From: an uncultured Brevinematales bacterium | Lineage (GTDB): Bacteria > Spirochaetota > Brevinematia > Brevinematales > CAZQBT01 | Length of the DNA: 64,000 nt | Reading direction: 5' to 3' | NCBI GenBank assembly: GCA_964591955.1 | Contig: CAZQBT010000001.1 | Location: 371 to 64,370 of the forward strand | Shown: positions 1 through 64,000 of the stretch, one piece after another | Numbering within the stretch: position 1 is the first letter of the stretch | Layout: every line of letters starts with the position of its first letter | Program-made: the position numbers and the translations under genes | The notes under the pieces: model-generated | Seen by the model: only the letters and a program-made list of their open reading frames with translations | Told to the model about the DNA's origin: nothing | Databases searched by the model: none

Positions 1-2
1 CC

Positions 3-230
3 ATAGCCCCCGTTTTAAAAATCGGCGGAGCTTATGGAGATATTAAACGCGGAGAGGATGAGTATTTCGATAATTTCGGATTCGCATTTACCCCATTGTT
101 AGAAGCAAAATTCGCTGTTACACAATCTATAAAATTGGGCTTGAGTTTCGGGTATCCTATGCTTTTTATCTACGAGGGTATGGTGAATTATATCGACCTT
201 GGAGCATTTTTCTCCTATTCGTTTAAATAG
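3..230 (+). CDS. 3' end of a gene entering from upstream; C-terminal fragment of a probable outer-membrane beta-barrel protein
   Basis: The frame is open from the window edge to TAG at 228-230. The translation ends ...FAFTPLLEAKFAVTQSIKLGLSFGYPMLFIYEGMVNYIDLGAFFSYSFK*, with an alternating hydrophobic pattern and an aromatic-rich C-terminus. It is absent from the ORF track because no start lies in the window. Its stop is 20 nt before the next ATG. Confidence 0.4.
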   Translation: MAPVLKIGGAYGDIKRGEDEYFDNFGFAFTPLLEAKFAVTQSIKLGLSFGYPMLFIYEGMVNYIDLGAFFSYSFK

Positions 231-250
231 AATTTTCGGAGGTAAAAACT

Positions 251-3109
251 ATGAAGAAGAATTTATTAAGATTTTTATTAGGAGCTTTTATGGGTATGGG
301 GCTTCTTTTTTCCTGCACATCTCTTAACGAGCTTTTGGATACACAATTCGGAGAAAAAGATACGGCAGTTCCGTTTGTTATGATTACTTCCCCGACAAAC
401 GGAGCAATTGTAAATACGGAAACCATTACTTTAAGCGGAACATCGGATATACAATCCCCGAATACCGTTTCAAAAGTAGAAGTTCAATTAAACGGCGGGG
501 AATGGGCAAACGCAACAGGTACTGCGGAATGGTCTGTTGAAATTAGCCTAAACGAAGGAACTAACGTTATATTAGCAAGAGCTACGGCTGATAACGCGAA
601 AACCGCAGTATCGGATGAATGGAATGTTATTTATGACCCAAGTATGCCTTCCATAACTATTGTATCTCATGAAAACGGGGATTTTGTAAATACCGTAAAT
701 ATCAGTTTTAGCGGAACGGCATTTGTTCAATCTCCTCATTCCATTACGCTTGTTGAAGTTCAATTAAACGGCGGGGAATGGGCGGAGGCTACAGGCACGG
801 ATAACTGGTCTATTAATCTTAATCTTAACGAAGGCGCTAATACGGTATTAGCAAGGGTAGAAGCCGACAACGGAAAAACCTCATCTTCCGCATTAATAAT
901 CATAAATCTTGACACTATCGCGCCAATGATAACTATCAGCAGTCCGACAAACGGGCAGGAAGTCGGATCAAGTTACCAATTTATGGGAACCGTCTCCGAC
1001 AATTTCGCCGGTGTTGACAAGGTTTTCTATAACACAGACGGCGGAGAATGGTTTGAAGCCGATATTGACGGAACTAACTGGAGTGTAATAATAAATGTTG
1101 ATGATTACGGCCAACATACAAACCGTGCTTTTGCAATAGATATGGTCGGCAATTCATCATCCACAAACTTTGTATGGATTGAACGCACAAGCGTTCCTTC
1201 AATAAACATAACCTCTCATTTCAACGGCGAACCCGTCCTTGAAAGCGAAATAACTTTGGAAGGAACGGCAAGCGTAGATACCCCATATATTATTACCTCC
1301 GTTGAGGTGAAACTTAATGAGGAAGGCTGGGAAAGCGCTACAGGCACGGATAACTGGTCGGCTAACCTCAGTCTTAACGAGGGTAAAAATACAATAATAG
1401 CGCGCGCACATTCGGACAGCGGAAAAAGCGCATCGGTTGAATGGACTATATACTACGACCCCGCTATTTTTGTATGCACCACCGGAAATGACGAAAATTC
1501 AGGGACAAGACTCGCTCCCGTAAAGAGTATTCAAACCGCTCTATCAAAAGCGCAGACTTTGGGTTTAAACAATATATACGTTGCTTCAGGACGTTATATA
1601 AGAGGAACCGGGTTAAACGCCTCAAGTTTAATCCATAATTACAGCGGGGTACGTATAGGTATTTCGGATATTACACTGCTCGGCGGTTGGAACAGCAGTT
1701 TCAGCGAAAGAACGGGAAAAAGCGAATTAGACGCGGAATCGGGTTTATACCATGTAATTTGGATTGACAACGTTGACAACGTTACCATAGACGGGTTTAT
1801 AATCCGCAACGGCAACGCAAACGATTCAACAACTGCACATCAACGCGGTGGCGGAATTTATATTGATCAGGGAAACGGGCATACAATACAAAATACTGAA
1901 ATTTCAGAAAACCGTGCGCTTACTCTCGGCGGAGGAGTGTATATCAATCAGGGTGAAAACCATACTGTTGATACAACAATAAACCTCAACTTGGCAAACA
2001 ATAATCACGGCGGAGGAATTTACTTACATCAAGGAACAAGCCACACTATTAAAGGCAATATTACCGATAACACCGCCAATCAATACGGCGGAGGAGTATA
2101 TATAAGCGCGGGAACAAGTCATACCGTAGAAGCAGATATTTCCGGTAACACAGCTAATACATACGGCGGAGGAGTATATATAACGGGAGGTAACACTCAC
2201 ATTATTGATGCAAATATTTCCGGTAATACCGGAAATACACGCGGAGGCGGTGTATATATAAATCAAGGAACTTCCTTTACAATATCGGGAACTATTGCCG
2301 ATAACGAATCTGCCTTAGGCGGAGGAGTATATATTTGGTATGGAACTACACATACTCTAAACGGTTCCATTATAGGAAATAATAGTACTACAGACGGAGG
2401 AGGTGTCTGTGTGTGGTATGGAACTACCCACACAATAAATGCCACTATCAAAGAAAATTCCGCTATCAGAAACGGCGGAGGGATTTACATGGAACGAAGT
2501 TCGGGACACTCCATAGGCGGAACTATTAGCGGTAATACGGCAAATACCAATGGTGGAGGAATTTACGTTAATATCGGGACAAGCTACACATTAAGCGGAA
2601 CCATCAGCAGTAACTCTGCACGAAACGGTGGAGGAATGTTTGTAAATCAGGGAACAGGACATAATGTAACTGCAACTTTAAATGAAAACTCTGCTACTCA
2701 GTCGGGAGGAGGTGTTTACTTAAATAATAGCACAAATAACTCATTAGGTGGAAATATTAAGAAAAATACTGCAAATAACGGTGGTGGTGTTTATTTATCA
2801 CGAGGAAGTTTGCATACTTTAAACGCAACAATTTCTGAAAATACTGCGCTAATTGGAGGAGGGGTATATATTGATATTGGCAAAGACCACACGATACGTG
2901 GCAATATAAGCGGTAACACAGCATCCAGCACCGGCGGAGGATTATATTTATTAGATATAAATCCCAATACTACGCTTATTTTCAATGCACCAACCATACA
3001 AGCCAATTCAAATTATGGAATTTCAAGATATGGAAGTACTTCTTTTCCTCAAGGGTTAGATACAATCAACTGGGGAACGGGGAATAGTCCTGCTAATAAG
3101 AACTGGTAA
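251..3109 (+). CDS. Large surface/secreted lipoprotein: Ig-like modules, right-handed beta-helix and about 17 polymorphic-membrane-protein-like (GGG[VI]Y) repeats
   Basis: ATG is preceded by GGAGG. The signal peptide has lipobox LLFSC. Four copies of an approximately 70-aa module are present (ITLSGT...VEVQLNGGEW..ATGT..WS..L.L.EG.N.ILARA). The segment FVCTTGNDENSGTRLAPVKSIQTAL..IYVASGRY is typical of beta-helix proteins. It is followed by a 25-26 aa periodic repeat N-T-A-x-x-GGGVYI-x-x-G-T-S-H-T-I-x-G-x-I-S-G. A paralog lies at 23295-25760. Confidence 0.85.
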   Translation: MKKNLLRFLLGAFMGMGLLFSCTSLNELLDTQFGEKDTAVPFVMITSPTNGAIVNTETITLSGTSDIQSPNTVSKVEVQLNGGEWANATGTAEWSVEISLNEGTNVILARATADNAKTAVSDEWNVIYDPSMPSITIVSHENGDFVNTVNISFSGTAFVQSPHSITLVEVQLNGGEWAEATGTDNWSINLNLNEGANTVLARVEADNGKTSSSALIIINLDTIAPMITISSPTNGQEVGSSYQFMGTVSDNFAGVDKVFYNTDGGEWFEADIDGTNWSVIINVDDYGQHTNRAFAIDMVGNSSSTNFVWIERTSVPSINITSHFNGEPVLESEITLEGTASVDTPYIITSVEVKLNEEGWESATGTDNWSANLSLNEGKNTIIARAHSDSGKSASVEWTIYYDPAIFVCTTGNDENSGTRLAPVKSIQTALSKAQTLGLNNIYVASGRYIRGTGLNASSLIHNYSGVRIGISDITLLGGWNSSFSERTGKSELDAESGLYHVIWIDNVDNVTIDGFIIRNGNANDSTTAHQRGGGIYIDQGNGHTIQNTEISENRALTLGGGVYINQGENHTVDTTINLNLANNNHGGGIYLHQGTSHTIKGNITDNTANQYGGGVYISAGTSHTVEADISGNTANTYGGGVYITGGNTHIIDANISGNTGNTRGGGVYINQGTSFTISGTIADNESALGGGVYIWYGTTHTLNGSIIGNNSTTDGGGVCVWYGTTHTINATIKENSAIRNGGGIYMERSSGHSIGGTISGNTANTNGGGIYVNIGTSYTLSGTISSNSARNGGGMFVNQGTGHNVTATLNENSATQSGGGVYLNNSTNNSLGGNIKKNTANNGGGVYLSRGSLHTLNATISENTALIGGGVYIDIGKDHTIRGNISGNTASSTGGGLYLLDINPNTTLIFNAPTIQANSNYGISRYGSTSFPQGLDTINWGTGNSPANKNW

Positions 3110-3149
3110 CCGTAAAGAGAAAAGCGATTTTGATTATACAAACCAAAAG

Positions 3150-3176
3150 GGCTGTCTTGCGACAGCCATTTTTTAT
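3150..3176 (+). terminator. Rho-independent terminator after the Pmp-like gene
   Basis: GGCTGTC-ttgc-GACAGCC hairpin followed by ATTTTTTATTTT. It lies between convergent genes. Confidence 0.6.
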
Positions 3177-3204
3177 TTTAATCGACTCTATAAAACAGGA
3201 ATGC

Positions 3205-4650
3205 CTACGCTTTGATATTACAAACCACGTTGCGGAAACGTGCCGGCGCAACGCCGTGTGAGAGATGCATATCCTGGCCGGGTTCGCCCTTGCCGCAGTT
3301 AAAAGTCCCGGCATACCCCCACTCGCTTTCACCGCAGACCGCATCGCAAGCCCCCCAGAACTGCGGGGTGATACCGTAGTAGGTCGGCTCTTTGACAATC
3401 CCGCAAATCTCGCCGTCACGGATTTTCCATCCGATTTCCGTAGTGAACTGGAAATTATTGCGGTTATCGTCGATAGACCAGCTTTTTGTATGGTCGATAA
3501 AGTAACCGTTCGCGGTGGATTTGATAAGGTCGGCAAGGCTTCCCGCATCGCCGGGCAAAAGATTAAGGTTAGTCATCCGTATCAGAGGGAACTGCGAGCC
3601 TGTTGAGGCTTTCATATTGGAGGTAACGGGGAGATTTAAAAGCGGGGCGATTTCCCTGCTTGTCTGGAGACCGACCAAGATGCCGTTTTTGATAATATCG
3701 AAACGTCCGGCAGGCGCGCCCTCATCATCAACGGGAGAAAAACCGATACCGCGCATATCGCTGCTGTCCGATACGATATTGACCTTATCCGAGCCGTAAC
3801 GGAATTTTCCGGGCATATCGGGTGTGATAAAGGTTTTTCCCGCGTAGGAAATTTCCATCCCGAAAATCCTGTCCGCCTCGGTTGCATGCCCGATAGATTC
3901 GTGGATTTGCAATGCGAGTTGTCCTCTGCCGAGAATCAGGTCGGCGCGCTCCTCTTCGATAACGGGCGCATTGAGTAAATCCACCGCCTCTTTTATAATC
4001 CTATCGGCGTTACCCTCCATATCGAGGTTTTTAACTATCTCAAACCCGCCTACCCTCGCGGACATATCCCCGGGGTAAGTCCGTCTCTGCACGCCGTTGC
4101 CGTCGGAGGTAATCACCTGAAAAAACGGGCTTACCTGATACGAAAGGCTGTCAACAAAAGCCCCCTCGGTGTTGGCATAGACTTTATACTGCCTGTAAAA
4201 GCGGACATATAAATAGTTAAAGACAACCGATTTATGTTTATCATTGATGGATTTTGCGATATTAAGAAGATACTGCGTTTTTTCCTCTCTCGGCAGGATA
4301 AACGGGTCAATCTCAGGGCGATGGATATAAGAGGTTATAACGGGGGTAAGTTTCGGGAATTTGACCTTGTTTCGCTTAAACTTGGCTGAGTGTCTTGCGT
4401 TTGATATAGCCCTGTCGATAGCATTGTCGATAGCCGAAATACCGAACTCATTAATCCCGCAAAACCCCCACGCCCCGTCAACAAGCACCCTTACGCCGAG
4501 AGCGTTATTATTAAGGTCGGCGGAGAATGATTTAAGCTCGCCTTTCTCGAAATAGAAAACCTCGCTGTCGGTAGATGTAAACCGGACGTCTCCGAATTCA
4601 ATATTACGGACGGATAATCTATTAACAATATCGTTTACCAACTTCTTCAT
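3205..4650 (-). CDS. tldD: TldD-family metalloprotease
   Basis: 481 aa with the HESIGHATEADR (HExxxH) motif and TldD-like length and C-terminus. AAGGAGG precedes the ATG. It is adjacent to a PmbA-family partner. Confidence 0.9.
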   Translation of the reverse strand: MKKLVNDIVNRLSVRNIEFGDVRFTSTDSEVFYFEKGELKSFSADLNNNALGVRVLVDGAWGFCGINEFGISAIDNAIDRAISNARHSAKFKRNKVKFPKLTPVITSYIHRPEIDPFILPREEKTQYLLNIAKSINDKHKSVVFNYLYVRFYRQYKVYANTEGAFVDSLSYQVSPFFQVITSDGNGVQRRTYPGDMSARVGGFEIVKNLDMEGNADRIIKEAVDLLNAPVIEEERADLILGRGQLALQIHESIGHATEADRIFGMEISYAGKTFITPDMPGKFRYGSDKVNIVSDSSDMRGIGFSPVDDEGAPAGRFDIIKNGILVGLQTSREIAPLLNLPVTSNMKASTGSQFPLIRMTNLNLLPGDAGSLADLIKSTANGYFIDHTKSWSIDDNRNNFQFTTEIGWKIRDGEICGIVKEPTYYGITPQFWGACDAVCGESEWGYAGTFNCGKGEPGQDMHLSHGVAPARFRNVVCNIKA

Positions 4651-4664
4651 TTTTTCCTCCTTTG

Positions 4665-5996
4665 CTAAATAGTGTGAGTAGAAGAACTTATATTAAAGTT
4701 CCCGGCTTTTATATGCGGAACAAGACGGCTTGAAAACTTGAAATCGAAATAGTTGGATGATACCGTAACGGGATAAAGTTTGTTTTCGATATCGACTGTG
4801 TTTGCAAAAATCGAGGAGAGCCGCTCGGTAAAGCGAAGGTTATTAACCATCGACACAATCCTGCCGTTACGAATAAGAAAAGTCCCGTCTCGTGTGAGTC
4901 CCGTAACGGATGTGTCTTTCATATTGATAAAATTCATATAGTGAATATTCGATATAAAAAGCCCGTTCTCGATACCGCTTATCATATCATCTAATGAACA
5001 GCTTCCTTTTTCGATAGCGATTGCATCAACGCCGACAGCGCCGTTCTTTTCCAAGCCGAGCTTATGCCCGTAGTAATGGTCAACCACAAAGTTTTTAAAC
5101 ACTCCGTCTTTGATAATATCTACTTTTCCCGCAATATGCCCGTCTTCGTTATACGGGAAAGTTATCACGCGGGGATTTACCGGGTCGGATGATAAAGTAA
5201 AGCCCGATGGGAAAATCTTTTGTCCGGTTTTTCCCTCAAAGAACGAAGTTCCTTCATCAAGAGTTTGGGCATAGGCGCAATACATCAAAAATGAGGCAAA
5301 CTCTCCAACGGAATGAGGCGACAAAATAACCTCATATTCGCCCTGAGGCATATCAATAATATCAAGCCCGGCAAACCCGATTTTCTTTTCAAGATTTGAT
5401 ATAAACAGATTCAAGTCGAAAGTATCCAATGAGTTTCCGCCGAAATTTTCTATAACCGTAGCCATATTCTTATTTGATACGGCTTTAACGTCAAGCATAA
5501 CCGGGGATTGATAAAAATGCTTATCTATACCGGCGGAATTGATTATACGACAATCCCGTTTTATTGCGGCAAAAGTGCCGTATATATCAAAATTACGTGA
5601 TTTTACCTTTTCGGCAATTTTTGTAAGAATTTCGATTTTTTTCTCAAGCAATATTTCCGAAGTGGAGTCGTGTAAGGCATCGTATTGAAATATATCGGGG
5701 TTATTCTCAAAGCTGTGAAAATCGGGGTCGGGCGGAAGTTTATCTAATATGGATTTTGCGCTTTCAATACAATCCTCTATATCGGAGCCGGATGGATTGG
5801 AAAGTTTGAAATCGTATTTACGCTTGTCTTTCTCGATAGTTCCGCTAACGGTAAAACTTGAACGGGAAATATTATAATTGGATTCGCTGTTAAAAAACCT
5901 GAAAAATTCGGTTTTCCAGTCGGAAATAATAAATTCAAAACCGTAACCCCTATTTTCGGATATAATCCTGTGAATATCTTCAGCAATTCTTTCCAC
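4665..5996 (-). CDS. pmbA: PmbA/TldE-family protein (TldD partner)
   Basis: 443 aa TldD/PmbA-fold protein lacking HExxxH, encoded immediately upstream of tldD. GTG start with AAGGAG 7 nt upstream. Confidence 0.8.
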   Translation of the reverse strand: MERIAEDIHRIISENRGYGFEFIISDWKTEFFRFFNSESNYNISRSSFTVSGTIEKDKRKYDFKLSNPSGSDIEDCIESAKSILDKLPPDPDFHSFENNPDIFQYDALHDSTSEILLEKKIEILTKIAEKVKSRNFDIYGTFAAIKRDCRIINSAGIDKHFYQSPVMLDVKAVSNKNMATVIENFGGNSLDTFDLNLFISNLEKKIGFAGLDIIDMPQGEYEVILSPHSVGEFASFLMYCAYAQTLDEGTSFFEGKTGQKIFPSGFTLSSDPVNPRVITFPYNEDGHIAGKVDIIKDGVFKNFVVDHYYGHKLGLEKNGAVGVDAIAIEKGSCSLDDMISGIENGLFISNIHYMNFINMKDTSVTGLTRDGTFLIRNGRIVSMVNNLRFTERLSSIFANTVDIENKLYPVTVSSNYFDFKFSSRLVPHIKAGNFNISSSTHTI

Positions 5997-6017
5997 TTGA
6001 AGTCTCCTTAGAAAAAA

Positions 6018-7013
6018 TTATAAACTCTGCTTGCGGTTATGTTTCATCAGATACATACGTTCATCCGCAATTTTAATCATCTTTTCTATACCCATATTTT
6101 CAGCCTCATCACTTGAAACAAAGCCCATACTAACCGACAAGTCATATTTTCGCCCGTGATTATTATTAAGCCTCAAAAGGTTTTTATCGAAACGCTCTTT
6201 AAGCATATCAACACTGTCGCGGGAAAATCCAACGGCAACAACCGCAAACTCATCACCGCCGAGACGCGCAATAATATCGGCCTCCCTGAATGTATCGCGA
6301 AGTATATTTGCGGTATCAATCAGAGCGCGGTCTCCCTCGTTATGCCCCAGATTATCGTTTATCCATTTCATATTATCCAAATCGGCAAAAAATAAAAGCA
6401 AGTCGTCACCTTTTCGGGAACATAGCTTCAACTGCTGGTCTGCGAGCAAAATAAATCCGCGCCTGTTATAAAGCCCCGTGAGTTCATCAAAAAGCGCAAT
6501 TTGACGAAGCGCGTTCTCGATTTTACCCAATTCGGATATATCACGGGTAACGCTTCCCATCATAAAGCCCTTTCCGGTAAGCACGGGAAACACAAGCTCC
6601 TGCACAAACCTCTTTTTCCCGTCGGGCGTTGTAATCTCATATTCAAGAGGCTGATTTTCGGAGGTGAGTTGCCCTGCGCGAAGAAACTCAAGCACAGTTT
6701 GCCTGAGTTGTAAGGATATATCGGTATCGTTATCGGGTTTGGAAATAATTTCACTTTGCACGCTCCAAAACTCCCTGCCGATAACCCCCTCTCTTTTCAA
6801 TCCCGTGATTCTCTCCGCGCCCCTGTTCCATTCTATAATCCTGCCGCTTTCATCGGCAAGCACAAACCCGTCTATAGAGTTTTCTATCATAAGACGGAAA
6901 TTATTCTCATCATTATAAATTCTCTTTAAACGTTTTAACCTGAAAACAAGAACGATAAGAAAGAAAACCGATAAAGCGGATGTAGCGGAAAGTATCAAGA
7001 CAATCATTAACAT
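6018..7013 (-). CDS. Membrane-anchored PAS-GGDEF diguanylate cyclase
   Basis: N-terminal TM helix and a PAS-like region (GFVLADESGRIIEWNRGAERITG). The GGDEF domain has an intact RLGGDEFAV motif and an RxxD I-site (READ) five residues upstream. Confidence 0.9.
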   Translation of the reverse strand: MLMIVLILSATSALSVFFLIVLVFRLKRLKRIYNDENNFRLMIENSIDGFVLADESGRIIEWNRGAERITGLKREGVIGREFWSVQSEIISKPDNDTDISLQLRQTVLEFLRAGQLTSENQPLEYEITTPDGKKRFVQELVFPVLTGKGFMMGSVTRDISELGKIENALRQIALFDELTGLYNRRGFILLADQQLKLCSRKGDDLLLFFADLDNMKWINDNLGHNEGDRALIDTANILRDTFREADIIARLGGDEFAVVAVGFSRDSVDMLKERFDKNLLRLNNNHGRKYDLSVSMGFVSSDEAENMGIEKMIKIADERMYLMKHNRKQSL

Positions 7014-7022
7014 AGAATATCT

Positions 7023-7601
7023 CTATTTATAGTTGACTTTGTAATTACCTGAGCCGGAATTAATGTCGGTGGATTCGAGAAAAACGTTAAAATACTTGAC
7101 TTTAGTAAGCCCGAAATTAAATTCAAGGTCTTGTAGAACGCGCTGCTGGATACGCTCGGAGAATCTGATAAAATCGTTTTTCTCGTCAATATCAAGCCAA
7201 ATACTAATACCGATACTTTTTTCCTTTAAGAGATTTACCCTGACCTCAACGGAATCCACTCCGCTAATTTGCGAAACGGTATCGTGAATAAAAGAGGCGA
7301 TAGCGGTATCGCTTAATAAAACCGTGCCTTTCTCGCAAGTAACCCTGATATAAGAAGTGGCAATCGCTTCATAGACCGAAAATGCAACAACGAGAAGCGG
7401 AAGTGAAATCAAAACCCCGGCGGAAATTCCGATAAACCTGAAAGCCGGCATCCCGGTTCGATTAAGAAAAATATAATCCAAGTCGGCGCCGGGAACGTAG
7501 GTAAGAAACACGCGATAAAGCAAGAAACCCGCTATAATAGAAATTGCACAAAATGAATATAGTAAAACCTTTCTTGTAGTGCTAATCCACTTCTTTTTCA
7601 T
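7023..7601 (-). CDS. Asp23-domain membrane protein (AmaP-like)
   Basis: N-terminal TM helices followed by an Asp23-like C-terminal region (VDSVEVRVNLL..IGISIWLDI). The likely start is the ATG at 7601; the track start at 7604 is TTG. It follows the asp23-like gene. Confidence 0.45.
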   Translation of the reverse strand: MKKKWISTTRKVLLYSFCAISIIAGFLLYRVFLTYVPGADLDYIFLNRTGMPAFRFIGISAGVLISLPLLVVAFSVYEAIATSYIRVTCEKGTVLLSDTAIASFIHDTVSQISGVDSVEVRVNLLKEKSIGISIWLDIDEKNDFIRFSERIQQRVLQDLEFNFGLTKVKYFNVFLESTDINSGSGNYKVNYK

Positions 7602-7899
7602 CAAATATATCCTTAACGTTTAATTCAAGCGACTTGATTTGAACACCCGCGAGATTTAACAAATTTTCGCTTAAGGACTTTGAAAGCCTGTCGAGAGTTT
7701 TGCCTATCTCCCTTCCGAATTTCACTGTTACATCAATACTTATAAAAAGCGAAGAGTTCCCCGAATACTTAATCCGTAGCGGAGTATTGGAAAACTTGCG
7801 CAAAAACTTCCGCGAATAAAGACAAATGTCCTCATCTTTATCCACGGTAAGCCGTATCAGGGTTTCAAGACTCGATTTATCCACGATAAAACGCTTCAT
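7582..7899 (-). CDS. Asp23/Gls24-family protein (YqhY-like)
   Basis: 105 aa. The segment ISIDVTVKFGREIGKTLDRLSKSLSENLLNLAGVQIKSLELNVKDI matches the Asp23 core pattern. It sits directly downstream of accC, as in Firmicutes. Confidence 0.55.
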   Translation of the reverse strand: MKRFIVDKSSLETLIRLTVDKDEDICLYSRKFLRKFSNTPLRIKYSGNSSLFISIDVTVKFGREIGKTLDRLSKSLSENLLNLAGVQIKSLELNVKDIFDEKEVD

Positions 7900-7905
7900 T
7901 AAACA

Positions 7906-9252
7906 CTAATCCTTATTGAATTTAAAATCTTCAAGAAATTTGGTAGTATAATTCCCATTCCTGAAAATACGGTTTTCCATAACCTTTTGATGGAAAGGAA
8001 TCGTGGTTTTAATACCCTCAACATGAAACTCGGCAAGAGCGCGTTTCATTCTGGCAATAGCCTCTTTACGGTCGCGTCCCCAAGTAAGCAACTTTGCTAT
8101 CAGAGAGTCGTAATACTTGGGAATTTCATATCCCGCATAAGTGTGGGAATCCACGCGAACACCGGGACCACCGGGAAAATGGAGATGTTCAAGCACGCCG
8201 GGTGTCGGCATAAAGTTCATATATGGGTCTTCGGCATTAATCCTGCACTCTATCGCATGCCCTTTCATACTAATATCTTCCTGTTTTATAGAAAGTTTTT
8301 CTCCCATAGCGATAAGAATCTGCTCTTTAACAATATCGGTATTGGTAACCAATTCGGTAACGCAATGCTCAACCTGAACGCGGGTATTAACCTCCATAAA
8401 ATAAAAATTTCCGTCCCCGTCATAAAGGAACTCAACCGTTCCGGCGCCCGAGTAACCTACGTGACGGATACCTTTTTTAGCCGCCTCACCCATAGCCTCA
8501 CGGGTTTCCTCACTTAAAGCGGGACTGGGGGCTTCTTCTATTAGCTTCTGGTGACGTCTCTGAACGGAACAGTCCCTCTCGCCGAGATAAACAACATTTC
8601 CGTAGTCATCCGCAAGAATCTGAATTTCTATATGACGCGGGTTTTCAAGATATTTTTCGAGATAAACATCGGGGTTTGCAAAATTGGCTTTTGCCTCACC
8701 CTGAGCAATAGGGATAATATTACGAAGTTCATGCTCGTCCCATGCAATTCTCATACCCTTACCTCCGCCTCCTGCGGTGGCTTTCACGATAACCGGAAAT
8801 TTCACCTCTTTAGCAAAACCTATGGCTTTTTCAATATCGGTGATAATATCGGTGCCGGGAGTAACGGGAACGCCAACCTCCGCCATAGTTTTACGCGCGG
8901 TTGCTTTATCACCGAGCATATTGATGGTTTCCGCGGTAGGACCGATAAACTTGATATTATGCTCTTCGCAAATTTTGGAAAATTTAGCATTTTCGGATAA
9001 GAAACCGTAGCCGGGATGGATAGCATCGGCTCCGCTGATTTCCGCCGCGCTTATTATAGCCGGGATTTTGAGATAAGACTCGCTTGAAGGAGCAGGTCCT
9101 ATGCAAATATCCTGATCGGCGAGACGCGCGTGAAGGCTTGTCTCGTCCGCCTCGGAATGGATTGCAACAGTCGGTATATCCAATTCCTGCGCCGCCCTGA
9201 TAACTCTAACTGCAATCTCTCCTCTATTGGCAATAAGAATTTTTCTAAACAT
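7906..9252 (-). CDS. accC: Acetyl-CoA carboxylase biotin carboxylase subunit
   Basis: 448 aa starting [14 protein letters not shown]. Contains [20 protein letters not shown] and NTRVQVEH motifs; a canonical ATP-grasp biotin carboxylase. Confidence 0.95.
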
Positions 9253-9264
9253 ATCTCACCTCTT

Positions 9265-9702
9265 TTAAGATTTTTCTATTCGCATAATGGGTTGACCGTA
9301 TTCAATAGGCTGCCCCTCTTCGACAAGAATCTCCTTGAGTTTCCCGTCAACCTCTGCCTTGACCTCCTGAAGCACGCCGAGAACCCTGACAAGCGCAATA
9401 ATATCGCCCTTTTTAACCTCATCGCGAAGTTTTAAAAAATAGTCGCCTGTTTTGGGATTAAGACGGGTAAAAAAGCCCACCCACTTGGAAACAACATCAA
9501 TAACTTTATTATCCTGAACTTTGGGTTTATCATCCTGAGACACGGGAGCAGACAAAGGCGCTGTCTGTGAAACCGCCGGCGCGGCAGACTGTTTCCCGCC
9601 GATACAAAACCTCAATTTCTGGTCTCCGTTATGTATCTCAACCTCACCTATATCGGTGTCCTCAAAAATCTTATAAATTTCCTTGATGTCTTTAATGCTC
9701 AT
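9265..9702 (-). CDS. accB: Biotin carboxyl carrier protein homolog lacking the biotinyl-lysine
   Basis: ATG at 9702 is preceded by GGAGGTG; the track start at 9717 is TTG. The C-terminal 70 aa align without gaps to the E. coli BCCP biotinoyl domain, but the E-A-M-K-M-M position reads R-V-L-G-V-L (codon GGC). Confidence 0.85.
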   Translation of the reverse strand: MSIKDIKEIYKIFEDTDIGEVEIHNGDQKLRFCIGGKQSAAPAVSQTAPLSAPVSQDDKPKVQDNKVIDVVSKWVGFFTRLNPKTGDYFLKLRDEVKKGDIIALVRVLGVLQEVKAEVDGKLKEILVEEGQPIEYGQPIMRIEKS

Positions 9703-9723
9703 TGTAGCCACCTCCAAACGGAA

Positions 9724-10281
9724 TTATTTAACTCTTTCAATATACCTGTCATCACGGGTATCAACTTTAATTTTTTCACCCTGACTTATAAAAAGCGGAA
9801 TCTGAACAACCGCGCCGCCCTCAAGCTTTGCAGGCTTGCTCCCCCCGCTAACCGTATTGCCTCTTTCGCCGGGGTCGGTTTCGACTATTTCCAACTCTAC
9901 AAACATAGGCGGTTCGACTAAAATCACTTCACCCGAATATATATGCAAAATACAAACCATCTCGTTTTTAAGATATTTTGCGGCATCCTCTACCTTATCG
10001 TAGGGGATATGGTATTGCTCGAAATTTTCGTTATCCATAAATACATAAGTGTCGCCCTCCTTATAAAGAAGCTGTGCCTCGCGCTTTTCAACATACGCCT
10101 CTTCAAACGTATCTCCTCCGCGAAAAGTCTGCTCCTTTACCACTCCTTTCGTAAGATGCTTGAGCTTGGTTCTCATAATAGCTCCGCCCTTACCCGGCTT
10201 ATGATGCTGGCACCAGGTAACAAGCCATAATTCACCGGCGATATTAATTACCATTCCTTTCTTAATCTGGGTATAATCCAT
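9724..10281 (-). CDS. efp: Elongation factor P
   Basis: 185 aa with the KPGKGGA loop motif and three-domain EF-P length. Confidence 0.95.
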   Translation of the reverse strand: MDYTQIKKGMVINIAGELWLVTWCQHHKPGKGGAIMRTKLKHLTKGVVKEQTFRGGDTFEEAYVEKREAQLLYKEGDTYVFMDNENFEQYHIPYDKVEDAAKYLKNEMVCILHIYSGEVILVEPPMFVELEIVETDPGERGNTVSGGSKPAKLEGGAVVQIPLFISQGEKIKVDTRDDRYIERVK

Positions 10282-10329
10282 ATATTTTTCTCCCTGAGTG
10301 AAGCATTTAATTTAAAATTACCGAGTGAA

Positions 10330-10358
10330 ATTATATCAGAATTTTCATAATATTTCAA
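10330..10358 (-). promoter_or_regulatory. Sigma70-type promoter of the efp-accB-accC-asp23 operon
   Basis: The minus strand reads TTGAAA (10358-10353), a 17-nt spacer, then TATAAT (10335-10330), about 50 nt upstream of the efp ATG. Confidence 0.55.
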
Positions 10359-10402
10359 ATACTTGAGGCGTGAAACTTAAACTTACCAATCAGGATTCGC
10401 TT

Positions 10403-13400
10403 CTAATGCCTGATTACACGGTCAAACGGGTAAATCTCCTCAATCGTGATTTTCCCGTCCTTAACTCCGCCCTTTACAAGATAAACGGAATTTTTTTTAA
10501 TCACCCCTGAGTAATGAGAAAACGTTTTCGGGAATATTACCGCCTCCGCAATACCGGTATTATCCGATAAAAGACAAAACGCCATACTCGCTTTGGATTT
10601 GGTCTTGGTTATCCTCAGCTTATACAGATAAGCCACCGCGACTATATATTCAAGTTTTTCAATATCCGCGATACAGTCAACCTCAAGACGTTCAATCTCC
10701 TCACGGTATATGTCGATAGGATGGAAAGTCAAAAACAAGTCCGTCGCCGAATTTTCCATCTCGAAATATTCGATTTTCCTTTCTTCATCTGAAACCGAAT
10801 CATCTCTCAACTCTTTAGGAATAAGCGCATCAAGAGAAACCCCGTTATTAACTGTTTCTTTTTCATATTTATCAAAAAGCGTCCCTTCATAATGTGCATC
10901 GGTTTTATCCTCACCCGGCAATTTAATTTTAACAATATCGTTTAGCGATGCAATAAGGGCGTTTCTTGAAAACCCCTGATTATCGAAAGCCCCGACCCGT
11001 ATAAGATACTCGGCAGCCTTGATATTCAACCCCTTGTCCTTCATCCTGATATAAAAATCCAGCAAATCGCGAAAATCGCCGTTATTATTCCGTTCTTTAA
11101 CTATTGCACGTGCCAGCCGTCGCCCGACATATTTAACTATAATGAACCCCACCCTGATTCCCCGCATCTCTATCCTGAATAAAACCCCGCTCTTATTTAT
11201 ATCCACCCCGAAAACCGTATAGTTATGGAGTTTCATATCGGAGATATAACGGTTAAGTCTTGATACAAAACCGATATTATTATTTAGCGAAGATAAATAA
11301 AACTCAAGCGGATAGTTCGCCTTGAGATAAGCCCCCGCAAACGCGTTATATGCATAGGCAAGCGAATGGGACCGGTTGAACCCGTAACTTCCGAAATCAA
11401 CCAAAATCCCGAATATACGGTTAGCATATTCCTCTTCAAGCCCCTTTTTGAGACACCCGCGTATAAACTCATCTTTAAGCCCGATAATCGTAGCCTCATC
11501 CTTATTGGAAAGAGCCTTGCGTAGAATATCCGCCCTGTCCCATCCCATTCCGCCGAAATTATGCGCAATCTGTAAAATCTGTTCCTGATAGACAATAAGC
11601 CCGTAGGTTTCGCTTGTGATAACGCCGAGATATTTGTCGGACACGGCGGGGGTAATCCCGTTATGACGTTTCACGTATTCATCCAGCATACCGGACTTTA
11701 TAGGACCGGGACGGTAAAGAGCAATCACATCGCTAAGCCTCGATATATTTTCGGGACGGATTTTCTTAAGCAAATCCCGCATCCCGCCGCTTTCAAGCTG
11801 AAATACCGCAGTAGTATCCCCTTCGCTTAAAATCCTTTTTGCATCGTGGTCTTCAAAATTAATAGTATCTATTCCGCAATGACGCATCGTCTCATCAATG
11901 ATTGTAACAAATCGCAAACCGAGCAAATCGATTTTAATAAAGCCCGTGCCGTCAAGGTCGTCTTTGGTAATCTGCACGACAAGTTCGCCGCTCCTTGAAT
12001 ATTCGGAGGATGCATATTTATCAATCCCCATCGGCAAGACAACAAATCCCCCCGCGTGAACCGAACTATGCGATACTATACCCTCAATCCGTGAAACAAT
12101 ATCAAGAAAGCTCCTGACTTCCGGGTCGTTATGAATCATATCGCGAAGAACCCTGTTGGTCTTAATCAAGTTTTTTATTCTCGTATAGGAATACATAGTA
12201 AAAGGAATTTGCTTCAGGATAGCATCAAGTTTAATCTTGGACAGCTTGAAAGCCTTTGCAATCTCGCGAAGAGCCGAACGCGCCATAAGTCTGCCGAGCG
12301 TCGAAATATGAGCAACGTTCTTTTGACCGAATTTTGTCGCCACATATTCAAACACTTCCTTGCGACGTTTCCAGCACACGTCAATATCTATATCGGGTAA
12401 TTCTTTTCTCGCGGGATTTAAAAAGCGTTCAAACATCAGATTGTTCAAAACCGGGTCAACTTTAGTAATTCCCAGAAGGTATAAGGTAAGCGAAGATACC
12501 GATGAGCCTCTTCCCCACCCGAAAGGAATCCTGCGATTTTGCATAAATCGCGCTATATCGCCCACTATCAGGAAAAAATGGTTTAACTCAAGCTCCTCAA
12601 TAACGGAAAGCTCATAATCGAGACGGGTTAAATATTCCTTGTTGTCGGAAAGTTTAAGTTTTTCAAGACGTTTCATACACAGGTCGCGTAATTTTTCGGG
12701 ATACTTATATACCTGCGGTATCTTAAACGACTTTATGTCCAAATTAACGTCAATACTTTCAAAAAGGTTTTGGGCGTTTTCGATATAGTCGGGATGGTTC
12801 TTAAAGATATTTTCCATATCTTCGGGTTTTCTAACGGAATAATCCATATCAATATCCAACGGGAGACCTCTCTCGTTTTTGGAATGGCTTTTCATCCTGT
12901 ATGAGTTCAAAAATTCAAAAGCCTCCCTGTCGGTATGAAAATATCGCGCCTCACAACATCCTATCGCGGGTATGGCAATACTTTCCGCACGGGATATTAA
13001 TTCCTTTAAAACCTCGACTTTTTTATGCCCGGTATAATTAACCTCAAGGAAAAAATTTTTACCGAAAGTATCCATATACCTTTCGCCAATCCGTTGCATA
13101 GTAACGTAATTATCCAGATGGAAAACAAACTCCGCCTCGACTATGGCACAAAGTCCCTCACTATGGCTCTGCACCGTATTAAACGGAAGCGTATAACTCC
13201 CGTCTTTTTGGAAAAGTTCCTGCGCATAGGAATTGAGTTTAAAAATATTCGATAACCCCTGATTATTAAGAGCAATTAAAATAAAGGGGTAATGGCCTCT
13301 GCCGCTTACCCCTTTAGTAAATATCTCTAATCCGTAAACAGGTTTAATATTACGTGAATTGCATAGTTTTGTAAGTTTAAAAAAACCGTAAGTTGAAAGA

Positions 13401-13522
13401 GTGTCGACAACCGCGACACCCTTAAAATTATGAAAAACGCTAAATTCCACAAGCTCTTCAAGACGAATAAGCGAACTTAGAAACGAGTATTCCGTATGGT
13501 TGTGGAAATTTATAAACGCCAT
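10403..13522 (-). CDS. dnaE: DNA polymerase III alpha subunit
   Basis: 1039 aa with a PHP domain (FHNHTEYS), catalytic PDIDIDV, an HAGG motif and a C-terminal OB fold. It is shorter than E. coli-type DnaE, with no extension after the OB fold. Confidence 0.95.
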   Translation of the reverse strand: MAFINFHNHTEYSFLSSLIRLEELVEFSVFHNFKGVAVVDTLSTYGFFKLTKLCNSRNIKPVYGLEIFTKGVSGRGHYPFILIALNNQGLSNIFKLNSYAQELFQKDGSYTLPFNTVQSHSEGLCAIVEAEFVFHLDNYVTMQRIGERYMDTFGKNFFLEVNYTGHKKVEVLKELISRAESIAIPAIGCCEARYFHTDREAFEFLNSYRMKSHSKNERGLPLDIDMDYSVRKPEDMENIFKNHPDYIENAQNLFESIDVNLDIKSFKIPQVYKYPEKLRDLCMKRLEKLKLSDNKEYLTRLDYELSVIEELELNHFFLIVGDIARFMQNRRIPFGWGRGSSVSSLTLYLLGITKVDPVLNNLMFERFLNPARKELPDIDIDVCWKRRKEVFEYVATKFGQKNVAHISTLGRLMARSALREIAKAFKLSKIKLDAILKQIPFTMYSYTRIKNLIKTNRVLRDMIHNDPEVRSFLDIVSRIEGIVSHSSVHAGGFVVLPMGIDKYASSEYSRSGELVVQITKDDLDGTGFIKIDLLGLRFVTIIDETMRHCGIDTINFEDHDAKRILSEGDTTAVFQLESGGMRDLLKKIRPENISRLSDVIALYRPGPIKSGMLDEYVKRHNGITPAVSDKYLGVITSETYGLIVYQEQILQIAHNFGGMGWDRADILRKALSNKDEATIIGLKDEFIRGCLKKGLEEEYANRIFGILVDFGSYGFNRSHSLAYAYNAFAGAYLKANYPLEFYLSSLNNNIGFVSRLNRYISDMKLHNYTVFGVDINKSGVLFRIEMRGIRVGFIIVKYVGRRLARAIVKERNNNGDFRDLLDFYIRMKDKGLNIKAAEYLIRVGAFDNQGFSRNALIASLNDIVKIKLPGEDKTDAHYEGTLFDKYEKETVNNGVSLDALIPKELRDDSVSDEERKIEYFEMENSATDLFLTFHPIDIYREEIERLEVDCIADIEKLEYIVAVAYLYKLRITKTKSKASMAFCLLSDNTGIAEAVIFPKTFSHYSGVIKKNSVYLVKGGVKDGKITIEEIYPFDRVIRH

Positions 13523-13526
13523 AAAC

Positions 13527-15002
13527 TTACATCATTGCATCAAGAGTTCGCTGGAGTTGCCGTGCCGCTCCGCTGATAAAGGAGCTGAACACTCCGCCCT
13601 CACTTTCCGATGTTCCGCTTAAACGAACCGACCGTGAGGATATTAACTCGCCGGTTTCGGTATCCACAAGCTGTGCCGCAACGCTATACATCGCGCGATA
13701 CCTGCTGATTGTGGTTTCGTAAGACGGTTTAGCGTTGGCATCAACAACCAGCACAAAGACTCTCTTTATACCCTGATTGGAAAGCTGACGTAACGCCGCT
13801 GCGTTCATATTAACCACGCCGTCAACGGATACGTTAGACGGAAACCTCACTACGGTAAAGCCTCTGCCCAACAGATAGCTTTGCATCTCGGATGTTAATT
13901 GAGGGATATTGGAAAACCTTCCGCCCTCTTCCTTGATAGCAATAACGGAACTGGTAATCTTACGATGAGCTTCCGAAACAACGCGAACCGTAGTTGTTCC
14001 GGCAACTCTTTCCATTGTATTTCTCAAAGTAGAGTAATATCTTTCCATATCGCCTTCAATATTGCGAATCTCCTCAAGGGTAACGCCGAGACGGGCATAA
14101 ATAACCGTATTGTTGTTGACCTGAGCAAGACGGTTTATAACGAATTTTGCCTCACCGTTGTTGTCGGTGGAAGCGGAACGGGAATAATCGCCTGTGTTGT
14201 TCCTGATAGAAAAGTCGAGTCTTGCGCCTCTGACGGGAATACGGGTTTCGCCCGCGTAGGTCAGTTTAAACCCGACCTCCGACTTTGCCTGAGTATCTAC
14301 CGTGTCGGGAACATCGGATGGCTCAATCATAAGGTTAGCAAGAATCCTGTTGGCATTGTTAATATAAATCATAAAGTCTTCCTGCCTGTCCTCAACCTTG
14401 GTTGAAGCAACCGCGGCGCTTAGATACGAATTAAACGCATCAATAACCCTGCCGTCTCTTAACTGTTGTTCAGCCTCGCGGACATTTCTGTCAACCATCT
14501 CAAGTTTACGCTTTAATTCATCCATAACGCGTTTGCGTTCCTGTTCGACCGTTGACCTTGGGATTTTCGCAAGAACCCACGCACGGGTAATATCAAGGCC
14601 TCCCTCGTTGTAAGTATGAAAATGATTTTTTTCGGTTTCTATACCCGAAAGATTAGCCTGACTTCGGGTTTGCATAGCGCGCTGATAATCCTCCTGAAGA
14701 GCGCCCTCTCCTGCAAGATTCCCATAGGTGTTGAATAACTCATCTACCGTAACGCGTTCAAAGATAAACGAGGATATTCTCGCGGTAGCATCGGCAACGG
14801 CGGAACGCCGAACCTCGGTCGGGTCCGATATATCCTCTGCAAAACCTACAAAATAATAGTATTCCGAGGATTGCGGGGGGTTATCCACCCAGTCGGGAAG
14901 CGATGCTCTACTTGGAGGTCTTGTAGCGCTATCCCCCCCTTTACAAGCAAAAAACGCCCCTATTAAAACCATACTCATAACCGCACAAAAAAACTTTTTC
15001 AT
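13527..15002 (-). CDS. Lipoprotein of unknown function
   Basis: Signal peptide with lipobox FFAC and GGAGGG before the ATG. It has a central coiled-coil-like segment. Its stop is 4 nt before the dnaE start. Confidence 0.7.
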   Translation of the reverse strand: MKKFFCAVMSMVLIGAFFACKGGDSATRPPSRASLPDWVDNPPQSSEYYYFVGFAEDISDPTEVRRSAVADATARISSFIFERVTVDELFNTYGNLAGEGALQEDYQRAMQTRSQANLSGIETEKNHFHTYNEGGLDITRAWVLAKIPRSTVEQERKRVMDELKRKLEMVDRNVREAEQQLRDGRVIDAFNSYLSAAVASTKVEDRQEDFMIYINNANRILANLMIEPSDVPDTVDTQAKSEVGFKLTYAGETRIPVRGARLDFSIRNNTGDYSRSASTDNNGEAKFVINRLAQVNNNTVIYARLGVTLEEIRNIEGDMERYYSTLRNTMERVAGTTTVRVVSEAHRKITSSVIAIKEEGGRFSNIPQLTSEMQSYLLGRGFTVVRFPSNVSVDGVVNMNAAALRQLSNQGIKRVFVLVVDANAKPSYETTISRYRAMYSVAAQLVDTETGELISSRSVRLSGTSESEGGVFSSFISGAARQLQRTLDAMM

Positions 15003-15129
15003 AACCTCCCTCCGATTTTATAGTATGTATTACTATAACATCATTTTCAAAAGATTTAAAGATTTTTGCCCGTTTTTGCTTCCCTTTATTCTATTGATTT
15101 AACCCGCAGGCTCAGTTATAATACCCACT

Positions 15130-16512
15130 ATGGAAAAAAAGGTTTACAGCCATCAAAAAGAAAATCTGATACTGAACGTCGCGATAGTCTATCCGAATAC
15201 CTACTATATAGGAATGTCAAGTCTGGGTTTTCAATATGTCTATCATCTGCTCGACAGCCATCCGAATATCCGATGTGAACGCGCTTTTGTCGATAAGAAC
15301 GAAATCAGGACTGTCGAAACCTCAAGAAGCATTAACGAGTTTGATATTGTGATGTTTTCCTTAGCGTTTGAGGGAGACCTCCCGAATATTATCCGCGCGC
15401 TTTTATTGTCGGGGATTGAGCTTGACCCCGAAAAACGAAAAGCGCCGTTTGTCGTTACGGGAGGTATCGGGGTAAGTTTTCTCGGAGGGTATCTCGCGAG
15501 AATATCCGATATTCTTGTGCCGAGCGATGCCTCTTTGGTTTTACCCTCCATAACGGAAATATTATTATCACACCCCGATAAAGAACCCCGTCTTGCCCTT
15601 CTCGAAAAAATACAGGGGGTTTTCTCATACAAAACCGCATCCCAAACTATGACCTTTATCTGCGAAACGCCGTTAAGTGATACAACCCCGCCCCACTCCT
15701 CTATCATAACGGAAAACACCGAGTTCAACAACCGCGCGCTTATGGAAATCTCAAAGAGTTGCAGTTATAACTGCGCATTTTGTATCTTATCCTCCGTTTA
15801 CGGGAAATACCGTCATTACAACACGGACAAAATATTGGAAACCGCCGAAAGGTTTTCCGGTATTACGGACAGAATCGGACTTATCGCAGGGACACTGACT
15901 AACCATCCCGACTTCAAGACAATCATAAAGGAGTTGAACCGCCGTAATTTCAGCGTATCGTTTTCATCATTCAGGATAGAGGCGATTGATAATGAACTTT
16001 TAGAACTAATAATAAACAATGAAAACAAAACATTGGTTATCGCGCCTGAAACCGCATCCTTGAAACTCCAAAAGCTAATCCGAAAGGCAATACCCCGCGA
16101 AACTATCCTGCAAACAGTCCGTAAGGCTACGGCTTACGGGTTTAAGCGTCTCAAGTTATATTTTCTGATAGGATTGCCCGGTGAAACCTACGAAGACCTT
16201 GATGAGATAGTATCGCTTGTCGAGGAGATATACGCCGTATCTAAAGAAAATGCCCGCGAGTTGGGTTTCACCCCCGAAATAATCGTGGATATAAACCCGT
16301 TTGTGCCGAAACCGTTTACCGAACTTGCAGGCAGTAAGATTGAAGAAATAAAATCGCTTAAAAAGAAAATCCTGTATCTGAAGAAAAGACTCCATAGTTT
16401 GGGAAGGGTATTTGTAAGCGGGGAAAGTCCCCGTCGCGCCCGTCTTCAATATGAGATAGGACACAATCTATTATCCTTTGACGAGCTTAAAAATATTGCG
16501 CTGAAGGACTAA
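15130..16512 (+). CDS. B12-binding-domain radical SAM protein
   Basis: 460 aa with a CxxxCxxC cluster motif (SKSCSYNCAFC) and an N-terminal B12-binding-like region. Confidence 0.85.
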   Translation: MEKKVYSHQKENLILNVAIVYPNTYYIGMSSLGFQYVYHLLDSHPNIRCERAFVDKNEIRTVETSRSINEFDIVMFSLAFEGDLPNIIRALLLSGIELDPEKRKAPFVVTGGIGVSFLGGYLARISDILVPSDASLVLPSITEILLSHPDKEPRLALLEKIQGVFSYKTASQTMTFICETPLSDTTPPHSSIITENTEFNNRALMEISKSCSYNCAFCILSSVYGKYRHYNTDKILETAERFSGITDRIGLIAGTLTNHPDFKTIIKELNRRNFSVSFSSFRIEAIDNELLELIINNENKTLVIAPETASLKLQKLIRKAIPRETILQTVRKATAYGFKRLKLYFLIGLPGETYEDLDEIVSLVEEIYAVSKENARELGFTPEIIVDINPFVPKPFTELAGSKIEEIKSLKKKILYLKKRLHSLGRVFVSGESPRRARLQYEIGHNLLSFDELKNIALKD

Positions 16513-17117
16513 ATCAAAAGCTCAACCCCCTGTTTTACAAGAAATCCTGCAAATAAAAGCAGGATAAAAGCAAGAATCTTAACTATAACGGCAAGCGCGC
16601 CGCTTTTAAGGAAATGACGGGATTTATCCGCAATACGCGCAAGGATAATTTTCGCGCCGATAAGCCCGATATAAAAAAACGCTATGAACAGGATACCCCA
16701 TACAATACCGCTTTCCTTAGCCTTGATAAAAAGGGGCGCTCCGACGGTCAGCCAGAAAATATATGGCGCAGGCGAGAGAAAATTTGCTAAAATCCCCTTT
16801 CTGATAGAGGCGGGTTTGTGAGTTTTTTTCTCGAAATCCTCCTGCTTGAAAACAAAATTTTCATAAGCAAGATAAATCAGGAAAGCCGCGCCTGCAAAAG
16901 AAAAACACGCAAGCACAAAATTATAATCGGCAATATTGGACAAAACAAGAATGGCAAACGCCACGATAGGCGCATCGGTAAGCAAAGGAACAAGCGCGGT
17001 TTTAAACCCCTCTTTAAAATTATGCTTAAAGCTTTGGGATATAACAAGTATAAGCAAAGGACCCGGTGTCGCTCCCGAAGTAAGCCCGAGAAGCAACGCA
17101 CTGACCGCCTCAATCAT
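16509..17117 (-). CDS. LysE/RhtB-family amino-acid exporter
   Basis: Polytopic membrane protein with an N-terminal GATPGP motif. The likely ATG is at 17117; the track start at 17153 extends upstream into the HAD gene. Confidence 0.8.
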   Translation of the reverse strand: MIEAVSALLLGLTSGATPGPLLILVISQSFKHNFKEGFKTALVPLLTDAPIVAFAILVLSNIADYNFVLACFSFAGAAFLIYLAYENFVFKQEDFEKKTHKPASIRKGILANFLSPAPYIFWLTVGAPLFIKAKESGIVWGILFIAFFYIGLIGAKIILARIADKSRHFLKSGALAVIVKILAFILLLFAGFLVKQGVELLI

Positions 17118-17769
17118 TAATAAACTCCCATATACCCGAAGGGGAATCAACAACCTTCCGCGCGCCGTTCTCGATTAACTCATCCCTGTCGCGAAACCCC
17201 CATGCCACGCCGAGAGGAAACATCCCAGCGCGGTTTGCAGTCTGCATATCGGTATTTGTGTCCCCGACATAGAGAATCTCCTCCGCAGGGATACCCAAGC
17301 CGTCGGCAATTTGTAATGCAAGTGTGGGGTCGGGCTTTACGGGAACACCCTCCCTCGCCCCGATTACCATATTAAAATTCCATTTCCCCAGCAGTTTTGA
17401 TACTACTTTCACCGTAAAATCATCGGGCTTGTTCGACAAAACGTTTATCGTTATACCCTTATTTTCGAGGTTATCAAGAAGCGACGGTATGCCCTCGTAA
17501 GGTATAGTTTTATTATCCCATCTCCGCGAATATTCATTCCGCATAAGGTTAATAAGTTTATCAACGGTGTCTTTATTATCGCGGGCATTTTCGGGAAGCG
17601 CACGCTTTACAAGATTAGCAACCCCATCCCCGACAAAATATTTATAACTTTCGGGAGAATGCCCCTCAAACCCCATATTCCCGAGAGCATAATTCATCGA
17701 ATCCGCTAAATCGTCAATGGTATTAAGCAAAGTCCCGTCAAGGTCAAAAATAATCGCGCGAAATTTCAT
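17110..17769 (-). CDS. HAD-superfamily phosphatase (phosphoglycolate phosphatase-like)
   Basis: Contains MKFRAIIFDLDGTL (DxDGT motif I) and a late GDTNTD motif. The ATG at 17769 overlaps the dgkA stop by 4 nt. Confidence 0.85.
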   Translation of the reverse strand: MKFRAIIFDLDGTLLNTIDDLADSMNYALGNMGFEGHSPESYKYFVGDGVANLVKRALPENARDNKDTVDKLINLMRNEYSRRWDNKTIPYEGIPSLLDNLENKGITINVLSNKPDDFTVKVVSKLLGKWNFNMVIGAREGVPVKPDPTLALQIADGLGIPAEEILYVGDTNTDMQTANRAGMFPLGVAWGFRDRDELIENGARKVVDSPSGIWEFIND

Positions 17770-18143
17770 TGTAACGTCCTTATAAGATTTAATAAATACG
17801 GCAGGAGAATAATCACCCCAACTATAACGGCAAGAATCGAACAAAGCAGAACCGCTCCCGCCATAGTATCTTTTGATAGTCCTGTTTCGGAATTATATTC
17901 AGGCGATAATGCGTTTAAGGCTTTCTCAAGTGAGGTGTTGATTGTCTCAATGATAAGAACCAAAAAGCAAAGAATTATAATTATAACGAGTTCGACAGTC
18001 TCAACCCTGAAAAAAATTGATACGGTAACCGCGATAATCGCAACTCCAAGCTGGATACGGAAATTCCGTTCACTTAGAATTGTTTTCCACACCCCTTTTA
18101 CCGCACATAAAAAACTTCCGAACAATGATATTTTCTTTTCCAT
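17766..18143 (-). CDS. dgkA: Diacylglycerol/undecaprenol kinase family protein
   Basis: 125 aa with three TM helices and an ETINTSLE motif characteristic of prokaryotic DgkA. Confidence 0.85.
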   Translation of the reverse strand: MEKKISLFGSFLCAVKGVWKTILSERNFRIQLGVAIIAVTVSIFFRVETVELVIIIILCFLVLIIETINTSLEKALNALSPEYNSETGLSKDTMAGAVLLCSILAVIVGVIILLPYLLNLIRTLQ

Positions 18144-18294
18144 TATTGCCTCACAAACATTACGGCAATATTTTAAAATATAATCTTTTATATCGCAAGC
18201 CTAAACGAAATCAAAAAAATCCATTCCCGTTTTCACTTGAAAATAATCGCATAATATTGTATTATATACAAATATTAAAATCGGGAGGATTTAT

Positions 18295-20313
18295 ATGAAA
18301 AGATTGGCTTTGTTTTGTTCGGCAATAATCTTTGTTTTGGCACAAGCGGGTTTTGCCGAATTGCCGGAGGTTACCCGTTCGTTTTATCATCTGCCGTTCA
18401 GTAACGGCGTAGGCGCGGGAATATATCAGGCGCGCCCGAACGGGGGAAGATTATTATATTTCTACGAAAGTATTTACAAACAATACAGCGAGGATAGCCC
18501 GCTTACCCGTTCTTACCTTAGAAGAAAGGGCGTAACTTGGGGTATCAATAACACGTGGCTTGATGATGCCCCTGTCAGCGATGCCGAATATATAGACGGA
18601 ACAGGCATAGTCCGCGTATTCAAAGAAGTTCCGAAAAACAGAAATATTTCCGCCGTCGAGTATTATTATATGCCGATGGAATTGGATAAACGGATTATCG
18701 TAACGGTGCTTGAGTTTGAAAATACCGGGCTTTTTAGAAAACGCATTAAACCGTATATATATGTAGATGCAAATATGGGAGCGCGTGAAAAAGTCCGCAG
18801 GGAAGACAATTTCTTTATACAGGGCTTGGATATGGAAGCGCCCCGTCGCGAACCCAAGAGTTTTGTTATACTTTCGCCGGAAGTCTCCTCATTCAGCTAT
18901 AAACCTCTATCGCAGTATCCCCGCGAGGTTAGAGAACGTCCCGTAGAACTCGACAACAAATTGGTAAAAAGCGGGCGCAGTCTTATCGGAGTTCTTCAGT
19001 TTGATGAAATAACGCTTAGACGAGGAGAAAAAGCGAGGGTGATGGTAGTTTTGGGACTTGCCGATAAAGAAGAGGAAGCGGAATACAAATCCGATATGCA
19101 AAAGATTTTCGATAAGACCGCAGAGGTCGCTATCGGTGAAGAGATGAAGTGGTGGGATGATTGGCACGCTGTCGCCAAAATACCCGACTGGCTAAGCTAT
19201 GAGGAAAAACGTCTGTATCGCCAGTCCGCGGCGGTTTTAAAGATGGGTCAATGCCGTGAACCGGGAAAACCTTACGGGCAAATTCTTGCAAGTCTCCCTC
19301 CCGGAAACTGGAATATCTGTTGGCCTCGTGATGCCACGTATGGGCTTGTTGCGCTCGCGCAGATGGGGCATTTTTACGAAGCAAAGGCTGGTCTTGAATT
19401 TATGCTTAACGCTCCCAACGGAAAATTCGATTCTAAAGAATTTGTCGGCGTTCCATATAAAATTTCCGTATGCAGGTATTACGGAAACGGCGATGAGGAA
19501 AGCGATGAAAACCAGTCCGGTCCTAACCTTGAGTGGGATAATTTCGGGCTTGTGCTTTGGGCTATTTGCGAATATCTCGACCAAAGCGGAGACAAGGAAT
19601 TTTTGGATAAACATTACAAGACCATAAAAGAACTTATCGCCGACGTAATAGTCCATCTTATGACCGACAAGGGATACTTGAGAAGAGACTCTTCTATCTG
19701 GGAACGGCACTGGGAACCCCAAATCCATCCCGACGGGCGAAAATATTTCGCATACTCAACAATCAACGGATACCACGCTTTAAAGCGTTTTGCAAAATAT
19801 TGCCCACCCGCTACGGAGGCTCATTACCTTAAAATGGCGGAAAAAATCAAAGAGGGTTTCCTCAATCATTTTATAGATGAAAACAACAATGTAATAGTCG
19901 CTAATCTTGAAGAAAAGCCCCAGGGTATAAACCACTATATGGATGCTTCAGTGGTTGAAGCGATTAATTTCGGTATGGTCGATGAGACTGTGGCTAAAGC
20001 AACGCTTCAGGCGTTTGAGGATAAACTCGGTATGAGACGTTCCCCCGGATTCCATCGCAACGACGACGGAACCTGGTATGACCGTCAGGAATGGCTGATT
20101 ATAGATATGAGAATCGCACAAGCATATTACCTTATGGGCAATAAAGAACGCGCACAGGAGCTTATGGATTGGGTTCTTCTAAACGCCAAAAATAATTTCT
20201 ACCTTATACCGGAACTTTTGGATGAGAGGAATTTATCGTTTAAGGGAGAAGTCCCGATGGTTGGGTTCGGACCCGGTTGCTATATTATAAATAAATTCCT
20301 GATTGAAAAATAA
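18295..20313 (+). CDS. Secreted glycoside hydrolase family 15-like protein (glucoamylase/glucodextranase-related)
   Basis: Signal peptide present. [13 protein letters not shown] and SIWERHWE motifs are typical of the GH15 (alpha/alpha)6 catalytic domain. Confidence 0.75.
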
Positions 20314-20332
20314 ACACAAGGAGAGATTTGCT

Positions 20333-20950
20333 ATGACAATCGCAAAAAAATCGGTTGCAATAATTGCGCTTTTGATGACTGCTTCCGTCTTGTTCGCATG
20401 CGAAAAAGACGATGGAAAAGAAAAAAGTATTGAAGAAAAATCCGGGCAAAATGAAACAATAGCTAATCCCTACGCCTTGTTTGAAACAAGTATGGGGAAT
20501 TTTAAGATTGAGCTGTTCAGAGACAAAGCCCCCATAACGGCGGATAATTTTATTAAACTTGCCGAAAACGGGTTTTACGACGGGCTTATTTTTCACAGGG
20601 TAATAGAAAGGTTTATGATACAGGGGGGATGCCCTCAAGGGAGCGGGCGCGGCGGCCCCGGTTATGCCATACCCGATGAGTTCCATCCCGCGTTAAGGCA
20701 TAATTCCGCCGGTATCCTGTCGATGGCAAACGCCGGACCCAATACGGGGGGTTCGCAATTTTTTATCACACTCGCGGCAACCCCATGGCTCGACAACCGT
20801 CATTCGGTATTCGGAAAAGTCGTGGAAGGAATGGATACGGTAAGAAAAATAGGCGCTGTCCGAACGGGAGCGCAAGACCGTCCGGTAAATAACGTCGTTA
20901 TTAGACGGGTGAGAATAGAACATAGCACAGAAGATGCTGAAAAGGAATAA
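20333..20950 (+). CDS. Cyclophilin-type peptidyl-prolyl isomerase, lipoprotein
   Basis: ATG at 20333 follows GGAGAG. Lipobox LFAC is present, with [13 protein letters not shown] and [17 protein letters not shown] motifs. Confidence 0.9.
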
Positions 20951-20969
20951 TAAGGACTAATAAAGATAA

Positions 20970-20999
20970 AAACCGCCCCGTGGGGCGGTTTTTTTATTT
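20970..20999 (+). terminator. Rho-independent terminator (bidirectional context)
   Basis: AACCGCCCC-gtg-GGGCGGTT hairpin followed by TTTTTTTATTTTT. It lies between the convergent PPIase and carD genes. Confidence 0.8.
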
Positions 21000-21018
21000 T
21001 TACGGATTGTTTTCATAA

Positions 21019-21504
21019 TCAGGGACGCCCCTCAAGAAGGCGCATAACCTCCGCTTTAACCTCATCCTTGTCCTTGTTCAAAGAAAGGGAAACCTCGCTG
21101 ACAACCATATCAATAGCGCTATGATAGAGTTTTTTTTCGGTGGAGGAAAGTTCCTTGACCTGATTTCTGTCATACAGATTTCTGATTACCTCCGCTATAT
21201 CGCTGAGAAAACCGCTTTTCAACATCTCCTGATGCTTTTTATAACGGACCTTCCAATCCTCATCGGCATCGCTTGTGCCCTTGGCAATAATCTCAAAGCA
21301 ACGCTTAATCTCTTTAGCATCGGCAAGATAACGCATCCCCAGTTCATCAATATTATCGGCGGGTATTTTAATCAAGGTTTCGGTCAAAGGAAATTTAACT
21401 ACATAATAAAGGCGTTTTTCGCCCAAAACCTCAATCTCTTCGATTTTCTCAACCTCACCCGCACCATGATGAGGATAAAATATTTTATCTTTTACGTTAA
21501 ACAT
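21019..21504 (-). CDS. carD: CarD/CdnL-family RNA polymerase-binding regulator
   Basis: 161 aa. The N-terminus MFNVKDKIFYPHHGAGEVEKIEEIEVLGEKRLYYVVKF is the CarD_CdnL_TRCF domain signature. Confidence 0.9.
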   Translation of the reverse strand: MFNVKDKIFYPHHGAGEVEKIEEIEVLGEKRLYYVVKFPLTETLIKIPADNIDELGMRYLADAKEIKRCFEIIAKGTSDADEDWKVRYKKHQEMLKSGFLSDIAEVIRNLYDRNQVKELSSTEKKLYHSAIDMVVSEVSLSLNKDKDEVKAEVMRLLEGRP

Positions 21505-21671
21505 CTCAACCCCTTGTTTCTACCTGTATTATTTTAAAGGAAATTGTAAAAATAGTCAAACTATCAATTACTGAATATCCAACTTTCAGTTAAAACATAT
21601 TCTTGAATTATAGTCAAATACTGGAAATTTACGCCTAAACCGTGTATATTATACATAAGGAGGAAAGTATT

Positions 21672-22415
21672 ATGATTAAATACCTAACCATATTTCTTCT
21701 AATATCGGGGGTTTTACCGTCCATAGCTTCAGCTAACCCCTCGCTGACATTCCTGAACCGGATGCTTTCGGGCGCGGATTTGGAAACGGGTAAAAGCATA
21801 GCCCGTCTATCAGGCGGAAGAGAACTTCTTACGGATAACCCAGCCAACTATGCAATTTACGAAAAACTTGAAGCGCATATCCGAAGTATGAACGCCGGTA
21901 TCCGTAACACTCAGGATATGATTTCATATTACCGATTTATGGATGCCACCTTTGAAACAGTTACCGATACTCTTCAGCGAATCAGGGAACTCGCATTGAG
22001 ACGCTCAAACTCCCTGTTGTCGGATTTCGACAGGAGTATTATAGACGGGGAAATGCTTATGCTCTATGAACATATCCGTTATACCCTGAGTCAGGCGGAA
22101 TTTAACCGCGTAAAGATATTTGCGGACTTGCTTGAATCGGAGGCGTTTAAAGACCTGTTCGCCGATGAAAGATATTATATCCTCGGCAATATAGACCGTA
22201 TGCTGAATTTCTTTCTTAGTGAACGCGCAAATATCGGAGCAAGCGCAAACCGTCTGCAAAGCCAAATAAGGTCGCAGATGATGGAGGTTGAGCAAACCGT
22301 GTCTTTCCAAACCCGCGGCGATACCGATTTCGGTGTCGAGGTGTCGAATTTTTACCGTCAACATCTGAAACTAACGGTAAATATCCTTCTGCTTGAAACG
22401 GAACTCAAGCGATAG
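21672..22415 (+). CDS. Minimal flagellin-fold protein with a predicted Sec signal peptide
   Basis: ATG at 21672 lies 8 nt after AAGGAGG. The N-terminus is MIKYLTIFLLISGVLPSIASA|NP. The flagellin-N pattern is RLSGGRELLTDNPANYAIYEKLEAHIRSMNAGIRNTQDMISYYRFMDATFETVTDTLQRIRELALRRSN. The flagellin-C pattern is ANIGASANRLQSQIRSQ... Confidence 0.7.
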   Translation: MIKYLTIFLLISGVLPSIASANPSLTFLNRMLSGADLETGKSIARLSGGRELLTDNPANYAIYEKLEAHIRSMNAGIRNTQDMISYYRFMDATFETVTDTLQRIRELALRRSNSLLSDFDRSIIDGEMLMLYEHIRYTLSQAEFNRVKIFADLLESEAFKDLFADERYYILGNIDRMLNFFLSERANIGASANRLQSQIRSQMMEVEQTVSFQTRGDTDFGVEVSNFYRQHLKLTVNILLLETELKR

Positions 22416-22517
22416 CGCGTTTTAACCGTAAAAACATAAAAATCCTCGCCCAAACCTAAAACTTTACAATTATATTCCGAAAATAAAACGAGGTTTAATT
22501 CATATTGGGAGAGGAAA

Positions 22518-22970
22518 ATGGCTATACAAAGAACGCTTGCGATAATTAAACCGGATGCATATCAAGCCGGTAACGTTGGAAATATTATCTCAATGATAGA
22601 GGAAAACGGATTTAAAATAATCCATCTGATTCTTTTCAAATTCACACCGAAATCCGCAGGACAATTCTATAAAGTCCACGAGGGCAAGCCGTTTTTCGAC
22701 GGACTTATCGAGTTCATTACCTCCGACAAAGTTATCGCAATGGTTTTGGAAAAAAACAACGCCGTCAAGGAATTAAGAAACCTTATGGGCGCAACCAATC
22801 CCAAAGACGCAGCGCCCGACACTATCCGCGGGAAATACGCTAAAAGTATGCCCGATAACGCCATCCACGGCTCGGACTCCCCCTCAAACGCCCGTAAAGA
22901 GATTACCTATATCTTCGGCGAGTTCGCATCAATACCATCAACGGAAAAAAGTCTCGCTAAAGAGTATTAG
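22518..22970 (+). CDS. ndk: Nucleoside diphosphate kinase
   Basis: 150 aa with TLAIIKPDA and NAIHGSDS motifs. Confidence 0.95.
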   Translation: MAIQRTLAIIKPDAYQAGNVGNIISMIEENGFKIIHLILFKFTPKSAGQFYKVHEGKPFFDGLIEFITSDKVIAMVLEKNNAVKELRNLMGATNPKDAAPDTIRGKYAKSMPDNAIHGSDSPSNARKEITYIFGEFASIPSTEKSLAKEY

Positions 22971-22980
22971 GGGAAAAACC

Positions 22981-23202
22981 TATCGGTCATTTCGCACCAC
23001 ACCAATTTACCATTATTGTAGCACAGGCTTCCAGCCTGTGCCGATACGGTCATCTCGATACACCAAGCCCTTGTGGGCAAGGGCTCGGCACTCGATGACC
23101 GAATTATTACCTATGAAGTCCTTCCTCAAACCAACCGGTTATGGAGTTTTTTGCGAAGCGAAAAGCCTGCCCTGAGCGCAGTCGAAGGGTATCGAGATGA
23201 CC
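22981..23202. repeat. Cluster of REP/MITE-like GC-rich hairpins and inverted repeats
   Basis: Hairpins CACAGGC-ttcca-GCCTGTG and GCCCTTG-tgg-GCAAGGGC are present. A 14-bp perfect inverted repeat pairs GGTCATCTCGATAC (23048-23061) with GTATCGAGATGACC (23189-23202). Two further degenerate GGTCAT-TCG copies occur. The region is noncoding and lies between convergent genes. Confidence 0.5.
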
Positions 23203-23239
23203 AAACCCGTAACCGCTCCCGTTTTCTTGTATAATAAAA

Positions 23240-23265
23240 AAACCGCGCCTTAATAGACGCGGTTT
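23240..23265 (-). terminator. Rho-independent terminator after the second Pmp-like gene
   Basis: AACCGCG-ccttaataga-CGCGGTT hairpin flanked by an A-run (T-run on the minus strand), about 30 nt past the stop at 23295. Confidence 0.55.
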
Positions 23266-23294
23266 ATGTTTATACAAATGATTTAGCTTAAAGG

Positions 23295-25760
23295 TTACCA
23301 GTTCATATCTTCAGGCGTATTTCCGTTTCCCCAGTCGATTGTGCCGATACCCTCCGGGGTGCTGTTGGCATCCCATCTATACACTCCATACCCCGTATTA
23401 TCTTCTATGGTGGGGGAATCAAACGTATGCGTATCATTAGCGGAAGTGTCATAGAAATATACCCCGCCTCCGTTCAGGTCCGCCGTGTTGCCCGATATAG
23501 TCCCGCTTATTGTGTGGCTTGTGCCCTGATGGACATATACACCGCCGCCCCAATCATTAGCCGTGTTGCCTGTTATAGTTGCGTTAATAGTGTGGTTTTC
23601 GCCTCTATCAACAAACATACCGCCACCGTAAGCATTAGCCGTATTGCCCGATATAGTCCCGCTTATTGTATGACTTGTTCCTCTATTCACATACACACCG
23701 CCACCCTCATCTGCCGTATTGCCCGTGATAGTCCCGCTTATTGTGTGGCTTGTGCCCTCATTGACATATACACCGCCGCCCCTACCATTAGCAGCCGTGT
23801 TGCCTGTTATAGTTGCGTTAATAGTGTGGTTTTCACCATATTCTACATACACACCGCCACCGTGAGTACTAGCCGTATTGCCGCTAATAGTCCCGGTAAT
23901 AGTGTGGCTTGTGCCATCCCTCACAAACACACCGCCTCCTTCTTCACCGGTTACCGTATTATCAGTGATATTTGCACTAATAATGTGTCCTGTGCCTTCT
24001 TCCACATACACCCCGCCTCCATATCCATCCGCAGTGTTACCCGATATAGTCCCGCTTATAGTGTGGCTTGTGCCCTGAATGACATATACACCGCCCCCGT
24101 AACCGTCATTTACCGTGTTGCCTGATATAGTTGCGTTAATAATGTGGGTTTCACCATATTCTACAAATACACCGCCTCCGCCGTAATTCGCAGTGTTGTC
24201 CGATATGGTACCGCTAACAGTGTGATTTTCACCATGTTCTACAAATACACCGCCTCCGTCCCAACTCGCAGTGTTGCCCGATATGGTACCGCTTATAGTG
24301 TGGTTTGAGCCGTAATAAACATTCACACCGCCCCCATATTGAGCCGTGTTGTTGGATATGGTACCGCTAACAGTGTGGCCTGTGCCACTCGCGAGATACA
24401 CCCCGCCTCCGTAATTATCTGAGGTGTTACCCGATATGGTCCCGCTTATTGTGTGGCTTTCGCCTCTATCAACAAATACACCGCCCCCTTCCTCCGGTAC
24501 CGTGTTATCTGTGACGGTTGCGCTAATAATATGGTTTGCGCCCTGCGCGAGATACACCCCGCCTCCGTAATTATCTGAGGTGTTACCCGATATGGTACCG
24601 CTCATAGTGTGGCTTGTGCCTAGATGCATATACACCCCGCCTCCGTCATCATCCGCCGTGTTGTTGGATATTACCGTGTTTTGTATAGTATGCCCGCTAC
24701 CTTGATTAATATAAATCCCGGCACCGGAATTATGAACGCTTGTAACTCCATCAGCAAGCCCGCCGCGGATAACAAACCCGTCGATAGTTATATCCTCCAC
24801 GTCGTCAATCCATAGAACATGATATAACCCGGATTCCGCGTCTAATTCACTCTTCCCGTTGCGTTCGGTAAAACTGCTGTTCCATCCGCCGAGGATAGTC
24901 AACCCCGCGACATCTATAAACGCCCCGCTGTATTGATAATCCTCGTTTGCAGTATTCAGACCTTCTCCCGGGGTGTAAACACCTTCCGCCACGTAAATTG
25001 ATAATATACCAAAATCCTGCGCATTTGATATAGCGTTTTGAATACTCTTTAATGGAGCAAGACTTGTTGTTCCGGAATTGGCATCATCCCCCGTAGTGGA
25101 TACAAACATAGTGGGAACGTAATTTATAGTCCATTCAACCGATGCGCTTTTTTCGTTGTCCGAATGTGCGCGCACTATTATTGTATTATCCCCACCGGTA
25201 AGACTTAGGTCTGCCGACCAGCTATCCGTGCCTGTAGCGCTCTCCCAATCTTCCTCGTTAAGTTTTACCTCAACGGAGGTAATAACAAATGGGTCGGCTA
25301 CGCCTGCCGTTCCGCTGAGCGTTATATCAGCCTCATTCACATAAGCTCCGTTATCGTGTGATTGAATTTCGACTGAAGGCGCTGATGGGTCATAATAAAT
25401 AATCCACTCGCCTGATGATGCGGTTTTCCCGTTAGACCCCGTAGCTCTTGCTACAATAGTATTAGTCCCCTCATCAAGAGTAAGTTCAACAGACCACTCG
25501 GTCTTTCCATCCGCCTGTTGCCATTCCGCGTCATTGAGTTTAACCTCAACTTTGGAGATACTTGCAGGCGAGGAGATACTTGCAGTCCCGCTTAAAGTGA
25601 TAACCGCAACGTTTACGGTAGCGCCGTTAGCGGGTGATACAATCGTAACCGAAGGTGTAGGCTTACTATCATCCATATCTTCATCCGCCGGACTACACCC
25701 AAAGAAAACCATCCCTAAACCACCCAACAAAACCATCATTAAAAAAACCAATTTCTTCAT
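23295..25760 (-). CDS. Paralogous Pmp-repeat beta-helix lipoprotein
   Basis: ATG at 25760 follows GGAGG; the track start at 25787 is TTG. Lipobox FFGC is present, with three Ig-like modules, a beta-helix entry region and many GGGV[YF]V repeats. The C-terminus GTIDWGNGNTPEDMNW parallels DTINWGTGNSPANKNW of the 251-3109 protein. Confidence 0.85.
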   Translation of the reverse strand: MKKLVFLMMVLLGGLGMVFFGCSPADEDMDDSKPTPSVTIVSPANGATVNVAVITLSGTASISSPASISKVEVKLNDAEWQQADGKTEWSVELTLDEGTNTIVARATGSNGKTASSGEWIIYYDPSAPSVEIQSHDNGAYVNEADITLSGTAGVADPFVITSVEVKLNEEDWESATGTDSWSADLSLTGGDNTIIVRAHSDNEKSASVEWTINYVPTMFVSTTGDDANSGTTSLAPLKSIQNAISNAQDFGILSIYVAEGVYTPGEGLNTANEDYQYSGAFIDVAGLTILGGWNSSFTERNGKSELDAESGLYHVLWIDDVEDITIDGFVIRGGLADGVTSVHNSGAGIYINQGSGHTIQNTVISNNTADDDGGGVYMHLGTSHTMSGTISGNTSDNYGGGVYLAQGANHIISATVTDNTVPEEGGGVFVDRGESHTISGTISGNTSDNYGGGVYLASGTGHTVSGTISNNTAQYGGGVNVYYGSNHTISGTISGNTASWDGGGVFVEHGENHTVSGTISDNTANYGGGGVFVEYGETHIINATISGNTVNDGYGGGVYVIQGTSHTISGTISGNTADGYGGGVYVEEGTGHIISANITDNTVTGEEGGGVFVRDGTSHTITGTISGNTASTHGGGVYVEYGENHTINATITGNTAANGRGGGVYVNEGTSHTISGTITGNTADEGGGVYVNRGTSHTISGTISGNTANAYGGGMFVDRGENHTINATITGNTANDWGGGVYVHQGTSHTISGTISGNTADLNGGGVYFYDTSANDTHTFDSPTIEDNTGYGVYRWDANSTPEGIGTIDWGNGNTPEDMNW

Positions 25761-25906
25761 AATCAACCTCCTAAAATTTATACCCAAAAAGGATTATGTT
25801 TCCCCGCAAACTTGGAATAAAAAAAATTCGCCACACCGTATAGGCACAACACATAATTATATATCCAATAAATAAATGTTTTTAAATTTCACCCTTTTAT
25901 ATGCGT

Positions 25907-25934
25907 ATTTTACCCCCCCCCCGTAATATGTCAA
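25907..25934 (-). promoter_or_regulatory. Sigma70-type promoter whose spacer contains a G10 homopolymer
   Basis: The minus strand reads TTGACA (25934-25929), then TATTAC plus G10 (a 16-nt spacer; the C-tract on the plus strand is 25913-25922), then TAAAAT (25912-25907). This lies about 140 nt upstream of the ATG at 25760. Confidence 0.6.
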
Positions 25935-26065
25935 ATTTTTTGCTCTAAAATCTTTATTTTTTTTCAAAGCTCACCGCACCGCGCGTTTCTATCTTAACAT
26001 TTGATTTATTCCGGCTTTGCCTTTAAAATATCTGCGGATTTATTATTATCACGGGAGCGGACGTT

Positions 26066-26917
26066 ATGTTTATTAAAATCATCAAGCATGGGTTTTCACG
26101 ATGGTGGGATAAGATGGGATACGCGGTGCTGACGTCCTTTTTGTCGGCGATTAACCCGTTTTTTCTCGCTACTATGGTTTTTATATTGCTCGGTTTGCTT
26201 ATAGAGGATAAATCGGTATTGATTGAAAATATACGGTTAATCCTGATGGTTTTACCGCCGGTGGTTTTGGCGACTGCGGTATTCCCCACAACTTTTGCGG
26301 GAATTGCCGTGCAGAAACAGGTCGCGGAAAACGAGACTATGTATTTCAAGCGGTATTTCCCCGATTATTTTAAACTTTTGTGGAAATTCCTCCCGAAATC
26401 TTTATTGCTCTCGCTTATATATATCGCAGTGGGATTTCTGTTGAGTTACAGCGCGATTTTCTATTTCAGCGTCATTGAAAATATAGTATTCCGCGGTATA
26501 GCGGTGCTTGTGGTTATATGGGTTTACCTGTTTTTGTTACTTTCGAGATTTATACTGATACCGCTTATAATCTACAACCCGGAAATGAAGCTATCCGATG
26601 CCATTAAAATTTCGTTTAAGATAGTGCTTGCCGAGGGATTGGCGATACTGGGAATTGTCATTATCGACTTTCTGGTATGGGTCGCGCTTACAATGACACG
26701 ATTCTTTTTCCTGTTTATATATTACGGTTTATCGGCTAATCTCAGGATTTTTACCCACAAGGAAATTATTGCCAAATACACAAAGAAAGATGAAACGGAT
26801 AATAAGGAAAAGGATTCGGATACCCGCGAGGCGTGGGCGGGAATAATGAAAAAGATGCGCGAAAACTCCGATTCATCCGGTAATATGGAGGACACCGGCA
26901 ATGAAACAAAAAAATAA
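26066..26917 (+). CDS. Polytopic membrane protein of unknown function
   Basis: 283 aa with about 5-6 hydrophobic helices and an acidic/lysine-rich C-terminal tail. GGGAG precedes the ATG. Confidence 0.6.
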   Translation: MFIKIIKHGFSRWWDKMGYAVLTSFLSAINPFFLATMVFILLGLLIEDKSVLIENIRLILMVLPPVVLATAVFPTTFAGIAVQKQVAENETMYFKRYFPDYFKLLWKFLPKSLLLSLIYIAVGFLLSYSAIFYFSVIENIVFRGIAVLVVIWVYLFLLLSRFILIPLIIYNPEMKLSDAIKISFKIVLAEGLAILGIVIIDFLVWVALTMTRFFFLFIYYGLSANLRIFTHKEIIAKYTKKDETDNKEKDSDTREAWAGIMKKMRENSDSSGNMEDTGNETKK

Positions 26918-28343
26918 CGGTAACGGCTTTCTTGAAAGACTGAACCGCTTTGCTGAAAAACTTGAAAGCGAAAAAAAGTTCGACAACCTTATTAAAGAAG
27001 CCGACAATATCAAGTCCTATATTGAAACCGACTTTAAGGAAAAGCCCCTTGAAGAAACCGAGAAAAACGAGTTTTTGGAAACTATATCCGCGCTCATAGA
27101 TAAGATTGAATCAATCAAAATCACCGATGAAGCCGCGCTTCCTAAAAAATCCGCTTTAATAGAACGATTAAGAGAATTAAAAACCCCGCTGACTAAAGCC
27201 CCTGAAAAGAAACCCGATAAAAGCACTGAGGTTATGGAAAGCGTAGAAGACGATAAAAAGAAAATCCAAAGAAAAAACTTTTTAGGACATCTGTTTAAAA
27301 AGGGGCGGGATGGGGATTTTTCATTTTTTAAGAACGGTGTCGGCGGCGTAATAAAAGAATACCGCGACTTCCATAAAGCAAAAGAGGAGACAATCAAGAA
27401 AGCAATCGCCTACGAGACTGTGGTAAGCGGCGCAACCGACACGATAGAATACTATGTCCTGTTAGTGTTGTCCTGCCTCATAGCGACATTCGGGCTTTAT
27501 TTAAACTCGCCTGCGATTATTATAGGCGCGATGATAGTAGCGCCGCTTATGGGGCCTGTATTCGGGTTTTCGGCGGGTATGTTGTGGGGAAGCGGAAAAG
27601 TTATACGGGAGGCGTTTTTCACTCTGATTAAAGGCTCGATTCTCGTCATCTTAATATCCGCTGCGCTGACTTATCTAATTCCCGGTATCTATATAACATC
27701 GGAAATAGCAGCACGTTCAAAGCCGACACTCTTTGATATAATTGTAGCGTTATGCTGTGGATTTGTCGGGGCGTATGCATTTGTCAATAAGCGGGTATCC
27801 TCCGCCGTGCCGGGTGTCGCGGTATCGGTCGCCCTTATGCCTCCGGTATGCACTATCGGAATAGGTCTCGGCTTATTGGATTTTGAACTCGTAAAAGGCG
27901 CGAGTTTGCTTTACGGGGTAAACGTCCTGTGCATATCGCTTGCCGCGCTTATAGTATTCTATCTTATAAAATTGCACCCCGAATCGGATGATAAACGGGA
28001 GTTTCTACGCGCACAGAGACGGGCTATCGGGCATATTCTCGTATCTATACTTCTGCTGATTTTAATAGCCGCGCCACTAACCTACTTTATGATTACATCA
28101 TCAAGAGATAAACGGGAGCAGAGTATAATTACCGATATTATATCAAAAAATCTTCCCGATACAAAAATTTTCTCAATTGATATAAAAAAAGATACGGGAT
28201 ACGAAATCGAGACTATCGCATTATCCGCTTTTTCTATAACAAATTATGCGGCAATAGAGAACGAAATAAGCGAAACACTGGGACAAAAGGTAAGACTTAA
28301 TATATACGAAATAACACGAATAAAAAATCAGGCGGAGAACTAA
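26901..28343 (+). CDS. DUF389-type membrane protein with a long charged N-terminal extension
   Basis: The segment YYVLLVLSCLIATFGLYLNSPAIIIGAMIVAPLMGPVFG matches the DUF389/TIGR00341 hydrophobic core. The N-terminal 170 aa are Lys/Glu-rich. The gene overlaps the upstream gene by 17 nt. Confidence 0.7.
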   Translation: MKQKNNGNGFLERLNRFAEKLESEKKFDNLIKEADNIKSYIETDFKEKPLEETEKNEFLETISALIDKIESIKITDEAALPKKSALIERLRELKTPLTKAPEKKPDKSTEVMESVEDDKKKIQRKNFLGHLFKKGRDGDFSFFKNGVGGVIKEYRDFHKAKEETIKKAIAYETVVSGATDTIEYYVLLVLSCLIATFGLYLNSPAIIIGAMIVAPLMGPVFGFSAGMLWGSGKVIREAFFTLIKGSILVILISAALTYLIPGIYITSEIAARSKPTLFDIIVALCCGFVGAYAFVNKRVSSAVPGVAVSVALMPPVCTIGIGLGLLDFELVKGASLLYGVNVLCISLAALIVFYLIKLHPESDDKREFLRAQRRAIGHILVSILLLILIAAPLTYFMITSSRDKREQSIITDIISKNLPDTKIFSIDIKKDTGYEIETIALSAFSITNYAAIENEISETLGQKVRLNIYEITRIKNQAEN

Positions 28344-28642
28344 AACTCGATAAAGTCGATAATAGGAAGGACAAAAATTTTGCCGTCTCCCCACTCTCCC
28401 GTGCGAAGACTTAGCCGTATCTTTTCGATTGTCTCCTCCGATTCGGTTAAAATATCCAAAGCGATACGCGGCAGATGGGATAACAGGGGTTTTGCCCGTT
28501 TCTCAACATTGCGGATTCTTTCGGGATGGAATCCCGAACCGATTACCTCTTCATAATAAACCGATTTTAATAAATTCTGTGGAATGTCGCGTAATTTAAA
28601 AGGTTTGCATATTATACGTGCGAACTTATAAAAATCCGGCAC
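28340..28642 (-). CDS. P-II (GlnB)-family protein with a divergent T-loop
   Basis: GTG start lies 8 nt after GGGAG and 2 nt after the upstream stop. ARIICKPFKLRDI aligns to the P-II N-terminus, and RTGEWGDGKIFVLPI matches the P-II TGxxGDGKIFV signature. The T-loop has similar length but lacks the GAEY tyrosine. Confidence 0.65.
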   Translation of the reverse strand: MPDFYKFARIICKPFKLRDIPQNLLKSVYYEEVIGSGFHPERIRNVEKRAKPLLSHLPRIALDILTESEETIEKIRLSLRTGEWGDGKIFVLPIIDFIEF

Positions 28643-28644
28643 TT

Positions 28645-29307
28645 TTAAATCTCCCGTTCCTGTTCCTGAAGTTTACGTTTATTTTTCACGAGACGCGCAA
28701 TATCATTAAGATTTTTCACAACAAGTTTACCCGGTTCGCGGGCGAGTCGTCCCATATTAACATAGCGGGTAATATGGATTTCACAATCACGGGTTTGAAG
28801 CCCGCACCAGTGAGCAATAGTCTCGGTAGTAACCCCGTCGAGAGGAACCGGCTCCATACTGTTGTAATTGTAAGGGTCAATACCTTTACGCTCAACAAGC
28901 ATCAAAACGGTATCCAGAACTTTAGCCTCATCCTCGTTAAGCGAAAGGATACGAAGCCTGCGTTGCGCATCGAAAATTCGCGTGGAAAGAATTTTAATCA
29001 GAGAAAGCGCCCACTGTGGGTTGGATGCAAGAAGCTCAAAGAAATTATGTTTTTGAAGCGCCACTAATGTAACATCGGTCTGCGCCACGGCAGTTGCGCT
29101 TCTCGGAGCATCCTCTATTATAGCCATTTCGCCGAAAATAGACGGGGGTTCAAATACATCAAGGGTTTTCTCCTTGTTATCCTGAATCTTTGTAACAATT
29201 ACCTTACCCTCTTTGACGATATAAAACTCCTCACCCTTTTCGTATTCGCAAAATATTATATCGCCTGCTTTGAAACTTTTTTCGTATCTGCCTAAAACCT
29301 CATCCAT
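28645..29307 (-). CDS. Crp/Fnr-family cNMP-binding transcriptional regulator
   Basis: 220 aa. The cNMP-binding domain is FGEMAIIEDAPRSATAVA, with a C-terminal HTH-like region. Confidence 0.85.
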   Translation of the reverse strand: MDEVLGRYEKSFKAGDIIFCEYEKGEEFYIVKEGKVIVTKIQDNKEKTLDVFEPPSIFGEMAIIEDAPRSATAVAQTDVTLVALQKHNFFELLASNPQWALSLIKILSTRIFDAQRRLRILSLNEDEAKVLDTVLMLVERKGIDPYNYNSMEPVPLDGVTTETIAHWCGLQTRDCEIHITRYVNMGRLAREPGKLVVKNLNDIARLVKNKRKLQEQEREI

Positions 29308-29316
29308 AAAAACCCC

Positions 29317-30360
29317 CTAAGCCAACTTGGAAAGCCGCTCTTTTGCCTGTTTCGACAACTGGTCAATCGGCGCAAGCACAACGATTTTTTGTAAAATCTG
29401 CTTAGCCGAATCCTTATTTCCCAAATCCATATAGATATCCGCAAGAATAAAAAGCGAATGCTTTATCATTGTAGGGTCTTTCAACACTTTTATAAATTCG
29501 GAAATCACTTGGGAACATTCATTATATTTTTTCAAGTTAAAAAGACACTGGACATATAAAAACTTAGCTTTATTTTTCAAATCACTGTTGACAACCTTGG
29601 AATCCACCTGAAATAACGCCTCAAATTCCTTAACGGCGCTCTCAAAATCACCTCCGTTAAAAAACGATTCCGCTTTATAAAATCGGTTCATAAACTCCTT
29701 TAAACCGAGTTTGGAATGGCTTTCCGCGACCCCCTCCTCTATATCGGTAACGGCAAAAGCATCCAAATCGCCACCCTCTGTCTTCATTATTTCATCAAGA
29801 GGTTTAAAGCCTTTAAGGAATCCGGTTTTAATCGCCTCATTGGAAATCTCAATACGATATTTTGCCTCTTTAGCAAGATTAGTTTCGGGATAAGCGTTGA
29901 TATATCTTTCATAAACCTGAATTGCCTGCTTGTATTTCTTGTTATTCAGATAGTATTCCCCGATTTTGAAAAGCCCTATATTCGGAGGGTAAATAACGTT
30001 ATCGCCGAGATAATTATTTACCTTAATGCCGAGATTACGAAGCTGATTTGATAAAACCTTCAAGAGACGTTTCATCAGTTCAACATTTTTAGCGACAAAG
30101 CCCTCAAACTCACTTACCTTGAAAACAATAGTAAGACATTCGGTAACCGCCTCGGCAACCTCTCCGCGCGGATGGTTAATTATAGCGGATTTAAGCCCGA
30201 AAAACTCGCCCTGATTTAGTGTTCGGGTAATTTTTTCGTTACTTTGAGGTTCAATATAGCTTATATCCAATCTACCGCCCTTAAGGACAAATATATCATC
30301 GCCCACTTCATTGTCAAAATAAACTATTGAACCCTGATTATAACGTCTCTCAATAGGCAT
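29317..30360 (-). CDS. cNMP-binding domain protein fused to TPR repeats
   Basis: The N-terminal cNMP-binding fold is FFGLKSAIINHPRGEVAEAV. The C-terminal approximately 200 aa contain TPR-like repeats (YYLNNKKYKQAIQVYERYINAYP etc.). Confidence 0.8.
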   Translation of the reverse strand: MPIERRYNQGSIVYFDNEVGDDIFVLKGGRLDISYIEPQSNEKITRTLNQGEFFGLKSAIINHPRGEVAEAVTECLTIVFKVSEFEGFVAKNVELMKRLLKVLSNQLRNLGIKVNNYLGDNVIYPPNIGLFKIGEYYLNNKKYKQAIQVYERYINAYPETNLAKEAKYRIEISNEAIKTGFLKGFKPLDEIMKTEGGDLDAFAVTDIEEGVAESHSKLGLKEFMNRFYKAESFFNGGDFESAVKEFEALFQVDSKVVNSDLKNKAKFLYVQCLFNLKKYNECSQVISEFIKVLKDPTMIKHSLFILADIYMDLGNKDSAKQILQKIVVLAPIDQLSKQAKERLSKLA

Positions 30361-30400
30361 TTGCTTCCTTCTCTATATACTAAATTTAATTATAACTCAT

Positions 30401-31633
30401 TTATTGATAAAAATCAACCGGGAAAAAAGGTAAAATTTTCTTGAATTTCACACCCTCCCAAATTCTTTCATACAAATCAATAGGCTTACCGATAAGTATT
30501 CTCTCTTTCCCGTTGACCTCCGTCAACTGGTAAAACTCGGTAAAATGCTCAAAGAAATCGTAGTCCTTGCCGTAGCCGTAAACGGGCTTACCCTCGCTTA
30601 TAACCATAGAAATATTATCGAAACCTGCATTAACCAGCGATTTATACGGATTGGAAACATCCCCGTTGCAAAGTATAAGAAAATCTGCGATGTTACCAAC
30701 CTGTATTCGCCCTAAGTCTTTAAGTCTCATAGCCTTAGCAGCATTAACCGTTACCATATTGACTAAAGTTTTATAATCTATTTCCTCATTATAAAGCTCT
30801 TTGTAAAGGGTATGTGCGAACTGTAGTTCATCAAGAATGTTCAAGCCACCCGACATAGGGGAATCCGTCCCGAGACTGACATTAACCCCTTGCACAAGAA
30901 GCTCTTTTATATCGGTTGTATCCTTAAACATATAATAATTTGAACTCGGACACCAAACAAGATTTGCCTTGTGTTTCGCGATATCCGATATATCCTCTTT
31001 GGAAAGCGAAATTCCGTGAATAAGCACGGTAAATTCGTCAAGTGCATTAAGCTCCTTTAAAATATCTATTCCCAAAGTCGCTTCCTCATCATAGCCCTCT
31101 TCAATATGCGTAATAAAGGGCATATCATTTTTAACCGCGTCATTATGCTCAACGGTAATCCCCCTGCCCCACTTGAGGTCATAACTTGAACACTCATGCT
31201 CAAGCGAATACCGCTTAATAACGCGAAGGGGAAGTTTATCAATAAATTCCTCATTAACGAAATGGGGAATATGGTCTTGAACGGTAGTAACACCGCTAAT
31301 TATATTTCGATAAGCAGCGATCACATAAAGGTCAAAATTAGAAATTTTCCCGCGTTCTTCATACACGGGAGCAGTTTTAAGGTCGTTATCCCAAGGTCTC
31401 CAGTTCATATAAGGACCTGTTCCCACGCGAGGGTAGTAATTGCCCAGGAGATGGTCATGGGCGTTGATAAGACCGGGAAAAACTATATCGTTATCGCGAA
31501 GATTAATAACGAAATCGGGAGAGCTATCGGCTTTTCCTAATTCGGAAATACGCCCGTTATCAACGGTAATAGCCGCCTCTTTCATTATAAATTCGGGAGT
31601 AACTATGATTCCACCCTGAATAACATACTTCAT
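30401..31633 (-). CDS. Amidohydrolase-superfamily protein (deaminase/chlorohydrolase-like)
   Basis: Contains the metal-binding INAHDHL motif and a TIM-barrel amidohydrolase layout. The likely ATG at 31633 (MKYVIQGG) is preceded by GAGGT; the track start is 31681. Confidence 0.8.
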   Translation of the reverse strand: MKYVIQGGIIVTPEFIMKEAAITVDNGRISELGKADSSPDFVINLRDNDIVFPGLINAHDHLLGNYYPRVGTGPYMNWRPWDNDLKTAPVYEERGKISNFDLYVIAAYRNIISGVTTVQDHIPHFVNEEFIDKLPLRVIKRYSLEHECSSYDLKWGRGITVEHNDAVKNDMPFITHIEEGYDEEATLGIDILKELNALDEFTVLIHGISLSKEDISDIAKHKANLVWCPSSNYYMFKDTTDIKELLVQGVNVSLGTDSPMSGGLNILDELQFAHTLYKELYNEEIDYKTLVNMVTVNAAKAMRLKDLGRIQVGNIADFLILCNGDVSNPYKSLVNAGFDNISMVISEGKPVYGYGKDYDFFEHFTEFYQLTEVNGKERILIGKPIDLYERIWEGVKFKKILPFFPVDFYQ

Positions 31634-31723
31634 AAATACCTCGAAAACTTTTAGTATTTCGATTAAATTTTCGGTATGCAAAACTCATAACTGAAATAAA
31701 AATTTTGACGGAAAACTGTGAAA

Positions 31724-32608
31724 TCAGCCGAATAGGTTTTTGAAAAATTTTCGCCAGCCGGCTTCTTCCTCGGGAATATCTATATTCATAAGCCGCCTGC
31801 CTATATGGTTCACACAAAGAGAAACGTTGGATTTCGGGGCAAGTGCAACAAAAGGTATTTGACGCCTCACTGCATCGCTTACCACCTGTTCATCATAGAT
31901 AAACCCGATATTTTCGATTTTAACATTAAGAAACTGCCCTGCAATCTCAATAATCTTATGCGCTACTTTAGCGCCCTCGGCAGCATTTCTCACACGATTG
32001 ACAACCAGCTTGATATTCGGAATTTCCGACTCTACAACGATAGATTTAATTATACCATAAGCATCGGTAATAGCCGTGGGTTCGGGAGTGGTAACAACGA
32101 CCGTTTCATGAGCGGAGATAACAAATTTCACTACGTTATCGGAAATACCCGCCGATGTATCAATTATGATATAGTCGGCATCGCTAATCTCCGCCAATCC
32201 CTCAATAAAATTTTTCTTTTGCTTATCATCCAAATTGGCAAGTTGAGCAAATCCTGAAGCGCCCGCAATAATATCTATACCGTAATCGGTAGAGGTGATA
32301 ATCTCATCCATACGCTTCTGCCCGCGCATAACGTGAAGCAAATTATGCTTCGGGATTACGCCCAAAAGAACGTTTACATTAGCAAGCCCCAAGTCCGCAT
32401 CCATAACAATAACCCTTCTCTTAACTTCCTTCTCGGAATTGGGGTCTTTCATATGAGCAAGAGTAATACCCAAATTAACCGCAAAATTGCTTTTACCGAC
32501 ACCGCCCTTGCCTGAAGTTACGGCAATTATCTTAGTATCCGTTTTGGGAATCTCTCCCATCATTTTTCTCAAACCTTCCGCTTGATCGGGACCTAATAAA
32601 ACCGACAT
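31724..32608 (-). CDS. flhG: MinD/ParA-type ATPase FlhG (FleN/YlxH)
   Basis: Contains the deviant Walker A SGKGGVGKS and the N-terminal DQAEGLR (DQAxxLR) FlhF-activating motif. It sits directly downstream of flhF. Confidence 0.85.
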   Translation of the reverse strand: MSVLLGPDQAEGLRKMMGEIPKTDTKIIAVTSGKGGVGKSNFAVNLGITLAHMKDPNSEKEVKRRVIVMDADLGLANVNVLLGVIPKHNLLHVMRGQKRMDEIITSTDYGIDIIAGASGFAQLANLDDKQKKNFIEGLAEISDADYIIIDTSAGISDNVVKFVISAHETVVVTTPEPTAITDAYGIIKSIVVESEIPNIKLVVNRVRNAAEGAKVAHKIIEIAGQFLNVKIENIGFIYDEQVVSDAVRRQIPFVALAPKSNVSLCVNHIGRRLMNIDIPEEEAGWRKFFKNLFG

Positions 32609-32631
32609 TTCTACCCTCTTAATAAATCTTT

Positions 32632-33975
32632 CTATTTAATAGTATCGGAAATAATTTTATCTAAATTAGAAATTTCAAAGTCCTGAGGAACAGCCTGCCC
32701 GTTCGTAATAAAAGACAACGGTTTTTTGGTTTTATAAAGCGTGGAAAGTATAGAACCGTAGCTTACCGTCTCATCAAGTTTGGTTGCTAAAATATGTGAA
32801 AAATCCAGCACGCCGTAATTATCCATAATAAAATCCAAATCGCCGGGCTTTGTAGTGGCGCTAACCACAAGATGAATGTCTATCTTTTTATCCGACTTGG
32901 AGACCCACTCGGCAAGTTCCTTTATATGAATAGTCTCACGCGGGCTTCTGCCGGCGGTATCAATGAAAGTATAATGGGCTTCATCTTTATTAATAATATC
33001 GAAAAAATCTTCGGGCTTAGATATGGGATAAAAAGGCGATTTAAGAATTTCGGCATAATCAATAAGCTGTGAAGCGGCACCGATTTTATATTTGTCAACT
33101 GAAACAAACCGCATGGACTTTTTTCTCATAGCGGCAATATGCGCCGCCATCTTTATAATAGAAACCGTCTTGCCGACCCCCGTAGGTCCTGCAAACAGGA
33201 TTGTGTCTCCGAAATTGTAACTTTCGAGAGAAATATCCTCACTCGGCAAACTATTACGCAAAAACTCACGTATAAAACTCAAAATACGCGGTTTTTCCAC
33301 AAGAACATCCCGCTTTTGCGATTTCAACTCCTCACATATATTATTAATGAGAACATTAGAAAACTCTTTGTCACGCAAATAATTTTCCGCCCATTTTATA
33401 TTCTTTTGTGAAATCTCTATATCTTCATAAACCTGCTTTTCTTTATCAATACCCGTTCTTACCTGTCCCTGTATAAAATTTTCTTTTATAAGATTCTCTA
33501 TATGCGTAATAGAATCTTTAAGTTCATTCAAATCCTCTTTAAGTTTGGCATTTTCAACGGTCAATTTGTCCCAATTAGGTTCCGCTTTGCGGAAAGAACG
33601 AGGCTCTTTATCGGCAGATATGTCTTTTACGGGAAAACTCGGTTTTTCCCGATTGGCAAGATTTTCCTCATAAGGAAACAAAGGAGGGGTAGAGAGATTA
33701 GAGGTTTCCCGCTTCTTCTTGTTGCTCGTAAATTTATTATCCATAACCGCCACAAGTATATTATACTGCTGACGTTTACGGATTCCCAAAAAACCCTTCC
33801 TCTCATCGGGATACTTCCTGATAATCTGCATCTGAGAAAGGATATTCAACTCAGTCCCCTTTTTGTATAACTGGTCTAAAGCCTCTCTGTAAGTATTGCC
33901 CGTAAATGTAATATATTCCACTCCCAAACCCTCACTAAAATTATTTTTTAAACCTGCGTTTATTGTAACATTCAT
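32632..33975 (-). CDS. flhF: Flagellar biosynthesis SRP-type GTPase FlhF
   Basis: The C-terminal NG domain has GPTGVGKT and DTAGR motifs. The ATG at 33975 is preferred over the TTG at 33990. Confidence 0.85.
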   Translation of the reverse strand: MNVTINAGLKNNFSEGLGVEYITFTGNTYREALDQLYKKGTELNILSQMQIIRKYPDERKGFLGIRKRQQYNILVAVMDNKFTSNKKKRETSNLSTPPLFPYEENLANREKPSFPVKDISADKEPRSFRKAEPNWDKLTVENAKLKEDLNELKDSITHIENLIKENFIQGQVRTGIDKEKQVYEDIEISQKNIKWAENYLRDKEFSNVLINNICEELKSQKRDVLVEKPRILSFIREFLRNSLPSEDISLESYNFGDTILFAGPTGVGKTVSIIKMAAHIAAMRKKSMRFVSVDKYKIGAASQLIDYAEILKSPFYPISKPEDFFDIINKDEAHYTFIDTAGRSPRETIHIKELAEWVSKSDKKIDIHLVVSATTKPGDLDFIMDNYGVLDFSHILATKLDETVSYGSILSTLYKTKKPLSFITNGQAVPQDFEISNLDKIISDTIK

Positions 33976-34002
33976 AAACTCTTTTGGCAAAAAACCCGCC
34001 CG

Positions 34003-36114
34003 TTATTGAGCGGTAAAATTCTCCGCCGGTTGTAAACTAACCAATCCCACCTGATTAAGCGAATAATTAGACGGAATTTCCGAATAAGATAAAACGGGAA
34101 TAGAGGGATAATATCGCTCAAGCACCTCGCGAACAAGCCGCCTGATTTTTTGAGAACCGAGTATAACCGGCTGAATCCCTTTAGCCAAAGCTCCTTCAAT
34201 AACACCGCCCGCTTTATCGACAAACCTGTGCAGGACATCGGTATCCAAAGTGGAAACAAGTCCGTCCTGAGTCTCGTGAATAGAATCGGCAAAAACCTCT
34301 TCAAGTTCCGGGTCAATGAAAATACCCTGTATTGTGTTTTTATCATCTGCATATTTGGAAACAATCTGCTTGCGAAGCGCCCTGCGGACAAATTCGGTTA
34401 ACAGGTCAATATTCTTGACGCTTCCCGAATAATCGGCAATAGCCTCAAGAATTACAAGCATATTGCGTATAGAAACGTCCTCCCGCAAAAGATTCTGTAA
34501 AACCTTCTGGATTTCGCCGATACCCCCCGAATTGCTCATAACCTCCTCAATAATAGCGGGGTATTTTTCGCGCAACGTATCAAGTATGGATTTAACATCC
34601 TGACGCGTAAGCAGTTCGGGAGAATTTTTCTTAACCACCTCGGTAAGGTGGGTGGCAATAACGGCAGCAGGGTCAAAAATCTCAAACTCAAGTGTCTCCG
34701 CCTTGGGACGCTCCTCCTCGCTAATCCACTTAGCCTTAATACCGAAAGCCGGCTCTTTAACCTCTATACCGTCAATCTGAGATAAATCGGCATTGGGTTT
34801 CATAGCAAGAAGACGGTTAATAAACACCTTCCCGCGCGCAACCTCCGTCCCGCGTATCTTGATAAGATACTCGGAAGCCTCGATAGTAACGTTATCGAAA
34901 ATCCTGATAGGCGGAACAAGGATACCCAAATCCAAACCCACCCGTTTACGAATTAGCTTAATACGTTCAAGCAAATCGCCGCCCTGTTCCTTATCGACCA
35001 GAGGGATTAAGCTGTAACCGATTTCAAGTGTCATCGGGTCAACGTTCATAATATCCTGCATAGTGGTAGGTTTTTCGGCGGTCTGTTTTGCAACCTCGGT
35101 TTCGGCTTCTTTTTTCTCGGCGCTTTTCTTGATAGATGTTTTCATAAGAAAACCGATACCGCCCAGAGCCGCACCTATAATCATATTAAGCACCGTGGGG
35201 AAGCCGGGCAAAAACCCCATAACAAATATAGCAAAACCGGCAATAAATAAAACCTGCGGTGCAGCGCCGATTTGTGCAACCATCTCACTGGCAAATCTAT
35301 CATCGCTGCTGCTTGTTCGGGTAACAATAATACCCGATGCTGTGGAAATAAGCAAAGCGGGAATTTGGGAAACAAGTCCGTCACCGACGGTAAGAAGGAT
35401 ATAAACCCTTGCGCCCTCAATACCTTCGCCCCGCATAACAGCGCCGACTATAAGTCCGCCGATAACGTTGACAAGCGTAATAACAAGAGCTACCTTAACG
35501 TTACCCGACACAAACTTGGAAGCGCCGTCCATATTACCGTAGAAATCCGCCTCAAGTTGAAGTTCCTTGCGACGCTTTCTCGCCTCATCCTCCGTTATAA
35601 GCCCTGCGTTGAGGTCTTCATTGACCGCAATCTGCTTACCCGGCATAGCATCCAAAGTAAATCTTGCCGCAACTTCCGAAACACGGGTAGCGCCTTTCGT
35701 AATAACAAGGAATTGGATAGCCAAAAGGACAATAAAGATAATAAATCCCACTACATAGTTGCCGCGAACAACAAAATCGCCGAAAGCCTGAATAATCCGT
35801 CCGGCATAAGCTTGAGACAAAATAAGACGTGTAGATGAAACATTAAGCGCAAGACCAAAAACCGTAGTTAAAAGAATCAAAGTCGGAAAAGAGGAGAAAT
35901 CCGCCGGCTTTTTCACATACATAGTGCTGAGAATTACCATCATACTTAAAGCCAAATTGCAGATAAGCAAAATATCAAGAATTACAGTAGGCAACGGGAT
36001 AATAAGCATCAAAACCACACCGACCGCCGCAATAGCCACAAAAATATCGACATTGTTTTTCAGGTTAAACAGCTTGGAAAGTTTAAATCCGGTAGCCTTT
36101 TTTTCCTCAGCCAT
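34003..36114 (-). CDS. flhA: Flagellar type III export gate protein FlhA
   Basis: 703 aa with an N-terminal 8-TM region and a conserved cytoplasmic domain (FlhA/EscV family). Confidence 0.95.
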   Translation of the reverse strand: MAEEKKATGFKLSKLFNLKNNVDIFVAIAAVGVVLMLIIPLPTVILDILLICNLALSMMVILSTMYVKKPADFSSFPTLILLTTVFGLALNVSSTRLILSQAYAGRIIQAFGDFVVRGNYVVGFIIFIVLLAIQFLVITKGATRVSEVAARFTLDAMPGKQIAVNEDLNAGLITEDEARKRRKELQLEADFYGNMDGASKFVSGNVKVALVITLVNVIGGLIVGAVMRGEGIEGARVYILLTVGDGLVSQIPALLISTASGIIVTRTSSSDDRFASEMVAQIGAAPQVLFIAGFAIFVMGFLPGFPTVLNMIIGAALGGIGFLMKTSIKKSAEKKEAETEVAKQTAEKPTTMQDIMNVDPMTLEIGYSLIPLVDKEQGGDLLERIKLIRKRVGLDLGILVPPIRIFDNVTIEASEYLIKIRGTEVARGKVFINRLLAMKPNADLSQIDGIEVKEPAFGIKAKWISEEERPKAETLEFEIFDPAAVIATHLTEVVKKNSPELLTRQDVKSILDTLREKYPAIIEEVMSNSGGIGEIQKVLQNLLREDVSIRNMLVILEAIADYSGSVKNIDLLTEFVRRALRKQIVSKYADDKNTIQGIFIDPELEEVFADSIHETQDGLVSTLDTDVLHRFVDKAGGVIEGALAKGIQPVILGSQKIRRLVREVLERYYPSIPVLSYSEIPSNYSLNQVGLVSLQPAENFTAQ

Positions 36115-36130
36115 AAAAACGCCTCATAAT

Positions 36131-37306
36131 TTATGCAACTCCTTTTTTCATCTTATAAACCATAGCAAGAATATTAGCGACCACTTCAAAGAATTCCTTA
36201 GGCACAATATCCCCGACCTCCACCTGCTTATAAAGAGCGCGAGCAAGGGGCTTGTTTTCCACAAGCGGAACATTGTGTTCTTTAGCCACCTCACGAATAC
36301 GCAAGGCAAAAGCGCCCTCACCCTTAGCGATAACCGTAGGCGCAGGCATCGCGTTCCCGTCGTAGCGAAGAGCGATGGAATAGTGCGTCGGGTTGGTAAT
36401 AACAACATCGGCTTTAGGCACGTCCCGTATCATACGCCTGCTTAAAATTCTTCGCTCAATCTCGCGCATCTTGGCTTTAATCTCCGGGTCTCCTTCGTGT
36501 TCCTTGACTTCCTGCTTAACCTCGTATTTGGTCATTTTTAAAGTCTGCTTGTGAGTCCATCTTTGGAAAACATAGTCCCCGACAGCAAAGACCAAAAGTA
36601 AAAGTCCCGCAAACGACACAAATTGGAATAACATATCGGAAATTAAAGCGAGAGATTCAAAAGGTCTCATACGGGGAATGGACAAAATGCTTGTTAAGCG
36701 CGCATTCACTATAACAAAGCCGATAGCAAAAACCCCGACCACCTTCAAGATGGATTTTATAAAATTAAAAACAGTCTCGCCCGACCAAAACATTTTTTTA
36801 AAATTCTTCGGAACGTTGGATATAAGTTTACCGAAATCCAATGAAATCTTCTTTGCCGAAAAAATAAACCCTCCGGTTTGAAGAACATTAGCTAAAATAC
36901 CTGCAATAACCCCTACGCCCATTACGGGAAGAACAATCCGCGCCATCATCCAAATCATTTCGGTAAAAAAGTATGGCAAATCATCTTTGGTAATATTAAT
37001 GTCAAGAATCCCGTTCAGGTAAAAGTTCATAATATCGGCAAGGCTGTGAAGCAATATCCTTGCCATAAGCGAAATAGTCCAGAACGATAAAAGGAAAACA
37101 ATAATCCCGATAAGCTCCTGGGACTTGGCGACATTACCCTCTTCGCGCGCTTTCTTTTTCTTGTATTCGGTAGGTTCTTCGGTACGCCCTTCCTCTTCGG
37201 ATGCAGCAAATAACTGCAAATCGAAACGGTAGTCCAAAACAAACTGCAGGTCGGAAACACCGAGCGAATAAAGAAAATCAAAATCGCGAGATTCCATAAA
37301 AATCAC
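36131..37306 (-). CDS. flhB: Flagellar export switch protein FlhB
   Basis: Contains the NPTH autocleavage motif (VVITNPTHYSIALRY) and KKAREEGNVAKSQEL near the N-terminus. The GTG at 37306 overlaps the fliR TGA (GTGA); an alternative ATG is at 37297. Confidence 0.9.
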   Translation of the reverse strand: MIFMESRDFDFLYSLGVSDLQFVLDYRFDLQLFAASEEEGRTEEPTEYKKKKAREEGNVAKSQELIGIIVFLLSFWTISLMARILLHSLADIMNFYLNGILDINITKDDLPYFFTEMIWMMARIVLPVMGVGVIAGILANVLQTGGFIFSAKKISLDFGKLISNVPKNFKKMFWSGETVFNFIKSILKVVGVFAIGFVIVNARLTSILSIPRMRPFESLALISDMLFQFVSFAGLLLLVFAVGDYVFQRWTHKQTLKMTKYEVKQEVKEHEGDPEIKAKMREIERRILSRRMIRDVPKADVVITNPTHYSIALRYDGNAMPAPTVIAKGEGAFALRIREVAKEHNVPLVENKPLARALYKQVEVGDIVPKEFFEVVANILAMVYKMKKGVA

Positions 37307-38082
37307 CCTTTCATATAATAGGCAAGTTCACGCGCGCTGGTAATAATCCCGTCAATAAGCGCGTGGCCCAAATCAAGCAACGGGGGTAAAGCCAAGAAAA
37401 CAATCAAAAAACCCGCAAGGATTTTAATATTAAACCCCATAATCATAATATTAAACTGGGGGGCAACACGGGCAATCATTCCCATCGCCATATCAAGCAA
37501 AAGAGTAATAGCGATAATGGGAAGCGCAATTTTCATAGAGGTATCAAACATAACGGAAAGTCCCATAGTCAACCCCTGGGTCAGGGTGCCGAAAGAGCTT
37601 GCCGATAAAGTTTCAACCCGTTGGAAACTTTCCACAATCACGCGAACAAAATAAAAATGCCCGTCAACCTGTAAAAGCAAAAACAAAACCATAATACCGA
37701 GTATATTACCCAAAGCCGGAACTTGAGTATCGGAAAGAGGGTCAACGACCTCGTTCATACCCAAACCCATAGGAATACTGAAAATCTGCGCGGACATCTG
37801 GAACGCGGTAATAATCAAATAAGCAAAAAAGCCGATACCCGCACCGAAAACAAAATTTCCGAGAAGCCTCGCCCCGAAATCCACCAAGTTAGCGGGAACA
37901 CTAACCCCGCTCGCCATAACAAGCGGGGAAACAAGCAGCGTGGTAAAAAAACCGAAGCCAAGTCTCATCCTTGCAGGCATAGCGGTCCCGGAATAAAACG
38001 GAGCCGCAATAAACATCCCTATCAGCCTCGCAAAAATTATCAAAAACAGCTGGAAGTTAGCAACAAAATACTCGTAAATCAT
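37303..38082 (-). CDS. fliR: Flagellar export apparatus protein FliR
   Basis: Polytopic membrane protein at the FliR position. The ATG at 38082 follows GAGGGG; the track start at 38094 is GTG. Confidence 0.85.
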   Translation of the reverse strand: MIYEYFVANFQLFLIIFARLIGMFIAAPFYSGTAMPARMRLGFGFFTTLLVSPLVMASGVSVPANLVDFGARLLGNFVFGAGIGFFAYLIITAFQMSAQIFSIPMGLGMNEVVDPLSDTQVPALGNILGIMVLFLLLQVDGHFYFVRVIVESFQRVETLSASSFGTLTQGLTMGLSVMFDTSMKIALPIIAITLLLDMAMGMIARVAPQFNIMIMGFNIKILAGFLIVFLALPPLLDLGHALIDGIITSARELAYYMKG

Positions 38083-38129
38083 AAAACCCCTCACAAACAG
38101 AGGTAAAAAAACGCATTACTACGGCAAAA

Positions 38130-38408
38130 CTACAAGCGCGTAGTGGCAATAAGGTCAAAGATACGGTGCGTAAAATCCATCATACTATTACAGGAAAAAG
38201 GTCCTAATACAATCATAAGAATCAAAAGAGCAATAATCTTGGGAACAAAGGTTAAGGTCTGTTCCTGAATAGATGTAGTTGCCTGAAGAATACTGATAAT
38301 AAGCCCGATAATCATAGCCGTTCCAAGCAAAGGCACGGATAAAACGAGAATCTGATAAGCCGAGTCGCGCACAATATCAAGTATTAGTCCTTGCGATAAT
38401 TCCTGCAT
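38130..38408 (-). CDS. fliQ: Flagellar export apparatus protein FliQ
   Basis: 92 aa with two TM helices, at the FliQ position between fliP and fliR. Confidence 0.9.
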   Translation of the reverse strand: MQELSQGLILDIVRDSAYQILVLSVPLLGTAMIIGLIISILQATTSIQEQTLTFVPKIIALLILMIVLGPFSCNSMMDFTHRIFDLIATTRL

Positions 38409-38421
38409 CTATTCCACCTCG

Positions 38422-39180
38422 CTAACCAAAACTCAAAACTAATTTTTCAACAAGCAAATCCCATCCGTCAACAAGAATAAAAAGCAAAATCTTCAAAGGA
38501 AACGAAATCATAATCGGGGGAAGCATAAGTATTCCCATCGACATCAAAGTGCTTGCCACAACAACATCTATAACGGTAAAGGGAATCAAAATCAGCATAC
38601 CCATATAAAAAGACAAAGTAAGTTCGTTTAAAATAAAAGCGGGAATAAGAACGTAAGTGGGGACCTCCGAGGGGTTACCGGGACGCTCAATATTGGCGAG
38701 ACGAACAAAGCGGTAGATATAACGCTCGGAAGTCTGTTTAAACATAAATTCGCGGACAGGCTCTATCGCGCGATTATACCCCTCCTCAAGCACAATCTCC
38801 CCGTCAAGATAAGGACGCACCCCATCCTGATACGAGCGGTTAAACACCGGAAACATAATAAACAAAGTAAGAAATAAAGACAGCCCTACGATAATGTTAT
38901 TGGGAGGGATAGTCTGGGTGGCAAGCCCTCTGCTGACAAAAGAAAAAACAATATAAACACGAACAAACGAAGTAATCAGGATAAGGAGAGTCGGGGCAAG
39001 TGATATGATGGTAATAAGAAAAATAACCTGTAATGATAAAGCTACCTCTTGAGGAGAACGGGCTTCTTCAATATTAAAATTAATTGTAGGAATTGGAATA
39101 TTTCCCGCCTCCTGCGCAAAAGCACCGACACACGGAAGAAATATTAAGGCAAGCAGAAAAAGAAAAACACGCTTGTTCAA
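38422..39180 (-). CDS. fliP: Flagellar export apparatus protein FliP
   Basis: FliP family with a signal-like N-terminus. The TTG at 39180 lies 4 nt after GGAGGGAGGGG; the longer ATG start at 39219 has no SD sequence. Confidence 0.9.
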   Translation of the reverse strand: MNKRVFLFLLALIFLPCVGAFAQEAGNIPIPTINFNIEEARSPQEVALSLQVIFLITIISLAPTLLILITSFVRVYIVFSFVSRGLATQTIPPNNIIVGLSLFLTLFIMFPVFNRSYQDGVRPYLDGEIVLEEGYNRAIEPVREFMFKQTSERYIYRFVRLANIERPGNPSEVPTYVLIPAFILNELTLSFYMGMLILIPFTVIDVVVASTLMSMGILMLPPIMISFPLKILLFILVDGWDLLVEKLVLSFG

Positions 39181-39263
39181 GATTCCCCTCCCTCCGAAAA
39201 AGCGAACAAAAAGATGCAAAAACTGAGAGAGCTATTCCCTCCCATAAAAAGTAAAAATCAAGA

Positions 39264-39289
39264 CTGCGAGAGAAAAAGAACTCTCGCAA
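39264..39289 (-). promoter_or_regulatory. Terminator-like hairpin inside the fliP leader (candidate attenuator)
   Basis: The minus strand reads TTGCGAGAG-uucuuuuu-CTCTCGCAG followed by TCTTGATTTTTACTTTTTAT. It lies between the predicted promoter and the fliP start. Confidence 0.4.
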
Positions 39290-39505
39290 CTATCCCCGAA
39301 AGGATAGAAATTAATTGGCAAAAACGCCAAAATTCCTTATCTTGCGAAATGCCGAAAAGACATTCATCAGGGATTCCCCTCCCTTCAATTCTGCAAAACC
39401 GGGAATCTTCTATAAACCAAATATTCGTTAATATCAAACCAAACAAGAGACCAAATTGCACGGAAACTGCTGCGCTTTTCGCATTAAAGAGACGTGTTTC
39501 GTTTC

Positions 39506-39527
39506 CTGTGCGTAATCTGTGCGTAAT
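39506..39527 (-). repeat. Perfect tandem 11-mer duplication in the fliP leader
   Basis: The minus strand reads ATTACGCACAG ATTACGCACAG, about 25 nt downstream of the predicted -10. Confidence 0.6.
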
Positions 39528-39550
39528 TTCCTTTATATTGAACCTATGTT

Positions 39551-39579
39551 ATTATAATGCAAAAGAATAAATAACGCAA
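39551..39579 (-). promoter_or_regulatory. Sigma70-type promoter of the fliP...flhG operon
   Basis: The minus strand reads TTGCGT (39579-39574), a 17-nt spacer, then TATAAT (39556-39551). Confidence 0.5.
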
Positions 39580-39627
39580 GACTTTTTTTTATTTATTTTT
39601 GTATTTTATGCACATTGTGCAAAAATG

Positions 39628-40035
39628 TTACCCGTCTTTGTCAAGACGGCATATTTTCGCCTTGCTCAAAACCCGCTTTTCATACATCAACACTATCGCT
39701 ATAACTACAACGCCGACACCGATTGCTATTAAAAGAGCCGCCCATTCCTCAAGCCCCAATTTTCCCATCAATAAAAAGGTCGATATTATAAATATTAGAG
39801 GCGCAATAAACAACAGAAAAGAAAACCAAATAGTCCTGCCTTCGCCGATTTCGATTTTTACATTATCTCCGATTTGGAAATTCGATTTGGAAACAATTTC
39901 GATAAAACGCCCGTCTTTATCTACCTTGCAGACGTTGCTTAATTTACATTGCGAACAGTCAAGCGTCTCTTCACCGAGAATCTCAATGCGGATTACCTCG
40001 TCTTTCGCCTCACGGACTATGCCTTTTTTCTCCAT
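39628..40035 (-). CDS. RseC/MucC-family (SoxR-reducing system) membrane protein
   Basis: The N-terminal Cys pair is DCSQCKLSNVC, followed by GDNVKIEI and then two TM helices. The ATG at 40035 follows GGAGAG. Confidence 0.7.
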   Translation of the reverse strand: MEKKGIVREAKDEVIRIEILGEETLDCSQCKLSNVCKVDKDGRFIEIVSKSNFQIGDNVKIEIGEGRTIWFSFLLFIAPLIFIISTFLLMGKLGLEEWAALLIAIGVGVVVIAIVLMYEKRVLSKAKICRLDKDG

Positions 40036-40116
40036 AATTCTCTCCATATAACTGTTTGAACTTATTATAGACTCTTTTGATAATTTAAGAAAGTTTTCGG
40101 CGTATTGCTTTTAAAA

Positions 40117-40893
40117 TTATTCCCTGAAGCCCCGAATCATCCCGCCTATATCGGAGGATTGCATCAGGCTCGTTCCGACAAGAACTCCGTCAAACCCCGC
40201 CTTTTTGAGCAATTGAATATCCTGCGATGATTTTACTGCGGAGAGCGAAAGTCTTATCCTGTCATCAGGTATAAATTCTATATTTCCGATTGAATGATAT
40301 AAATCGACTTCAAACGTAAAAAGGTTGCGGTTATTAATCCCGATAATTTCCGCCCCCAAATCTACGGCACGACGGATATTTTCAGGGGAATGGGCTTCAA
40401 CTAACGCCTCCATTCCGGCTCGCTTTGTCGCCTCAAAAAGCGAAACAAGCTCGTTATCATCCAGAATATCCGTTATAAGAAGAATCGCGCTTGCATTGCA
40501 ACGGGAAGCCAATTCTATCTGCACTGGGTCGATAATAAACTCCTTGCACAACACGGGAATACTAACCTTATTCGCAATATCCCGCAGAATATCAAAACTA
40601 CCGCCGAAAAATTTATTATCGGTCAATACCGAAATAGCGGTAGCGCCGTTTTGTTCATAAACAGACGCAATCTGCAGGGGGGAATCTCCATAATTGATTT
40701 TACCCTCCGACGGCGAACTGCGCTTTATCTCCGCGATAACGCCGAATTTATGCGCCCTGATAGCCTCGCTCAAAAACGGTCTTTCGGTTTTACCGTCAAT
40801 ATCGCCGAAAAGCTCCATCCCGGCTTTCATCGCTTCAACCTCGATAATCTTATTATGTATAACCGGCGCAAGCTTTCCGAGATTGCTTCTCAT
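40117..40893 (-). CDS. trpC: Indole-3-glycerol-phosphate synthase
   Basis: 258 aa with IAEIKRSSPSEG and VLTDNKFFGGS motifs. There is an ATGA overlap with the trpGD stop. Confidence 0.9.
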   Translation of the reverse strand: MRSNLGKLAPVIHNKIIEVEAMKAGMELFGDIDGKTERPFLSEAIRAHKFGVIAEIKRSSPSEGKINYGDSPLQIASVYEQNGATAISVLTDNKFFGGSFDILRDIANKVSIPVLCKEFIIDPVQIELASRCNASAILLITDILDDNELVSLFEATKRAGMEALVEAHSPENIRRAVDLGAEIIGINNRNLFTFEVDLYHSIGNIEFIPDDRIRLSLSAVKSSQDIQLLKKAGFDGVLVGTSLMQSSDIGGMIRGFRE

Positions 40894-42485
40894 TGTAAAA
40901 CCCCGCCGACCCGTTTAAGCACATCAAACGCCGAACCGTCGTCTATTGAGGATGAGGCGCGCTCCATCGCCTCCCTGAGGTCAACCCCCAGTGCGCAGTA
41001 AATAACCAAAGCGGAGTTTAAAACAACGGCTTTGCGAGGGTCACCTTTCTCCTCGCCCGAAAGGACGGCACGGATAAGAGCCGCGCTTTCATCGGCATCG
41101 GAAACTCTAAGATTATCCAAGCTACCCGAAAGCCCGAATTCTCCCGCGTCAATCTCCAAACTGCGGACATCCCCGTCAATAATTTCGCGTGCAAAGGTTT
41201 TGCCCTCAATGGTCGCCTCATCAAGTCCGCCCTCACCGTGAACCACAAGCGAATGCCTGTGCCCAAGTCGCAGGAACACCCCTGCGATAAGGTCAAGAAG
41301 AGATTGCGAAAACACGCCCATAACGTGATATTTCACCCCTGCGGGATTAACGATGGGTCCCAGTATATTGAAAATAGTGCGAACGCCCATTTCACGACGG
41401 ACAGGCATAACGTTTTTCATAGCGGGATGGTAAAGAGGGGCGAACATAAAAGCAAAACGGTTTTCCGCAAGAGACCGTGCCGCCTCATCGGCGCTCAATT
41501 TAATATTGACTCCGAGTTTTTCAAGCACGTCCGCAGAACCGCTCTTGCTGGTTATTGAACGGTTGCCGTGTTTTGCGATATATACGCCTGCGCCTGCGGC
41601 TACAAAAGCGCTTGCCGTGGAAATATTAAAAGTCCCCGAATGGTCTCCGCCTGTTCCGCAGGTATCGGCGATAGGAGACAAGTCGCTTTCCACGCGGTTT
41701 GCCGATAAAAACATTGAGCAGGCGCTTCCCGCTATCTCCTCTGCCGTTTCACCCTTGAGTTTTAACGCCATAAGATAGGATGCTATCTGGGCGGGGGATG
41801 CGTAACCCCCCATAATCGCATCCATTACCTCCGATGCCTCATCTTTCGACAGATTTTCACCCTCGGAAATTTTAGAAATAAAACCTCTGACCTTTCCCGA
41901 AATCTTACCGGTCTTATTCTTTACAACTATATCTACAAAATTCCTGATAATTTTTTTCCCGTCTTCGGTAAGAAAGGATTCGGGGTGAAACTGGATACCA
42001 TAGGTATCGCGCCCCTTTACGCGAAGCCCCATAATCTCGCCGTCATCACTGCGCGCGGTAGTCTCAAGTTCGGATGGAAAACTCTCGCGCTCGGCAACCA
42101 GCGAATGATAACGGATACCGTTTAAAGGATTAACAACCCCCTCAAAAATCCCCTCCCCGTTATGGTGCATAGCGGAAGTTTTACCATGCATAATATTCTT
42201 TGCCTGAATAATTTTACCGCCGAAAGCCTGGGCGATAGACTGATGACCGAGACATACGCCGAAAAGAGGAATATCCCCCGCACGCTCTATAAGTTCAAGA
42301 GAAATACCCGCATCATCGGGACGGCCGGGGCCCGGCGAAATAACGATACCATCGGGTAACAAGGCAAGCGCCTCATCCACGGAAACGGCATCGTTGCGAA
42401 AGACCTTAATATCGGAGTAAAACTCCCCGATATACTGCACTATGTTATAAATAAAAGAATCGTAATTATCAATCACCAAAATCAT
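40890..42485 (-). CDS. trpGD: Fused anthranilate synthase component II / anthranilate phosphoribosyltransferase
   Basis: The N-terminal GATase1 domain has MILVIDNYDSF, GVCLGHQ and a HPES-type triad. The C-terminal TrpD domain has CGTGGDHSGTFNISTA and KHGNRS motifs. Confidence 0.9.
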   Translation of the reverse strand: MILVIDNYDSFIYNIVQYIGEFYSDIKVFRNDAVSVDEALALLPDGIVISPGPGRPDDAGISLELIERAGDIPLFGVCLGHQSIAQAFGGKIIQAKNIMHGKTSAMHHNGEGIFEGVVNPLNGIRYHSLVAERESFPSELETTARSDDGEIMGLRVKGRDTYGIQFHPESFLTEDGKKIIRNFVDIVVKNKTGKISGKVRGFISKISEGENLSKDEASEVMDAIMGGYASPAQIASYLMALKLKGETAEEIAGSACSMFLSANRVESDLSPIADTCGTGGDHSGTFNISTASAFVAAGAGVYIAKHGNRSITSKSGSADVLEKLGVNIKLSADEAARSLAENRFAFMFAPLYHPAMKNVMPVRREMGVRTIFNILGPIVNPAGVKYHVMGVFSQSLLDLIAGVFLRLGHRHSLVVHGEGGLDEATIEGKTFAREIIDGDVRSLEIDAGEFGLSGSLDNLRVSDADESAALIRAVLSGEEKGDPRKAVVLNSALVIYCALGVDLREAMERASSSIDDGSAFDVLKRVGGVLQ

Positions 42486-42494
42486 ACCGCCCTC

Positions 42495-43916
42495 CTAAAT
42501 TATAGCCCGTAAAAGGGCTTTGGCTTTATTAATAGTCTCCTGATACTCTTTTTCAGGAACAGAGTCATAAACAATCCCCGCGCCGGCTTGTATATAAGCC
42601 GTATCGCCCTTATGGACAATAGTCCTGATAGCGATACAGGTATCGGTGTTGCCTGAAAAGTCGATATATCCGACAGCGCCGGCGTAAACGCCCCGCTTTT
42701 CGGGTTCAAGCTCCTCGATAATTTCCATAGCGCGAACCTTCGGCGACCCCGTTACCGTCCCTGCGGGAAAAGTCGCGCCGATAATATCTACCGCATCAAA
42801 TTTACCGTCGGGCTTGCCCAAAACATCGGATACTATATGCATAACATGGGAATATCGCTCAATATGGTAAGGGGCTTCAACCCTGATACTGCCGAACTCG
42901 CTAATCCTTCCGACATCATTACGCGCAAGGTCAAGCAGCATAGTATGCTCGGCAAGCTCCTTTTTGTCGGAAAGAAGGTCCTGTTCAATAGCCAAATCTT
43001 CCTCCCAGTTTTTCCCTCTCGGACGGGTTCCGGCTATCGGACGGACTATTACCTCGTCCTTATAACAATCGCGGGTGCGTTTTACCATAACCTCCGGTGA
43101 TGAACCCACTAAGGCAAATTCGGTAAAGTCGATATAAAACATATAGGGCGAGGGGTTAATCATACGAAGTTTTCGGTATATATCAAAAGGGGAGAGCGGG
43201 GTTTGAACCCTGAGACGCTGCGATAAAACCACCTGAAAAATATCCCCCGACACGATATATTCCTTAGCCTTTTCCACCGCATAGATAAAGTTTTCTTTTT
43301 TGAAATTTGAAATCAGGTTGATTTTACTGTTTTGCGACTCGACAATACGGGAAGGCGGTTTTGCGTTTAAAAGACGTGTCTCGTATTCATCAATAAGTTT
43401 ACGCGCTTCCGATTTGTCGGTTTCACTGTAAGCATAGCTTATCAAAACAAGTTTCTGCTTGATATGGTCGAAAGCGATAAGAATTTTAGGCAATACCAAA
43501 TAAATATCGGGAAGCTCAAGGCGGTCGGGTTTGGTATCGGGGATTTTCTCAAAATATCTGACCGAATCGTATGAGAAATATCCGAGAAGCCCTGCGCTGA
43601 AAGGAGGCAATCCTTCCACCTCGCTTTCCTTAAAACGCGACACCAAGCGTTTAACCTCATTAATCGGGTTATCGCAAGTCTTCTCTTCCTTGTCGCCTCT
43701 AAAATCAATAGATACGCGTTTCCCTTTAGCCTTAAACTCAAGCTCGGGGTCAAAACCGAGGAAGGAATATCGCCCCATTCGTTCCCCCATCTCGACACTT
43801 TCCAATAGAAACCCGATTTTGCCCTGTTCTTTGAGAGCAAGAAAAGCCGAAACCGGGGTTTCGATATCCGCCGCAATTTCCTTAAAAACCGGATATAATC
43901 GCACTTCCTTTTCCAT
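42495..43916 (-). CDS. trpE: Anthranilate synthase component I
   Basis: 473 aa with LLESVEMGERMGRYSF and chorismate-binding domain motifs (GAGIVYDS). Confidence 0.95.
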   Translation of the reverse strand: MEKEVRLYPVFKEIAADIETPVSAFLALKEQGKIGFLLESVEMGERMGRYSFLGFDPELEFKAKGKRVSIDFRGDKEEKTCDNPINEVKRLVSRFKESEVEGLPPFSAGLLGYFSYDSVRYFEKIPDTKPDRLELPDIYLVLPKILIAFDHIKQKLVLISYAYSETDKSEARKLIDEYETRLLNAKPPSRIVESQNSKINLISNFKKENFIYAVEKAKEYIVSGDIFQVVLSQRLRVQTPLSPFDIYRKLRMINPSPYMFYIDFTEFALVGSSPEVMVKRTRDCYKDEVIVRPIAGTRPRGKNWEEDLAIEQDLLSDKKELAEHTMLLDLARNDVGRISEFGSIRVEAPYHIERYSHVMHIVSDVLGKPDGKFDAVDIIGATFPAGTVTGSPKVRAMEIIEELEPEKRGVYAGAVGYIDFSGNTDTCIAIRTIVHKGDTAYIQAGAGIVYDSVPEKEYQETINKAKALLRAII

Positions 43917-43940
43917 AGTAAATCCCCTTGTTTTAATTTA

Positions 43941-43980
43941 TAAAACAAAAAAACCCCGCAGGGACTTTGTCCTGCGGGGG
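43941..43980 (-). terminator. Attenuator terminator of the trp leader
   Basis: The minus strand reads CCCCGCAGGAC-AAAG-TCCCTGCGGGG followed by TTTTTTTGTTTT, ending 24 nt before the trpE ATG. Confidence 0.8.
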
Positions 43981-44024
43981 TCTATTTCAAAAAATACATT
44001 TCACAAATAGACAGGCTTTCATCC

Positions 44025-44084
44025 CTAATCAACAAGAAGTAAGCGCCACCACCAAGAAAACAAGGATACAAAAGACCGTCTCAT
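44025..44084 (-). CDS. trpL: trp operon leader peptide (19 aa, three consecutive Trp codons)
   Basis: GGGAGA lies 7 nt before the ATG. The ORF ATG AGA CGG TCT TTT GTA TCC TTG TTT TCT TGG TGG TGG CGC TTA CTT CTT GTT GAT TAG encodes MRRSFVSLFSWWWRLLLVD*. It sits between a promoter and a terminator upstream of trpE and is too short for the ORF track. Confidence 0.75.
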   Translation of the reverse strand: MRRSFVSLFSWWWRLLLVD

Positions 44085-44111
44085 AAAAATTTCTCCCGTA
44101 TATTTGAACAT

Positions 44112-44140
44112 ATTTTATCAACCGTTTTTTATTTTGTCAA
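44112..44140 (-). promoter_or_regulatory. Sigma70-type promoter of the trp operon
   Basis: The minus strand reads TTGACA (44140-44135), a 17-nt spacer, then TAAAAT (44117-44112). Confidence 0.65.
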
Positions 44141-44177
44141 TTTTTTTATTAAGATTTTTCAGGGCATTTGTAAAAAC

Positions 44178-44531
44178 CTAAGCCCTGCAAAAAGCAATAG
44201 CATCCGACTCGGTTTCCTTGATTGTAAAAAGAGCCTTAAGACCGGTAAGCTGAATAATATGTTCGACTTCCTGTGAGGGTTTTAAAAAACAAGCCCTGCC
44301 TTTACCCTCAACCTTCTTAAAAATACTAACTAAAGTCCCGATACCCTGACTGTTAATATAACCAAGCTCCGATAAATCAAAGATAAATCTTAACGCACCT
44401 TTATCAAGCAAATCATTCAAAAAAACGCCGAACTTCATATTAGTCTCGGCATCAAGAACACCCGAAACTTTAACAATCCAAACGCCGTTTTTTTCTTCCG
44501 CGTGAATATCAAAACTATCTTTTACCTGCAT
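44178..44531 (-). CDS. STAS-domain anti-sigma-factor antagonist (RsbV/SpoIIAA-like)
   Basis: 117 aa with a conserved phosphorylatable Ser context (DLSELGYINSQGIGTLV). Confidence 0.85.
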   Translation of the reverse strand: MQVKDSFDIHAEEKNGVWIVKVSGVLDAETNMKFGVFLNDLLDKGALRFIFDLSELGYINSQGIGTLVSIFKKVEGKGRACFLKPSQEVEHIIQLTGLKALFTIKETESDAIAFCRA

Positions 44532-44535
44532 AAAC

Positions 44536-45051
44536 CTACCCGATTTTTTTTATAAGCCTGAGCATATTAACACCGTTTTCGGATTTATAAGAAATATCGT
44601 CAACAACCTTGCGAATCAGCATAATACCCCTTCCGCTTTCGGCAAAAGTATCGGCGGGACGTGATGCTAATTTCTCTTTAAGGTTGAAATTACACCCTTT
44701 CTTACCGTAATCCGTAATCATTATGGCAATCCCGTCGCTCTTAAAAAGTATATCAACAACAACTTTGCCCCTATGCTCCGGGTAAGAATGGGAAAAAATA
44801 TTTATTATGGATTCTTCTATTGCAAGAGTTAAATCAAAAACGAGGAACTTGTCGGAACTTGCACTTGCTATATGCTTAAACAGCACATTAACCAAAACAT
44901 TAAGCGCCCGAAGGGAATGAATATCGCCGTCCAAAGCTATTTTCACCCTGTTATCCGTTACTTCAAGGGATACGTCCTTTTTTATATCGTCAGGAAATTT
45001 TTTCAGATATTCCTCAAGGATTCCGCCTATAATTTTCTTATTAATCATCAT
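44536..45051 (-). CDS. Anti-sigma regulatory Ser/Thr kinase (RsbW/SpoIIAB-like, HATPase_c)
   Basis: Contains an N-box (ESIINIFSHS), G1 (ITDYGKKG) and G2 (ESGRGIMLI). The likely ATG is at 45051; the track start at 45075 is TTG. Confidence 0.8.
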   Translation of the reverse strand: MMINKKIIGGILEEYLKKFPDDIKKDVSLEVTDNRVKIALDGDIHSLRALNVLVNVLFKHIASASSDKFLVFDLTLAIEESIINIFSHSYPEHRGKVVVDILFKSDGIAIMITDYGKKGCNFNLKEKLASRPADTFAESGRGIMLIRKVVDDISYKSENGVNMLRLIKKIG

Positions 45052-45218
45052 TTCTGCCTCTGATTTTAGTTGCAACTAAGAATTTTTAAATTTTACTATT
45101 TACGGCAATATGCTTAGAATAATTTTATAACCTAATCGAATTTTAGTCAATAATAAAATCATTTCTCAATAAATAAAATAATCCTAAAGACTTGAAACCG
45201 TATGTTCAATCAAAATAT

Positions 45219-45247
45219 TTGAAAATAAACAAATAGGGTTATATAAT
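45219..45247 (+). promoter_or_regulatory. Sigma70-type promoter of the HD-domain gene
   Basis: TTGAAA (45219-45224), a 17-nt spacer, then TATAAT (45242-45247), 25 nt before the ATG. Confidence 0.5.
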
Positions 45248-45272
45248 AAAGCGAGAAAAAGGGAGGGTATTT

Positions 45273-45860
45273 ATGGAACAGGAACACCCGTTTATAAAAG
45301 ATGCGTATCTATTTGCGCAGGAAAAACATTTCGGGAAAAAAAGGCAATATATAAACCTGCCCTATTTTACACATCCGCTCGGGGTATATTTTAACGTTTA
45401 CAGCTTTACAAATAATATTGATATTCGCGTGGCGGCGTTATTACACGATACCGTAGAAAAAGGCGGTACAAGTATCCCGGAAATAGCGAGGAATTTTAAT
45501 CCCGAAATAGCAAATCTCGTTGCGGAAGTTACCAATGACGCGTATCAAATACAAGCGCATGGCAAAGCCAACTATCTCGTTGACAAGATAAACAAGATAA
45601 GCGCCGAGGCTCTTATTATAAAATTTGCCGACTTTATGGATAACATAGACGGGCTTCGCAAATTAAACCTGAAAGATAAAGAGCAGGCGGAATATGCAAA
45701 AGAGTACGTTACAATGACAATCTATATATTAAGCAATATTAAACGGGAACTTACTACCGAGCACGAAATCATGATAAAAAAAATCGGAGAAATGATAGAC
45801 CAGTATATCGGGCTAAGAAACGCCGTAGAGGAAGAAAAAAACAAAGGGACTGCCCCATAA
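45273..45860 (+). CDS. HD-domain phosphohydrolase (RelA/SpoT-type HD_4, small alarmone hydrolase-like)
   Basis: HPLGV...VAALLHDTVEKGGTSIPEIARNFNPEIANLVAEVTND matches the (p)ppGpp-hydrolase HD pattern. No synthetase domain is present. Confidence 0.75.
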   Translation: MEQEHPFIKDAYLFAQEKHFGKKRQYINLPYFTHPLGVYFNVYSFTNNIDIRVAALLHDTVEKGGTSIPEIARNFNPEIANLVAEVTNDAYQIQAHGKANYLVDKINKISAEALIIKFADFMDNIDGLRKLNLKDKEQAEYAKEYVTMTIYILSNIKRELTTEHEIMIKKIGEMIDQYIGLRNAVEEEKNKGTAP

Positions 45861-45965
45861 GCCATAGCACGGATATTTTTGCCGTTATCAAAAATACTAC
45901 GGCGCTTATTTTTTGCAAAATAAAAACACAGGCTGACGGGGCAGCCCCTAATAAAGTAAAATAAG

Positions 45966-46192
<227 letters not shown>

Positions 46193-46287
46193 ATCATTGG
46201 TTTTTTTATTTTTTAAGTCGGGCTATTGCATAAAACTTTCTCCGTTTTTTCCGATATGTTTACTAATACTCGACAACGGAGGACTCT

Positions 46288-46788
46288 ATGTTTGAGATTA
46301 AAAATATCGACGAATACGAAATTCTTACCCTTGATGCGGTAGAGGATTATAACCGCAAGGACTATAATAAGGCTTTAAAAAAGTTTCTATCGCTTGAGAA
46401 AGCCAACCCGAACAATATAAAAATCCACGAGGTGCTTGCTTTTACTTATATCCATCTCAATAAATTAGATAAAGCAAAGGAACAATACAAAATCTGCAAG
46501 GAACTGTTTATCAAACAACATCCCCATATTAAATTCGCCGAAAGAAGTTTTGAAGACTTGGTCGGAGAGGCGGGAGAAAAACAAAAGGCGGAACGCGAAT
46601 ATAATAAGATTATGCGGGCAAGGAAAAGCGAAAAAATTCTTGCAAGTTTCGACATCCCGTCAAAATTAGCAATATTGTATATGTCGGAGGGTAAATACGA
46701 CAAGGCGGAAAAAATACTTAAAGACTTCCGCAAAAAGGTTTTCGCAGCTATGGAAAACGAAAAAAAGAAAGAAGAGAAAGTCGCATAA
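46288..46788 (+). CDS. TPR-like hypothetical protein
   Basis: 166 aa. GGAGG precedes the ATG. It is helical and repeat-like (YNKALKKFLSLEKANPNN..., YDKAEKILKDF). Confidence 0.5.
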   Translation: MFEIKNIDEYEILTLDAVEDYNRKDYNKALKKFLSLEKANPNNIKIHEVLAFTYIHLNKLDKAKEQYKICKELFIKQHPHIKFAERSFEDLVGEAGEKQKAEREYNKIMRARKSEKILASFDIPSKLAILYMSEGKYDKAEKILKDFRKKVFAAMENEKKKEEKVA

Positions 46789-46937
46789 TGCCATTTTCCA
46801 AAATTTAACCGCCTATTATTTCAATCAAATACATAAGACAGGCGTATCAACAAATATTACCCGCAACCGCACCGATAAAGGCGCGGTTACGAATACATAG
46901 AATGTTTAACATCTGTTTAATTTAGTTCCGGAAAAAA

Positions 46938-47330
46938 CTAACTAACCTTCAAATCAGCCTTTGATTCCCAAAGCCCGTGAATATTGCAGTAAGATGTTGC
47001 AATCAAAGTGCCTGATTTTTCGGTTTTTAAACTTACGGTAGCTTCAGGCTCGCTATAAACCGAGCTTGTATCGGCGCCTTCCGTTGAAGCACCATGTGAT
47101 GCAAAATCATATTTGCCGATAAAATAAGGGTTTTTCTCGCCCTCGGGAAGAAAATACAGCTCTATCCAGACTATATGATGAGCGGTTGTATTGGGGTGAG
47201 GTATTTCCTTACCTACGCTGACCGTTACCTTAACTTTCTCACCTTTCTTAGAGGAAGCAGGTGCATCAATCACCGGAACGTGTTTTTCCGTCTTCCAATC
47301 GGCGCTCTTAAAAACTTCACCTATTGACAT
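46938..47330 (-). CDS. sor: Superoxide reductase (neelaredoxin-type, 1Fe-SOR)
   Basis: Contains EKHVP, HPNTTAHHIVWIE and CNIHGLW motifs (His4Cys iron site). The ATG at 47330 follows GGAGG. Confidence 0.9.
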   Translation of the reverse strand: MSIGEVFKSADWKTEKHVPVIDAPASSKKGEKVKVTVSVGKEIPHPNTTAHHIVWIELYFLPEGEKNPYFIGKYDFASHGASTEGADTSSVYSEPEATVSLKTEKSGTLIATSYCNIHGLWESKADLKVS

Positions 47331-47344
47331 AAAAACCTCCAAAT

Positions 47345-47851
47345 CTAAAATTTAACAAACTTCTCTTTAGCCACTCCGCAAACGGGGCATTTACCGGGTG
47401 TATCTTCCCCGAAATGGGTAAACCCGCAAACGGGACAGATATAAACGGGCTTGTTGTCAACATCCTTGCCCTGCTTTAAATTATCCAAAGCCTCCTCGTA
47501 GTAAGCGCGATGGATTTTTTCGGCTTCTATGGCATAATGGATAGATTTTTCCGCGCCCTTTTCGCCCTGAAGTTTGGCAATAACATCATAAGCCGGATAC
47601 ATCTCATCAATCTCAAAGCCCTCGCCGTCAATGCCCGCCTGTATATTTTCCTCAGTTGAACCTATATACCCGAGATTGCGGGCATGGTTGGTAGCATGAA
47701 CTCTCTCCGCATAGGCAATAGCCTCAAAGAGTTTTGCCAAATTAGCATAACCATCGGCTTTGGCTTTGTCGCTGAACGCAAGATATTTCATATGAGCCAT
47801 TGACTCGCCGGCAAAAGCATCACTCAACGCCCTTTTTGTCATCTCTTTCAT
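47345..47851 (-). CDS. rbr: Rubrerythrin
   Basis: The N-terminal diiron four-helix bundle shows an E..E..H pattern. The C-terminal rubredoxin-like segment is CPVCG...CPVCG. Confidence 0.9.
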   Translation of the reverse strand: MKEMTKRALSDAFAGESMAHMKYLAFSDKAKADGYANLAKLFEAIAYAERVHATNHARNLGYIGSTEENIQAGIDGEGFEIDEMYPAYDVIAKLQGEKGAEKSIHYAIEAEKIHRAYYEEALDNLKQGKDVDNKPVYICPVCGFTHFGEDTPGKCPVCGVAKEKFVKF

Positions 47852-47884
47852 ACTTTATGCCTCCTGTAATTTATATTTCTCTAA

Positions 47885-47934
47885 ATCATATTATTCTATT
47901 ATGATATTATATATAAAAGAAAAATAAACGTCAA
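47885..47934 (-). promoter_or_regulatory. rbr-sor promoter plus an adjacent palindrome
   Basis: The minus strand reads TTGACG (47934-47929), a 17-nt spacer, then TATAAT (47911-47906). It is immediately followed by ATCATA-n9-TATGAT (47905-47885). Confidence 0.5.
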
Positions 47935-47953
47935 GTGTAACAAAAAAATTATA

Positions 47954-47982
47954 TAAAAAAAGCGGAGGCTCAAAACCTCCGC
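47954..47982 (-). terminator. Rho-independent terminator after the symporter gene
   Basis: The minus strand reads GCGGAGG-uuuugag-CCTCCGC followed by TTTTTTTA. Confidence 0.7.
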
Positions 47983-47988
47983 AAATAT

Positions 47989-49650
47989 TTATTTTTTACC
48001 TATTCCTCTAAAACTTAATTCCACCCTTTCCGGGTTTTCAACCTTGGTAAATAAACTTACCACAAAAGTCATAATCAAAGAAACGGGGAAAGCTATAACC
48101 AAGGGGTCAATAACCTCGGTAACGCCCTCAAACAGGACAACCCTCCCGAAAATCGCCTCACTTATGCCGAAAACTTTGGCTTCAGCCGTATGGAAAAACA
48201 GAAACCAGATTGCGGAAACGATAATACCTGATAAAATCCCTGCAATCGCTCCTTTGCGGGTGAGACGTTTCCAATACAACGCGAGAGTGTAAGGTGCAAG
48301 GAAACTTGATGCCATAAGCCCGAAGAAAATAGCCGTTGCGCGTGCGATAATACCCGGCTCAAGTCTAAATCCGAGCAAAACCGTAGCAAGAATCGCTATC
48401 ACAATACCGATTCTCGTAACCAACACCTCGCGGGACTTTTTATAAGCCTTATTGCGCATAATCCCCTTTTCGTAAACATCCCTGCCGATTGATGTCCCGA
48501 TAGCGTGGAATTGAGAACTCAAAGTTGACATCGCCGCCGATAAAATCACAAGCATAAAAATATAACCGAACCATACCGGCATCGCATCGCGTATAAAAAT
48601 AGGTATAACAAGGTCGGGATTTCCGCCTGCTACGGCAATGGCAATCTTGCCCGTTTCCTGATAGAAATAAACATTGGACAACGCCCCTACAATAAAGGGA
48701 GTTCCGACAGTAACAAGAATAAACACCCCGCCGATTAATATGGCACGGTTAAGTTCCTTGTTGCTTTTGACGGTCATATACCGGACTACAAGCTGAGGTT
48801 GGGCAAGAACTCCTATACCAACTCCGAGAACAATAGTGGAATATACAACCCACCACAGGGAAGAGCCTCTTGCCATAGAACTTGTCCACCCCAGATGCCC
48901 CTGCTCAACTAAATTAGGCGGAACCAATTCTTTCATATTAGTCAAAGCGGTATGCGCGGGAACAATCCCGCCGAGTCTTATGTATATGAAAAACAGCAAT
49001 ATAACCATACCGATAAACATAAGACTACCCTGCAAAGCATCGGTGTACATAACGCCTTTAAGACCGCCCATAATCACATAAGCAGCGACAAGGATAGAAA
49101 ATATCGTAACGGAAACTATAAAGGGAATACCGAGCAGTCCTTCAATAATCCTTGACCCGCCGATAAGAACCGCAGCGGCATACAAAGGCATAAATATAAA
49201 AATCACAAGACCGCCGAACCATTGTATAAAGTTGGAATCAAGGCGCTTTCCCAAAAGCTCGGGGAACGTATGCGCATCAAGATTCAAACCCATCCTGCGG
49301 GTTCGTTTACCGTAAACGGCAAAGGCTATAAATATACCGACACCTATATTACACACGGTAAGCCAAAGCAGGCTCATACCGAACAAAGAGGCAACACCGC
49401 CGAAACCGACAATCGCTGCGGTAGATATAAAAGTAGCTCCGTAAGACAACGCCATAATATAAGGATGGATATTTCGTCCGCCAATCATATAATCGGTGGA
49501 GTTTTTAGTAGCCTTATAACCTTTAACACCGAGAAATGCAATAACCGCGAGGTAAAGTATTATTACGACAAGCATACCGTAATTAATACTTATATCGTTT
49601 ACTGCATTTCCGACAGCTTCGAGAACGCCGTTAGTAGCATTATTTGTCAT
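47989..49650 (-). CDS. Sodium:solute symporter (SSS) family transporter
   Basis: 553 aa with about 13-14 TM helices and an SSS-like layout. Confidence 0.85.
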   Translation of the reverse strand: MTNNATNGVLEAVGNAVNDISINYGMLVVIILYLAVIAFLGVKGYKATKNSTDYMIGGRNIHPYIMALSYGATFISTAAIVGFGGVASLFGMSLLWLTVCNIGVGIFIAFAVYGKRTRRMGLNLDAHTFPELLGKRLDSNFIQWFGGLVIFIFMPLYAAAVLIGGSRIIEGLLGIPFIVSVTIFSILVAAYVIMGGLKGVMYTDALQGSLMFIGMVILLFFIYIRLGGIVPAHTALTNMKELVPPNLVEQGHLGWTSSMARGSSLWWVVYSTIVLGVGIGVLAQPQLVVRYMTVKSNKELNRAILIGGVFILVTVGTPFIVGALSNVYFYQETGKIAIAVAGGNPDLVIPIFIRDAMPVWFGYIFMLVILSAAMSTLSSQFHAIGTSIGRDVYEKGIMRNKAYKKSREVLVTRIGIVIAILATVLLGFRLEPGIIARATAIFFGLMASSFLAPYTLALYWKRLTRKGAIAGILSGIIVSAIWFLFFHTAEAKVFGISEAIFGRVVLFEGVTEVIDPLVIAFPVSLIMTFVVSLFTKVENPERVELSFRGIGKK

Positions 49651-49846
49651 CAGGCACCTCCCCGGCTAACTCCTCTTCAATCTCAATTTCCTCTTTAGCC
49701 CAAATTCTTTCCTCCTCCGCCTCTTCGGCAGAGATGTCGCCCTCTTTGTTCCAGTTGAGAGCGCCGTAAACAACACAGACAAGCGCAAGTAAAAATATCA
49801 AAATATAAGCTATCCAAATTCCCGGATCCGGTATTCCCAGAAACAT
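49640..49846 (-). CDS. Small membrane protein coupled to the symporter (symporter accessory-like)
   Basis: 68 aa with one TM helix followed by an acidic tail. GGAGG precedes the ATG. It overlaps the symporter start by 11 nt. Confidence 0.6.
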   Translation of the reverse strand: MFLGIPDPGIWIAYILIFLLALVCVVYGALNWNKEGDISAEEAEEERIWAKEEIEIEEELAGEVPDDK

Positions 49847-49874
49847 GCCGACCTCCTAAAATCAGAAATTTTTT

Positions 49875-51047
49875 TTATTTTCCTTTTACTATTTTATAAA
49901 CCGTATCGGCATCCTTATCGCCCCGACCCGAAACGTTGATAATAACAATATCGTCTTTTTTAAAACGGTCGGGGTTATTTATTACATAGGCAACGGCGTG
50001 GCTTGACTCAAGCGCCGGAATAATCCCCTCCATTCTCGAAAGATACCCGAATGCTTCAAGCGCCTCATCATCCGTAGCCTTGACCGGAGTAAGCCTGCCC
50101 TTGGAATTAAGATAAGCAAGCTCAGGTCCAACACCGGGATAATCAAGCCCTGCCGAAATGGAATGAACAGGCATAACCTGCCCGTAATCATCAAGTATAA
50201 CCTTGCTTTTAGAACCGTGCAAAACCCCCGTCCTGCCGAAAGCAAGCGAGGCGGAATTGTCGCCCGGATTATCACTGCGGCCGCCCGCTTCAACTCCAAG
50301 AAGTTTCACGTCTTTATCTTCCAAAAACGGGTAGAACAACCCCATAGCATTGGAGCCACCGCCCACACATGCGACAAGATAATCAGGCAGGCGGTTTTCC
50401 GCTTCGATAATCTGCTTACGGGCTTCATATCCGACTACCGATTGAAAATCGCGAACTATGACGGGGTATGGGAAAGGTCCTGCAACCGAACCTATAAGGT
50501 AATATGTCGTTTCGACATTGGAAAGCCAATCCCTGAACGCTTCGTTCATAGCATCCTTCAAAGTCCTGCTCCCCGTATCGACCGAAACGACTTTAGCGCC
50601 CAAAAGTTCCATACGAAATACGTTTAAAGCCTGACGATATGTATCCTCTTCGCCCATATAGACACAACACTCCATATTCATAAGAGCGCAAGCGGTAGCG
50701 GTTGCGACCCCGTGTTGTCCCGCGCCGGTTTCCGCTATAATACGTTGCTTTCCCATCCGTTTTGCAAGCAAAATCTGTCCGATTGTGTTGTTGATTTTAT
50801 GCGCGCCGGTATGATTCAAATCCTCACGCTTAAGATATACCTTAAAGCCAAGGTCTTTACTCATATTTTGCGCGAAATATAAGGGGGAAGGTCTCCCGAC
50901 ATAGTTCTTAAAATAATAATTAAGCTCATCGAGAAAACCCTTGTCGTTTTTGTATTTTTCGTAAGCATTTTCAAGTTCTTCAAGTATAGGGACAAAACTT
51001 TCGGGGATATACGCCCCGCCGAATTCTCCGAAATTATCTTTTTTCAT
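49875..51047 (-). CDS. trpB: Tryptophan synthase beta chain
   Basis: [22 protein letters not shown] (PLP lysine) and GGGSNAMG motifs are present. The likely ATG at 51047 ([11 protein letters not shown]) overlaps the upstream gene by 14 nt. Confidence 0.9.
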
Positions 51048-52002
51048 TGATATCCCAACCGACATAAATTTTATCCATAATTTCTTTGGCAATTTTAAGT
51101 GCGGAAATATCCGCTTCGGGATGGCGTAAGGGTTCGCGCTCCTCACCGATACACTCGATAAAATGAATCAACTCAAGTTTAAGCGCATTATCCTTATGAA
51201 CAAAAACCCTTTCGACAAAGGCTTCCTGTTTGTATTTAATCTCCTCGCGCATAACCACGTATTCGGTTTGAGGCTGACGGATTATAGTAATATCCTGTGT
51301 AGCATAATCAAGATTGATAAACGAATCCTCCTGGGAAATGGTAAGCGTTCTGATTTTGTTGGCGGAAACCCTGCTTGCGGCAATATTGGCGACAACCCCG
51401 TTATCAAAATAGATAGAGGCGTTTGCCAAATCCTCAAACTCGGAATAAACCCGCGTGCCGTGCGCCTGAATATCGACAGGATGACCGCCGGCAATCGCAA
51501 GTATTATATCAATATCGTGAATCATCAAATCAAGAACAACACCGACATCTACAATTCTCCCGCGGGGTCCCATACGTTGCGCCTGAATAAAATACGGGTC
51601 TTTGACTATATGCTGAAGTTCCTGAACCGCCGCGTTAAATCTTTCAACATGCCCGACCTGTAAAAAAACATTGTTTTCCTCGGCAAGCTCTATGAGCTTT
51701 TCTGCATAATATATTGTGCGCGTGATAGGTTTTTCAACCAGAACATGCTTTTTAGCGGCAAGAGCTTGAGAAGCATATTTATAATGTAAATATGTAGGAA
51801 CGGCAACCACAACCGCATCAACTTCTTTCAGGAACTTGGAATAATCCGTAAAACCCTTGATACCGTATAACTCCGATACGCGTTTAACCTCGGAATCGTC
51901 TATATCGCAAACCGCGGTCAACTCAATACCTTGAATGGATGATAAGACATTGACATGGTATCTTCCCATGTGCCCAATTCCAGCAACGCCGATTTTAACC
52001 AA
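51034..52002 (-). CDS. Gfo/Idh/MocA-family NAD(P)-dependent oxidoreductase
   Basis: N-terminal Rossmann motif [17 protein letters not shown] start 6 nt after AAGGAG. Confidence 0.85.
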
Positions 52003-52022
52003 AATATACTCCTTAAAAAGAC

Positions 52023-52304
52023 TTAGTTCAAAAGAAGATTTTTGTAATCCTCATTTTGAGAGATAAAATTTTTGGCATACGGACAGGTTGCGATTATCTT
52101 GAAGCCGTTTTCTTTAGCATAATCGCAGGCGAATTTAAGAATTTTCGCCGCGATACCCTGTCCTCTGAACACAGACGGGACAAAAGTATGAAAAAAATCA
52201 AGCACCCCGTCCCCTTTATCCTCGTATTCCAAATGCGCTTCCTGCCCCTTGATAGCGATATAAAATTTATGCTTTTTTGTATCGTGTATTATATCAAAAT
52301 CCAA
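52023..52304 (-). CDS. Small GNAT-type N-acetyltransferase (YjdJ-like)
   Basis: 93 aa with FRGQGIAAKILKFACDYAKENGFKIIATCPY. TTG start after GGAGGTGG. Confidence 0.7.
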   Translation of the reverse strand: MDFDIIHDTKKHKFYIAIKGQEAHLEYEDKGDGVLDFFHTFVPSVFRGQGIAAKILKFACDYAKENGFKIIATCPYAKNFISQNEDYKNLLLN

Positions 52305-52436
52305 ACACCACCTCCGGGAATCCCAAATTATATGATTATGGCATACTATTTAATTTTTTGCACATTTTAAGGGAATTATCCTGCGCCTTTTGCGGATTTT
52401 TCCGAAAAACATATCGCCTAAAGACGCAGGAGTAAT

Positions 52437-55400
52437 CTATTTCCTGATAATAAACTCAACCCTGCGGTTACGGGCATTATATTCGGAGGTGGTTTCACCT
52501 CCGGCTCTCGGTAATTGCTGCTCAAACCCCACACCTTTAAAGCTCAAACGGTTAAAATCAAACCTCACCCGTTTACGCTTTAATATTTCCGAAAGATAAT
52601 CATAAACAGACTTGGCGCGTCTCTCCGAGAGAGGCTTGTTATAGCTTGCGCTACCCACCGAATCCGTATGTCCCACTATTATAATTTGATAATTATCGGA
52701 TAGTTTATATCTTGCGGGGTCTTTAACCACCGTTTCGATAATCTCCGCAACCTTTGCGACAACCGCACGCCCATCATCGGTAAGATTATGCTTGTTAAAC
52801 TCAAAGTTTATACTGCTTACGCGGATAATCCAATCATACTGCCTTTCGATAAGAAGCACCCCGACTACTATATCTCTTTCTACACGAAGAGTATTGCCGA
52901 GACCGTCTTTTGCCGTTAATATCATTGCATAATCCTGCACGGAATCGACCAAAAGCCCGTTATCGCCGATACCGTCCCATTCAATAGTCTTTTCGACTTT
53001 CTGCACAAAATTATCGCCACCTTTAAAAGTCTTAAACGGGCGGGCTTCATCAAAGTTTTCGCCTTTCTTGTAAATATTAATCTCCCAGACTACTTTGTTG
53101 GGGTCATAAAGCTCAAGATTTATAAATAACGTATCGTTTACACTGTCGCCGTCGGGAGTAAACAAATCGGGAACTACGGTAATTTTGTAATCGGGAGGAG
53201 TTTTGTCAAGCACAATATTTGTAATGGTCGCCGTAATAAGGTTTCCCGTATCAAAATCATAACTCATCCTCGCGGAATAAATTCCGTCTGCTGCCGGCTT
53301 GCCGTCATCAGTTTTACCGTCCCATACGATTTTATCATCCCTGCCCTTTTCGATAGTTCTTACCGTCCTGCCCTGAATATCAATAATTTCAAGTTTAGCC
53401 TTTCTTAATCTCGAAATAGGAGTCGTATTCAATGCCCGTGTGGTAAATGCGAGGGTATCCAAGTTTCCGTCATTATTCGGAGCAAACCGATGTTCGCCGT
53501 CAATCTTAAATTCAATATCCTCAAAACGACGGACAAGACGGATACCCGGAATATTTATTTGCATAGTATTTCTTGCAGCATCTCTGCCGAAAAAGTCAAA
53601 ACGATAAACTCCCTCAGGCACAGGTTTTCCTTCTTTATCCGTGCCGTTCCAGCGCAACTCATCGGGCAACTCATCGCCGCGCCATTGATAAGTCCTTACA
53701 ACCCGGTCTCCGTCTTCCGTTTCGCGGGCAAACGAGGCGGTAAATATCTCATCGTTTTTTCGCTCTCCGACAATCCGTATCGGCAAATAATCCTGCCGTC
53801 CGTCATCATTAGGCGAAAAAGCCATATATGCAAATTCAAATCCGACATTCGGAGGAACACGGTCGATACGCACGGTGCGGGTATCGGAACGGGGGTTTCC
53901 GCCGTAATCGTATTCAACGGAAACGTCATAAAAATATATCCCGTCGGGCAAATTTTTACCCGCATCGTCTTTTCCCTCCCATACGAATTGAGGAACAAAA
54001 GCGTTGGTAACAAATCTGCGCACGGGTTTGTCATCGGCATTCCTTATTTCCAGAATAAGTTTCTCTATGCGCTCGGTAAATGTAAGGGAAATATCAAACT
54101 TAATCTTTTGGTTGGCATTTTCCGTTCCGGGCGAAATTGCAAGAACATCGCTTGAAACCGTAGCCTCATCACGCCCCGTTCGGATAAAGAATTCGACTTC
54201 CCTGCTGTTGCGGTTTCCTACCCAGTCAACCGCCTCAACAACATAAAGATATTCGCCCTGCGGGAAATTTCTATAAGGCGGTGAGGTTCTCTTGTCGAAC
54301 CCGTCCCAAGTAAAACTTTGGGGAAATTCCGAAAGAGGGGAGCGGTCAAAATATATCATCTCGCCGGTTTTCTTGTATAGTATTTTCGATGTAATCATAT
54401 CATCGGCACGCCCCGAAAGTCTATGCACAAAGGTTATATCATCCTGCACGCCGTCCCTGTTCGGCGAAAACGCAAGATATTCGGCATCAATCTCAATTTG
54501 AGTCGGGGTGGTATCTATTGTGATGGTTTTAAGCTGTGTTTTGGGATAATTACCGCTGTCATAGAAAAGTTGAATATCGTAAAGATAATCGCCGTCGGAC
54601 AGGCGTTTGCCTTCGGCATCATTCCCGTTCCACACTATCTGCGCGGGAAGTTTATCCGTGCCTTTAAACTCCCTAACAACGTTGGTGGAATTATCGTAAA
54701 TCCTGAAGACCCAGTTTTCAAGCCCCCTGTCGTCATCAACCGACGGGGAAAAAGTAACGGTATCCGTGGCGCCGCCGGGAGAAAACCCGTTACGATTTAC
54801 CGATAGCGTTACGTTTTGATAATTGGTAACAAGACGGATACTCCTTATGCGGTCGGATGTTTGGTTGCCCGCCAAATCCCGCGCCGTAATACGAAAATCA
54901 TAAATCCCCTCGCCCACGGGAATTTGCCTGTCGTCCAATCCATCCCACACAATTTGTTCGGGGGATGTATCCTCATAGCGGAAAGTGCGCCTTGTCTTGC
55001 CGTCTGTGTCTAAAATCTCAGCGGTTATCTTAGTGCCTCTTGTTATGTTTTCCGATGAGACAGAGAAAACGTTTTCGTCCTTAACGCCGTCATTATTAGG
55101 CGAAAAAATCAAATATTGAGCCTCCGCTTCAATCACGGGAATCACCGTATCAACCACAATAATACCGGATTTGGTTTCCGAAAGATTATCATTATCATCC
55201 CACGCGCGAAGGACATAGAAATAATCCCCGTCTTCAACGACTTTCCCGTCTTTATCAAACCCGTTCCAAGTAATATATTCGGGAATAAAAACCTCAGTTC
55301 GTTTGGAAAAAATCCGCCGGACAAAAAGAGGAATAGTAAGATTGCGGATTCTTAACGCCTCGGTGCTATGAAAGGTTTTGACAATCTCCCCGTCTTTATC

Positions 55401-56495
55401 GGTGATAATCAATTCCCATTCTTTAACCATAGTGTTGTCCCGTATATCAAGGTAAAAATTGACCTCATCCTGCGAACCGGTAAAATTAGGCGAAAAATGG
55501 GAGTAATTCGGGCTGACACTAACCTCAGGTGGAATCCTGTCGTAATACCCCACCGCGACCGATAAATTTACGGAATGGGCAATCGAATTTTTGCCGTTAA
55601 AATCAAGATTCTGTATTGAATAGGAAATTTCCACATCGGTAGAGGAGTCGGGTTTATCAGGCACGGGGACAAAAGCGAATTTCAACCCGCCTCCCGCATA
55701 CCAAAAAGGCATACCCGCCGTGTTGTATGATACCCCGCCTCGAATCGAAATTAGATTAAACACCGTGTTTTCCATCCCTATTCCGCCGACAAAGCCGACT
55801 GGATTAAACGGGACATTTATATCCGCCAAGAGACGCATCTCATAGACAGGTGTTTTGATAATACTTGAAGAAGCGCCTATCCCCAAACCGAGAGCCGGTA
55901 AAGAATTATATTCGCCGAGCGTTGCGGTTTTACCGATATTTTTCAAAACCGCGCCGTAAGAAAAGTCGAATAGCCCGAAACCGTAAGCATCGGGGGTGGG
56001 ATTGTTTACAATAAACCCCATATCGAAACCTAAAACCCAGTCGGAAACGTTATCGACAAGCCCTTTTACGTGGCTGAATTTCAAAGCGAAACCCCAGAAA
56101 AGGTTATCGGTAATATCTTTCGCCATAGAAATATCGGCGCCGATAAGCTGACCGAGGCTATCGGAGCTTTCGGGTCCCGCCAAATACCTTGCATTAAGCG
56201 AAAAAACGCCCGCCAACGTGGGTAACGCACCGCCCAAGTCCATAAGGAAAAAATCGCTTCCAAGCCCTAAGACGGAAAGACCGATAGTGCCGCGACGAAT
56301 ATCGGCAAGTTTTGCAGGGTTTAACCCCACCCCGCCCATACTTCCGAGTTCTGCTATCCCCGTATTGGCAAGCGAAAATTCCACAACCCCGCTGCCGATA
56401 TATCCGAACTGCGAACCGGGTAAAGGCTCATTTGCAAAAATCCCACCATAAACCGCAACCATTAAAATTATCAAAAATATCCTGAAAAACCTCAT
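52437..56495 (-). CDS. Giant envelope protein: N-terminal beta-barrel-like domain, 8 tandem FlgD-Ig-like domains and a C-terminal OmpA peptidoglycan-binding domain
   Basis: A signal peptide is followed by about 320 aa of Gly/aromatic-rich sequence. Eight repeats each carry [FI]SPN.DG..D ... W[DN]G.D..G..[LV].[DE]G.Y. The C-terminus has GHTDSVGSASYNKPLSERRAKSV...NRRVEFII. Confidence 0.85.
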   Translation of the reverse strand: MRFFRIFLIILMVAVYGGIFANEPLPGSQFGYIGSGVVEFSLANTGIAELGSMGGVGLNPAKLADIRRGTIGLSVLGLGSDFFLMDLGGALPTLAGVFSLNARYLAGPESSDSLGQLIGADISMAKDITDNLFWGFALKFSHVKGLVDNVSDWVLGFDMGFIVNNPTPDAYGFGLFDFSYGAVLKNIGKTATLGEYNSLPALGLGIGASSSIIKTPVYEMRLLADINVPFNPVGFVGGIGMENTVFNLISIRGGVSYNTAGMPFWYAGGGLKFAFVPVPDKPDSSTDVEISYSIQNLDFNGKNSIAHSVNLSVAVGYYDRIPPEVSVSPNYSHFSPNFTGSQDEVNFYLDIRDNTMVKEWELIITDKDGEIVKTFHSTEALRIRNLTIPLFVRRIFSKRTEVFIPEYITWNGFDKDGKVVEDGDYFYVLRAWDDNDNLSETKSGIIVVDTVIPVIEAEAQYLIFSPNNDGVKDENVFSVSSENITRGTKITAEILDTDGKTRRTFRYEDTSPEQIVWDGLDDRQIPVGEGIYDFRITARDLAGNQTSDRIRSIRLVTNYQNVTLSVNRNGFSPGGATDTVTFSPSVDDDRGLENWVFRIYDNSTNVVREFKGTDKLPAQIVWNGNDAEGKRLSDGDYLYDIQLFYDSGNYPKTQLKTITIDTTPTQIEIDAEYLAFSPNRDGVQDDITFVHRLSGRADDMITSKILYKKTGEMIYFDRSPLSEFPQSFTWDGFDKRTSPPYRNFPQGEYLYVVEAVDWVGNRNSREVEFFIRTGRDEATVSSDVLAISPGTENANQKIKFDISLTFTERIEKLILEIRNADDKPVRRFVTNAFVPQFVWEGKDDAGKNLPDGIYFYDVSVEYDYGGNPRSDTRTVRIDRVPPNVGFEFAYMAFSPNDDGRQDYLPIRIVGERKNDEIFTASFARETEDGDRVVRTYQWRGDELPDELRWNGTDKEGKPVPEGVYRFDFFGRDAARNTMQINIPGIRLVRRFEDIEFKIDGEHRFAPNNDGNLDTLAFTTRALNTTPISRLRKAKLEIIDIQGRTVRTIEKGRDDKIVWDGKTDDGKPAADGIYSARMSYDFDTGNLITATITNIVLDKTPPDYKITVVPDLFTPDGDSVNDTLFINLELYDPNKVVWEINIYKKGENFDEARPFKTFKGGDNFVQKVEKTIEWDGIGDNGLLVDSVQDYAMILTAKDGLGNTLRVERDIVVGVLLIERQYDWIIRVSSINFEFNKHNLTDDGRAVVAKVAEIIETVVKDPARYKLSDNYQIIIVGHTDSVGSASYNKPLSERRAKSVYDYLSEILKRKRVRFDFNRLSFKGVGFEQQLPRAGGETTSEYNARNRRVEFIIRK

Positions 56496-56600
56496 CGGAT
56501 TTACCTCTCTTTTAATAAGTAAATTCTAATTACTATTTATACTATACAATAAAATCAGAGTATTCTCAAATAAGAAAGGTTTTGTTTGATAAAAAGCGGG

Positions 56601-58394
56601 TTAATTATCCTCAGAATTGACAAAATTCAAGTCGAGATAGCCCCTGTCCACATTAACCTTGACAACCTCTACCTTAACCTTGTCGCCGATAGAGTAAACG
56701 GTCTTGCTTTTCCGCCCCTTAGCGGTGTAATCCGCCTCCGAATAGGTATAGTAATCATCGTTCATATCCATATAACGGACAAGCCCTTCATTACCGAATT
56801 GGATAATCTGCACAAAGATACCGAAAACGCTAACCCCGCTTACAACCCCGTCAAAAACCTGCCCAACCCTGTCTTTCATAAAGCGGATAGACTTAATCTT
56901 ATAGAACTCGCGTTCCGCCTCCATAGCGACTCTTTCGCAGGAGGAAATATGCGCCGAAACCGAATCAAGCTCTTCTTCATCATATTTGCTTTTATTAGTG
57001 TCCGGGGCAATGGCATTTTTAATCAAGCGATGGACTATTAAATCTGCATAACGGCGTATAGGAGAGGTAAAATGCGTGTAGTATTCAAAGCCAAGCCCGT
57101 AATGCCCGATATTTTCGGTTTGGTAACGCGCCTGTTGCATCGACCTCAACAAAATATGGGTAACAAATTCTTTGTGAGGCTTACCCTCTGCTTCCCGCAA
57201 GACTTTCTGTATCTCAAGAGGGGCTGGGGTCGGCACGCCGTAGATTTTATGCCCGAACCGCATTGCAATACGGATAAAATCCTGAATTTTTTCGGCGGAA
57301 GGCTCATCGTGAATTCTAAAAATCGAAATTCCCCTTTCAAACAGGAATTTTGCGACACACCTGTTTGCAAGAAGCATAAGTTCCTCGACAATACGCTCGG
57401 AGTCCAAACGCTCCTTGAGCCAAACCTTTGCAGGCTCTCCGTTTTCTTTAAGCGTAATCTTCTGTTCCCTGAAATTAAAATCAATACCGCCGCTTTGCAT
57501 ACGTTTATTATTCAGGATTCTGAAAATATCATCTAATTTGCGAAGGGTTGATGCAAGTTGCTTGTCTGGATACGTTTCCTTGCCCTTTAAAAACCGTTCT
57601 AAAGAATTATAGTTTAGCCTGTGCCTGCTACGGATAACGGTTTCACGAATCTCGTAAGATTGAATATCCCCTTCGCGCGAAATATGGATAAAAATCGACA
57701 TAGTAAGTTTATCCTCATTCGGATTAAGACTACAAACCCCGTTTGAGAGAAGTTCGGGAAACATCGGGATAACCCTGTCGATAAAATAAAAACTGTTGCC
57801 GCGACGAATAGCCTCGCGGTCAAGTTTAGAACCCTTGTCAACATAGTAAGAAACATCTGCAATATGCACGCCGATAATCCATCCGTCTTTTTTCTCATCA
57901 AGCGAAACGGCATCATCAAGGTCTTTGGCATCAATCCCGTCGATAGTAAAAACCAAATTATCGCGGATATCAAGCCTTCGTTTAATCTCCGAATCGGGAA
58001 TGGAAACAGGAACGGATTCCAATTCGCGTAAAGCCGCTGATGGAAACCGGTTGCGAATTTTGTATTTATCAATAATACGGTCTAAATCGGTTTGCGGGGT
58101 GTTATCGGACTTTGTTTTAGGAATAAACTTACTCTTTTTTTTCAAATTGGGAACGGGAGTAGCGGGCTTATCCGCGGTCTTTTCTTTTTCTATCTGCTTT
58201 TTAGCGCCGGGAGATAATTTTATTTCACCGCTTGAATAATTGACCTCAACCCTGCCGCTTTTGGCAAAAGTTTTAACAATACGACTGAGCCGTTTTTTCT
58301 GCTCGGAAGACTTTGCCTGCATAAGTTCGCAAAGCGTATCAAATTTGATACTTTCGTTTTCTGCAATAGTTTTAAAAACTAATTTTCGTTTCAT
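56601..58394 (-). CDS. rnr: RNase II/R-family 3'-5' exoribonuclease
   Basis: The RNB domain has FTIDGIDAKDLDDAVS and HYGLGFEYYTHFTSPIRRYADL motifs, with a C-terminal S1 domain. No obvious N-terminal cold-shock domains. Confidence 0.9.
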   Translation of the reverse strand: MKRKLVFKTIAENESIKFDTLCELMQAKSSEQKKRLSRIVKTFAKSGRVEVNYSSGEIKLSPGAKKQIEKEKTADKPATPVPNLKKKSKFIPKTKSDNTPQTDLDRIIDKYKIRNRFPSAALRELESVPVSIPDSEIKRRLDIRDNLVFTIDGIDAKDLDDAVSLDEKKDGWIIGVHIADVSYYVDKGSKLDREAIRRGNSFYFIDRVIPMFPELLSNGVCSLNPNEDKLTMSIFIHISREGDIQSYEIRETVIRSRHRLNYNSLERFLKGKETYPDKQLASTLRKLDDIFRILNNKRMQSGGIDFNFREQKITLKENGEPAKVWLKERLDSERIVEELMLLANRCVAKFLFERGISIFRIHDEPSAEKIQDFIRIAMRFGHKIYGVPTPAPLEIQKVLREAEGKPHKEFVTHILLRSMQQARYQTENIGHYGLGFEYYTHFTSPIRRYADLIVHRLIKNAIAPDTNKSKYDEEELDSVSAHISSCERVAMEAEREFYKIKSIRFMKDRVGQVFDGVVSGVSVFGIFVQIIQFGNEGLVRYMDMNDDYYTYSEADYTAKGRKSKTVYSIGDKVKVEVVKVNVDRGYLDLNFVNSEDN

Positions 58395-58465
58395 AAAAAA
58401 TATATCCTCAATATTAGGAAAGAAAAGCGGGAGAAAAAAGTCTCCCGCTTTAAAATTAAAATTTA

Positions 58466-60103
58466 TTATTCAGAAGGTTTAATCTTAATAGGCTGAGGAG
58501 CTTGAGGCTGTTGAGCGCCGGTCTGTGTGCCGGTGCGTCTCTGCCTTTCGGATTCTGCCTTTTTCTTTTCGGCTTCGTGTTCCTTCTGAATTTTCTTTAA
58601 ATCATCGCTAAGAACGCTAAGCAAAACATCAAAATTCTCATCGATAACCTGAACATTATATTTATCGCGCGCTTCGTTTTTCCATTCGTCGTATTGAGCG
58701 CTTACAAAATTCATAATAACCTCGTTCTTAACCCTGTCATAAGCCTCATTATAAGAAAGCTGACGTTGCTGAACTCTTCCTTCGTTATCCATAACAAACT
58801 GTCCGTTACGGTCTTTTATCGGCTCTTTGAAACGGTCTTTCATTACATCGTAATATTCGCGAATAGTTTTTTCATCAACTTCCGCCATAGCGTTTTCGCG
58901 GTAACGTTTTTCAACAAACTGAGAAACAATGTCCTGCATAATGAATTTTCTCTGTTTTTCGATTTCATCTTTAAAATCGCGTGCGCGTTCCGAACCCTCT
59001 GCCTGCCCTTTGGATACAAAGAACATAAACCCTTTAAAATTATCCATCTGCTGCATAAAAGCGTCAAAATTCAGATGGTCAACAAAATCGGGAATAAAAA
59101 GATTAATCACGTTTTTAGCATCGCCCCAAGTATAAGCATTGTCATAAACCTTCACAAGAACAATATCATCGGTCAGTTCGTCAACGGCATAAGACTCATC
59201 GCCGATAACGATAAGTTTATTTTCCATATCAAGCGAGTATTTTTCATCAAGATGTTCATCTTTTTTCTGGTCTAAGAAAATATTTTGGAAAGACCATTGT
59301 AAACCCATAAATTCCTGTTCGCCGACAAGACGCTCAATATCTTTCTGGGTTCTTTTACGCGGAGCTTCCGTAACGTAAATAATATGATACCCGAACTGAG
59401 TTTTAACAGGCTCTTCAATCAAACCCGCCGACTTAGCGCTGAAAACGACATCCTCAAATTCCTTAACCATACGCTTTCGGGTAAAATATCCGAGGTCTCC
59501 GCCGACTTCCTTATTAGCGGCATCATCCGAATACTCCTTAGCGGCGTTGGCAAAATCCTTTTCAAGGCTACGGGATTGCTTTAATGATTCAATTATATTT
59601 CTCGCTTTTATTTCGCTTTGCTCATTAACTCTTTTGAGTTCTTCTCCTTCAAGTTTAATCCTTCTTCCATTAAGATTGGTGTAACCGTCAACGCGAATCA
59701 AAATATGAGAAGCGCGGGCAATTTCATAACGTGCGCGATTCATTTCGTTTGTCAAAGCGGCTAAACCCCTGACGCGAAGTTCCTGATAATAAACGCGCTT
59801 GAAGTTGTCTCCAAATTCCTTTTGGAATTCATCATCGTTGGTTATACCCGCTTTAATCTCCTCCATCGACATCAGGTCGGGATACACGTAATTTTCAAGC
59901 ACATATTCTATATGCATAGTAGCATCCTGTGTCAAGTAGGGTTCTCTTTCCAAGAAAGGATTAGCAGCTTCCCTTACTTTACCAAGCTCAACGGAATACT
60001 CTTTCCCATCAAAATTGTAAGTAGCGAGCTTCTTACCATCGGGGGAACAAGAAACAACGGTAACAATCGACATTACCGCCAAAAATAACATAAATTTCTT
60101 CAT
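58466..60103 (-). CDS. PpiC/parvulin-type peptidyl-prolyl isomerase lipoprotein (SurA/PrsA-like)
   Basis: The ATG at 60103 follows AAGGAG. Lipobox VVSC is present. The parvulin core runs ASHILI...FGYHIIYV. Confidence 0.8.
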   Translation of the reverse strand: MKKFMLFLAVMSIVTVVSCSPDGKKLATYNFDGKEYSVELGKVREAANPFLEREPYLTQDATMHIEYVLENYVYPDLMSMEEIKAGITNDDEFQKEFGDNFKRVYYQELRVRGLAALTNEMNRARYEIARASHILIRVDGYTNLNGRRIKLEGEELKRVNEQSEIKARNIIESLKQSRSLEKDFANAAKEYSDDAANKEVGGDLGYFTRKRMVKEFEDVVFSAKSAGLIEEPVKTQFGYHIIYVTEAPRKRTQKDIERLVGEQEFMGLQWSFQNIFLDQKKDEHLDEKYSLDMENKLIVIGDESYAVDELTDDIVLVKVYDNAYTWGDAKNVINLFIPDFVDHLNFDAFMQQMDNFKGFMFFVSKGQAEGSERARDFKDEIEKQRKFIMQDIVSQFVEKRYRENAMAEVDEKTIREYYDVMKDRFKEPIKDRNGQFVMDNEGRVQQRQLSYNEAYDRVKNEVIMNFVSAQYDEWKNEARDKYNVQVIDENFDVLLSVLSDDLKKIQKEHEAEKKKAESERQRRTGTQTGAQQPQAPQPIKIKPSE

Positions 60104-60205
60104 AACAAATTCTCCTTGCTTAGTATTAATATACTTTAAGGATTTAATTCTAAAACATATAGTAGAATATTTCAAGTATTTTCGCTCCAAAATAAAAAAA
60201 AAGCA

Positions 60206-60233
60206 TTGCAAAAAAAAGAAATACAGTTATAAT
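60206..60233 (+). promoter_or_regulatory. Sigma70-type promoter of the moxR operon
   Basis: TTGCAA (60206-60211), a 16-nt spacer, then TATAAT (60228-60233). Confidence 0.45.
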
Positions 60234-60265
60234 ATACAAAATCAATGAATTGAACGGAGGCAGAT

Positions 60266-61264
60266 ATGGAATTTGGAGAAGTGCAGGTTTATTCCGAAAA
60301 GCTGATTGCCAATATAGAAAAGGTAATAGTAGGAAAACGCAAGGTAATCGAAAAGGCGCTCACGGCTCTATATTGCAGGGGACATATCCTTCTTGAGGAC
60401 GTTCCGGGGTTGGGTAAAACAATGCTCGCGCGTTCGGTGGCGCGTTCAATAGAAGCGACATTCCGCAGGATACAGGGAACCCCCGACCTTCTCCCCGCAG
60501 ATATTCTCGGCGTATCTATTTTTAACCCTTCCACTAAAAAATTTGAGTTCCGCAAGGGACCTATATTTTCCCAGATAGTGCTTGTAGATGAAATAAACCG
60601 CGCAACTCCGAAAACCCAGTCCGCTTTGCTTGAAGCTATGGGGGAGGCGCAAATATCGGTGGAGGGTTTAACCGTAATGTTGCCCGAACCTTTCTTTGTT
60701 ATTGCCACTCAAAACCCCATAGAATTTGAGGGAACTTTCCCTCTCCCCGAAGCGCAGATGGACCGTTTTTTTGTAAGCCTGTCAATCGGGTATCCCGACG
60801 GCAAACAGGAGGAGGAGATTATCCTGCGTCAAAATGAGAAGCATCCGATTTATGACCTTGAGGCTGTGGTAAACCCGGAAGTGATTAAGCAAATTCAAAA
60901 CCTTGTTCATACCGTCCATATCGACACCTCGCTAAGAGAATATATAATTAAGATAATAGAAGCAACCCGAAACGATGCGAATTTGATGCTTGGGGCTTCA
61001 CCCAGAGGAAGCATATCGCTGTATAAAGCGGCACAGGCTTTCGCCGCGCTTAACGGACGTGATTACGTTATCCCTGAGGACATAAAAAATCTTGCCGTTG
61101 AGGTTTTGAAACACAGGATTATCCTTAAATCCGAGTCCAAACTCAAAAACCTTAAACCCGAGTCGGTTATTGAACGAATTTTGTCAACCATACCGGTTCC
61201 TATGGAGGAAAAAACAAAAGAATCGGTAAGCGCGAAGGAATCTATTGAGATGAGGAATCAATAA
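60266..61264 (+). CDS. MoxR-family AAA+ ATPase
   Basis: Contains Walker A (GLGKT), Walker B (LVDEINRA) and a MoxR-type layout. Confidence 0.9.
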   Translation: MEFGEVQVYSEKLIANIEKVIVGKRKVIEKALTALYCRGHILLEDVPGLGKTMLARSVARSIEATFRRIQGTPDLLPADILGVSIFNPSTKKFEFRKGPIFSQIVLVDEINRATPKTQSALLEAMGEAQISVEGLTVMLPEPFFVIATQNPIEFEGTFPLPEAQMDRFFVSLSIGYPDGKQEEEIILRQNEKHPIYDLEAVVNPEVIKQIQNLVHTVHIDTSLREYIIKIIEATRNDANLMLGASPRGSISLYKAAQAFAALNGRDYVIPEDIKNLAVEVLKHRIILKSESKLKNLKPESVIERILSTIPVPMEEKTKESVSAKESIEMRNQ

Positions 61265-61267
61265 CTT

Positions 61268-62449
61268 ATGAAAAAATCGAGGATATTTTTTCTCGCAATC
61301 CTGCTTTTGGCAAACTTCCTTCTTTTGGATTTTCCCGGGGCAAAAATTGTCCTATACGGAGCGATTATCCTGCTTTTAATCGTGTTTATTTACACCCGTG
61401 CGATGAAAAAACGGCTGTCATTAAGACGGTTTATGGATACCGACAAGGTGTTTGCAGGACTTACGGAAACCACGTCCTTAATCGTATCCAACGATTTACA
61501 TCTGCCGATTAACGCTATCCAAATTACCGATTATGCCGATTTGAATATATCAATAGAACAGGCTCATCGTTTCCTGTTCTCCATTGATAAAAGCGGCAAT
61601 GAGTTAATCAGCTATAACCTTTTCGGGCGAAAACGCGGTAAACACAAGGTAGGACCTACCACTGTCGCTTTTACGGATATACTCGGAATTAACTCTTTCA
61701 AAATCGAGATTAATACGGCTAAGGATATAACGGTATTTCCCAATATATATCAAATAAACAATATGCATTACAAAAGTATGCAGCCGTATGGGGCGATAAA
61801 AAACAAAGTCCCGATTTTTGAAGACCCTACCATTATGATAGGCTTGAAAGAATACCAGTTCGGTGATGAAATAAAGAAAATCAACTGGAAGGTTTCCGCA
61901 AAATACGACAAGCTGTTCGTGAATACTTATCAGCCGTCCATATCTTCGTCAAGTGTAATTATACTTGACCTGCTTGAGGACAACTACAATTTCAGAAACC
62001 GCGATTTCTATATGGAACAGGCGATAGAGGTTACCGCATCTTTGGTAAAAAAGCTTTTCCTGATGAGGCAGGAGGTGGGTATCGCCGTAAACTGCCGTCT
62101 TGATAATAACGATGCAAAACTCAAAACCAATATAAACAAGGGCGAGGCACATTTCACCTCACTGCTCGGCGAATTAGCGGTCATTGAAAGCTCAAAACGC
62201 CTTCTGCTAAAGGAATTAATAGACCCCGTGGTTTTAAACCTGTCATGGGGAATAAGTATTTATGTAATCACAACAAGGCTTGATGAGATGACTCTATATA
62301 AACTTATCTCTTTTCAGCAATCGGGACACAGTATAACTATTATAAACATAGGACCCGAATTGAACAAGGAGTTGAGCCTGTGGAACATAGGTTTTCAGGC
62401 TTTTTATGCTGAAATCGAGGGGAATATTATAAATCTTCTGAGGATTTGA
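61268..62449 (+). CDS. DUF58-family protein (MoxR partner)
   Basis: Two N-terminal TM helices, then the DUF58 core (EYQFGDEIKKINWKVSAK). It lies directly downstream of moxR. Confidence 0.8.
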   Translation: MKKSRIFFLAILLLANFLLLDFPGAKIVLYGAIILLLIVFIYTRAMKKRLSLRRFMDTDKVFAGLTETTSLIVSNDLHLPINAIQITDYADLNISIEQAHRFLFSIDKSGNELISYNLFGRKRGKHKVGPTTVAFTDILGINSFKIEINTAKDITVFPNIYQINNMHYKSMQPYGAIKNKVPIFEDPTIMIGLKEYQFGDEIKKINWKVSAKYDKLFVNTYQPSISSSSVIILDLLEDNYNFRNRDFYMEQAIEVTASLVKKLFLMRQEVGIAVNCRLDNNDAKLKTNINKGEAHFTSLLGELAVIESSKRLLLKELIDPVVLNLSWGISIYVITTRLDEMTLYKLISFQQSGHSITIINIGPELNKELSLWNIGFQAFYAEIEGNIINLLRI

Positions 62450-62453
62450 TATT

Positions 62454-64000
62454 ATGGATAAATCGACAAAAAAATTCTATTTTATATTTGCGTGGCTTTT
62501 TATATCCTGTGCAACGGGAACGCTTTATTATTCGGTTTCCTCGTTAATATTCGACCATAGCGCCGATTCCGTCGCTTGGATTAATTATGCAATTTTTGCT
62601 ATGGGGTTTTTCCCCGCGTTCTTTTTTGTCATCAAAAATCCTCCGCATATCCTCAAGGTTTTATACAGCCTTATCGGCGCGGTTTTAACATACGGCATAA
62701 TTCGCTTCGGTATCTCATATATCCCCCGTTTTGCCCAAATCAGGTATCTTGACGATTTTATACTCGGAATAGTTTTTTCAGCCATATTTGCTATGGAACT
62801 GATGTTTATGACATACCTGCACGGCAAATCTAAAACATACAACTTCCTCTTTAAAAACGAAAAGTCTTTCAACAATAAAGACGATTACGCCTCGTGGCTA
62901 AGGGAGGAGACGGTCGGAACAAGAAAAGCCAAGATAATCCCGGGCTACCTTAATCAGGTAACCATTATAGCAATGTTATTGCTTATATTTACGTTTGTTT
63001 CATTGTCAAAAGCGCCGCAAGGAAAGGTGCTGCATACGATTTTCTTCACGGGGTTTGCATTAAGCGCGCTCGGTATTTATATGCTTCTCTACCAATCGCA
63101 ATCAATTCTTAAGTGGAAAATAGAATCCTACACAATCCCGAAAAAAATATTCAAGAACTGGAATACCTTAATCGGGCTTTTATTAATTCCGGTAATTGCA
63201 ATCCCGTTGTTGCTCCCGTGGAATTTCCGTGTTTTTAACGTTCAGGCTGTCGGCGATTATTTGGATAACTCGCTTTCGGGCGTTACTATAAACCTCCAAG
63301 ACCATCGTAAAAGCGATTCTGAAATGTATCCCCGCGAAATAGGCGATGAAACAACCGTCGAAACGGAAGATTTAAGACCCGTATACACCGAGCAACCGGT
63401 TGAGGGTGATGAGAATCTCGGGCTTAAGATATTTTTATACAGCATAGCGGGAATAATAGTCCTTTATATTATATTTGCTATAATCGGGGGTATCCTTGAA
63501 CATAAATACAAATACACTATGCGGACAAGGTTTGTCCAATTTTTTATCAACCGTTACAAAAGCCTTCGCGGAGTAATAGACGCAATCCTGACATTCGTAA
63601 CCCTCATAGGCAAATTTTTCTTAGCGCTTTTAGGACTTCACAGGTTCAAACGCGAGGAGGACGGGAAAACGGCAAGCCCCGTCGCGCAAAGTCTGTTTTC
63701 GCTTTTCAAATTTGATGAGAAAGTTACCGATGAAAAGAAAGAGGAAATCCGAACTATCATAAAGGAATTCGTCAGCCTTATAGATGTAACCAGCAGATAC
63801 GTTACACCTTACCGCTTTTTCTACGGTCCTGAGGAATACGTGGAAATATTAATCAAAAGCCTTCCCGATATGGAACATTACCTTCGCGGTATAGTAAGAA
63901 CCTTTAATGAAAGCCGTTATAGCCTCCATATATTAACATCCAAACAAATTGACACATTCCGGGACTCCGTTTCGTATGTAATAGGCAAGCTAAGCGAGGT
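62454..64000 (+). CDS. Polytopic membrane protein with a DUF4129-like C-terminal region (5' partial; continues past the window)
   Basis: I translated from the ATG at 62454 to the window end with no stop. Several TM helices are present, and the late segment ...IVRTFNESRYSLHILTSKQ resembles the DUF4129 'RY' motif. It is absent from the ORF track because no stop lies in the window. Confidence 0.6.
   Translation, partial: MDKSTKKFYFIFAWLFISCATGTLYYSVSSLIFDHSADSVAWINYAIFAMGFFPAFFFVIKNPPHILKVLYSLIGAVLTYGIIRFGISYIPRFAQIRYLDDFILGIVFSAIFAMELMFMTYLHGKSKTYNFLFKNEKSFNNKDDYASWLREETVGTRKAKIIPGYLNQVTIIAMLLLIFTFVSLSKAPQGKVLHTIFFTGFALSALGIYMLLYQSQSILKWKIESYTIPKKIFKNWNTLIGLLLIPVIAIPLLLPWNFRVFNVQAVGDYLDNSLSGVTINLQDHRKSDSEMYPREIGDETTVETEDLRPVYTEQPVEGDENLGLKIFLYSIAGIIVLYIIFAIIGGILEHKYKYTMRTRFVQFFINRYKSLRGVIDAILTFVTLIGKFFLALLGLHRFKREEDGKTASPVAQSLFSLFKFDEKVTDEKKEEIRTIIKEFVSLIDVTSRYVTPYRFFYGPEEYVEILIKSLPDMEHYLRGIVRTFNESRYSLHILTSKQIDTFRDSVSYVIGKLSE

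Follow-up and report, generated by a model that had tools for sequence, protein, structure and literature searches.

Bacterial fatty acid synthesis is regarded as impossible without the biotinylated lysine of the biotin carboxyl carrier protein (BCCP, or AccB). The locus analysed here raises the question of what a gene at the accB position can be doing when its product has no such lysine, and of which protein then carries the CO2. The gene, termed accB* below (product AccB*), lies in a 64,000-nt stretch of DNA from an uncultured Brevinematales bacterium (assembly GCA_964591955.1, contig CAZQBT010000001.1, positions 371 to 64,370; G+C content 42.7%), which is referred to as the window. An original prediction, made from the letters of the DNA, had described AccB* as a BCCP homologue that cannot be biotinylated. 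We have followed up this prediction by profile and structure comparison, by analysis of conservation across related genomes and by a search for the other components of acetyl-CoA carboxylase (ACC).

Results

Organization of the accB* locus

The coordinates of the gene, its parts and its neighbours are collected in Table 1. The intergenic gaps of 21 nt (efp/accB*) and 12 nt (accB*/accC), together with the GGAGGTG element 6 nt before the ATG, suggest a tightly packed operon, and the arrangement of the whole block efp-accB*-accC-asp23-amaP fits a single operon. The counterpart of the Asp23-family gene is labelled Asp23 in relatives.

Table 1. Features of the accB* locus, in window coordinates
Feature	Position	Strand	Basis or remark
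dnaE	10403-13522	minus	same gene block as efp-accB*-accC
efp (elongation factor P), directly upstream of accB*	9724..10281	minus	TIGR00038, 236.7 bits
Shine-Dalgarno-like GGAGGTG, 6 nt before accB* ATG	9709..9715	minus	direct sequence reading
accB* CDS (Lys-less full-length BCCP homologue, 145 aa)	9265..9702	minus	ATG at 9702, stop 9265-9267
N-terminal segment, residues 1-35, MSIKDIKEIYKIFEDTDIGEVEIHNGDQKLRFCIG	9598..9702	minus	homologous to E. coli BCCP N-terminus (phmmer to 4hr7_B from residue 1)
Flexible linker, Ala/Pro/Gln/Ser-rich, residues 36-66	9505..9597	minus	low pLDDT; length and sequence variable across the alignment
C-terminal barrel-sandwich (biotinyl-type) domain, residues 67-145	9268..9504	minus	AlphaFold2 and Foldseek
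'Thumb' insertion, residues 80-89, RLNPKTGDYF	9436..9465	minus	gapless against E. coli, equal length; typical of ACC-type BCCPs
K-L-R-D signature, residues 91-94, replacing the canonical x-V-G-D turn	9421..9432	minus	marker of the Lys-less family
Hairpin L-V-R-V-L-G-V-L-Q-E, residues 104-113, in place of the canonical biotinylation hairpin	9364..9393	minus	phmmer alignment
accC, biotin carboxylase, 448 aa	7906..9252	minus	TIGR00514; start 12 nt past accB* stop
Asp23-family gene, downstream of accC	7582..7899	minus	PF03780, E = 2e-05, under its cut-off
amaP (alkaline-shock membrane anchor), end of conserved block	7023..7604	minus	NF033218, 55.6 bits against a cut-off of 55

As in E. coli, the accB-type gene is directly upstream of accC. 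The same gene order round accB-accC is found in Bacillus subtilis, whose accB-accC-asp23(yqhY)-amaP locus lies near efp and is linked to ACC and lipid homeostasis; B. subtilis AccB differs from AccB* in having a normal biotinylated lysine. The match to this Firmicutes-type locus near efp supports positional orthology and a tie of the accB* locus to ACC and lipid homeostasis, and accB* is probably the positional orthologue of accB with its carrier function lost.

AccB* is a full-length BCCP homologue with glycine at the biotinylation site

Residues 1–143 of AccB* align to full-length E. coli BCCP (4hr7_B; phmmer against the PDB). The three-part BCCP architecture of N-terminal segment, linker and thumb-bearing barrel-sandwich domain is present, and AccB* shares with E. 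coli AccB (TIGR00531; 1bdo, 4hr7) the N-terminal segment, the Ala/Pro-rich linker and the biotinyl-type domain with its thumb. Over residues 72–143 the alignment to the E. coli biotinoyl domain is gapless (4hr7_B, 1bdo, 8uxz_B and 3bdo), in agreement with what had been claimed for the last ~70 residues. Within this region vrvlgvlqev stands opposite veamkmmnqi, which places Gly109 opposite the biotin-bearing Lys122 of E. coli BCCP and bears out the predicted replacement of EAMKMM by RVLGVL with glycine at the lysine position. The Gly109 codon was read directly as GGC, again as predicted (plus strand 9376–9378 reads gcc). HMMER alignment and structural superposition likewise found the biotinylatable lysine of the (A/V)-M-K-(M/L) hairpin tip to be absent from AccB*.

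The differences from E. coli AccB extend beyond the lysine. The hairpin E-A-M-K-M-M-N reads R-V-L-G-V-L-Q in AccB*, Glu119 is replaced by arginine, and the canonical V-G-D turn has become K-L-R-D. Glu119 of E. coli BCCP is important for recognition by BirA.

Both profiles that the original prediction had named for comparison were aligned to AccB*. PF00364 passed its threshold (39.8 bits against 22.1), covering profile positions 20–73 of 73. The BCCP equivalog TIGR00531 matched over its full length (model positions 1–156), but AccB*, unlike functional AccB, scored under the cut-off, with 77.6 bits against 115.2. Without the defining lysine, and under the curated cut-off, AccB* should on sequence grounds not be filed as a functional BCCP. 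Lys115, six residues downstream of the glycine, had been named in the original prediction as a lysine that a profile alignment might place at the hairpin tip; its site is variable in relatives (K, V, L, C, T, R).

The predicted fold is that of a carrier domain

An AlphaFold2 model of AccB*, built on 56 homologues, gave a pLDDT of ~95 for the C-terminal domain (residues 70–145). The N-terminal segment was modelled as a helix and a beta-hairpin (pLDDT ~79), and linker residues 36–60 had a pLDDT below 50. The best Foldseek matches of the model were 1bdo and 4hr7, with an rmsd of 1.3–1.5 Å. Superposed on 1bdo, it gave an rmsd of 1.4 Å and a TM of 0.89 over 76 columns, with the thumb kept; sequence identity to E. 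coli AccB over the C-terminal domain is 33%. Since the confident model superposes on 1bdo, and the sequence alignment is gapless, a register shift that would bring another lysine to the hairpin tip is ruled out.

The Lys-less hairpin is conserved across Brevinematales

The identical AccB* protein is present on 17 independent contigs, which come from several ENA, JGI and Logan samples. When 5.8 billion proteins were searched, the matches listed comprised 62 clusters at 44–59% identity to AccB*, whose named members are Brevinematales, Thermospira aquatica and 'Spirochaetes bacterium GWF1_51_8'. In all 62 the hairpin reads H-V-R-V-L-G-[VHI]-[LM]-Q-D, where canonical BCCPs read I-[IV]-E-A-M-K-[LM]-M-N-E. 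Furthermore, a scan of one genome per GTDB species found a Gly-tip accB* in about 20 species of Brevinematales, one of them represented by the complete genome CP053071; the scan used two peptide patterns drawn from the family and is no measure of how frequent Lys-less BCCPs are generally. The complete Thermospira aquatica genome (CP073355) also has both the Gly-tip accB* and the efp-accB*-accC order. This order is kept in every Brevinematales locus, and asp23-amaP usually follows.

Four hairpin residues (V107, L108, G109 and Q112) do not vary at all in the 56-sequence alignment, and the flanking H104, V105, R106 and D113 reach at least 90% conservation. The turn is likewise fixed at K91, R93 and D94. 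In the thumb, R80 is invariant, with N82, K84 and E87 at least 90% conserved. The dN/dS ratio of the C-terminal domain among orthologues is 0.007–0.09 (Nei-Gojobori; least saturated pairs, dS 0.9–1.1), figures that are approximate with dS near 1. The hairpin, the thumb and the K-L-R-D turn of AccB* are near-invariant under strong purifying selection.

These data refute the explanation that the lysine was lost through a sequencing or assembly error, already thought unlikely in the original prediction, or that accB* is a decaying pseudogene: the missing lysine and the sub-threshold TIGR00531 score are all that speaks for it, against the 17 contigs, the motif kept in 62 clusters and about 20 species, an intact open reading frame with a ribosome-binding site, the low dN/dS and the confident fold prediction, and we give it practically no weight. 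The claim that the carrier cannot be biotinylated is well supported by sequence, predicted fold and clade-wide conservation together.

The neighbouring AccC appears fully competent

The adjacent accC is canonical, as had been proposed. AccC scores 718 bits on TIGR00514, above the equivalog cut-off of 626.5, and matches the biotin carboxylase structures of Haemophilus influenzae and E. coli with E values of about 1e-163 to 1e-169 (5e-169 for 4mv1 of H. influenzae). Catalytic, ATP-, bicarbonate- and biotin-site residues were compared with the E. coli enzyme, and all 23 of those checked are the same in the window AccC (Y82, K116, K159, G163-166, E201, K202, H209, Q233, H236, K238, E276, E288, N290, R292, Q294, V295, E296, H297, R338 and D382). 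They are also invariant in every Brevinematales copy; in the AccC of the other Lys-less lineages described below, the sole change is H236K, at two loci (L030 and L034). accB* is always directly upstream of an accC whose active site is intact, including the biotin and bicarbonate residues. With the catalytic and biotin-site residues intact, some biotin substrate must exist, and established biotin carboxylase enzymology suggests that the AccC beside accB* still carboxylates biotin.

A wider Lys-less family in Spirochaetota

A search of 1.84 billion cluster representatives with an HMM built from the Brevinematales proteins gave 11,195 matches at E <= 0.001. The tip lysine is absent from 48 of the best 150 of these 11,195 (G 21, H 12, N 7, S 3, D 2 and single others), a ranking that is biased to Lys-less relatives, the query profile itself being Lys-less. 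Most of these 48 share a K-L-R-[DE] turn in place of the canonical x-V-G-D. Among 353 sequences collected, the tip lysine is absent from 127 of the 129 with the [KR][LMIV]R signature, as against 17 of the 224 without it. The tip residue in the wider family is G, N, H, S, D or Q, and tip and flanks read VLGVLQD, SMHIxxE or SMNLQYE according to lineage. That the tip residue differs between lineages, yet is fixed within each, argues against chemistry at the tip and for a binding surface.

In a second database search, queried with the members from outside Brevinematales, the named matches listed below E = 1e-32 were all uncultured Spirochaetota, Spirochaetes or Brevinematales, bar one 'bacterium'. 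In GCA_016214035.1 and GCA_964356905.1 the gene is found within rpmE-efp-accB*-accC-asp23-amaP-DUF2273, and the starfish symbiont COTS27 (AP019861) has a His-type accB* adjoining accC. To judge from these homologues, the Lys-less AccB characterises the family throughout a large part of Spirochaetota and is not a peculiarity of one genome. We found no description of a bacterial Lys-less BCCP, and no paper linking Brevinematales with ACC, in the literature searched, the coverage of which was incomplete and is not proof of absence; the K-L-R-D/E family of Spirochaetota is apparently undescribed so far.

Search for a carrier, a carboxyltransferase and BirA

In the 64-kb window, a motif scan, a canonical biotinyl HMM and Pfam on 48 ORFs detected no second biotinyl domain and no accA, accD, birA or fab genes. 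Likewise, no second biotinyl domain, accA, accD or birA was detected in the ~10 kb beyond each window end. The search was extended to about 90 related loci, each over ±10 kb, using E. coli seeds from NC_000913.3 (AccA, AccD, BirA, PlsX, FabH/D/G/F and AcpP). No biotinyl domain was found within ±10 kb of accB* in any related locus, and the Spirochaetota loci among the ~90 had no carboxyltransferase (AccA/AccD) or BirA within the same distance. The only seed matches in the ~90 loci were FabD and a FabZ-like protein at locus L026 and FabH at L030, L034 and L035. In one Brevinematales MAG the distance from accC to fabD and a FabZ-like gene is 7 kb, and the presence of these genes indicates that malonyl-CoA is needed.

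Published inventories complement these scans. The KEGG assignments of the Brevinema MAG AC_BRV01 include accA, accD, birA, bioY, plsX, oadA, gcdC/mmdC and oadB/gcdB, along with a complete type II fatty acid synthesis (fabH, fabD, fabG, fabZ, fabI, fabF and two acpP); accB, accC and any other biotin carboxylase are missing from the same KEGG table, in which four genes without annotation and then gmd come after efp (PMC11092275 Table S2). The only biotin carriers listed for AC_BRV01, alongside accA/accD, are of the OadA and GcdC/MmdC type (PMC11092275). For COTS27, the fatty-acid and biotin modules are reported to be complete (PMC7444263). Taken together, the two inventories imply that the order has a carboxyltransferase and the means to synthesise fatty acids, to take up biotin and to ligate it. 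Those biotin carriers that the Brevinematales inventory shows are of the decarboxylase type. The original prediction had offered two readings, a regulatory or scaffolding BCCP with a true accB elsewhere and an AccC that works with an unusual carrier. The evidence from Brevinema leans towards another kind of carrier over a second ordinary accB, with the qualification that it comes from one MAG and KEGG assignment, in a genus that seems to be without accB*/accC, so that extending it to the lineage of the window is an extrapolation.

Discussion

By sequence and fold, the closest family to AccB* is bacterial AccB. By mode of action, the closest system may be plant BADC. To our knowledge, BADCs occur only in plants and green algae. 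BADC1–3 of the plastid heteromeric ACCase are BCCP-like, are without the AMKL motif and are not biotinylated; they bind both biotin carboxylase (BC) and BCCP, and modulate or assemble the BC subcomplex (PMC11926652, PMC12706156). They have been described as unique to the plant enzyme (PMC11926652). AccB*, compared here with BADC by description only, resembles them in combining a BCCP-like fold with the lack of a biotinylation motif. Since the named members of the AccB* family are all Spirochaetota, and its nearest matches outside the family are bacterial BCCPs, it looks as though AccB* arose in bacteria independently of BADC. A further non-catalytic subunit is AccE/epsilon of the actinobacterial acyl-CoA carboxylases, a small 'glue' protein that assembles or activates a biotin carboxylase complex (PMC11926652); unlike AccB*, it has an unrelated fold and no BCCP ancestry.

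The reading that we prefer, at a probability of roughly 0.5, is that AccB* is a non-catalytic, BADC-like partner of AccC that may act as a scaffold or regulator, with the CO2 carried on another biotinyl protein. We infer that the N-terminal segment of AccB* would bind AccC, that the dead carrier domain would dock on AccC or bridge to the carboxyltransferase, this domain and its thumb providing a conserved docking surface, that AccB* would thereby organise or throttle the complex, and that biotin on a different protein would carry the CO2. The N-terminal part of E. coli BCCP reportedly binds biotin carboxylase. The gamma subunits GcdC/MmdC and the C-terminal domains of OadA/PycB, which are separate or fused carriers of other biotin enzymes, are candidates for the true carrier. 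The best of them would be the GcdC/MmdC-type or OadA-type biotinyl domains of a sodium-pumping decarboxylase, these being the only carriers listed for the Brevinema MAG that has AccA/AccD and a complete type II fatty acid synthesis. Neither GcdC/MmdC nor OadA/PycB carriers were found in the window or its flanks, and we know of no organism in which they serve AccC and AccA/AccD.

Two observations stand against this reading. BADCs are extra paralogues that coexist with true carriers, the functional BCCP1 and BCCP2, whereas here the positional accB itself, in bacteria, is the dead copy, and no canonical AccB is seen near the loci. Moreover, a carrier acting in trans has to be set against the lack of any biotinyl domain within ±10 kb in all loci examined.

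A broader reading joins these elements. A large branch of Spirochaetota would run ACC without an AccB-type carrier; AccC and AccA/AccD would share the biotinyl protein of a sodium-pumping decarboxylase (GcdC/MmdC or OadA), or use non-covalent biotin, with AccB* as the enabling adaptor, and Brevinema, having lost AccB*/AccC, would make malonyl-CoA by ATP-independent transcarboxylation from oxaloacetate. We regard this as tentative, and on balance doubtful.

It is unlikely, in our judgement, that the AccB*–AccC pair no longer serves ACC at all. AccC would then be a PycA-like BC for an OadA/PycB-type subunit with its own biotinyl domain, forming a two-subunit pyruvate carboxylase and leaving AccB* as no more than an assembly adaptor or a relic. 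Such enzymes with separate BC subunits exist (5ks8), the intact AccC needs some biotinyl substrate, OadA is among the proteins listed for the related Brevinema MAG, and AccB* itself has a weak domain-level match to pyruvate carboxylase subunit B (NF006761, 43.7 bits). However, AccC passes the accC equivalog cut-off and falls short of those set for PRK08654 and PRK05586, the alternative models, and the operon with asp23-amaP is the one that in Firmicutes is linked to ACC and lipid homeostasis. A relic would also be hard to reconcile with a dead domain so strongly conserved (dN/dS 0.007–0.09).

Improbable, too, is a system with no covalent biotin on an AccB-type carrier. Free biotin would sit non-covalently between the thumb and the remodelled glycine hairpin of AccB*, which would offer it to AccC and the carboxyltransferase; alternatively, AccB* would make AccC active on free biotin. 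In favour of this, conservation in AccB* is highest on the surface of thumb and hairpin, which touches biotin in holo-BCCP, AccC has kept its biotin-site residues, the search over ±10 kb gave no other carrier, and E. coli BC and carboxyltransferase accept free biotin in vitro. Yet in known systems BC uses free biotin very poorly as a substrate, and the idea has no precedent. Furthermore, the lineage-specific tip and flanks are difficult to square with one ligand pocket, and the occurrence of BirA and BioY in the order points to covalent biotinylation being in use.

There is only a very slight chance that another residue of AccB*, for example the invariant K91 or K121, is an attachment site, possibly for a different cofactor. 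K84, K91, K97, K121 and K123 are indeed invariant or nearly so, but none is in an M-K-M-like context at a hairpin tip, where biotin protein ligases recognise the beta-hairpin of this fold (2ejf-type complexes), and K121, opposite T134 of E. coli BCCP in the gapless alignment, belongs to a strand rather than a turn.

The Lys-less proteins are currently annotated as 'acetyl-CoA carboxylase biotin carboxyl carrier protein', and as a result pathway reconstructions may count AccB* as a functional AccB. A whole bacterial lineage has kept the gene at the accB position very long after the loss of its lysine, beside a fully competent biotin carboxylase, in a group whose related genomes carry fatty acid synthesis and carboxyltransferase genes. 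If the preferred reading, that AccB* is a non-catalytic partner of AccC, is true, the annotation would be flagged as a problem. The lineage would also offer a simple bacterial system in which to study the role of a 'dead' carrier in the assembly or control of ACC, and would pose the concrete, testable question of which protein carries the CO2.

Lysine-less AccB-like genes outside Spirochaetota

AccB-like genes lacking the biotinylated lysine were also found in two other phyla. Throughout six Thermogemmatispora loci (Chloroflexota; L032, L033, L036, L037, L038 and L040), the accB-like gene, at about 10001-10444 of each locus, adjoins efp and encodes the hairpin V-E-A-L-N-V-I-N-E, with Asn at the Lys position; accC was absent within 10 kb of the gene. 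These genes appear to form a Lys-less lineage of independent origin that does not belong to the K-L-R-D family (the Spirochaetota AccB-like proteins carrying a K-L-R-D/E turn). Armatimonadota MAGs (L072, L073, L076, L077, L079 and L081) provide yet another case, in which the attachment site was lost independently. Here the accB-position gene has Arg or Ser at the Lys position and adjoins accC, and in most loci efp too, with one copy retaining a hairpin that is canonical apart from Arg (I-E-A-M-R-L-M-N-D).

Within the K-L-R-D family itself, the tip Lys is kept in two members, L035 (10001-10453) and the protein P0116, where the residues around it have degenerated (I-S-L-K-I-P-N-N and I-S-L-K-T-P-N-D). 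This residue may reflect the ancestral state, a reversion or a retained putative biotinylation site.

Other genes of the window

Further features of the window are listed in the table. The proximity of dnaE to acc genes recalls E. coli, where accA lies immediately downstream of dnaE, and may be coincidence or a trace of an ancient dnaE-acc linkage. The trpG-trpD fusion joins a glutamine amidotransferase to an anthranilate phosphoribosyltransferase (531 aa). The string EVEAMKAG at about 40833 is part of trpC, not a biotinyl domain. Desulfoferrodoxin and rubrerythrin are anaerobe-type oxidative-stress genes.

At E ≤ 1e-5, Pfam gave no match for the 491-, 672- and 283-aa ORFs. The listed PLP-dependent enzyme and Gfo/Idh/MocA oxidoreductase ORFs overlap by about 110 nt; for the former, the upstream start was probably called too early.

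Additional features of the window (accB*, the Lys-less accB homologue)
Feature	Position	Strand	Remarks
Large predicted surface protein	251-3109	+	N-terminal Big_7/Glucodextranase-B Ig domain, then right-handed beta-helix (NosD-like) repeats
dnaE	10403-13522	-	directly upstream of efp-accB*-accC
Large ORF	13527-15002	-	491 aa
Large ORF	18295-20313	+	672 aa
Short gene	21642-22415		flagellin-N domain only
Second large predicted surface protein	23295-25787	-	same architecture plus Chlamydia PMP repeats
Large ORF	26066-26917	+	283 aa
Flagellar export block	31724-39219	-	fliP, fliR, flhB, flhA, SRP54-type GTPase (flhF-like), MinD/ParA-type ATPase (flhG-like)
Tryptophan operon segment	40117-43916	-	trpE, fused trpG-trpD, trpC
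Desulfoferrodoxin, rubrerythrin	46938-47851	-	adjacent genes
PLP-dependent enzyme ORF	49875-51146	-	GTG start
Gfo/Idh/MocA oxidoreductase ORF	51034-52002	-	
Large ORF	52437-56495	-	1352 aa

A possible route of malonyl-CoA synthesis in Brevinema

The published KEGG list for the Brevinema sp. MAG AC_BRV01 (Supplementary Table S2, PMC11092275) includes accA, accD, birA, bioY and a full FAS II set, together with oadA-gcdC/mmdC-oadB, but contains no accB, accC or other biotin carboxylase, and accC does not follow efp. This combination hints that the genus Brevinema makes malonyl-CoA by ATP-independent transcarboxylation, with oxaloacetate as the donor.

Follow-up and report, generated by a model that had tools for sequence, protein, structure and literature searches.

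The locus under study lies in a window, by which we mean the whole 64-kb stretch of DNA that was analysed, with a G+C content of 42.7%. Its sequence assigns the source to the class Brevinematia in the phylum Spirochaetota, as an uncultured member with an FlhA that was about 65% identical to those of Brevinematia/Brevinematales MAGs, 60% identical to that of Brevinema andersonii and 76% identical to its nearest match. On the minus strand at 23295..25760, a gene with its ATG at 25760 encodes a protein of 821 amino acids, which was characterized by translation and by the use of Pfam, NCBIfam and AlphaFold. The protein starts with a signal peptide, MKKLVFLMMVLLGGLGMVFFGC, which was judged by eye to end in the lipobox FFGC with the cysteine at position 22 (Cys22), the combination that defines a bacterial lipoprotein. 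Pfam assigned Beta_helix, NosD, Chlam_PMP and Big_7 to it and NCBIfam assigned para_beta_helix, and in the AlphaFold model (pLDDT 87.7) an N-terminal signal helix and a disordered tether are followed by two Ig-like domains and then by a long parallel beta-helix, which is built of about fifteen 26-aa repeats and terminates in a beta-helix cap. The original prediction had described the protein as Pmp-like, which was supported for the repeats, matching PF02415 with an E of 7.8e-17, and failed for the autotransporter, as Pfam indicated no such domain in the 821-aa protein and no C-terminal beta-barrel was found. A fold search matched the Ig-like part only, the matches being adhesin and Fn3 modules (SiiE and CbhA, for example), and gave no clue to the function of the beta-helix. 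We infer from these sequence features that the lipoprotein is exposed at the cell surface. As for a signal of horizontal transfer, no composition anomaly was found except for the Gly-rich repeats, and TRF located 15 copies of a 78-nt tandem repeat at 23482..24663 within the gene on the same strand. A further large candidate surface protein of 1352 amino acids is encoded at 52437-56495 on the minus strand; it has a C-terminal OmpA-like domain and FlgD-like Ig repeats and partially matches the Leptospira adhesin Lsa66, under the family cutoff.

Upstream of the lipoprotein gene is a 305-bp divergent intergenic region at 25761-26065, on the other side of which two plus-strand genes occupy 26066..28343, encoding a hypothetical protein of 283 amino acids (26066-26917) and a DUF389/TIGR00271-family membrane protein (26901-28343). 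Within this region, the minus strand from 25934 to 25907 reads TTGACA, TATTAC, GGGGGGGGGG and TAAAAT, which matches a sigma-70-type promoter at 11 of 12 positions. The −35 hexamer TTGACA (25929..25934), identified by sequence and promoter scan, matches at 6/6, and the −10 hexamer TAAAAT (25907..25912), which is identical to that of the trp promoter described below, matches at 5/6. The 16-nt spacer between them (25913..25928) consists of TATTAC (25928-25923) followed by a homopolymer of ten G residues (25913..25922; C10 on the plus strand), which adjoins the −10 hexamer and is predicted to be slippage-prone, its length exceeding the approximately 8 residues from which slippage is to be considered. 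The stretch 5′ of the −35 hexamer on the same strand (25935..25965; GAAAAAAAATAAAGATTTTAGAGCAAAAAAT) is A-rich in sequence and possibly resembles an UP element. In a consensus scan, this promoter was the top promoter-like site in 23-27 kb, and it is oriented towards the lipoprotein gene, with 146 nt to its ATG. The hexamers, the 16-nt spacer with G10 and the orientation are thus all as had been predicted, with the minus-strand sequence and the scan in agreement, and it is plausible from the sequence that the beta-helix lipoprotein gene has its sigma-70-type promoter in this hexamer pair.

The 5′ leader predicted from this promoter is about 140 nt long (25761..25902, minus strand), extending from an inferred start at about 25900-25902 to the ATG, and has a Shine-Dalgarno sequence, AGGAGG, at 25772-25767. 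No riboswitch or known RNA was found in the leader by Rfam, and the fold of the whole leader was no better than those of shuffled sequences (z +1.17). An intrinsic terminator between the promoter and the gene was considered and rejected, because of the weakness of the terminator-like hairpin found at 25851-25829 (−4.3 kcal/mol; z −0.07). Another hairpin at 25757-25798 on the minus strand, in which CAUAAUCCUUUU pairs with AGGAGGUUGAUUAUG, covers the Shine-Dalgarno sequence and the start codon of the lipoprotein mRNA, with a folding energy of −9.3 kcal/mol that was not significant against shuffled sequences (z −1.34). The consensus scan also indicated two other promoter-like sites in the intergenic region. 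One is TTAAAA-18-TATAAT, a 10/12 match at 25856..25885 on the minus strand, which is nearer the lipoprotein gene and could be an alternative or tandem promoter, and the other is TTGATT-17-TAAAAT at 26001..26029 on the plus strand, for the pair of the 283-aa and DUF389 protein genes.

To place the hexamers in the context of local promoter usage, we took a census of sigma-70-type matches of at least 10/12 with spacers of 16-18 nt in the non-coding DNA of the window (6.3 kb) and in its coding DNA. Such matches were about 5-fold denser in non-coding than in coding DNA, and 13 of the 15 non-coding matches were correctly oriented at most 250 nt upstream of a gene. The spacers of these 13 oriented matches were of 16 nt in 2, 17 nt in 9 and 18 nt in 2, compared with 16, 6 and 4, respectively, in the coding background. 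At the level of 11/12, there were five intergenic sites, all of them pointing correctly at a downstream gene, with a 17-nt spacer in four and a 16-nt spacer at the G10 site only, and three matches within coding DNA. Given this local norm of 17 nt (9/13, and 4/5 at 11/12), G10 appears to be one base below the optimum, which G11 would restore, as had been proposed from the sequence. Separately, the arrangement TTGACA-16-TAAAAT (11/12) was also observed at 47324-47351 on the plus strand, where a convergent intergenic region ends; it points into a minus-strand gene at the 3′ end of the latter and would be either an antisense promoter or a match by chance.

The trp promoter at 44140-44112 on the minus strand has the identical hexamers at 17-nt spacing (TTGACA-17-TAAAAT), in agreement with the original prediction. 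It is the first element of a region at 43917-44140 on that strand in which a Shine-Dalgarno sequence, GGGAG, a leader ORF and a hairpin with a T-run follow in order before trpE. The leader ORF (ATG at 44084) encodes MRRSFVSLFSWWWRLLLVD with three Trp codons in a row (WWW), a strong GC-rich hairpin with its T-run lies at about 43980-43945, and the ATG of trpE is at 43916. The fold of the trp leader had a z of −2.69, and no Rfam family matched it. By its sequence layout, this leader is a classical ribosome-mediated attenuator, here in a Brevinematia spirochaete. The presence of such a layout behind the same hexamers provides independent support for the view that promoters with this hexamer pair work in this genome.

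The tract itself is exceptional in its surroundings. It had been noted as the only G/C homopolymer of at least 10 found in the window, and it proved to be the sole G/C run of even at least 8, the second longest being a C7 at 14933-14939. The base composition gives an expectation of about 0.004 G runs and 0.022 C runs (about 0.026 in total) of at least 10 per window. No G/C run of at least 7 was found in 17.6 kb of further flank of the same genome, resulting in one such tract per about 82 kb of genome covered (window and extra flank), and none of at least 9 was found in about 100 kb of DNA of relatives. Other simple-sequence repeats with phase-variation potential were searched for in the window, and none were found. 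For the framing of the run, we considered a run lying wholly within a 15-19-nt spacer between hexamers totalling at least 11/12; the probability of such hexamers around G10 was 1.6e-5 for one fixed arrangement and about 1e-3 by chance over 40 arrangements and 2 strands. The framing of G10 by a near-consensus promoter is, therefore, a real, non-random arrangement.

A paralog of the lipoprotein gene at 251-3109 is without such a tract, as had been noted earlier, and the tract is also absent from the 9 kb upstream of it. The paralog encodes 952 amino acids with four Ig-like domains, a beta-helix and the lipobox LLFSC, and starts 20 nt after a 176-aa ORF, in an apparent operon with no promoter of its own. 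It exists in two public versions, which are one residue apart (A815S). Its upstream region was rejected as a comparison promoter, being coding DNA with no homology to the G10 promoter.

G/C runs of this length slip in replication, and slippage climbs steeply with run length, and the activity of sigma-70 promoters depends on the length of the spacer. It is plausible that the G10 run gains or loses G residues through slipped-strand mispairing at replication and that each step shifts the −35/−10 spacing of the lipoprotein promoter. Transcription would be maximal at G11 (17 nt), intermediate at G12 and at G10, which is the majority length at present, and little at G9 or shorter and at G13 or longer. 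The outcome would be a heritable and reversible control over the expression of a probably surface-anchored repeat protein. The weaker promoter-like site downstream could supply basal expression, in which case the tract would act as a dial and not as an on/off switch, and since 16-nt spacers are generally still functional, the effect of one step on the output may be modest. We consider the chances about even that the promoter spacer works as such a slippage-set dial, which of the readings considered has the best support. The promoter match and the enrichment of such matches in non-coding DNA, the preference for 17 nt, the rarity of the tract, the low chance of its framing, the weakness of the leader hairpin, the precedent of tp0126 in Treponema pallidum and an allele of the lipoprotein gene that differs in repeat number, both described below, speak for the dial, and the uniformity of G10 among public contigs, the presence of a second promoter-like site nearer the gene and the occurrence of a single tract in about 82 kb speak against it; organisms that depend on contingency loci usually carry many such tracts.

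To see the tract in other assemblies, we used the 283-aa neighbour, which occurs in exact form on 20 public contigs, and fetched ten of them, from JGI, ENA and Logan. G10 and an identical 305-bp intergenic region were present in all ten, each from a different assembly. Over 3-9 kb, nine of the ten contigs had 100% identity with the window, and the tenth, L005, differed only by a 234-nt deletion in the lipoprotein gene. This degree of identity indicates that the sampled population is essentially one clone. Moreover, assemblies give the majority tract length only, minority lengths being invisible in them, and the same read sets were possibly assembled by more than one pipeline. The majority length is constant between these samples and the tract-length variation proposed in the original prediction was not confirmed, with G10 in 10/10 contigs, but uniform consensus lengths within one clone are weak evidence against variation. 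In T. pallidum clones, more than 90% of reads are at one length for nearly all poly-G/C tracts (PMC10013896).

An alternative, in our view fairly unlikely, is that the promoter is real and the tract effectively fixed, with slippage variants that are rare and have no adaptive role. G10 would then be a mere spacer, possibly a rigid G/C block by the −10 hexamer that damps a near-consensus promoter. Beyond the uniform length in ten assemblies, the single tract in about 82 kb and the compatibility of a 16-nt spacer with activity agree with this idea, as do the observations that 4 of 17 tested T. pallidum tracts are little or not variable (PMC7864442) and that only 24 of 46 tracts of 8 or more differ among clones (PMC10013896). 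On the other hand, about 118 kb of further DNA from this genome and its relatives lacks G/C runs of at least 9, which suggests that such runs are normally purged, so that G10 would need a reason to persist. The steep dependence of slippage on run length also tells against a fixed tract, and an offset of one base from 17 nt resembles a dial in a non-optimal state.

It is also conceivable, although clearly unlikely, that the lipoprotein gene is transcribed not from these hexamers but from TTAAAA-18-TATAAT or from elsewhere, with G10 lying in upstream DNA that is not transcribed and having no or only an indirect effect. This is favored by the 10/12 match at 25885-25856, by the three 11/12 matches inside coding DNA and by the length of the leader of about 140 nt, which exceeds the distance of 17-54 nt that mostly separates the −10 hexamer from the start codon in the window. 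However, the trp promoter with its identical hexamers has a leader of 195 nt, each of the five intergenic 11/12 sites precedes a gene in the correct orientation, and the framing of the tract by such hexamers would occur by chance at only about 1e-3.

Comparison with relatives bears on another alternative, which we regard as very improbable, that the tract serves, as C10 on the plus strand, the divergent 283-aa/DUF389 pair, for example, by phasing an upstream site to the promoter of the pair. The shared 305-bp region and the position of the tract 79 nt upstream of the plus-strand −35 candidate would permit it, but the tract is outside that promoter and no binding-site motif was identified. Only three homologs of the 283-aa protein were found, at 43-58% identity, and in the two homolog contigs fetched (58% and 47%), a GH3 gene is upstream in place of the lipoprotein gene. 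The fetched loci of relatives keep the gene pair without any G/C run of at least 7, upstream regions included, which also argues against a role of the tract for the pair. Overall, no ortholog of the G10 promoter was found in relatives by comparisons based on the 283-aa protein, FlhA and the lipoprotein. The search with the lipoprotein N-terminus gave distant matches only, and two contigs with such distant homologs had no G/C run of at least 7. A scan of a genome collection gave no match for the 283-aa and DUF389 proteins, and metagenome DNA-pattern scans, with a variable gap across the tract or with the plain flank, gave no match in a collection that is apparently without the source samples.

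We also compared four contigs from the nearest relatives, anchored on FlhA (71-76% identity). One of them stops at flhG, and the three that reach beyond it keep the flagellar/cNMP synteny, sharing the order fliP-flhA-flhF-flhG-amidohydrolase-cNMP x2 before diverging, and are without the DUF389/283-aa/lipoprotein block. The block (22970-28640) is at a synteny break relative to these three (L015, L016 and L019), where the relatives have genes for LysE and others (L015 and L016) or for LRR proteins (L019). From its sequence context, 22970-28640 looks like a variable locus.

An artefactual origin of the tract in sequencing or assembly, such as the poly-G of two-colour chemistry that occurs in Illumina data, is scarcely credible, because the run is embedded between unique sequences on its two sides and is identical in ten assemblies from three pipelines (JGI, MEGAHIT-style ENA contigs and Logan).

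Variation of another kind was seen in the coding sequence. L005 (ERZ27252292; 1464-3695) carries a 743-aa allele that is otherwise identical to the gene in the window and from which a 234-nt segment of three repeats (23601..23834, minus strand, with the position ambiguous by 42 nt) is absent by a clean in-frame deletion. The identity between repeat copies at the deletion junction is limited to 42 bases, which is shorter than the 141-mer indicated by k141 in the contig name, so that the deletion is probably a genuine repeat-number allele and not an assembly collapse. This allele fits a gene under diversifying pressure and has no bearing on the tract. A two-tier contingency locus, in which the G10 dial would set the level of expression and recombination between the 78-nt repeats the length of the protein, is a tentative extension that we consider possible but rather doubtful. 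If true, it would bring phase variation as found in pathogens to a little-known class of spirochaetes, where the driver could be pressure from phages or grazers and not host immunity.

If the tract varies, it would be the first candidate for a promoter-spacer phase switch in the class Brevinematia; our literature search for Brevinema and phase variation found nothing relevant. Variation would also show that the use of poly-G seen in T. pallidum goes back further, or is spread more widely among spirochaetes, than one would gather from host-adapted pathogens, and the beta-helix lipoprotein would stand out as a surface molecule on which selection fluctuates. A fixed tract would be simply an unusual spacer of little consequence.

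Several known systems can be compared with the locus. The PF02415 PMP-type repeats are shared, as a parallel beta-helix, with chlamydial Pmp proteins, whereas no autotransporter barrel was detected here and an N-terminal lipobox and two Ig-like domains are present instead. For some chlamydial pmp genes, the phase variation that has been reported acts through poly-G within the coding sequence and not in the promoter spacer. Nearer in phylogeny are tprE/G/J and tprL of the spirochaete T. pallidum, candidate surface protein genes whose promoters likewise contain poly-G. Their tracts are just upstream of the start and overlap the −10 region, tprE/G/J being permissive only at 8 or fewer G residues (PMC7864442), and because of this overlap the spacing is unchanged, in contrast to G10, which is wholly within the spacer of the predicted lipoprotein promoter. 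T. pallidum as a whole also differs in having 46 tracts of 8 or more (PMC10013896) against one in about 82 kb of this AT-leaning genome, and 76% of 17 further poly-G tracts of 8 or more that were tested in that species clearly vary (PMC7864442). According to the summary in PMC7864442, porA of Neisseria meningitidis has a poly-G homopolymer within the −35/−10 spacer, as predicted for the lipoprotein promoter, and its expression drops away from 17 nt; the organism and the gene are unrelated, and the variation of porA has been demonstrated experimentally. In tp0126 of T. pallidum, which encodes an OmpW homolog, poly-G falls in the interval that separates the −35 element from the −10 element and transcription is optimal at 17-nt spacing, so that the two loci have the phylum Spirochaetota in common and, as predicted for the lipoprotein promoter, a poly-G in the sigma-70-type spacer of an outer-membrane or surface protein gene (PMC7864442). 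The present case differs from tp0126 in coming from an uncultured member of the class Brevinematia and in having an unrelated beta-helix lipoprotein as its predicted target. By analogy, T. pallidum tp0126 and N. meningitidis porA appear to be the closest precedents for the G10 promoter.

Follow-up and report, generated by a model that had tools for sequence, protein, structure and literature searches.

A probable tryptophan-sensing leader-peptide attenuator of the trpL type upstream of trpE in Brevinematales (Spirochaetota)

We analysed a 64-kb stretch of DNA (64,000 nucleotides, hereafter the window) and found, 5' of trpE, an arrangement that is most probably a Trp-sensing, ribosome-mediated leader-peptide transcription attenuator of the trpL type, which would control trpE-trpGD-trpC by the supply of charged tRNA-Trp. 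The first-pass annotation of the window had proposed a ribosome-mediated trp attenuator at this place, and the proposal agrees with the conservation of a WW/WWW ORF followed by a terminator in 10 out of 13 Brevinematales-clade loci, with the existence of a fold that excludes the terminator, and with a preference of the upstream regions for their cognate terminators.

The trp operon of the window runs on the minus strand in the order promoter, Shine-Dalgarno sequence, leader ORF, AU-rich hairpin, terminator and trpE-trpGD-trpC. The 5' neighbours of the attenuator locus are an RsbW-like kinase gene and a STAS anti-sigma-antagonist gene, while an RseC/MucC-like ORF and then fliP-flhA are located 3' of trpC. 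The trpB gene forms a separate operon without a leader. The top-scoring model for the trpG-trpD fusion was the bifunctional NF011201 (637 bits, under its cut-off of 670). The features of the locus, all on the minus strand, are listed below, with the basis of each assignment.

44112-44140, minus strand: sigma-70-type promoter, TTGACA (44140-44135), 17-nt spacer and TG-extended TAAAAT (44117-44112); 11 of 12 consensus positions
44092-44097, minus strand: leader Shine-Dalgarno sequence GGGAGA, 7 nt 5' of the ATG; sequence
44025-44084, minus strand: trpL-like leader ORF MRRSFVSLFSWWWRLLLVD, 19 codons plus TAG; homologous ORFs in nine relatives
44061-44080, minus strand: segment 1, putative protector strand, leader codons 2-8, GACGGUCUUUUGUAUCCUUG; minimum-free-energy folds
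44046-44054, minus strand: UGG UGG UGG (TGGTGGTGG), codons 11-13, proposed stall site; WW/WWW kept in 10 of 10 loci
44010-44028, minus strand: segment 2, putative antiterminator strand UUAGGGAUGAAAGCCUGUC, which contains the leader stop codon; constrained folding
43980-44012, minus strand: AU-rich hairpin P2, GUCUAUUU (44012-44005) and AAAUAGAC (43987-43980), -7.2 kcal/mol; folding
43947-43979, minus strand: intrinsic terminator CCCCGCAGGAC-AAAG-UCCCUGCGGGG (43979-43954) and U7 (43953-43947); -19.8 kcal/mol folded alone
43923-43929, minus strand: trpE Shine-Dalgarno sequence AAGGGGA; sequence
43916, minus strand: trpE start ATG; sequence
42495-43916, minus strand: trpE, anthranilate synthase component I, 473 aa; TIGR00564, 580 bits, above cut-off
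40890-42485, minus strand: trpG-trpD fusion, 531 aa; TIGR01245 and TIGR00566, each above cut-off
40117-40893, minus strand: trpC, indole-3-glycerol-phosphate synthase, 258 aa, final trp gene of the operon; TrpC models at about 247 bits, slightly under their cut-offs

The TrpE of the window is recorded in public metagenome assemblies, and ERZ27252280 and SRR10872671 are among the samples that contain its contig. Its closest relatives (59-77% identity) belong to Brevinematales, 'Spirochaetes bacterium GWF1_51_8' and Thermospira aquatica, and the other matches reach at most about 50% identity and come from other phyla. Thermospira is a member of the Spirochaetota, order Brevinematales, and by sequence similarity the source of the window is a Brevinematales genome. 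On the public contigs that carry the same locus, gene callers place no gene between the STAS gene and trpE; the description of the element as unannotated therefore holds.

The promoter, the Shine-Dalgarno sequence and the leader ORF with three consecutive TGG codons (44054-44046), all named at first pass, were recovered. The promoter score ties for the top position in the 2.5 kb that were scanned, with a predicted transcription start at about 44105. The leader ORF starts with the ATG at 44084 and ends with the TAG stop codon at 44027-44025, and 108 nt separate it from the trpE ATG. There is one occurrence of TGGTGGTGG in the 64 kb against 0.21 expected, and at least one occurrence was obtained in 20 out of 100 shuffles; alone, it is not significant.

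We compared the DNA around 12 clade TrpE orthologues with the window, for a total of 13 loci. Besides the window, the attenuator layout was present in L011, L164, L166, L167, L168, L169, L171, L172 and L173, whose TrpE proteins are 63-77% identical. A TTGAC(A/T) -35 hexamer lies 47-57 nt 5' of the leader ATG in 9 of these 10 loci (the pattern search returned no such box in L173), and all 10 have a purine-rich, Shine-Dalgarno-like stretch before the leader ATG. The leader ORFs of the relatives comprise 15-31 codons, each followed by an intrinsic terminator with a CCGCAGG/CCUGCGG core. The WW/WWW run is always found at codons 11-16 and represents the sole conserved residues of the peptides, the remainder of which diverges freely, as can be seen from the following sequences.

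L011 leader peptide: MKDSNTLLINWWRQIYS
L164 leader peptide: MNRSYSLSKLNWWRGILIYTLG
L166 leader peptide: MIILTVSSNINWWRSISLSSIG
L167 leader peptide: MKTNYWQTQQNWWTS
L168 leader peptide: MKSVCVSKFYFYFWWWFRSLSMFGVKPCNRV
L169 leader peptide: MKLFSVISLFWWWRSFCQFKVKRLVG
L171 leader peptide: MSSLQISKLFFFWWWFKIMSSEV
L172 leader peptide: MKLPFFFANNWWWRVKLSFSGDKY
L173 leader peptide: MSLKIVNSFYFFWWWFFFQLSNTGIILVKKK

Conservation restricted to the W run is the signature of a translated sensor and not of a functional peptide. As a background set we used 150 unrelated trpE loci, mostly homologues of other phyla with about 50% identity, obtained from TrpE scans of genome and metagenome contigs. Only one of them (L014, from a deltaproteobacterial MAG) has a WW ORF with a terminator no more than 450 nt behind it, and this sole positive is probably a genuine attenuator itself. 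Separately, the Thermospira-type trpE loci were observed to carry an 18-bp palindrome, GTTTCTATATATAGAAAC, a putative repressor operator.

The terminator hairpin and its U7 are located where the first-pass annotation had placed them and were also called by terminator prediction; the distance to the trpE ATG had been given as 24 nt and is in fact 30 nt from the end of U7, or 25 nt when the following GTTTT is counted. Across the 10-sequence alignment, 95.9% of the cells of the terminator stem pair and 3 pairs show compensatory changes, with far lower values for slid partners, and the CCGCAGG/CCUGCGG core is near-invariant in the 10 loci. We considered the CCGCAGG...CCTGCGG palindrome as a terminator repeated throughout the genome and ruled this out, since it has a single copy in the window and is thus not a generic repeated terminator. 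RNAalifold on a MAFFT alignment of the 10 loci recovered the terminator alone, because the spacers fail to align. The comparison of orthologous upstream regions that had been suggested as a check for conserved W runs and covariation gave a W run in all the loci with the layout and the compensatory changes of the terminator, with RNAalifold limited to the latter structure.

We then considered the strand between the W codons and the terminator. In the chimera swap test, every upstream region was joined to the terminator module of every locus, and the non-terminator fold of each chimera was calculated. It reached -11.0 kcal/mol for cognate pairs and -8.6 kcal/mol for non-cognate pairs (permutation p = 0.0036; p = 0.00014 among derangements), and the window's own module ranked second out of ten. 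A ribosome positioned on the stop codon lowered the mean stabilisation from -11.0 kcal/mol to -2.8 kcal/mol, and cognate modules no longer had an advantage (p = 0.19); in the window, the 13-nt mask at the stop codon reduced the stabilisation from -12.1 to -7.2 kcal/mol only, and in L167 there was no fall, in a model that does not include kinetics. By this comparison of sequences the upstream strand co-evolves with the terminator. Swaps scored as simple duplexes were of marginal significance, with p = 0.07 on the 5' arm and p = 0.034 on the loop taken together with the 3' arm. Spacer shuffles gave no excess of 5'-arm pairing in the window (0.48, against a shuffle mean of 0.49); the same metric was matched by 37 out of 200 shuffles in the E. 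coli positive control, and as E. coli itself is barely separated, the metric has little power. Finally, an RNA motif, UUGUC-N6-AGGUG, is conserved 3' of the W run in a reading frame that differs among L169, L171 and L172, and it is complementary to the junction of loop and 3' arm of its own locus: AGGUGU:ACACCU, CAGGUG:CACCUG and CACAGGUAUU:AAUACCUGUG. The counterpart of this pairing in the window is AGGGAU:GUCCCU.

The best non-terminator fold of the window was predicted with the 5' arm of the terminator barred from downstream pairing, and, for the stalled state, with the RNA masked up to 13 nt past the A-site of a ribosome halted at the final Trp codon. It is one long hairpin composed of two helices with the rest of P2 at the tip: H1, in which UAGGGAU (44027-44021), containing the leader stop codon, pairs with GUCCCUG (43965-43959) where the terminator loop passes into the 3' arm; and H2, CCUGU (44015-44011) with GCAGG (43975-43971), in the 5' arm. 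This fold reaches -19.8 kcal/mol against -30.6 kcal/mol for the terminating one, and it provides the mutually exclusive structure that constrained folding had been proposed to look for. The extra pairing of CCTG with CAGG that had been suggested for the window reappears in it as H2. The 8-bp helix described at first pass, GTCTATTT (44012-44005) with AAATAGAC (43987-43980), is present and adjoins the terminator as claimed; it is compatible with the terminator and would belong to an antiterminator only through H1 and H2. Indeed, P2 as an antiterminator was ruled out, as every minimum-free-energy fold contains it together with the terminator. In L167, L168, L171 and L172 the position of P2 is taken by inner hairpins whose sequences are unrelated. 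Two more pairings were discarded: that of the W-codon run with the C-rich 5' arm, excluded by inspection for its U-C mismatches, and that of UGUCU-AUU-UGUG with CGCAGGACA (duplex, -8.5 kcal/mol), dropped because the more stable P2 would have to open.

The position of the ribosome is expected to matter through segment 2, which is no farther than about 13 nt from the stop codon and would thus be hidden beneath a ribosome that terminates there; in 9 out of 10 loci the leader stop codon is part of the antiterminator strand or adjoins it. As a control we used the E. coli trpL leader, with its sequence checked against 5,422 genomes, under the same folding procedure. The energy gap that separates the terminator fold from its best alternative was as follows for a ribosome stalled at W and for one at the stop codon.

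E. coli trpL: stalled at W 4.7 kcal/mol; at the stop codon 12.6 kcal/mol
Window: stalled at W 10.6 kcal/mol; at the stop codon 15.2 kcal/mol
Nine relatives: stalled at W 3.6-13.7 kcal/mol; at the stop codon 5.4-26.1 kcal/mol

Nine of the 10 loci, like the E. coli control, had a narrower gap with the ribosome at the W codons than at the stop codon, so the direction of the effect in the window matches that of E. coli. L167 and L011 showed scant or zero difference between the two states under the 13-nt ribosome mask. In this folding model the antiterminator of the window is comparatively weak next to that of E. coli. Before the 3' arm is made, H2 would add only about 1-2 kcal/mol to P2 (-9.0 kcal/mol, compared to -7.2 kcal/mol for P2 alone), and the truncated fold of the window with the ribosome at the stop codon has -8.2 kcal/mol.

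Segment 2 has a second predicted partner. In the free-state ensemble it pairs with the 5' part of the leader (codons 2-8) with a probability of 0.88, compared to 0.81 in E. coli, and about half of this protector pairing uses nucleotides that a stalled ribosome would cover. The corresponding probabilities in the relatives are uneven (0.04-0.73). The complementarity of leader codons 2-5 to GAAAGCCTGTC had been counted as 9 out of 10 positions; the duplex consists of 8 Watson-Crick pairs, 1 G-U pair and 1 mismatch.

The truncated folds also bear on the best surviving alternative, in which Trp would still be sensed by stalling on the leader and the switch would differ: GGG (44024-44022) pairing with CCC at the base of the 5' arm, or else the protector hairpin, polymerase pausing or ribosome release, would be decisive. 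The minimum free energy of the truncated stalled state favours GGG:CCC together with UGUU:GACA (-12.8 kcal/mol) over CCUGU:GCAGG (-9.0 kcal/mol), and several alternative pairings are near-equal in energy. The nested architecture that captures both arms, whose geometry varies among the relatives, nevertheless comes out as the top non-terminator fold for the window and for most relatives, and it is the one that the significant chimera swap test evaluated. We consider a different switch improbable. The exact H1/H2 geometry is put forward tentatively, with slightly less than an even chance of being correct, within the overall reading of a trpL-type attenuator.

We searched the window for catalogued regulatory RNAs. 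No Rfam family was matched at gathering scores in the whole 64 kb, and a permissive search of positions 43700-44400 (E <= 10) gave sub-threshold matches only, driven by the terminator: RF00513 (Trp_leader) with 16.9 bits (E = 1.4; gathering threshold 41) and RF04312 (trpB motif) with 25.8 bits (E = 0.28; gathering threshold 59), the aligned part of the latter being mainly the terminator. RF01692 (Bacteroid-trp) and the T-box leader had no match at E <= 10 in that interval and none at gathering score. A TRAP site consists of 9-11 (G/U)AG triplets at 2-3 nt spacing, and in the 10 loci there was no run of even three.

These searches weigh on the possibility that the terminator is controlled in trans, by a TRAP-like protein, an uncharged tRNA of the T-box kind, a small RNA or a metabolite, and that the WWW ORF is incidental or secondary. 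TRAP or T-box controls trp operons in other low-GC bacteria, with the same output of a Trp-dependent choice between terminator and antiterminator and with sensing by protein or uncharged tRNA. The conserved CCGCAGG/CCUGCGG core could reflect a binding site, and there is the weak, sub-threshold likeness to the trpB riboswitch-candidate motif. That likeness is mostly terminator, however, no T-box or other family reached its threshold, and (G/U)AG runs are absent from all the loci; moreover, besides the terminator, the only invariant elements are the Shine-Dalgarno sequence with its ATG and the in-frame UGG UGG at a fixed codon distance, which is the pattern predicted by a translated sensor. Control in trans thus appears quite unlikely, more so than a different switch.

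It is very unlikely, and on comparative sequence grounds effectively refuted, that the arrangement arose by chance, with the hairpin as the terminator of the upstream anti-sigma-antagonist operon or as a constitutive leader structure and the small ORF as noise: AT-rich spacers commonly hold small ORFs and TGGTGGTGG is not improbable alone, as the shuffles indicate, but a strong promoter intervenes between the upstream gene and the hairpin, the attenuator stays with trpE in the 10 loci despite upstream neighbours that vary and in some cases lie on the opposite strand, it precedes an extra gene inserted before trpE in L164, L166 and L168, and the background is 1 in 150 loci; the intervening promoter and the conservation with trpE exclude this reading.

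Among known systems, the attenuator we propose is functionally of the E. coli trpL type (RF00513), and it falls outside that family and every other catalogued one. In both, a short ORF close to the promoter carries consecutive UGG triplets at around codons 10-13, in many cases with CGC (Arg) next, and the peptides read GWWRTS in E. coli and SWWWR or NWWR in Brevinematales. They also share the order protector, antiterminator, terminator, a stop codon adjoining the antiterminator strand, a location directly 5' of trpE and a like behaviour in ribosome-mask folding. Unlike E. coli trpL, to which there is no sequence or structure homology (16.9 bits against 41), the window has its W codons in the loop of the protector hairpin and not in the stem, its proposed antiterminator draws in part on each arm of the terminator and has an additional AU-rich hairpin inside, its gap is larger (10.6 against 4.7 kcal/mol), and its host is a spirochaete, not a gammaproteobacterium.

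Leader-peptide attenuators have reportedly been described in Thermotogales, low-GC Gram-positive bacteria and Bacteroidetes/Chlorobi by Vitreschak et al. in 2004. The Bacteroid-trp element (RF01692), located upstream of Trp-biosynthesis genes, is probably a Trp leader-peptide attenuator. It is listed for Bacteroidetes as a cis-regulatory RNA and not as a riboswitch (PMC2864571). The view expressed at first pass, that such attenuators are best known in Proteobacteria and Actinobacteria, needs to be amended accordingly, as they are not confined to these phyla (Bacteroid-trp; PMC2864571); the instance in Brevinematales matched no Rfam family at threshold. Bacteroid-trp is likewise a cis-regulatory RNA outside those two groups, from a different phylum and with no sign of common descent. 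The trpB motif (RF04312) is a riboswitch candidate of Firmicutes and Fusobacteria for which the authors were unable to exclude a classic attenuator (PMC11109978). As described there, it shares with our element two hairpins, the second of which is an intrinsic terminator, and a location that is sometimes 5' of trp genes; the description consulted includes no leader ORF (PMC11109978), while the Brevinematales element has one. In Sinorhizobium meliloti, the trpL/rnTrpL attenuator precedes only trpE(G), the remaining trp genes being located elsewhere (PMC6614838), similarly to the separate trpB operon of the window, and the attenuator RNA, once released, acts on a second trp operon in trans (PMC6614838).

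From the parts, their conservation and the co-variation of the upstream strand with the terminator, we infer leader translation, stalling, the antiterminator pairs and the regulatory outcome as follows. Transcription would begin about 7 nt past the TAAAAT box, and the 19-codon leader would be translated as RNA polymerase moves on. When Trp is plentiful, the ribosome would reach the UAG stop codon and cover the strand UAGGGAUGAAAGCC, which after release would re-pair with leader codons 2-8; the terminator hairpin and U7 could then form, and the transcript would end at about 157 nt. When Trp is scarce, the ribosome would stall on UGG-UGG-UGG (codons 11-13) and cover part of the protector, leaving the stop-codon region free. 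The freed strand and the terminator region would then make one long hairpin (CCUGU:GCAGG with the 5' arm, UAGGGAU:GUCCCUG with the 3' arm and P2 at the tip), which would block the terminator and let the polymerase read through into trpE.

A more far-reaching reading is possible and, in our view, rather doubtful: that these loci represent a distinct, uncatalogued Brevinematales attenuator family in which the stop codon is built into an antiterminator that captures both arms around an inner hairpin, which would in addition drive inserted non-trp genes (metallophosphatase, GNAT acetyltransferase) and would have been replaced by the 18-bp palindromic operator in the Thermospira branch. The released transcript (about 157 nt) might also have a role in trans like that of rnTrpL in Sinorhizobium, given that trpB has its own leaderless operon.

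We found nothing specific in the literature on Trp attenuation in Brevinema, Brevinematales or spirochaetes. The attenuator most probably present here would extend textbook Trp attenuation to a spirochaete order, leaving the understanding of attenuation itself unchanged. It would also reveal a conserved small ORF that gene callers have overlooked, and the 10 loci constitute a ready seed alignment for a new RNA family. Finally, the distribution of the elements suggests regulatory turnover inside one order, most lineages having the leader-peptide attenuator and the Thermospira branch a putative repressor operator.

In the window, trpB was found in a separate gene cluster about 6 kb upstream, where it is preceded by a small GNAT gene and by one for a GFO/IDH/MocA oxidoreductase, and followed by a sodium:solute symporter gene. 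This cluster lacks a W-rich leader. On the other side of the trp operon, an RseC/MucC-family ORF separates trpC from the flagellar export genes fliP-fliQ-fliR-flhB-flhA, and the trp operon thus adjoins a flagellar operon of the same orientation.

Window 49875-52304, minus strand: trpB, with motifs HTGAHKIN and GGGSNA and a PALP domain
Window 39628-40047, minus strand: RseC/MucC-family ORF of 139 aa

The heptamer CCGCAGG, which forms the 5' half of the conserved terminator stem core, was in excess in the window, with 18 sites (e.g. at 41338, 41593 and 42760) against 4.7 expected, a number that none of the shuffles reached.

We also found WW-containing ORFs before trpE outside Brevinematales, in the background set of unrelated loci. 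In a deltaproteobacterial MAG (locus L014), the 450 nt that precede trpE contain the ORF MNCRLLYLATGWWQATAVSEDSATVLS and, after it, a terminator-like hairpin; the two together probably constitute an independent Trp attenuator. Three Bacillota loci (L008, L010 and L093; Caldicoprobacter and other Bacillota) share a conserved 36-codon WW-containing ORF, MNGKSRRHGQVTESRGWWDPV..., lying over 450 nt 5' of trpE; no terminator was detected with it in these three loci.

Within the Brevinematales clade, the three Thermospira-type relatives (L170, L174 and L175) had TrpE proteins 59-62% identical and the operon order trpE-rtcB-trpGD. The Trp leader is absent from all three, and in its place a perfect 18-bp palindrome, GTTTCTATA(T/C)ATAGAAAC, follows a TTGACG-17-TATAAT promoter and immediately precedes the trpE Shine-Dalgarno sequence.

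L170, 1950-2000: palindrome
L174, 1950-2000: palindrome
L175, 1470-1530: palindrome

This palindrome looks like a putative repressor operator that has taken the place of the attenuator.

Downstream of trpE, the trp operons of relatives were broken up by unrelated genes (L168, 3498-4982; L169, 3450-4874; L171, 3432-5169), comprising a DDE transposase, methyltransferases, a chorismate mutase (CM_2) and proteins of unknown function. Three relatives carried an inserted non-trp gene on the other side of trpE, 3' of the Trp leader and terminator.

L164, 676-1479: metallophosphatase gene
L166, 691-1491: metallophosphatase gene
L168, 1529-2008: GNAT acetyltransferase gene

Gene order is fluid in the trp operons of the Brevinematales clade, yet the leader is kept. 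Because the inserted metallophosphatase and GNAT acetyltransferase genes sit between the leader/terminator and trpE, they are predicted to be under Trp attenuation.
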